From positions 49,361 to 87,784 of the forward strand of contig CAJNYD010000075.1 in the NCBI GenBank assembly GCA_905331295.1: 38,424 nucleotides of DNA. Reading direction: 5' to 3'. Position numbers and translations under genes: made by a program. This stretch comes from Rotaria socialis. Taxonomy: Eukaryota. A model generated the notes under the pieces. The model searched no databases, was not told where the DNA came from, and saw nothing but the letters and a program-made list of their open reading frames with translations. Below, piece by piece: positions 1 to 38,424 of the stretch; position 1 is the first letter of the stretch, and each line of letters opens with the position of its first letter.

Positions 1-1393
1 TTTATTTAATCTTATTTTAATCTTTTACGCTCAGTCAATGATGCGTTTTCTTTAGATTAATTGATCTTCTGTCGTGAGCTCACGTAGACAGTTATTTTAC
101 CTTGTATAAGTAAATAGATAATCAATGATGTTTAATAAGATCAATTGATGAAATCAGCAGATTGAAGGGAAAAGTAGATTTATGTAAATAATGATAACAG
201 TGAAGAAAAAACAATAAATCTGGCAAACAAATATAAGGATAAATCCTTATATATTCGAACGAGAAAACTAAACAACGCAATAACGAAAAAGCATAGCTAA
301 ACCAAAAAGATCACATGATCTCAATCATGAGAAGGATTATCCATATCAAATAGAAAACAAGTAAAGAAAATGTATTTCAATGATATGGATAAGTTAGCGT
401 CATGAAGTGACATCTAGTGACGCTAACATCCCCGGTATTGTACAGTAATAATAAGATGAAATACACTTGATTTTATAATACATCTAATGTATGGTGAAAT
501 CAAGTGTACTGTTTAAGATACGGATAGATACAAATTAGTACGGTGTACTGAAATTGCTATTGTCCCAAAACAGACTGTAAACAGTATTCCTTGTGATTGA
601 CTTCAATAGCTAAATATTTCGCATAAACGCTGAAAATCTGAATATTGTGTGTATGAATTAAATCAGACTGTGTCGATGAGAATGAACTCAAGTCTTGTAC
701 TCAAACTTTTATTGATTCTTTTATTTTCGAATATCTGATCAATGTACATTTTTTATTTGATGCATTTTGTTTTCACATATTTTCTCTAGATTATTAATGT
801 GCCCCGCTTGTGATCGTTTCAACAAGGATGTCTTTGCATGATTGATTGCAAAATGCAAGACATCACTATCTACTTTTATTTTATCTATCTGTCCTACTAA
901 ATGCACATGTAACAGCAAATAATTCCAATTTCGGATTACAGTATATAAATAGTAGTGCTATGTGAGAAACAAAAGTTATTAAACATTTTCAGTTGTCTAA
1001 TCTAATATTTATCAAAAAAATAAAATGCATCAAATTATTTGCCTTGATCACGTACTAAAGCTATGTGACAGCGAAATAAATACAGCGTGAAATTTCATTT
1101 TTTCACCCGTACTCTTATTGATTGCAAAAGCAAAAAGGAATGAAGAGAACGAAAGAAAGTTAGCGATGCTTGACGTAAAAAGTGAGAAACTATAAATACT
1201 GATTCTACTGTCATCGTACGATTTCAAACTCATTAAGGCCTCACTTCTCTATTTTCAGCGTTCTTCAAAATGAGTCTTGAATTACAAACGAATGTAAATG
1301 ATGTACTCAACGAAGATCAATTAATGCTGGATTCAAAACCAAAAAAGTAAGTCAAAATTGGTTTTCATTTATTGACTATGATTGTGATTATAA

Positions 1394-1593
1394 CCCCCCT
1401 CCCCCCACAATAAAGGATCCCAGGTCTTCTATTATGTTCCAGCGTAAAAATTTTCCAAGGGGTCTTGTATTAAGANAACCTTTTAAATCAAATATTAGGA
1501 AAAAATGGGGTTCTTAAAACAAGACCCCTTGGAAAATTTTTACGCTGGAACATAATAGAAGACCTGGGATCCTTTATTGTGGGGGGAGGGGGG
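1394..1593. repeat. Perfect 75-bp inverted repeat (foldback or MITE-like)
   Basis: Arms 1394-1468 (CCCCCCTCCCCCCACAATAAAGG...GGTCTTGT) and 1519-1593 are exact reverse complements. The 50-nt spacer extends the pairing imperfectly and contains the N at 1476. No clear TSD. Confidence 0.85.
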
Positions 1594-2448
1594 AAGGGGT
1601 TCACTCTTAGTCATTTGGACTAATAATTTCAACTGTAAAAAAAAATGGCGTTAAAACGGAGGTACTACAACGTATTTTTCATACCATAATTCGTCAGTTC
1701 GTTTACTTCCGTTCAAGTTGGCAATTTCTCAAACATGAGCAAGGTTGCCGTTGAACTTAATATCATTCTTAATTTTCATTGTAATATTGCATGTCTCGTA
1801 TCTATTATGTTCATTTTCACAGAAGAATATATTTTTAAAAGGATTAACTATAACTATGTAGTTAAAACTTAATGTGAATTATTGTTTACTTAGTTCTGCG
1901 TCTTTTAGTCGATTATCGGTTAAACCAATGAAAGAACATAGGAAAACTGATCAAACTGTACTATTCTGTATAGCTATACCGTTTTATTAGCTTTTTACGA
2001 GACTAGAAAAAATTGGAATCAGAAACGTCTTTTTGGCATCTGTGAGTGATTTCAGTGAACTTTTGCTGAACATAAAAAAATTCATCGCTCAAAAGCAATA
2101 CTTAAAATTTCAGTGTTTATCATACTTGAACCTTTTCTCTATGACTTACGAATAGGTTAAGTTTTACTTCATAAAAAATACCTTTACAACAAGTTCAAAA
2201 ACGTCAGCATGAAAAAAAATACAAAATTGCGATGTTTTTACAATAGTACAAAAAGGAAGTGTTTTCGTTTTTCATTAATTTTGTTTGCTCTCAATTTTAT
2301 TAGTGAAAGGTTTACCCTCTTAAAGGTTCTATGAAATTTCGGCAAAAAGAATTTCGTCATCTGAATTTGGGTAAGGTTGTCGAATTTCTACAATTGTCGA
2401 AATTCTTATGAAATTACGACAGAATTTGTTTTTGTTGGGTATTTTATT

Positions 2449-2797
2449 CAGGGTTGCCACCTCTTCCGCTTTTTGCGGAAAGTTTCCGCTTTTTCACTTT
2501 TTTTCCGCTATTTTTCCGCTGTTCCGCTTTTTTCCGCTTTTTCGTATAAAACGTGTTGCATATCAAACATGAGTACAGAATAATATTTGATATTATTGAA
2601 TCAATTCTTATTGTTTACAAATATCGCGAGTCATCGTTTTTTTATGTTTTGAAACGTTGATGAAATGAAAAAAATGCCTAATATTCTCAGAAGGATTACA
2701 AATCTGCAGCAATATAAGCTTCCGCTTTTTTTCCCGCTTTTTCATTTTTTCTTTCCGCTATTTTCCGCTTTTTAGACTTCATCAGGTGGCAACCCTG
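2449..2797. mobile_element. Non-autonomous hAT-type DNA transposon (MITE), 349 bp
   Basis: 14-bp perfect TIRs CAGGGTTGCCACCT (2449-2462) and AGGTGGCAACCCTG (2784-2797). 8-bp TSD ATTTTATT (2441-2448) versus AGTTTATT (2798-2805), 7/8 identical. Clustered subterminal TTCCGCT motifs at both ends. Confidence 0.85.
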
Positions 2798-3477
2798 AGT
2801 TTATTGTCCATATTCCATCAGAATTTGGACAACATAAAGCGCAAAACGAAAGTTTAAGCGAAATTGATTGTTCAAGTTCTTTTAGCATGTCTTTATTCAA
2901 TTCCTTTTTCATATCAGGAGATACGGATATGATTCAAATGGTGATATAGATAGTTGAAGGGGTCGGTTACATGATATGTTATTAAACGAGACTCTGTCTT
3001 GTTATATAGAATTTTCATAATTGAAATTCTTTTTCCATGCAAAAATAGGTTTAAGTGCCTTCCAATTTTTCGCATTTTCTAACCAAGATTTTTTCACAGA
3101 CTCGATTTTCACCACCAAAACTTGTTTTTTGTGGATTTTTTTACCGATTTTCGAAAATTAATCGCAATTTTTCTTTCACCAGTAAATAAGCGTCACACCC
3201 GCCGTCATGCTAATACTTTCCTATTTGTTATTTTGTCTTACTCACTACGACTTTTAGGTTGCACAAAACGCCTTTCTTCACTTTCCTCACTTTATGCCGA
3301 TTGTTTATTTTTAAATGAAAGAAGAATAAGCTAACAAGATTAAAATAGAAAGACAAAAACCGAAAATATTTTCACGACATATAAAAAGTGGTTTAATATA
3401 AAACAAGAACAAATCAAAACGAGTTTTAAGCATAAGAATGAACATGATTAATACGTATAAAATTTAACTTAACTTGT

Positions 3478-3989
3478 TTATTCATTAGCTTCACCTTGCT
3501 GTTTATTATTGTTGTAATTGGTAGCTTGGGATGTAGAAGTGGTTGCAATGAATTCATCTGGGGAAAGAACAAAGTAATAGTCAATCAATGATTTGTGAAA
3601 TACATCTTTTTTAATCTTAGCTTACTGAGTGTTGCTTTTGACTTCAACGTTTTCCCTTGATTTCGTCGCTTGCTGAGAATAGAATCATGAACAGGTGGCC
3701 AAATAATCGACATTTCGACTTCTGAAAAGCTAAACTTTTGTTTAATGGCACACGCAAAAAAAACATAGCATGAAAATAGATACATTTAAAAAAATGTTGT
3801 AATTTATTACGTACCATATATTGCTTTAATTCTTGCGTCTTCATCAATTTTCTTAACATCGACATTCTGTAAATCTTGTTTATCAAGAAATAGTGCGTTA
3901 ATTGACTTTAAAGCATATTTAACTGTATTTTCTTTTGTACCTTGTATTTTTACTAATGAAACAATAACACCCTCCCTTCTAATATATGC
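3478..3989 (-). pseudogene. Spliced gene fragment with a BEN-domain-like region, probably degenerate
   Basis: Exon 3989-3815 (AYIRREGVIVSLVKIQGTKENTVKYALKSINALFLDKQDLQNVDVKKIDEDARIKAIY, donor GTACGT). Exon about 3751-3626 (AIKQKFSFSEVEMSIIWPPVHDSILSKRRNQ..., donor GTAAGC). Exon 3557-3478 after a CCCCAG acceptor, ending in TAA. The acceptor expected near 3752 is not AG, and no start exon was found. BEN call is by visual pattern only. Confidence 0.4.
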
Positions 3990-4561
3990 CTAAAATGGAA
4001 CAATATTTTAGAAAGAATTGAGCTTACAGGTTACTGCTTTTAAAATATAATTGAACTTTCTATTTTTTGTTTCCGCATGATTAAAACTGAGCCTGGCTTT
4101 AGGATTTACGTATAACTGCGTTGAGTGCTATTGTTAAAAATCGTATAAGCTCGTGCTAGAATCTTCATAGTATTCAAATAGAAAGATGCAGTGTTAGGAT
4201 TTCTTCCATATAAAATTCCGTTTATTTTACATAGTCAAGTATCAATAAGACATTGGATATCTTCTCGGGCCGTAGGTCTTCATAAACTAGCCTGCATCTC
4301 GGGAAAAATACAAATGAACAACATGAAACGGATAACTACAGTTTCATGTGAAGTACACAAGTTACCTAACAGCAACGTGACGGTGTATTCATCTAAAAAA
4401 ACTAGGCTTCGAACTCAGTCATATATTGCAGCGATAATGTAGAATGATTTTACAGAAATGACTATTGAGATACACTGTATATAAATTTTAATTCGAATGC
4501 TCATAATAGCATTTTAATGATGGATAATTTATTAAAATCAATATTATAATGTTTATAATAG

Positions 4562-6791
4562 ACATGTGCCTGCTCAATGGGCTCGAACAACATGCTTTAT
4601 ATTGATTGTGGTCATGAATTTGAGTGCCTGGATTGATTTGGAAGGTTTAATAGGTGAGATACCTCTTATTGTTGTTCAAGCACCAGAAGGATGGGCATTA
4701 CCATCTGCGGCATCTTTATGCCTCAGCATGGCAAATATTGCACCTGCTATTATCGTATTGCTCCGCTGGCGCCAAGGAAGCCGGTTCTCAGAGATTCCCT
4801 ATATTTACCTGATTATCGTTGTTGGCTTGCTATCATGTTGTGTACTAGCTTTTACTTGGCAACGAACGATCTTCTTATTTGGAAGTGAACGGAGTGTATG
4901 GTTTTTTTGTTGCTTTTTTACTCTATCAATGCTCGACTGTTCATCTTCTTTGGTCTTCTTCGATTATATGAAGCGATTCCGAGACCACTATTTGACAGCT
5001 GTTTTTCTCGGCGAAGGACTCACGGGAATTATTCCTACGTTTCTATTACTCGCTCAAGGTGTAGGTGGTGAGGCAACCTGTGTTTTAACTACCAACGGTA
5101 CTTCTCTGGAACCTATCTATAGTGAACCACGGTTTAGTGTTAAAATTTATATCTTGCTTCTTGGATGTGTTATCGCGGCATCCCTAATCGCCTTCATCCT
5201 ACTCAGATGGACAAACATAATCGCATTGGCTGATGCTGTTCAATCAGTAAGTATTTTATTTCGATGTTCATTTAAAAGTTCTAGCCAATTTAACAGAGCG
5301 TAGCTATTGAGAATAATATCAGATTTGTAAGAAACTCTATCACCATTGAAACCACTTACAGCGTAAAAATTTTAAGTCACATTCAAATACATGCGAGTGT
5401 GATACTATGAAAAATAACTTTCAACGTTGAATTGATTAAAACATTGATTTAATCATGTTTATTTTTTGACAAAAACATGCGAAATTTTTAAAAATTAGTT
5501 TTTATATTGTCATTCCACACTCCCTTTTAAATAAATGTATAGATGCAATATAAATTATTCATGTATTTAATTAGCGATCATACGAAAACATTTAAGTTGA
5601 AAAGAAACATTCTGAAATGATTTATAATTTTATTTCGATGTATTGATATCTAAGATGATAAACTATGCTAAACGAGACTACTGAAATTTTGAATTTGACA
5701 AAGTTTTTCTTTGTTAAACATAATTATTTGAGTAGATAGTACACGACACATGTTCATATCTCTAACTCTGACCAAATCTGAAATACACGACTGTTAATTC
5801 TCATAAGAAAATTATATTATAATGTTAGTAAATCCTATCTAATTCAATTAATTCATTAGATTAAGGTCATGCTACATCTTTTCTTACTTCATCTACATTA
5901 TATCACTTGTTATAAAGCGAGAGATAGTTCTTGTTATAATTTTTACGAAGTCTGAATATATGATTAAATTTGATGTGCAAAACAGAAAATAACTGTAAAA
6001 CAAACAAAATAACATGGGTGACACAGCTTTGACACTGGATAAGGCGAACACGAAGCAAAATAGTATTTAGAGTTTATAGTCTTTTATTTGTTTTCAATGC
6101 TATAAATGTCTTAAAATAAATTTTAGAATTCAATTAAAACGTTTGCACATTTCAGGTAATTTATCAAGCAGAAGAACTTACAACTGGCACCGATCCTAAC
6201 GAGAATTCCTTAATGACTTCTGTAATTGAATCGCCTGAATCGAAATCTCGCCCACAAATGACTCGTAGAGTATTCATTTTTCTATTATTGATCAACATTA
6301 TTAATTCAACGATGTTATTTGGATGCTTGCCGTCGCTGAGCACATACGCTTTATTACCATATGGTCAAAAAGCCTTTTACTATTCGAGTCTTTTTACTCC
6401 AGCAGCATACTCAGTTGCATTATTGATTAATTTGCGTTGGGAAACCATAACACTACGTGCAACAGTCATAGGATCAGCGATTGGACTAATGCTTTGTATT
6501 TTTATCATAATAATTGCAACACAAAGCCCATGTCCTTGGTGGAGTGATACGACACATGGAGCTATAATAATTGCTATTTCTTGGTTTCTAGCAACACTGA
6601 TTATTGCTTTTCTGCGAATCACTATTGGTCATCGAATTAAATTAGAATGGAAAGACGATCAGGGAATGTTTTATTTTGGCGCAAGTATTCAACTTGGTTT
6701 ACTATTAGGTGCAATTCCGATGTATTTTTTAGTTAATGTTTTTAATGTTTTCACCGATCGCGAGCCATGTGTTATATACTGCCTGACATAA
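4562..6791 (+). CDS. SLC52A-like: SLC52A-family riboflavin transporter-like protein; exons 4562-5246 and 6156-6791 (first exon and start codon not identified)
   Basis: Family motifs LSAWIDLEGLIGEIPLIVVQAPEGWALPS, DCSSSLVFFDYM, FLGEGLTGIIP, PRFSV, LPSLSTYALLPYG and QSPCP, with many TM segments. Phase-0 intron 5247-6155 (GTAAGT...TTTCAG) joins the two ORFs in frame. AG acceptor at 4560-4561; AATAAA at 6804-6809. Confidence 0.85.
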
Positions 6792-8005
6792 GATATTTAA
6801 AAAAATAAATAAATTAGCCAAGTTCACTTTTGCAATAGATTAATAGAGGAACTGTAGTAGATATTAATATATTCAAAATAAAGCTATAAATATCGAAAAT
6901 TTTGAGTTACATAAAAAATAACTGAAGATTATTGTTCAAACAGCAGATAAAAGCAGAAAAGGCGGCAATGACAAAGTCAAATTCCATGCTCCTGTCCCCC
7001 AATAAAACTGCCTGAAATCGTGCAATTTTCGGGTTTTCATTAATATTTGTTACGTTTTTGTTATAGAGGTAGCCAAGAAAGAAATTGTTGATTTCTATTA
7101 CGTAGTCTACAACTGATGTCATCTTCATATAACATTCTTTTTTAATTCTGCATAATTCATGTCACTACATCACATCGATAGGCCAATCAATGACAAACGA
7201 AGTCTTTCGTTCTCACAATATGAATGCATTAATAAGCTTAAAAATTATACAATTTATTGTACATTTATGCTGGTATCACACTGAAAACAAAAACGGTACA
7301 AAACGAAACATTCAAAGGTTTCAATTTCTGAAACGAAGTCGAAACCATTTTGAGATTCGTACGAATAAGGTTTCGGAAAGATCCTTCTTTTGATTCCTTG
7401 AAAATAGGATTTACCCTACGACTTTCTGACTAAATCCAATATATTATGATGTCGTTTATGCATCTCAGCTTGAACATCTATTAAAATATACTTAAAAATA
7501 TGCCCGATCATCCAAACCTTAACCTGCTGTCTCATCTATATCTTTCTCACTATTTAACCTTAGAAATAACTTTTTAAAGCAATTGCTTCCTATATTCGCA
7601 AAACTCTCTTCATCTATTTATAAATATTCCTTAAGATTTATATCTACTCTTAACCAATTATTTCTATGCACCAGAAAGAAAGGTACTATATCGCACTAAA
7701 GTCTATAATGACTTTATATGGCACTTTTTTTTAGTGCAGTGGCTAATACAAACGAGAACATCCACAATTTCGTATGCAATCCTCTTTCTTCATGTGGTCA
7801 CGCGTTAGATGGAATGAGCCATAGATGAAACCAGTCTGGGGTTTTTTATCGACCAGTTACCGATCTGAAAAGATCAGCTCGAATAGGATCGGCTGGTGTA
7901 CCGGTCATATCGTGCTACCATTAATTAGCAAGTCTATGGACGGACGACCGGTCAGTCTAGCGGTTACCGACCTGTCCAAAATTCGTAACAGTACCAATTC
8001 CATAT

Positions 8006-8746
8006 ATGAAGTGGGTATACGTTTACAGAAAACCTACAGATACAGGTCTATATCTTAGATGGACTAGTAATCAACCTCGTAATTATAAAATTAATTTAAT
8101 TAAGTGTCTATGTACTCGTGCGAAAAGAATATGTTCATCTGATTATCTCTTCAAACAAGAATTAGAATATTATAAGAGCATTTTCATCACGAATGGTTAT
8201 CCTATTAATGTCATTAAGAAAACTATACATAGTATTGAATTAAGTATTACAAAGAAAAAAACAATTCAGAATACACAAAAAATATTCATTTCAGTTCCTT
8301 ATTATGGTGAATGTTCCTTAGCATTAGCCAATAAGATTAGAAAAATCATCCAAAATCCTACAGTTAATGTCATTTTTGGATTTAAAGCTGGCAATCGAAT
8401 TTCCTCATTATTCAGTAAAACATTCCGTGGAACTAATGATAACAAAAGAATAGTGTATGGTTATTCATGTTATGATTATAAAGGATATTATATAAGTCAG
8501 ACAGCAAGAGATGCTGAAGTTCGTCAAGAAGAGCATAAAAATGCCTTTAACGGCAACGGTTATTCCAAAATAGCTGAACATTGTCTTAATAACAAACATC
8601 GTAACAATTGGAATACTGATATTTTAACCATTGAATCTAATGATTTAAAAAGGAATATAAAAGAAAGCTTACTCATGTATTGGTATAGTAAAAAGAAGGA
8701 CAAACAAGTGTACTCACAAAAGAGCTTCGTTTTAAATGTGTTCTGA
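8006..8746 (+). pseudogene. PLE RT-thumb/GIY-YIG ORF remnant (246 aa)
   Basis: Motifs as above. The ORF begins inside the RT (YRKPT), so it is a truncated copy. Confidence 0.75.
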
Positions 8747-9000
8747 TCGATAACAATAACAAGACACATTATTTTGGGGGCGATAAAAATTAATTAATTT
8801 ATGATAAGAAAACGTTTCCTTATCATATGTGTCTTTGTTCCTTTTCTCTCTTTGTATTGCTCATATATTTATTCTTATCTTGTTCTCATGTCCTTTCATT
8901 TCATTTTCTGACTGATGATGTTATGAGTTCATAACGAAACGTCTCACTTTTTCAATAAAATGATTAAAACGGTGTCGATTATTCTCTTATTTATAATAAA
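8020..9000 (+). mobile_element. 5'-truncated Penelope-like retroelement: RT C-terminal region, GIY-YIG endonuclease and 3' pLTR/UTR
   Basis: ORF 8006-8746 has VYRKPTDTGLYL...YKINLIKCLCTRAKRICS...NGYP, SVPYYG and a GIY-YIG-like segment IVYGYSCYDYKGYYISQTAR..R..EH...IAEH...KES. The RT catalytic core is absent. YIG->YIS and CxxC->CxxY suggest decay. A hammerhead and AATAAA (8954-8959) follow. Boundaries are approximate. Confidence 0.85.
8909..8946 (+). ncRNA. Minimal type I hammerhead ribozyme
   Basis: TGA-CTGATGA-T-GTTATG-AGTT-CATAAC-GAAA-CG-TC/TCA. Core CUGAUGA at 8912-8918, perfect 6-bp stem II (8920-8935), GAAA at 8936-8939, predicted cleavage after GUC at 8943, 3-bp stem I TGA/TCA. Confidence 0.8.
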
Positions 9001-12000
9001 AGAAAACAAATTTCACTATTCGATTTCATTACGAACGATAGAAATAGATTCCATTAGAATTACTAAAGTTTGGCGTGAAAATCGAACCTTTGAGATAGAA
9101 GCAAAAAAAATCTCATTGTGATCATCATGTTTTATCTAACTTATTCGTATAACAGTCTTAAAAAATCAACAAACGTAGAGTTTCAGAGAAAAGCAAATAA
9201 ATTTGTAAACAAGAGTTTACTACGGCAGTAAAAGGAACGACACTAAATCCTGTAATCCTTTAATACAATTTCATATTTCTCATTTATTGCACGCTTCTGA
9301 TGCGTTATTATTGTACATCTGCTCGAAGAAGGAAAACGTAATATTAACTTGTCTTGGTTGATTGCATTTGTCGCATGAGTTAGAGCAATAGTATGCACGA
9401 AAAAGAAGTATAAAATATGTAAGGATTTGTCTTTGTATACAGCATATTACTAATCAACATTGTTTCAAACTGGTAAGTTTGGTAATATAGACGTTTATGC
9501 ACTGGAATTGTACAACCAAAATCTTTAAATTGTTTCCATTCACACTAGAGTTATTTTTCTGACAGTATGTGTCCTATACCTTAAATGGATACCATACCGA
9601 AAATAAATCAGGTTATAACAGTCTTCTGTGTTTCATATAGTGAAGCACAGAACTCAAAATGTCTGATAAATCTTTATATTCGATCTATAAAATAGTACTT
9701 TCTTATAATCATTTTTTCGAGATCTATTATCTATATTTCATTTTGAAATTTTACGACTTTTTAAGTGCTACATTCATGACAGCTGTTTCGAAGTATCCTC
9801 GTAAAGATGAATTTTTGTGCGTGTTGTTTTTGTCTGCTCAAAATTTCGATACAATCAATTCGCTCTAGTGAAAATTAATATTTTCTACTGAACTAAATAG
9901 AAAAAAAAACAAATTTAATGTTTCTATACTACTAATTCTGAAATATTCACAGATTTGATTATTTCTTACTTGAATATTTCATAACTTTTAAGATGCTATC
10001 TTTGGTTGAACAACGATTTACAAGTATAGCAACTCAACAAAGCATATTTTATAATAACTATCTTCCAGTGTAATATCAATACAATAGATTATTATATGAG
10101 AGCAATCTTATTTTAGTTGTTTTCTAAGTGAAACGAAGTAGAAGTCTTTCTTGTACATTTGAGGGTCTCATTCAATTCTAGAACATTTCGAAGTTTTCAG
10201 ATAACTCCTTATATCTTGATAAGATAATAAATGTAAAGAAAATTGAGCTGACTGACAATTGAAAACGCTGATTCAAAGAAATAGAGCCAAGTTATTTTCA
10301 TCCTTAATAATGATGCAGGTGAACAGGAAGGTTTAGTTTTTTTTAAAGTATACTTTTGAAAGATCTCAAACCAGTTTTTCGTATACAGACCTGTTATAGC
10401 CACTAAGGACCCATTGCTGTCAAACCAATGTCACTTTGTTTATGAAACTTCCATTCGATTTTATTAGATGTGTTTATTTACTCTCATTCTTTTGTTGAAT
10501 TGATTATTCATACATGACGTCTAGCCTTCACTTGTCGTCTAATTTCATCGTATGCTTTTCCGTTCTGTGTACTCTGATTATTTATCGCGAATCATCTAAT
10601 TCTCTTTGGGCCTTCACTCCTCCTATTATTCATTTGCCTTTTCTTACGTCTCCTAGTTTTGTATATAAACATGTGCTTTTATGTAAAAGGTACAATTATA
10701 TAATATGAAGGAACAGAAAACCTAAGGGAACACTAGCTTGTTGTAAGTAGAAAATTATGTCAAAGTATTTCGAAGTAATTTAGTTTTTGAAACATGGATG
10801 TAGTCTCAGGTCACTTGTAGTTGCTAGGATAGTTCAAACAGATCAATTCTCTGGATAGGAAGATTTATTTCTAGTAGAAACAGCTTGAAGGAGTTTCTAG
10901 ACGATTTTTGCTTTAGGAAAATCTTCACATGAGTAGACTTTTTGAGATCGAAGACAACTTATTTTATTCCCACTGTTATTGCTCTTATTTTAATTCCTTT
11001 TAACTCCATTTTCAAACTTTATTTCAATTTGAATCGACAAGAATCAAACAAAAAAGAAAAAGAAAAAAAAGCACTCACATATAAAAACGTATATCCCTTT
11101 TTATATTCTCTTTTCATACGTTCTCCCCCTCTCATATCTCATCACATACCGGTAACGTTTCTTTTATTGCATAGGGATACATTTAGTACACGGAGAGAGA
11201 CAAGAGAGAGAGAAAAAAGAATCAAAGAATGCAATGGATGACACCATAACGAAACACAAAGCAGAATTAGAAGATAACTATATCCTAACTAAATTTATAT
11301 CATGGCCATTGGGCAGGACACCCACTTCATCGCAAATGAAACTACAACACTCTCATCTTTGTCATTCCTTATTACTATCGTTTTCTATCTTCGAATGTAT
11401 ACTAATCAATTTCCAACAAATATAGTGTTGTAGGATTATTTGCGATGATCTAAATTGTGAAGGGTTTTTTAATATTTCTTATGACACGGTGATCGTGGTA
11501 GTTGTGAGTATTTAATTTTTTCATTCGTCATTTCGTCCATTTTCTTCGATATGGCTCTAAAGTACAGGCAAAATTTAATGGTGTAATCTTGACGTAAGTT
11601 TTATTTCCGAATCCGAAGTAATAACTTACTTTTTAAAACACCTATCTGTTCGATTTTTATTAAAGTTTCAACTCAAATGAATGCGTATTTTACGCACTAT
11701 TAAATTGATAGAAGTGATCAATCGGCGGAACGAAATTTGATAGTTAAGTTAGCTTCTACGCATGCCGAAAAAACAAATTTAGCTAGCCCTGAAATTCTTA
11801 TGGCAATTGTAAAATAGAGTAACCTATATGCGAGTGAAATTTCCGGCGACACTTATATAGTTGCAGTTTTCCCATATTGACTATCTGTCAGTCTAAGAAT
11901 GACCAAAATATTCTCCATTTTCTATACTAATAGATGATATGCAGCTGTATTTTGTGAATTTTTCCTAGTTTCATCAAGATCTAACTTTTAAAGCACTGTT

Positions 12001-12183
12001 GATAGAGAAGCACTTGTAAGTTGTCAATAGATCAACTGAAAGAGGGACAAAACGGAATCTGAAACAATGCAGTTTTTCTTGCAGAAATAGATATTACGTT
12101 GACTGTTGTATGATTTTAGATATTCAAGAGAGAAATTTTTCGTAAAATTACTTTTATCGCTGTTTCATATTCAAGTTTTAATC

Positions 12184-15100
12184 ATGAATTTGGTTATGAA
12201 TAAGCGAGCATCGAAACGGCCTACATCTACGGTAGGTTCAGTGGTGCCATCACGCAAGGAACTAACTATTCAATCGTCGGGAAAAACTCAGTATATTGCG
12301 TCTTTGCCTCAACAACGTATCTGGCTACATGAACGACTCCATTTTAGCAATTCTGAATTGTCTGTCTATAATATAGTGTTGCCCATAATCGTGAAGCGCG
12401 GCTCATTAGCAATAGAATATATTCGTTCACGTTTACTTCGAATAATAGAGGAAAATACAGTACTTCGCACTGCTGTTCGTTTTAACTTGGAACGAAATCA
12501 AATCGAACAATACATAGAGCCCCTTTCTGACAATCTCTATTCATTTGAAAATTCACGTGGTATTGCCACATCGGAGCAAATCGATCACATTCTTACGAGA
12601 GAATCTGTTGGAAAATATTTTGATCTTGAAAAGGGAAGAGTCTTAAGATGTCATATAATACAACGAAGTGAAGACAAACAAGATCAATTCTTACACAAAG
12701 GAGATCTTGTTGCAATTACGTTTCATCATATTGCATTTGACAACAGTTCACTAAAACCATTTATCAAAGCATTTGAAAGAGTATGCAAAACTGATTATCA
12801 TCAACAATCAGTGTCGCCAATGCCTCAATATATTGATTTCACATTGTATGAACAGGCAATGTTAAACGATCCAAGTGCTGATTCAAAAATGAACAAAGCA
12901 CGTCGGTTTTGGTTGGAAACCATGCGGGGTTACGATTGGAATAAAAGACGCAGCTTGATGCCTGAAGAAGATAAAGTTGATCGCATCCAATCTGGTAAAG
13001 GTTATGCAACTGCATTTGACTTCGACCAAAATATTGTCGATGCGATGATGCTATACGCATCGTCCAACAACGTCACTATGTTTTCATTGACATTAGCCTG
13101 TTATTATGTATTTCTATTCAAATTGACTAACAGTGAAGAAGATTTGTGCGTAGCGAGCGTAACAGCTAATCGACCTCTACAGGAAATGGCAGACATGATT
13201 GGTATGTTTGTTAACATTTTGCCCTATCGAATCAAAGTTGAACCGCATAAATCATTTTATGATCTCCTTGAGAAAGTACAAAAACTGAGCAGCGATGTTT
13301 TGGAGCATGGCTCTTTACCTTATCAGGAAATTATGAATTTAGACCGCAAACAAGAATATCATGCACTACCTTCAGCATTATTTCAGTATGAATCACTAGT
13401 ATCATCATTGACACAGAAAAGTAGTATAGAAGTAGCTGTCGGCAAAAATTCTAGTCTTGGTGTTTACTTTGATCGCGACCGATCGCATGGTAATGGAGTA
13501 GCAGCATTCGATTTGACTCTTACAATATCACATAACCATCATGCAAAAACTACAGAGTGTTTTATTGATTGTTCGGCCGATGTGTTTAAAAATCAAACGA
13601 ATGTTGAGATGGTGGGAAATCGTTTTCGACATATGCTTTTCGAACTCTTCTGCTCTCCGATGACTCATGAGCCAATTTATAAATTATCGATTATTATTCC
13701 AAGTGAACAAGAGGTGATGCATCAATTAAACAATACAAAGTCGCTGGTATCTTATCCATGGTCATTCGCTATACATGAAAGATTCGCTCGACAAGCTCAA
13801 TTATATCCACAAAAAATAGTTCTCGAATTGGATCAACAATCACTTACGTATAGTGAACTCCTTCATTATGTACGACGTCTCACAATTCATTTAAGTCAAA
13901 GAGTTCAAAAAGATGAAATTGTATGTCAATGCGTTGAAAGATCAATCGAAATGGTTATCGGATTATTAGCAATTTTGTCAAGCGGTGTAGCTTATTGCCC
14001 TTTAGCACCTGCAGATCCACCTACAAGGCTGGCAACTCTGGTTCGAGACACACGAGCAAAGACAATTCTTGTTCATAGTTACACTTCGGGAACGTTGGTT
14101 GTAGCTGATACATCGTGTGATCTCATTAAAACAGACTCATTTCTTATCTCCGACGAAGAGGAAAAAGATGGTGATGATGATCTCAAACCTATTCTGGTCA
14201 CACCAAACAAAACTGCTTATATTATTTTCACAAGTGGAACAACTGGTACTCCTAAAGCTGTTGTTATTTCACATTCTAGTTTGATCTATTATCTTCAATC
14301 GTCAGTTGAGATTGATGCTCTGCGTACAAGTGATAAGGGAGTACAATTATCTTCATGTACATGGGATGTTCATATTCATGAAATACTTGGCACTTTATTT
14401 GTGGGTGGATCAATTGTACTCTTACGATCTGAACAGGGCAATCGTAATATGGATTATTTGGCTCGTGTTATCGAATCTCATCAGGTTACCTTCGTTTGCA
14501 TCGTCCCAACATTGCAAATTTTACTTTTTGATATCCTCGAAGTACAGCAAGCTTTTCATAGACTCAATACTCTTCGACTAGTGTGGTCCGTAGGTAAGCA
14601 GTATTATCAATTTTCCTTGATATAGCATTCATTTTTTGTACGCGTCTCGCTAGGTGAACCAATACCATCATATTTGGTCGCTCGAATTTTACCTTTATTA
14701 CCAGCGAGCTGTAAATATGTCAATTTTGGTGGTGCTACAGAAGGAACTGTAGTGCAAACTTTTCACACAGTTACAGAAAATGATGCTCATTCATTATCAG
14801 GTAGTGTTCCACTCGGCAGGCCAATGCCGTACTTTAAGTTGCACATTCTTGACAAATTTCATCAATCTGTACCTGTGGGATATACAGGCGAGCTTTATAC
14901 TAGTGGAGCAATTATGAGTGGTTATCTAAATCGACCCGATCTCAATGCCAAGGTATTGATTCAACTAACAGATGAATCTGGCAAAAGTTATAAAACAGGA
15001 GATTTAGCTCGATTCTTACCATTGAGCGGTGAAGTTCAATTGTTGGGTCGCGAAGATTCTCAAACAAAATTTAATGGACAACGAGTAGAATTAGGAGAAA

Positions 15101-18100
15101 TCGAAGCAGTCATGTACCGGTCAAGTGCTGCTATCTGCAACTGTGCTGTAATTAAGATGACTGAAAACGGGCGTGATCATCTGGTTGCCTACATACAACC
15201 AAGTACGACCGATACAGCAGTATTGTTCGATGCAAAACAAGTTCGTGCTTTCTGTGAAAAGAACTTATCACAATGGATGGTTCCATCTCATTTCATTGTT
15301 GTGCATCAATTACCAATAAATTCTAATGGAAAGTTAGATCGGGCAGCACTTCTTAAACCTGATTTGTCGCCACTACCTGAATATGTTGACAATAGTGATG
15401 AATATCGAGAAGATGAGCCACCAATGACAGTCGAACAGAACCGTGTACACAATATATGGTGTCATATATTAAAAATTGGTGATAAAAAAAAGATTCCTAT
15501 CAATAGTTCATTCTTCTCAATGGGTGGCAACTCCTTGACTATGATGCGTCTCTATTCAGAATATCAAAAGTCATTTCAGTGCAATTCACAATGTCCATCA
15601 TTCAATATTGCCTGTTTATTTCGTCAATCAACAATTGCACAACATGCTTTAATTTTGCAACAATGGTTCCATGATGCTTCTCAGAATGAAGACGTGCAAC
15701 AAAATCAGAAGCAGAACGAAGTTTGGCGAACTCTAAATATTTTGGAAGGTAACACCACTTAAAAGTTATGTTCATCTGCTAGTCATATAAAATACTCCAA
15801 TGTTCTACGTTGCTCAACTAAATATTTTCTTTCTTTATCGGTGAATGAGGCCTAATTTTTGATTTTTCTAAATATCAAATAATTCTATGGTTAGAATTTA
15901 TACATTAATCTACTACACATGATGACACTCAATAACGGAGTGTCAGAGCCCGACGTTTCGCAATCTAATTATTAGTGTTTCAAACATATTGACCAGTCAA
16001 AAAATAAATATGAATATGATGCCTTAGTCCGTATCTGAATGTGTACCTCACAATTTTCGAGACACTTATTGATCAGTTTTAACGTTTTTTACAGTGCCGT
16101 TTAGATTAAAATCGAGTTATATATACTTAACTCTAGTGAACTGCTGAAAATCAAACTAGCGATACAGCCATACTCTATAATCTTTTCTAATATCACTCGT
16201 GAAAGTTCTCTATAATACATTTCAATACGTTTTCGTAGTATATTCAGATATTTCCATCGATAGATCAAATTATATGCTCCCTGTATACGCTTATAAATGT
16301 TGATGATATTTGCCATGAATGAAGTTGTCTTTTTGTAAAAAAAACAACAACACGAAGAAACTGTTTATCATGGAGCATAATAATCTAATAGTAGAAAGTA
16401 ACATTACTGCATTAGCTGAGGAAACTATTGAATTCTACTATTGCAAATGTATCAATTTTTATTTTTTAGCTGAAGCATCGCATGCTCAACAGCGTATTTT
16501 TCTGGATCAGTTAGTACGATTTTCAGATGATACAGCTTTATACAACGTTCCATTGATTTACCGTGTTCAATCTGATAATAATATTGGCGGAATTTCTTTC
16601 GATCGTTTACGTCGAGCCATAAACTCTGTGATTGTTAAACATGTCATACTTCGAACATCTTTACACTTAGACAATATTACTGGTCTTTTAACTCAACGTA
16701 TTGAAAAATTTGACGATCTCAAAGAACAATACAAGTTTTGTGTTAGTCGTTTCGAAAACGGCGAACAAATGACTGCTATTTTGAACCATGAAATAAAAAG
16801 TCCAGAATTGTTTGATCTTTCACGTGGAATTGTTTTGCGTTGCCACGTTGTCATCGCTGCTTGTAACAAAAGCTTTATCAATGAGACGGAACGAAATACT
16901 CTACAACTAGGTGATATTCTTGTTTTCAATCTTCACCATATTGCTTTTGATGGTGCATCACGACGAATATTCTTTCGTGACCTCAAATGTGCTTTTGAAA
17001 ACGATGTTCCATTGCCACTGGATGAAAATTCATTGCAATACATCGATTACTCAGTGCTCGAAGGAAAATTGGACATGATACCATCGCGTGACTTCTGGCG
17101 TTCGCAACTTGTAGGATTTGACTTCGAACGGCGTCTTTCACTACCCTTTGATCGATACCATTCGTTGACTGAGAATCGATCGGGTCTCGCACATTTAGTT
17201 GAGTTTCACTTCGATGAAGATTTGTCAAATGCTTTTCTAGAATATGCTTCTGATCATGGCGTTACACCATTTCAATTAGGTCTCGCCACATTTTATGTAT
17301 TTTTATTCAAATTAAGCAATAACGAAAGTGATCTATGTACATCTTGTATTCATGCCAATCGCTACAGGGCAGAGCTAGCAGATTTAATTGGTATGTTTGT
17401 TGCTACATTACCACATCGAATTCAGCTTGATCCCAACGTATCTTTCGATGAACTTGTCAAGAGAGTTGGAAGTCAGTTTTTTTCAATTATTGAGCATACA
17501 TATTATCCGCTGCAACGCATACTTGCTGATTCGGATCACAAGCAATCTTCTGCAGGTTTTCTCCAGATATTATTTGATTTTATAACATACTCAAATGAAG
17601 TTGATTTGGTATCGATAAGCAACACACAATTCGAGTCAGTATCATTGGAAAGAATGGAGAACGTTGTCAAATTTGATTTAAAATTGCTATTTTTCTATGA
17701 TCCAGCAGGTGGCAAAACAATATCGTGTTCTTTGATATGTTCACGAGACGTCTTTGATTTGACAACAGTAGAAAATTTAGCCACGCAATTTCACCATATT
17801 CTTTTTCAATTATTTGCCGGACGCAAAACAGCAACATCATTTAATGATCAAGTTCGCGAACCAATATCACAATTATCTCTGATTTTACCCGAAAAATCTC
17901 AAGTATTACAACGAACGACATTCCACCACCTGTCGAATATTGACAAGCAAGGTATGAATGTTATCAGAATCTTTTGTCAAATATAATTATGAGCATGTAT
18001 TGAAGACTATAGCGAAGTAATGACTCATATCACATTAGTTTTTCTTTCTGATTGAGCAGAATATTTTCAAATACTGTTCTTGATGCTTCATCACAGATCA

Positions 18101-21100
18101 TCCATTATGATTGTCGTGAACATTTTTCGACCACGAATATATATGCTTCTTGATGTTTCATATGTTTAGTCTCATCATTATTTCAGTGAAGTCTTTTTAT
18201 AGTTATCGTGTGTTACATTTTTTTTAAAGACTTTCCATCACTGTTAAACGATGAATACTCAAGGAAATTGAATCAGCATTCGTCTTTTCTTCTATAGTTT
18301 CTGAATCATATGTTTTATATCTTTGATACATGTATCGATTCGCAATAGCGTTATTGTAATCCATGAAAATAACTATCGCCTTAAATTTCGTTGAGCTTTA
18401 TTTGTATCACAAGTAAAGATATATATACGTTTTCTTTAGCTCCCGCTTCATATGCACAATGCCGTATTTGGCGCAAAGAACAAATGTGTCATGCCAGTAA
18501 TCAAATACAAATGGCAGTTAACAATATGCCTTTTGTATATCGGTTGTCATCGGGTGGTATTCTACCTTTGTATTTATTTCGTCGAGCTTTACAACTCATC
18601 GTTATAAAACATGAGTCATTGCGTACAGCCTTGGTTTTCGACACCAATGAAAAGATTTTAATGCAACAAATTATCGATGTGTCTGATGATCAGGAACAAT
18701 TGTTTGCCATCACAGAAAGTATTTTTCAAACAGAAGAAGAATACAATCATATCTTGAATGACGAACGAAATAATGTAAATCATTTCGATCTTGTTCAAGG
18801 TCGTGTATTTCGTTGTCACGTTGTCTACCACAACAAAATTACTCATGATGGGCATATTACTAATCAGGACACAATTATTTTTAATTTTCATCGTGCTGTC
18901 TTTGATTTGTTTTCGATAAATTTATTTCAGCGTGAGTTCGAACAGGCTTATGTAACAGGTGAACTTATATCGAATGATTCTACAACTGTACGTTACATCG
19001 ATTGTAAGTTTAAATTTTTATTTGACGAATCTGATTCACTCTATACTTTCTTAAGATGCTGTTTCTGAACGGCAAATGTCAATGAATGCTGCTAGTCAAT
19101 TTTGGATTGATGCACTTCAAGATTGTGAAATCGATCGACAATTATCTTTACCTTTTGATCACCGTCGAATTTCTACTGATAAGCGAACTAAACAAATCGC
19201 TTCTGCTTCATTTGAATTTGGTGATCATCTTTCTCATGACTTTTTAGCTTATGCTAGAGAAAAAGAAATCACTCCAAAACATCTAGGCCTTGCTTTAAAT
19301 TTTCTCTTCTTGTTCGGCTTGACAAATGGTGAACGAGACTTATGCATTGGAATGGAAACTGATGTTCGTTATAAATCGGAACTTAAATCTATCATTGGTA
19401 CGTTTGTTAACAGAATTCCATTACGATGTCGATTCGATCCTAATTGGTCATTCGTTCAACTCGTTGAATATGTTCATGAAATAGCGACAGTTAGCGCTGA
19501 ATACTCTTACTATCCGCTTGAACGCATCCTTGCTCAATACTCTCAAGGATTACAAGCAGCATTTCTCGACATCTCTTTTGAATTTGACTCGCTCATGTCT
19601 GAAAGTGAAAGCAATCAAATAGTAGTTGACGACCTACGCATTACTATGTTACCGTATGATGCAGCTACCAATACAGGTAAATTGCCGAATGACATTGACT
19701 TTACTTTGAAAATACAACATGACAGGATCACTAATAAATTATCATGTTCGACTGATGGATCACTTGATTTATTCGATACAGTGACTATTACAAAAATTTC
19801 TCAGCGATTTCATTTATTGATACAACAATTGTTTCAGTCTCAAATCAATTATTCTAACAAACCACTTTACGAATTATCGTTAATACTTCCAGACGAGCAT
19901 TTATTAATTAAATCGTTGAGTAACAATCAAATTTGCTCTTCTCCTGATTGGTGTGTCCACCATCAGATTAGTCATTGTGCAAGCAATCATCCACAAAAAG
20001 TAGCTGTTGAATTAGATGAACAGTCTTTGACATACAGTGAACTACTTTATTATTCTCAATGGCTTGCTCTCAAATTGTTGACAGAGTTTCATGTAAAACC
20101 TGGTGATGTCATTTGTCAATGTGTTGAACGTAGTTTGTCTATGGTAATTATATTGAGACGATACTTATTCCAATTATATGATGGATAATTTTTATCTTTA
20201 GGTCATTGGTATTTTGTCTATTGTAACGACAGGTGGTGCCTATTGTCCATTGTCGTCGTTAGATCCCACACAACGTCGACAAACACTTGTCAATCAAACA
20301 CATAGCCATTTAGTTCTTGTTCATTCTAATACGCATGCTAACGTTGGAGTCAACGTAGCCACATTAGATATTGATGCAGCTATAAACTCCGATGAAGTGT
20401 TTGCTGGTATAAAATTGAATTCACTTTTAAATGTATCTGTAACACCAGAAAATATTGCATTCGTAATTTTTACGAGTGGCTCAACTGGAGTTCCAAAAGC
20501 GGTTCGTTCATTTACTTATTTTACTAAGTGTGAATTGGAAGAACTTTTCTTATTAGGCTCAGTTGCGTCATCGAAACTTTACTGAATTTATCTGCTCATT
20601 TGTTCATGCTGGCATAATCTCGAAACTCGACACAATTATACAAATGGCTCGTTGTACTTTTGATAATCACCTTTTGAGTCTTGTTGGAACATTAGTTGCA
20701 GGAGGTACTCTAGTGATGCTTCGACCTGAAGGCAACATGGATTTTGAATATCTTGCTGGAGTACTTGATAAAAAACAAGTCACGGTTATGCATAGTGTTC
20801 CATCTTTACTTCGTGGAATATTTACTTTTCTCAAAGAAAATAATCTTAAATCATCAGCGAAATGGCTACGATGCCTATGTAGTGGTGGTCAGTAAATTGT
20901 TTTAAGACTCCTTGACACATATATGAACTTATATTTTTATTGATTTCTTGTAGGAGAAACTCTTAGCTTCAAGACAGCTAGTCTCATGAAAAGCCAGGTT
21001 AAAGAAACATGTTGGGTTCGAAATCAATACGGTCCAGCGGAATTAACCATAAATTGTGCGTCGAATTTGATTCGCTTGAGTGAAGATCAATCGAACATTC

Positions 21101-24100
21101 CAATCGGTCGGCTCCTTCCCAATTTTTACTGCCTCATTTTGGATGAATACTTGCAGCCTATTTGCATAGGACATGAAGGTGAACTACTCGTCGGAGGAGT
21201 TGGTGTTTTTGCTGGGTACTTCGGTCGTGAGGACTTAACATCGAGAGCATTGATCAACATAGATGGTAAAATGGTTTATAGAACAGGTGATCTTGCTCGA
21301 ATAGACAGACATGGATTGATTCACTACATAAGTCGAAAAGATCATCAAGTAAAGTTGCATGGGCAGCGCATTGAATTAGGCGAAATTGAAAGGTGTTTGC
21401 TAGGAACTGCGATTGCTGCATGTGTTGTTACCAAATGGGGAGATGATCACTTGATCGCTTATGTTCAAAGTTCTAAAGTGAGCGCAAAGCAGTTACGTGA
21501 ACATTGTCAATCTCATCTGCCACCATTCATGGTTCCATCATTGTTCATCGTACTCGAAAAGTTTCCATTGAATGTTAATGGTAAAGTAGATCGGAAGTGT
21601 CTGCCTCCACCTGATTTCACACTGCTATTATCATCGGCATCAATAACAAGTGAACAAGATCACAATAATCCGAGCAATGAATATGAATTAAGTATACACT
21701 CACTTTGGTGCGAACTGTTACATCGCCCTTCCATTTCCAAAGTCGAAAGTATCTTCAGTATTGGTGGACATTCTCTTCTTCTAATACAACTTTATCAACG
21801 TTACAAGACAATATTCGGTTTTAATACTCATATTCTTAATATAGCTAAATTCTTCCAATATCCTACGATTGTTGAGCATGCTCGTTTGATCAGTAAATCA
21901 ATCGACAAGGATAATGATAGCGAAATGTCTTGGCATTCATTACATCTAGTCGAAGGTATGTTCAATCATAAAATGAAAAGGAAACATTATGCTTAGATAT
22001 TTGTTTTCTTTTCATAGCTCCCTTATCGTTTGCTCAAGAACGCATCATGTTCGACGAACATCTTCGTTTCTCTACGAAGCGCAATACAATGTATACAATA
22101 TTAATGGCATATCGTATTCAAAATGTTGGTAGCACTATTTCAATGGCACGATTTCATCGAGCACTTAAAGCAATGCTGATCAAACATAAAGTTTTACGTA
22201 CAGTAATATCGTCGGATATGACTGGAACTTTCAAACAATCTGTAATTGATATGACTGACTACCACGATGATCACCGTATTTATGGAGTTACTACACTGAA
22301 TATGAGCGATGATGAGAACATCAAAAGTCTTTATGATAGAATTGATCATTCAGAAATGTTTGATTTGGCAAAAGGTCGTGTTTTACACTGTTATATTCTC
22401 CGGAATCATCGTAATTTGTCACTTAATACAGATCTGTTGACTGATGGTGATGCTTTTATACTTGCTGTTCATCATTCCATATTTGATGGTTTCTCAACGC
22501 CAAATTTTCTTATTGACTTGTGTCTTGCCTATGAAACTGATGCACCCTCACCTATTGACAACGATACATTACAATATATTGACTATTCTGTTCATGAACG
22601 ACTTATCAGCATGGAAAAATTGCGCGACTTTTGGCATTTACAACTGAATGGATACGATTTGGCACGACCTTTACCATTACCATTTGATCGCCATCGGGCA
22701 GCAGGTGATGAACGATCGGGCTTGTCTTGTATTGCTGAGTTTTCATTTGGTGAAGATTTATCGCGAGCTTTTCTTGATTATGCTTCTTCACGCCACGTGA
22801 CATCGTTTCAGTTAGGCCTTGCCAGTTTTTATGCTTTTCTGTTCAAATTGTGTAACAATGAAAGCGATTTGTGCGTTGCCGGCATAAGCGCAAACCGATA
22901 TCGACTGGAATTAAGAGATCTTATCGGTATGTTCGTCACTACTCTACCTTATCGCATTCAAATCAATTCAAACGGTTCTTTTGATAAACTTGTCGAACAA
23001 GTTTCCAATTGTTGCCTATCGGTTCTTGAACATTCTCAATATCCTCTACAACATATAATTGTTGATTCGCATAATCAAAAATCAAGTGCTGCATTCCTTG
23101 AGACTGTATTCGACTACATCACAATAGCTCCGAAGATTAATCAACTGTCTCTCGGTAAGACACAAATTCAACGAATGGTAGCTCTACAAGCAGATACTGT
23201 TGCTAAATTCGATTTTTTGTGTACATTCGTTGAGAACCCTTCTGCAACAGATAATATTATGTCCTGTTCGTTCGTATGCTCACAAGATTTATTTGATCAG
23301 ACCAAAGTAGAAACAATAGCTAGGCGCTTTCAACAACTTCTTACGCAGATATTTTCCTCCAAATCAATGTTTGACCGAACTGTGGAACCAATCTATAATC
23401 TATCTGTTATACTACCTGAAGAATTGGAAGAAATGCAACGCATGGTTTTTCATCGTGTTTTGAATGTTACCCATGAAGGTATGTCTTCAATCTACTGATT
23501 ATATACTTTTAGGTATTGCTAATTGCAAGATATTCAGCATGATAAGAGTTTTCTTGAAAAAACTTTTCTTTGAATAATCTGACATTCGACTGATTTGATC
23601 CAAATTTGCGAGCAGACAGAGATCTAAGAATTAATCGGATCAATAAAATCAAATATTCTAACTTAAAACATAAAACAGTTTCAAATTTTGAATTGTTCAT
23701 CGGAAAATCACGCTGTTTTAAATGAGTTAATACGGATCTTTCAAAAGTTATTTAAAGCTCTGAATATTTGGTATCATTAAAACTAAATTCTCTCATAAGT
23801 TATTATCATAATAGTTTCAGTATTTTACTTGTAAGAATTCATTGGAGCTATTTAATTTGTATTGCACTGCCAGTAGGTTTTTATTTGAATATTTATCTAT
23901 TAAATTTTTAATCATGATCTACTGCCTCTAAAATGTTTGATGCACTATATTATATCATAAAATCTTCTGTTCAGCACCTGCCTCCTATGCTCAAGCTCGT
24001 ATTTGGCTCGATGAACGAATTCGTTTCGATTCTGAGAAGTCAAAAGTAGCTATATACAATCTGCCTTTTCTCCATCGAGTTGCATCAGGAGATACTCTGT

Positions 24101-27100
24101 CGATTACAAAGCTTCGTAAAGCTCTACAACTTGTAGTAATGAAACATGTCATACTTCGTACATCACTCTATTTTGATACTGATAAAAATATATTGATGCA
24201 ACGCATTATGGATCCGAATGACAGCGAAGAATTTTTCTCATTCATCGAAAGTACCTTCGAAACCGATGAAGATCTCAACACAATTATGCACAATGAACGT
24301 GGCAATCCACATAATTTTAATCTATCAAACGGGCTCGTCTGTCGATGTCATGTTGTCTATCACAAATCAATTTCTAAAAAAAGGATTTTATGTGCAAAAG
24401 ATGCACTTATTTTCAACTTTCATCATGCTTCATTTGACTTTCCATCAATGGCCGTTTTCCGACGTGACCTAGACCAAGCGTACACCACAGGTCATTTGAC
24501 AAGTGACGATGACACAAATTTACGTTATCTTGATTGTATGTTAACTGCCTTTTTTTAGAATATTACACTAACATTCTTTTAAATGTTATTTTTTTTAAAG
24601 ATGCAATTACTGAGCAGCAAATGTCTATGGTAGCTGCTAGTGCTTTTTGGCGTGATGTACTTCATGACTGTGAACTCGATCGACCTTTGCCTTTACCGTT
24701 TGATCGACTTCGTGTTTCAGATGAATCTCGTACAGGCCGTGGAGCATCGGTCACTTTTCAGTTTGGTCAAAATCTTTCACAAGCATTCATTACCTATGCT
24801 TCAACACATGATTTAAAACTTGAGCATTTAGCACTTGCAGTGTATTACATCTTTCTATTCAAGTTAACAAATGGTGAAACAGACATATGTTTAGTCATGA
24901 ACACTCATGGTCGCTACAAACCTGAGTTAATGGCAGTTATTGGAATGTTTGTTAATGCAATTCCAATGAGATGTAGATTTGATCCGAATTATTCTTTTTC
25001 TCAATTTGTACAACACGTGCAAACAGTGATGATGAACAACTTAGAACATTCTTATTTTCCTCTTCAACATATTCTTGCTCAACATCCACTTGTCTCTCGT
25101 CCAGCATTTCTAGACACATTTTTTGGATTCGTCTCTTTTCCAGACGTAAATAGTCGCAGCACAGTGTCAATTGGAGGTGTTAAAATTGTAACCATGCCTT
25201 ATTCAATCAGAGTCAGCACACATGAGATTGCAAGCAAATATGACTTTTCGTTAAATATACATCATGATTCCGCGACTAATGATCTGTCATACGCAATCGA
25301 AGCATCCCTTGACTTATTCACCGCATCGACAGTAAATACTATCGGAAAACGATTTCATGCAATGCTTGAACAACTTTTTGAATCGAACATGACTCATCGA
25401 GTACCACAATCGATCTACGGATTGTCGATAATCTTACCTGATGACACAACACTTATTGAATCTATCAAAAACACACAATTAGTATTTCCTCCTCCTCAAT
25501 GTATGCATCACAATTTTATGCATCGAGTCATTGAAGACCCACAGAAGTTGGCAGTTGAACTTGATGGACAGTCTCTCACCTATAGTGAACTATTATTCTA
25601 TACACAGCGATTAGCTCTTCATCTGTTGACTAGAAGCAATTTCAGATCTGGTGACATCGTTTGTCAATGTATGGAGCGTAGTATTTCAATGGTGAGTTAT
25701 CTTGAAACGAAGCATTCGTTTTTATTTAGTTTTGTATGCTAGGTTATGGGTATCTTATCCATTTTAATGGCCGGTGGTTTATATTGTCCACTATCTCCTC
25801 GAGATTCTGGTCAACATCTTGAATCCCTTATTTCACAAACTCACAGTAGTTTGATTCTAGTGGACTTGTTGACAAAAGATAAGTTTAAACATAATGATAA
25901 AGCCCTCAGCATTGATCTAGCAATCAACAACAATGAACATATCAATGAACATCATCTTGATCAACTGTCAAATGTCAAAGTAACGCCAGAAAGTGTCGCT
26001 TATGTGATCTTTACTAGTGGTTCAACAGGCACACCGAAAGCGGTCTGTTTATTTTTAAAAAATGTACCTAATGACTTTCTATTGATGGTATTTTTCTTCT
26101 AGGCTCAAGTGCGACATAAAAATTTCACCGGCTGCATTCGATCTCTCGTTCACATTGGCGTATTTGATAAGGCAGATACTATTGTTCAGATGGCTCGTTG
26201 TTCATTTGATATTCATATGCAAGACATTATGGGCACATTAGTTGTCGGTGCATCACTAGTCATGCTCCGTCCAAGAGGAAATATGGATTTCGAATATTTA
26301 GCAGCAGTCATCAAGAATAAAAAAATCACATTGATGCATGCTGTACCAAGTCTTTTGAGTAGTTTTTCAAATTTTCTAGAAGAGCGCAATTGTCGTTCCG
26401 TTATGGACACTGTGCACACATTGTGTAGTAGTGGTCAGTTAACTCACGTCATTAAATTTTAGTGATAGAAATATTCTATTGTATATTTTTAGGAGAAGCT
26501 TTGACTGTTCGAGTAGCTCGCATGCTAAATTCTACTATGCCATCGACATGCAAAATTTGGGATTTGTATGGTCCAGCCGAGTGCACACTGATATCAACAT
26601 ATCATTGTGTCGATACAACATTAGACATTGTAAATATTCCTATCGGTCGACCACTTCCAAACTATCAATGTCTGATTATCGATGATTTCTCACAATTAGT
26701 TTATGCTGGTCAAAATGGTGAATTACTTGTTGGTGGTGTTGGTGTCTTCGATAGTTATTTGAATCGTGATGATTTAACGGCAAAAGCATTAGTGATAATT
26801 GACGAAAACATATTTTATCGAACAGGAGATCTTGTTCGAATAAATAGTCATGGCCTGATAGATTATCTTGGTCGAAAAGATCATCAAGTAAAAGTTCGTG
26901 GGCAACGTATTGAGTTAAGCGAAATTGAGCACTGTTTGCTTGATACTTCCATATCTGCATGTGTCGTCATAAAATGGTCCGATGAGCATTTAATTGCTTA
27001 TGTTCAAGGCTACAATATCGATCAGGAAAAATTACGTGAGCATTGCCGCTCTCATCTTGCTTCATTCATGGTACCATCAATGTTCATTGCACTAGAACAA

Positions 27101-30100
27101 TTTCCATTAAATGCAAATGGTAAATTACATCGACAACGTCTACCCAAACCGAACTTTTCTTCGTTAACTAAAGTAACAGAAGAAGCACTTATTGTTCCGT
27201 GTTCACCGATCGAAGAAAGAGTTCTTTCTGTATGGTGTGAAATTCTTCATTGTGACCATGGTAAAATTTCAACTGCGTCAAACTTCTTCAGTATTGGCGG
27301 TCATTCGCTATTGTTCATTCAACTTTATCACCGGTATCAATCATTATTTTGTTTTAGCAATGAATTACTTCCAATTACGATGTTTCTTAACCAGACAACG
27401 ATCAGTGAACATGCAAAGTTACTTGAGTCAGTCAAAAATATTGACAAGGATGGAACAATATGGCAGTCACTCCATTTAATTGACGGTATCGCATCTTTCG
27501 CACAAGAACGAATCTATCTTGACGAACAAGTACGATTCAACGATGGTGTATCAGTATACAATGAGTTGACAGCTTTAAGACTGAAAAGTGGTTCCCTATC
27601 TAAAGCTCGTCTTCAACGAGCTATTCGATCGGTATTAAAAAGACACCAGGTGCTTCGTACTCGACTTATTCTCGATACTGATCAAGGCACACTAACACAA
27701 TACGTCACTTGCAATCATTCAATGTTTAAATTTGATATTGTAAACACATTCAAAAGCGATACCGAGCTGGATTCGATATTGTTCCAAGTAAAGAACAATC
27801 CTAATCTTTTTGACTTGTCCAATGGGCACGTCTTTCATTGTCAAGTTGTTTGCCAGAACTCGAATGACCGATTTACTTATGATGATCTTATCGGTGAATC
27901 AGATGTGCTAGTATTTGCTTTTCATCATGCAGCATTTGACCGAACTTCTCGTCAAATTTTCTTTAATGACTTGAATAGTGTATATGAAGAAGATAAGCCT
28001 TTTCCAGACAATGAAGACGCATTTCAATATATTGACTATGCTGTACATGAGCGTCATATGGACATGACATCGGCTAATAAGTTTTGGCATTCACAACTTG
28101 ATGGATTTAATACGGAGCGTCAGCTAGCATTTTCAATGGACCGATATCGCTTGACTAACGACGACCGGTCTGGTTTTACCGTTATTAATCAATTTCCCTT
28201 GGATGATCAATTATCTCAATCGTTTATTAATTATGCTTCTGTACATGAAGTTACGCCATTTCAACTTGGCCTTGCTTTGTTTTATGCATTCACGTTCAAA
28301 CTAGCGAATGGACTAGCTGACTTGTGTGTTGCTTGTACTAGTGCTAATCGATACAGATCAGAACTGCAAAATTTGATAGGCATGTTTGTTGCTACTCTTC
28401 CATATCGTATAGAAGTCGATTCGAATGGCTCTTTCGATCAACTTGTTCAACAAGTTCGAGAGCAGTGTTTTTCAGTTATTGAACACTCGCATTACCCTCT
28501 TCAAAATATTCTCGCTGATTTACATCATCTACAATCGACAGCTAACTTTCTTGAAATTGCATACGACTTTGTTACTCTTGCTCGAGATGATGAAAATTTA
28601 GAATGCTGCGGCTCAAATTTTCAAATTGTCTCATCTCAACAAATGGATGATGTAGCTAAGTTCGACTGGTTATTAACATTTGTTCACGATCAATCAGCAG
28701 TTCACAATCCAATATCGGTTGCCTTGATTTGCTCGAGAGATCTTTTTGATCAGAATACTGTAAATACATTAGGTGCTCGATTTATGTTACTAATACAGGA
28801 TATATTTGGTTCTAATCCTTCTTTTGATACCAGACAACCACTCTATCAGCTTTCAATCATTTTACCAAATGAATTCTTAGTAATCGATCAACTGATGTAC
28901 AAAGACAAGACACAAAAAACAACAGCAGACAATATTGTTGGGGATTTATTTTGTCAAGAAGCTGAAAAATATGCGCAAAAAATTGCCGTTGCTCTCGATG
29001 AGCAATCCATAACATACAATGAATTACTTTTCTATGTTCAACAGCTCGCTGCTCAGTTGATCAATGAATACGACGTTCAACCAGGCGAAATTATTTGTCA
29101 ATGCATGGAAAGAACGTTATCGATAGTATATTTATTTGAAAATTATTCTTTTGAATATGAAAACTTCAAATTTCTTTACTATTTAGGTCATTGGCTTAAT
29201 GTCAATTCAAATAACTGGTGCTGTATACTGTCCACTATCACCACAAGATCCACAGAAACGTCTAGGAAATCTTATTGAACAAACACGAACTCGTTTCATT
29301 CTCATTCATTCAATGACAAATAATGTATTTGACAAGAGTAATCTTACATTTGATATTGATACAATTGTGAGCGCTGATGCAACAGTCAGTGATGACGATC
29401 TTCGTCGACTTTCGCAAATATCAGTGACTCCAGATAGTATATCATACGTTGTTTTTACAAGTGGCTCAACTGGAACACCAAAAGCGGTTCGTTTAAAATG
29501 ATCTACTTTTATCTTAAAAATCATTCATTTATATATGTATATTTAGGTTCAAGTTCGGCATCGGAATGTAACGAATTATACTCAATCTATCGTTGAAATT
29601 GGTGCATTCAATAATAATGATAACGTCGCACAAATGGCTGGTTGTTCATTCGATATGCATATTCAGGACATTATCAGTACGTTAATTAGTGGTGGCAGTT
29701 TGATCATGCTACATCCTCAAGGAAACACAGATTTGGCATATTTCGTTGATCAACTCATGGAAAAAGAGGTCACTTTCATGGATTCTGTACCAAGTTATCT
29801 CGGTACGCTGAGCCAATATCTCGAAACTCAAAGAGGTGGTCAATGTTTGGAAAAATTACGATCCGTATGCAGCGGAGGTTAGTCTATTCAAATCAAATCA
29901 GCTTTCAGAAAAATAGCTAGATATCATCTCGTCTTTTAGGTGAAAACCTGACTACTCAGATTATAACTCATTTAAAGAAATATGTAGCTCCTTCGTCATC
30001 ATCATCGCCCGGGTGTCAGTTATGGAATTTATACGGACCAGCAGAAGCGACCATTGGTTCGACATATTTTTGTATAGATTTTGATTTTAGTGAAAAAGTG

Positions 30101-33100
30101 ATCCCGATCGGACGACCACTACCCAATTATGAATGTTTGATTCTGGATGAATTTTCACAAAAAGTTATCCTCGGCCAAGAAGGCGAACTATTCATTGGTG
30201 GTGTGGGCATTTTTTCTGGCTATCTCGGCCGTGCTGATCTGACGGCAAAAATGCTTCTCGAAATTGATAACAAAGTTTTTTATCGTACTGGTGATCTTAT
30301 CCGATATGATCAACATGGACTTCTGTATTATATTAGTCGAAAAGATTATCAAGTTAAACTACGAGGACAACGAATTGAACTATCAGAAATCGAGCGATGT
30401 GTTTTTAGTGCATCTGCATTCGTAAAGGGTTGTACCGTCATTAAATGGCTCGATGAGCATTTGATTGCGTATGTTCAATGTAATGATATCGACGAGGGAC
30501 TACTACGCAATTATTGTCGCTCTCATCTTCCACACTACATGGTGCCGTCCAAGTTTATTCTTATGGAACGATTTCCTTTGAATGTAAATGGAAAACTAGA
30601 TCGCCATCGTCTTCCAGCGCCTGAATTTTCCTCAGTAACTAAAAGCCATCATGATGACGTACCACTCACTCCACTAGAGCAGCAACTACAGGACATTTTT
30701 AGTCAAGCTTTTCAATTAAAAGCTCCAAATGTTGAAGCTGCTTTCGGTCAACTCGGAGGTACATCGTTAAATGCAATGCTTGCTCTAACACTTATTCGTC
30801 AACAAATATCTACTAAAGTTGATATTAGTCTAATATTTGCTAATCCATCTATCCGACAATTGGCTCGAGCAATCGAGTCATCTGTGCTTATTGAGAAATC
30901 ATCATATACACCTCTCACAATGAAACAGGAACAAGAAACAACTGTGCACCTTGAGCCATCATTACTTATAGAATCTGTAGGAACTATAGTTCTCATTTGT
31001 CAATGGCTGTGGCCAATCATAATACTGGGTCAACGGTGTTCATCTCTTCTCGTCACCGTACCTCTAATTCATCTGATGTTCTATGCTATTTGCTCGAATC
31101 TACTCTCATCGAAAATTGAGAAAACCGATAATATGTTCTCATCGAGTTATTATCGATGGTGGTTTTTGGAACGTCTCTGGAGTAACAATACATATTGGCT
31201 ACGATACTTGATTGGAACACCATTTTACAATTATTATCTGCGCCTTTGTGGCGCTCGAATTGGTCTTGGCACACATATTTACACAACAATTATCGATGCT
31301 CCATGGTTATTAGATATTGACAATGGAGTTTGGATTGCTGATTATACTTGTCTGAATTGTTTATCATTCAATGTTCGTGACATTTTTCAACTCCATTCAA
31401 TAAAAATAGGTTCTGGTTGCTCGATTGGTACACGATCGATTTTGTTTGATGGAGTCGATATGCAAGAAAATATTATAGCTCAACCAATGTCACGAATTAC
31501 AGGTTTTATTGCATCTCAAACGGTAATCGATGGCGATGAACATAAATCTCTCTCATCGGACACATTCATTACAGACTGTAATAGACCACTATCAATATGG
31601 CAAAAAATCTACCAAGCTATTGCACTCTTCTTATTGATCTGTATTCATTCGATACTTTTAATCATTTTCTATAAAATGCATGCATTCATACAATTACCAC
31701 TACCCGTAGGAATTGCATTTTGTTGGGTCCTATGGTCAATTAGTAGTTTTTCGATTTGTTTGATTCTCCTCAAATTTGTTGTAGGTTCTTGTAGTGCAAA
31801 TGAAACATACTCAATCGCATCATGGAAATACTTACATAAATTGTGGCTTCGTCAGTTAATAGTCTCAAGTTTTTATCATGCATTGTTACTACCAGCTAGT
31901 TATGATTACATATACCCTTGTGTTCTGCGTTGGTTAAATGCACACGTTGGAGATAATGTCAAAATAAGTGAAATAGATACTTTTCTGTCCTTTCCAACAA
32001 ACTTATTAAAAATTGAAACGGGAGTTACTACATTTGGTTCAGTCTTAATGGTTCCTACTGAATTGGCAATGTCAGGATACCATCGTGTAGATTGCATAAC
32101 GCTTGGAACCTATACAAATTTTGGTAATGGATGCTCGATTTTACCAGGAAGCCATCTTGCATCAGAATCAATGGTTGGTAATTTAACACGTGTCTCTCGA
32201 GAAACAGATTATAATGAGGGAAAGATTCTTATCGGTGTTCCAGCTCGTTCAATGCCATTTTCAATGCCACCAAGATCCGATACGATGAACCAGATTGAAG
32301 TCATCCCATTTTGGCATACATGTCTTACCCTTTGTATCAGCAAATGTATTCTTTTGTGGATTTACTTGACAGTGGGTCTCATTGGTGGACCAATAATCCA
32401 CACAACACTTGTTTGTTGTTTCTATCGTTGGCGCTCATATGTACGTAATCAAACGTTGAAACATGTGTTAATAAAATTGTGGAGAGATCATCAACTTTTT
32501 ATCTGTTCATTTCTCGGTAACTCACAATGGTTAGTTCAGGTATTTCGAGCATTTGGCGCACATATTGGCAAGAATGTAATATTACCAGACTTTTCCTGTC
32601 TCACTGATTATGACTTAGTAAGCATTGGCGATAATGTTCGATTTAATACCTATGCCAGTATTCAGGTAATATATGTCTATCAAATTCCTTTTACTCTCTC
32701 TAAGAATGTTCTAAAAAATTATTTTAGTGTCACAGTTTTGAACAACGAATTCATAAACTAGCCAATGTCACCATAGGCGATGGATCAGTGCTCATGAGTG
32801 GTTCATTTGTATTAGCCGGCTGCAAACTGATGGGTAATAATAGACTCTATCCATATACAATGGTGATGAAAAATGATCAACTGCCACTAAACACCAATTG
32901 GAAAGGAGTTCCAGCAAGTAAGTCAATTAGCGGTTGATAGAATTTCTTCAAAAAATACTACAAAAGTTGTATGACAAGTGCTATATTCGCTCATCTTTTC
33001 ATTTGCATTCAGCATAGATGCAGTTTATTATTTTTGAAATGTGAAAGTTTAAAATATCAGATATGATGGCAGGTGCTTTTTACTAGACACGGGGAAACTA

Positions 33101-35381
33101 AAAGCTTGTTTCAGAGAATAAACCAATCAGATTTATACTAGTCTATATTTGTCACAGTTTTAATGTTGAATAATTACGCAAGATTTTCATGTAGACACAA
33201 ATTCTAGTTTTTACATTAGATTTTTCAAATGACTATTATTGTCACGTCATGAGAAAGTTTCACGTTCATACAATAGTCGGAAAAAAAAGAATGAAAGTTT
33301 CTTATTTCTTTTTCTTTTCTTTTCAAATCTGTACTCTTTTATTCGATTCTTGCTAAAAGTGTCACTGATCATCAAAAATGATTGCATGAAATAATTTAAT
33401 ATATTGAAATTTGTTTTTCATAGGATATGTATCTGAAAATGCACACACAACTTCGTCTGTAATAGTTAGTGATAATTCCATTGAACACGAACAAACATAT
33501 GAAAAATCTGATGAATTAACCATGCGGTACGAATGGATTGCAAGCACTTATGCCAACACCGATGATGTACAATTTATGAATTGCGGTTACGCAGATTTAG
33601 ATCAGAATGGAGATAATAAAACTGCTAACTATTCGACAAAACTTTATGAACAAGTAATTTATAGAAAACAAAAAGAATTAACTCTTACAGTACTGCGTAT
33701 AGGATACATCGGAAACATTAGATAGTGTCCAGTTTTGGTCCAAACTGATAAGGAAACTAAGTAATGTTTTTATATGACGAGGAGATGTTGAAACACAGAT
33801 ATTTTAAATCATTAGTTTACTGTGATTAATTATGAGGAACTTAATATTCAAAAATGATTCAAATCTACCCGTTTATACATAATCTACAGGGTCTCATAAA
33901 GTGGCAATATTAGTCCATCCAACACCGATGAACACTAGTAACGTTGAACTTCTTGATAACATCTTGCAGCTTACATAAATGTGTTATTTCATTTTTTTCC
34001 AATCAAAAGAGCACTTATTGTCAAATTCAATTATATCGCTCTTAACCTCATGACTCAACAAATAGCCTGAACAGTGATAACCTTCCTGGATCTTGAAACT
34101 ATTTTCTACATTTGTTTAAATACCAAACTTAGCTAATTATTTAAAATTTTACTGTTTGTAAACTGTAATATGAGCTTCACCCAAAAATATTCACAATATT
34201 TTAAAGAAAAAAAAGATTAACTATCGTAGTATACACGAGCAATGAGTATGATTTTGCTTCTTTAAAACTTTTTATTAGCCATTTAATGATGATTGCTGTT
34301 CATTCTAGTTACGAAAATATTCACAGAGAGTGTTTAATGTTTCCGAGAAAAAGACCTCTATCTCTTGCTATGCGTATGGCATGCTGTTCCTTGTAGGCTC
34401 GATGTAGAATTTGCATTACTTTTTTAGCACTAACCATTTCGAAGAAGATAACAAGGAATTTAGATCAGTGATTACTAGTACCAGTTATATTCTTAAATAA
34501 GCTGATTGGTAGAAAAAAGGTTTTGAAGAGGTCTTAAAAACTGAAAAGTAATTGCAAGTTTTTCCAAATGTCAAAATTAAGGACCCATTTTCCATAGAAA
34601 TACACATTCAATTGATATGACGCGTATTTAGGATGTATCCTAAGCGTAATTGTTCTGTCTTCATTGACTTTTGTTCGACGTACATATTTAACTAGAGCTG
34701 CCTTGAAATGTAACAGATAGAGTAGTAGCCATAACTACATTTTATTTTTCATTTTAGATTCTTGCCAATTTACCGCTTAAAAATATGAGTGTACTTGAAC
34801 TGAGCTGTGGTATAGGTAATGGTGCTGCCTGGTATGCTAGCACACATGCACCTCGCTCTTATATTGGAATGGATCGCTCTCGTGCGTTTATTGACCTGTG
34901 TAAACGAACCCATTCAGCAATTCCTAGACTTTCTTTCATACAAGCTGATGCAACAAAACATTTACCATTTGAAAATGAATCAATGGATATAGTTTTCTGT
35001 GTTGAAGCAACACATGCTTACGGTGGACCGGCAGTAATCAAAAATTTTGCCGCTGAAGTTGCTCGTGTACTACGTCCCAATGGTTGCTTTTTGTGGTGTG
35101 ACTTGTGTGATATGGATGGATCACGTGCGTCAATCACTCATCTGACATCAAACGGAGAATTCATTGTCGAACAAGAGATCAATATTACACCTAATGTTTT
35201 GCATGCACTTGACATACAGAGCAAGTCTCGCGCTAACATCATCGAACGCATTGTGCGACCTATAGAACAAGACGATTTTCACCAGTTAGCTGGAATACCC
35301 GGCACTAAAATTTATGAGGACATGCGTGAAGGACGCACTCAGTACTGGCGAGTAGTATTGCGCAAGAAAACAAGTAGTTGA
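12184..35381 (+). CDS. Four-module NRPS (C-A-T-C-C-A-T-C-C-A-T-C-A-T) with a Pls/PosA-type membrane terminal domain and C-terminal SAM methyltransferase; 20 exons, about 6349 aa
   Basis: Exons: 12184-14593, 14654-15748, 16470-17951, 18440-19003, 19056-20143, 20202-20501, 20557-20887, 20954-21955, 22018-23478, 23975-24535, 24601-25691, 25743-26042, 26103-26433, 26493-29125, 29187-29486, 29547-29877, 29940-32665, 32728-32917, 33424-33653, 34758-35381 (sum 19050 nt). All introns are GT-AG and frame-preserving, and splicing restores split motifs (SVGEP, YIDYA, SMVIG, PKAAQ, SGGE, QCHSFEQR). The start ATG at 12184 and the junction to the last two exons are less certain; the alternative stop is TGA 32935-32937. 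Confidence 0.85.
12290..15670 (+). other. NRPS module 1: N-terminal C domain, A domain, T domain
   Basis: C: SLPQQRIW, FHHIAFDN, IGMFVNILP. A: FTSGTTGTPKA, WDVH, GELY, YKTGDL, GQRVELGEIE, NGKLDR. T: FFSMGGNSL. Boundaries are approximate. Confidence 0.9.
16470..21900 (+). other. NRPS module 2: C-C-A-T
   Basis: C2 LHHIAFDGAS; C3 FHRAVFDL; A FTSGSTGVPKA, YGPAE, YRTGDL, NGKVDR; T FSIGGHSL. Confidence 0.9.
22018..27440 (+). other. NRPS module 3: C-C-A-T
   Basis: C4 VHHSIFDGFS; C5 FHHASFDFPS; A FTSGSTGTPKA, YGPAE, YRTGDL, NGKLHR; T FFSIGGHSL. Confidence 0.9.
27490..30880 (+). other. NRPS module 4: C-A-T
   Basis: C6 SFAQERI, FHHAAFDRTS; A FTSGSTGTPKA, NLYGPAE, YRTGDL, NGKLDR; T FGQLGGTSL. Confidence 0.9.
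30950..32917 (+). other. Pls/PosA-type NRPS terminal domain (three repeats of TM hairpin plus hexapeptide beta-helix)
   Basis: Three units each follow hydrophobic stretches: YYRWWFLERL...GTPFYNYYLRLCGARIG; YLHKLWLRQL...VLRWLNAHVGDNVKI...LIGVPA; FLGNSQWLVQVFRAFGAHIGKNV...DYDLVSIGD...QCHSFEQR...MVMKNDQLPLNTNWKGVPA. This is the layout of the epsilon-poly-L-lysine synthetase C-terminus. Confidence 0.8.
33424..35381 (+). CDS. Class I SAM methyltransferase resembling mycobacterial phthiotriol dimycocerosate or fatty-acid O-methyltransferases (Rv2952 type); exons 33424-33653 and 34758-35381
   Basis: FMNCGYAD...LYEQ|ILAN...VLELSCGIGNGA...SYIGMD...ADATKHLPFENESMDIVFCVEATHAY...AEVARVLRPNG...EINITPNVLHAL...GIPGTKIY...YWR. 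Phase-0 intron 33654-34757; AATAAA at 35457-35462. Either fused to the NRPS or a separate gene starting at ATG 33522. Confidence 0.8.
33700..34642. mobile_element. Possible decayed DNA transposon inside the last intron
   Basis: 11-bp inverted termini TAGGATACATC (33700-33710) and GATGTATCCTA (34632-34642), with flanks TGCGTA/AGCGTA. This intron (1104 nt) is the longest in the gene. Confidence 0.3.
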
Positions 35382-37850
35382 AAACGAACTTTGAATCAAT
35401 ATTGCAAGTATCTTTTATATTCTAAATTTTACTGTTTATTTTAATTTTAATCGTTAAATAAAACTATGCTGTTCTAACTTCATTTTACTACATGACTTAG
35501 TCGGATATGAAATAACATGAAAATGATAGCTCTCGAATGTGTTGAATATGCTAATCTTGTTGTAGTGGTATCCAACAACTAAGAAATAAAAATTTCTAAG
35601 TATAGCTATATGCTACTATGATTTGTGAGTAAGTAGTGAGTGCTTGTATTCATTAGTGAAGTAGGATTGATAAATTATGGTCATATTATAAAGCAACTGG
35701 CACCAAGTTCTCTATTAATCAAGTATTGCTAGGATCGAATAATTGCGATTCGTAATCAGTTTACGTAATATACATGCTTGGTTTCTCTATAAAAATATCA
35801 ATCACGTTGTGCATCTATCATCCTCCATCGAGAAATAAAGATGATGCCCTTTGAGTAATTGTTTGCAGGTTTTTATTCTTGAATTATCTTTTGGGCTATG
35901 CTGAGTTAGGACTATGAGTTTTTTTACTTTAACAGTTAGTAACGTAGCGTTTAGTTTACATTCATATCACAAGGTACTGTAGAAGTTACAGAGTCATTGA
36001 TACTATCAAATATCCTATTATATCAAATGAAACTCTTTGAGCCCTTTTCATTCGAAAGTTATCTTGTGCTACTTTAAGCTACTTCGAAATACTTAAGTGT
36101 TGTGTTTTTTCCTTCAGAAATAGCTACGAGAAATTTCCCATCTGATCATAAATAGTATTTTGTTAATTACTTGCATTGAGTTTAATTTTTAAAAAAAGCA
36201 TACTATTTACATCTGACATCTGATGGGTCAAATGGAAAGCAACAGCGAAGAAAATCCTACAAGAATGCATAGGAAATAATGCTGTACTTAATTCAGCTAC
36301 AATTATATCTTAACCAAGAATTGAAATATAAAGTAGTAGTTAGTGTATCAGTTCTATAAAGATTTTATCGTCATAAAGGAATCTTACTGTTACCATGATA
36401 AATGAAACAAGAAGTAAGAAAATTCATGATAATTCGCGATACTTAAGTCAGTGAGAAAGTATCAAAACAGTTACTATTTCAACAGATTCGCATGATCATT
36501 CTGCCTCTCCTAATTGAGTTTTTGCTGAAAGCTACCAAAATGAATCTATACGCAGTATACTATCTCGTTAAAGTGTTCAGAAGGCTTGACAATTTACACA
36601 GTGACTCTTCCAAAACAGTTTGAATGTAACTTAACTATTTAAAGGATCAGTATTCAGTTCTAATTATGTTTTAAAAGTTTGTTTTGTAACTTATCATGTT
36701 TCATAATGGCACAACTAGAAACCAGCATAGGGTCTCAAAAACCAAAACCTTTGCCTTCATTTCAGTAGAAGCAGTTAGCATTGCATAGAGCCTAGTTAGC
36801 TGCGAAAAAATAGCATTTATTGACTTTAATTAGTACGCCAAACAATAGCATGCGAAGCACACTGCATCTCTTATGTGTTTTACTTTAAGAAGATGTAGTA
36901 CAAAACTTTTTCCGTCAAGAGAATATTTGTTGATTTATAAGAAAAATATCAGTGATAAGAAATTAAAGAAATTATAGTCAATTTTTGTGATACGTTATTA
37001 CCTCTAATAAATCCATTAGAAACTCCAACAGTTTCGTGTTGTACCGTTTTCATAGGTGTATTTAAAAAACAGTCAGTTACAAAAATGATTTCCTAAAATC
37101 AGTGAAGTAGCTGTACAAAAAAGCTTGTTTAAATAAGTACTGAAAACACTTTCCAATTAATTTCAATTTTTAAGATTCATCTAAAATTTTGTGAAGCTTC
37201 TTGTTCTTTTTCAGTGTAATCAGACTTTTATCGATTTCTGACGAGTGATGAGTCCAAGAGTGCATTCCAAGTTCAGTTTCGCATTTTATAGGAGTTTTTT
37301 TTACAATGAGAATAAAAGCAACGAGATAATTTGTTGTTTCTAAATTTAGATTATATGTTTTAAAAGGAGTCTCAGAAGATTAGATTGTCACAAAAGTTTT
37401 ATACATTTTTCTACGTAATATTTTACAGGTTTTTTTATGTCTGGATTTCATTTGGTTCTCAAAGTGAAAAATGTATCATGATTTTTCTCGTATCATTTTT
37501 GTTTGTTTTACATGATGTTACATCCGGTTTTTTTAATGATTTGGTCAACAGAATAACAAGTCATCATTTACTTTTTTGCAAATGTTAATTGACTCAATTC
37601 ACAAATATGTACGAAAGATATGTCCAGGTACATCAATTTTTCCGTTGATTTACTGATTTTCACAGTTATGCTGTGTGAGAAATGCAAAAGTCACCGCTAT
37701 ATTCCGAAAAGATGTCATGACAAGAATTATAAAGAAATTACACTTAAATAATTGCCTAAATTATCACCAGGAGATTCTTAAAATCGTAAATAATAACTCG
37801 TCTATACCAACCAAATGATGGACTGGATTAAATACAAGGGGGGAACAGCA

Positions 37851-37965
37851 GAATCCATGAATCCATGAATCCATTTGAATCCACTTGGATCCACTTGAAT
37901 CCACTTGAATCCACTTGAATCCACTTGAATCCACTTGAATCCACTTGAATCCACTTGAATCCACT
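37851..37965. repeat. 10-bp tandem repeat (GAATCCACTT)n, about 10 copies plus two 8-bp variants
   Basis: Read directly from the sequence; preceded by CAAGGGGGGAACAG at 37835. It accounts for the spurious repetitive minus-strand ORFs. Confidence 0.95.
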
Positions 37966-38006
37966 CTGATATGAAATTCTTAGAATTATAAAAATATGAT
38001 AGTTTT

Positions 38007-38424
38007 CCCAAGTAAGCAAAAAATGAAGGGAGACTACCGACATGACTAGTCAGAAATCCCCGCAGCTTCCGTCAAGTCTAGTCTGAAATGTCTTGCATAC
38101 CCGTCTTGTCTAGTCAGCTTAATGAGGAGTGTCTTACAAACACGTCTATACTAGTCTAAAATATCCTTGAGCCCAGTCATGTCTAGTCTGTATTATCTTT
38201 TGACCCAGTCCAGACTAGTAAGAAGATTAAAAAATAGGTTACACGGTGGATATGAACATCCAGCCCAACAGTGTTCAAAATATGACGGACATCCTGACGG
38301 CAGACTAGGACACTGAGATAGATTGCCGTAAGTATATATAGTCTAAACTTATATATTGACTCCCATCCATGTAAAGAAAATCAGAAATAAGTCGACTTAA
38401 ACGGTATTGCTTAGTCTGAAATTT
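38007..38424. repeat. Degenerate 32-bp periodic repeat, likely the subterminal region of a DNA transposon
   Basis: CTAGT core at 38046, 38078, 38110, 38151, 38183 and 38215 (spacing 32, 32, 41, 32, 32), consensus about CCGTCATGTCTAGTCTG. Inverted partial copies occur near 38283-38309. Candidate terminus CCCAAGTAAGCA at 38007. Confidence 0.55.

Follow-up and report, generated by a model that had tools for sequence, protein, structure and literature searches.

A stretch of Rotaria socialis DNA (38,424 nucleotides of contig CAJNYD010000075.1, hereafter the window) contains scattered open reading frames that an earlier note, made from the letters alone, had read as a four-module non-ribosomal peptide synthetase (NRPS) closed by a Pls-type membrane terminal domain (TD) and a methyltransferase (MT). 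This raises the question of whether these parts belong to a single animal gene and, if so, how a peptide would leave an assembly line that ends in a domain known only as a homopolymerase. Pls-type enzymes have been described as single-module proteins (PMC4668381, PMC8949500), and all characterized TD-bearing enzymes are polymerases in the available sections of PMC10522769 and PMC4668381.

Results

The locus encodes one spliced NRPS gene

Joining 20 exons on the forward strand, from the ATG at 12184 to the stop at 35379-35381, yields 19,050 nt encoding 6349 amino acids with a single, terminal stop, and all 19 predicted introns are of the GT-AG type; the scattered frames thus do splice into the one frame of about 6349 residues proposed in the earlier note. 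Retention of any single intron introduces an extra stop in 15 of the 19 cases and shifts the frame in the other four. GC content is 38% in the exons and 16-35% in the introns. The N-terminus can be aligned with three Adineta steineri models that have the same start, and a tblastn search of the window with all homologues found no further exons, the only one of 2268 matches that lay mostly outside the exons being an extension of exon 18.

Pfam and NCBIfam profile scans gave the domain order C-A-T-C-C-A-T-C-C-A-T-C-A-T (C, condensation; A, adenylation; T, carrier), followed by a TIGR02353-type TD and a class I MT; the Pfam scan reported six C, four A and four T domains, Hexapep and a methyltransferase. 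The four modules, the Pls-type membrane end and the MT of the earlier account are therefore correct, but its C domains number six rather than four, two tandem C-C pairs having to be added. Neither set of scans found a thioesterase (TE), reductase (R) or terminal C domain, T4 being followed by the TD and the MT. The features are as follows (X11 and X13 are introduced below).

12184-35381, +, whole gene, 20 exons, 6349 aa (splicing, domain scans)
14594-14653, 15749-16469, 17952-18439, 19004-19055, 20144-20201, 20502-20556, 20888-20953, +, introns 1-7
21956-22017, 23479-23974, 24536-24600, 25692-25742, 26043-26102, 26434-26492, +, introns 8-13
29126-29186, 29487-29546, 29878-29939, 32666-32727, 32918-33423, 33654-34757, +, introns 14-19
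12286-13659, +, C1, N-terminal condensation domain, both His and the Asp intact (Pfam, C-domain tree)
13771-15663, +, A1 and T1 (T1 Ser codon 15532)
16470-19834, +, tandem C2 (post-T type, motif intact) and C3 (pre-A type), C2-C3 junction spliced in X11
19952-21897, +, A2 and T2 (T2 Ser codon 21772)
22018-25382, +, tandem C4 (post-T type) and C5 (pre-A type), each with two His and the Asp, T2-C4 spliced in X11
25503-27430, +, A3 and T3 (T3 Ser codon 27305)
27485-30883, +, C6, A4 and T4 (T4 Ser codon 30764), all three A4 introns spliced in X11
30947-32916, +, Pls-type TD, three hydrophobic helix segments, each followed by a left-handed beta-helix, His6004 at 32731-32733
33424-33521, +, TD-MT linker, 33 aa, start of exon 19, conserved in homologues
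33522-35378, +, class I SAM methyltransferase, intron 33654-34757 spliced in X11
34756-35435, +, short transcript, rotifer spliced leader on the last-exon acceptor (X13), first in-frame ATG at 34785, which would give a 198-aa MT core

Intron sites fall at the same codons across modules 2-4, three such sites being common to A2, A3 and A4. The [C-A-T-C] blocks at 18440-23478 and 23975-28810 resemble a duplication and have intron sites in common.

The host is a bdelloid rotifer and the gene is not a contaminant. A microbial origin of the contig, a possibility that the earlier note had raised, was checked and is contradicted by the 19 introns, by an intron-split, animal-type SLC52 riboflavin transporter gene that is the upstream neighbour (4536-6788, +; Pfam), by the rotifer spliced leader described below and by the position of the TD within a bdelloid group (support 100). 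The leader indicates a bdelloid host because it matches a rotifer leader reported in bdelloids and, in the available part of PMC1925144, not in a monogonont. DNA run X3, possibly the source, covers the gene evenly. Elsewhere in the window, a 261-aa frame (7961-8743, +) has only a weak DUF2192 match in Pfam, and we take it to resemble the C-terminal part of a Penelope-like retroelement (reverse transcriptase tail and GIY-YIG-like end); tandem arrays lie at 37858-37965 (11 copies of a 10-bp unit) and 2483-2542 (a looser 10/30-bp array), and Rfam gave no match.

Transcripts from a close relative

RNA evidence came in the form of contigs, from which neither expression level nor strand can be read. 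In X11, a wastewater metatranscriptome that holds a relative of the host, mostly 90-99% alike, rather than the host itself, 10 of 18 introns are skipped in the RNA contigs (the stretch compared was 15600-35500, intron 1 lying outside it). The introns spliced include those at C2-C3 and T2-C4, all three in A4 and the MT intron at 33654-34757. In X11, splicing was not seen for the introns at 15749, 20502, 20888, 23479, 24536, 26434, 32666 and 32918, and no RNA contig was found that spanned T1-C2, C4-C5 or TD-MT. For the TD-MT intron (32918-33423) no contig was found at either 88% or 80% likeness, a neutral result as cover is only 2-5 deep; its donor at 32918, GT-AAGT, is strong. T3, C6 and the N-terminal part of A4 lie within one exon, and the C-terminal part of A4, T4 and the TD within another. 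Because of these shared exons and the A4 introns spliced in X11, DNA and RNA jointly support the joining of a classical module to the TD. Over 32560-33760 in pond DNA run X9, the seven listed indels and an 83-nt deletion all fall inside predicted introns, and among the best 12 of 23 rows over a long stretch the sole exonic indel is of 3 nt.

A contig from a further run, X13 (organism A), which was classed as RNA by guess, corresponds to 34756-35435 with 0 differences and carries 20 upstream letters that are absent from the window. Together with the AG at 34756-34757 these supply 22 letters of the 23-letter rotifer spliced leader (PMC3795323, Table 1), and because of this match a transcript composed of the leader and exon 20 exists, a form known from one contig. 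The exon 20 acceptor is used in two ways, by the trans-spliced leader (X13) and by cis-splicing from exon 19 (X11). The acceptor of the longest intron likely gives rise to the leader-plus-exon-20 transcript as a by-product, since the Met at 34785 is absent from 51 of 51 homologues and the conserved exon-19 motif is missing from this form. The proposal of a single-gene product therefore stands in that there is one frame, with 10 of 18 introns spliced in the relative, but there is in addition a spliced-leader transcript that comprises the last exon alone. The architecture observed, that of a spliced bdelloid gene, is confirmed as real.

Condensation, adenylation and carrier domains

The T-domain Ser is present in all four modules (residues 1097, 2697, 4277 and 5369), as are the A4-motif Asp and the A10 Lys in all four A domains, which agrees with the earlier reading, and the repeated C-A-T modules have their core residues intact save in C3, in which Arg replaces the second (catalytic) His. 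A comparison of 56 C domains distinguished three bdelloid types, protein-initial (C1), post-T (C2, C4 and C6) and pre-A (C3 and C5). The clade of C1 contains exclusively protein-initial C domains, and C1 clusters with LCL-like domains in a tree that has no starter reference; C1 likely acylates or accepts an upstream unit. Post-T domains have a T domain directly upstream in 10 of 15 cases, the remaining rows beginning a fragment, while pre-A domains (n=27) always precede an A domain, never follow a T domain and retain the second His in 24. The proposal that pre-A domains are dead as a class was rejected on the latter count (24 of 27), and the proposal that post-T domains are epimerases was rejected by eye, given motifs that we take to be LCL-like and the location of C6 immediately upstream of A4. 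Tandem C-C pairs, made of two distinct C lineages, are a general feature of bdelloid NRPSs (C-domain tree).

Substrate pockets were read only in A domains of at least 380 aa and counted by eye. In a tree of 46 of 123 A domains, those that come last in bdelloid proteins group with internal NRPS A domains and away from the A domains of Pls. Position 3 of the pocket carries an acidic residue in 44 of 45 single-module proteins from outside the bdelloids versus 11 of 50 bdelloid-type last A domains, the other 39 lacking the acidic diamino-acid residue at that position. Two pockets carry a Cys-type code. The read-out recovers the published PosA code on the homologue P0147 (code from the available part of PMC10522769). 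In A4, position 3 is Gln5023, the equivalent of PosA Glu221, a residue reported to be essential (PMC10522769); the next position is Asp5062, and A4, keeping this Asp, might still take a basic residue. The best solved relative of A1 is LgrA module 2, a weak lead on its substrate.

The TD has a predicted acyltransferase fold

TIGR02353, the profile that the earlier note had named as a check, matches both of the last two TD exons (116.8 and 50.8 bits) but stays under its cut-off of 423.1, as does the whole homologue P0088 (162.2 bits). The TD is about 90 aa shorter than that of the Pls family. Hydropathy indicates three membrane helix pairs, the third weaker. The model of the exon-17 part of the TD (583 aa; pLDDT 92.7, pTM 0.92) consists of long helix segments and beta-helices, and all three beta-helices are present in the model of P0088, the MT part of which is poor. 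The fold neighbours are left-handed beta-helix CoA- or ACP-dependent N- and O-acyltransferases (best Z 13.1, rmsd 2.9, 124 residues aligned), and the TD is predicted to be a membrane-anchored beta-helix acyltransferase. The PosA TD has been modelled with a similar acyltransferase-like fold, the structure of the Pls terminal domain being unsolved as of 2023 (PMC10522769, available part); a search of PDB sequences with the TD returned nothing real.

A lone His conserved in 80 of 81 non-bdelloid TDs, mostly Pls-like, corresponds to His6004; among 80 bdelloid-type TDs its equivalent occurs in 67, and the other 13 mostly end or enter an intron at that point; we infer a catalytic role for this residue from its conservation. 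Asn5823, several Arg and the single His motif are kept across Adineta and Rotaria. A bdelloid-specific loss of the acidic channel is unsupported, as the positions conserved outside bdelloids that are lost include 12 of 16 acidic ones and, equally, 14 of 24 basic ones; bdelloid TDs have 17 acidic positions of their own.

The join between the TD and the MT

The linker aligns with a gap of at most one residue in 13 homologues, the X9 pond relative has no indel there, and the spacing between TD and MT is identical in 37 of the 43 homologues that have an MT after the TD. Conservation of the linker supports a genuine TD-MT fusion, the homologues being gene models. Met6099 and Met6152 are unconserved (0 of 13 and 0 of 51 homologues, respectively). 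The best profiles for the MT, read from the last exon, are the phthiotriol-type NF045823 (128.8 against a cut-off of 300) and the Mtf2 fatty-acid O-methyltransferase NF045825 (107.5 against 400); whole homologue MTs score 134.8 and 109.6, likewise far under these family cut-offs. Judged by these profiles the MT likely O-methylates the product. Fmt, which we equate with Mtf2, offers a precedent. It methoxylates the acyl chain of mycobacterial glycopeptidolipid (PMC8928063, available part). Two A. steineri models, P0081 and P0090, carry the same MT after a T domain with no TD between, which suggests that the MT is a mobile tail; P0081 also has a thioesterase Pfam match.

Distribution of the family

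A search with the TD gave 75 matches (proteins of 1022-2915 aa), 72 of them bdelloid-type and three single-module Pls-like at 21-27% identity. The former comprise 51 from A. steineri, a count inflated by isolates, alleles and fragments, four from A. vaga, five from A. ricciae, seven from Rotaria and five further proteins in the same group. Among the 75, a C domain lies upstream in 45; the TD is followed by an MT in 43, is the end of the protein in 25 and has another tail in seven, which in five of these seven includes a PF01564 spermine synthase-like domain. In a tree of 42 of 166 TDs, 16 bdelloid-type TDs form one group (SH-aLRT 100). The sequence comparisons indicate that the gene is not unique and is a member of an Adineta/Rotaria family.

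Five bdelloid paralogues (P0064, P0065, P0067, P0069 and P0072) have a spermidine-synthase-like domain after the TD in place of the MT. Pocket position 3 is acidic in all four of the last A domains read from these paralogues, so that polyamines or basic substrates may be used by this branch.

Nor is a Pls-type end on a multimodular NRPS peculiar to this gene or to rotifers. Among the best 150 of 656 matches in a whole-library search there are two non-rotifer multimodular proteins that end in the TD. One, P0187 (6612 aa, five modules), is labelled Siphonaria sp. JEL0065, and one source flags possible contamination; the other, P0132 (3171 aa), has the order formyltransferase-A-T-C-A-T-TD. The TD of P0132 adjoins the bdelloid group (99, with a long-branch warning), as does its last A domain (94), and the NRPS-TD arrangement may therefore be older than its presence in rotifers. 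No close relative of P0132 turned up in a scan of bacterial and archaeal genomes, and a search of long proteins with its TD returned only itself and one fungal protein. Scans of metagenome loci with the TD alignment and with a window exon found no relative, and a plasmid search gave one ordinary Pls (22.8%). Three single-module Pls-like proteins, P0178, P0209 and P0186, are fused to an ODP metallo-beta-lactamase fold, a DUF418 and an N-terminal methyltransferase, respectively.

Discussion

The introns, the rotifer leader and the TD model support the earlier picture of a domesticated, spliced, membrane-anchored bdelloid assembly line with a fused MT. On balance, we think it probable that the TD, without polymerizing the peptide, releases it through acyl transfer to an amine or hydroxyl acceptor, and that the fused MT likely O-methylates the product. 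In such a scheme C1 would, from its position and intact motif, place an acyl group or an upstream unit on residue 1 as a cap, and A1-A4, in which the domains and core residues are observed, would load four monomers onto T1-T4. C2, C4 and C6, each downstream of a T domain, would form the bonds, the pre-A domains C3 and C5 being additional to these. T4 would then present its thioester to the predicted beta-helix pseudo-trimer, with His6004 as the candidate base, and the MT, going by its profile matches, would add its methyl group either to a free carboxyl or to a hydroxyl of the acyl chain. One would expect as product a short, amphiphilic peptide of at most four residues, close to the membrane and putatively defensive. 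Of the three outcomes that the earlier note had left side by side (release, ligation and polymerization), the first two are favoured and the third is disfavoured, because most last A pockets lack an acidic position 3 and the A-domain tree does not derive the last A domains from Pls.

It could be argued that the TD still polymerizes, using a free amine to link short, finished peptide blocks into an oligomer or a heteropolymer of defined sequence. This is the sole activity demonstrated for the Pls family, the TD retains the fold, the three hydrophobic segments and the His, 11 of 50 last A domains do have an acidic position 3, and C1 could be idle. Against these points, 39 of the 50 last A pockets have no acidic residue at position 3, two pockets carry a Cys-type code, and the motif of C1 is intact. 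Relatives, moreover, start with formyl or PKS capping units, and for such capped proteins (the formyltransferase-led P0132 and the KS-AT-KR-led A. vaga cluster 6.7) head-to-tail polymerization is impossible. We thus regard polymerization by this gene as unlikely. The Pls enzyme itself is able to terminate chains on alcohols (PMC8506220, available part).

Rather improbable, too, is a thioesterase-like TD that cyclizes the peptide onto its own amine or hydroxyl to give a cyclic lipopeptide. Such a reaction would need no outside acceptor in a protein from which TE, R and terminal C domains are all absent, and would suit a TD that closes NRPSs of very unlike length and composition (1330 to 20965 aa). 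The structural neighbours of the TD, however, are intermolecular transferases, and the spermidine-synthase-like tail of five homologues may hint at an outside amine acceptor.

We consider it very unlikely that NRPS-TD and MT are made separately, the latter from a trans-spliced mRNA of its own. The leader-bearing transcript of exon 20 (X13), the lack of RNA across 32918-33423, the unspliced TD frame, which stops cleanly a few codons past the TIGR02353 match, and the 25 of 75 homologues that end at the TD are all consistent with separation. They are outweighed by the conserved length and sequence of the linker, although the homologues are gene predictions, by the unconserved Met6099 and Met6152, by the absence of the conserved exon-19 motif from the short form, by the strong GT-AAGT donor at 32918 and by the cis-splicing of exon 19 to exon 20 in X11. 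Hardest to credit is a TD that acts only as a membrane anchor or export aid, release being left to hydrolysis or another enzyme, for although it is only 21-27% identical to single-module Pls-like proteins, far under the TIGR02353 cut-off and changed at many conserved positions, it keeps the single His motif, Asn5823, several Arg and the three beta-helices.

Release by acyl transfer, if extended to the family, leads to a broader proposal that we advance tentatively, as plausible but short of probable. The Pls TD would add to the general release domains of NRPSs, as an acyltransferase embedded in the membrane that ligates completed peptides to an acceptor. In bdelloids it would have undergone expansion into a combinatorial family whose A pockets are hypervariable, whose C domains stand in tandem and whose tails (O-methyltransferase or spermidine-synthase-like) are exchangeable. 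At its bold end, the proposal has the TD joining multi-residue blocks into sequence-defined peptide polymers. If true, the family would show a domain known only from homopolymer synthesis to be a general peptidyl transferase, and would open a route into the chemistry of animal-encoded NRPSs. As the TD ends about a third of the A. vaga biosynthetic clusters (14 of 40, from the available part of the source), product predictions based on thioesterase release would be wrong there, and the TD would be a possible engineering part for C-terminal ligation.

Comparison with known systems

We found no characterized multimodular NRPS ending in a Pls-type TD in the literature searched, mostly outside subscription journals; within that coverage, the earlier statement that no such enzyme is known holds. 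The combination of NRPS and TD (with AdoMet) has already been tabulated in one supplement, and no interpretation or test of it was found. Supplementary Data 9 of Nowell et al. 2024 has 15 rows with NRPS_term, which occurs in 14 of 40 A. vaga clusters and in one of them together with AdoMet, while the main text, as far as available, has 0 matches for 'terminal' or 'methyltransferase' (PMC11258130). No NRPS_term row could be assigned to the cluster induced by fungal attack. Metazoan Pls/PosA homologues are mentioned in passing in PMC10522769, the network of which was limited to 1100-1800 aa; the available text of its supplement has no match for Adineta or Rotaria, and its Supplementary Table 2 may name rotifers. 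Varied rotifer NRPS architectures have been noted, the Pls-type TD not being among them in the available part of PMC10531068. The closest tabulated case, A. vaga cluster 6.7 (PMC11258130, available part), is likewise multimodular, with LCL-type C domains that include tandem pairs and the entry 'NRPS_term; AdoMet', but it starts with KS-AT-KR and is of 11,508 aa, whereas the gene described here encodes a pure four-module NRPS.

The mycobacterial glycopeptidolipid pathway resembles the present scheme in making a short acylated NRPS peptide near the membrane, and the best MT profiles are of its Fmt/Mtf2 class, but the MT there is a separate protein and the scores here are below cut-off. The mycobacterial NRPS uses reductive release. 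Beta-helix acyltransferases (maltose and galactoside O-acetyltransferases, QdtC, AntD, LpxA and LpxD) have in common with the TD the fold, the His and a phosphopantetheine-thioester donor; they are soluble homotrimers, in contrast to the three repeats in one chain, the membrane helices and the one conserved His found here.

The Pls/PosA enzymes themselves (epsilon-poly-L-lysine synthetase, PosA and PDAP synthetase; TIGR02353) have the same succession of a T domain and a TD with three helix segments and three beta-helices, the conserved His motif of the third repeat and membrane anchoring (PMC10522769, available part). They consist, however, of a lone A-T, in contrast to the four modules, six C domains and fused MT of a spliced animal gene, the last A domain of which is not of Pls descent and lacks the Glu221 equivalent, and the TD of which is shorter and below the profile cut-off. 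Thus, the gene works like an NRPS with a Pls-derived end and is not a member of the Pls/PosA family.
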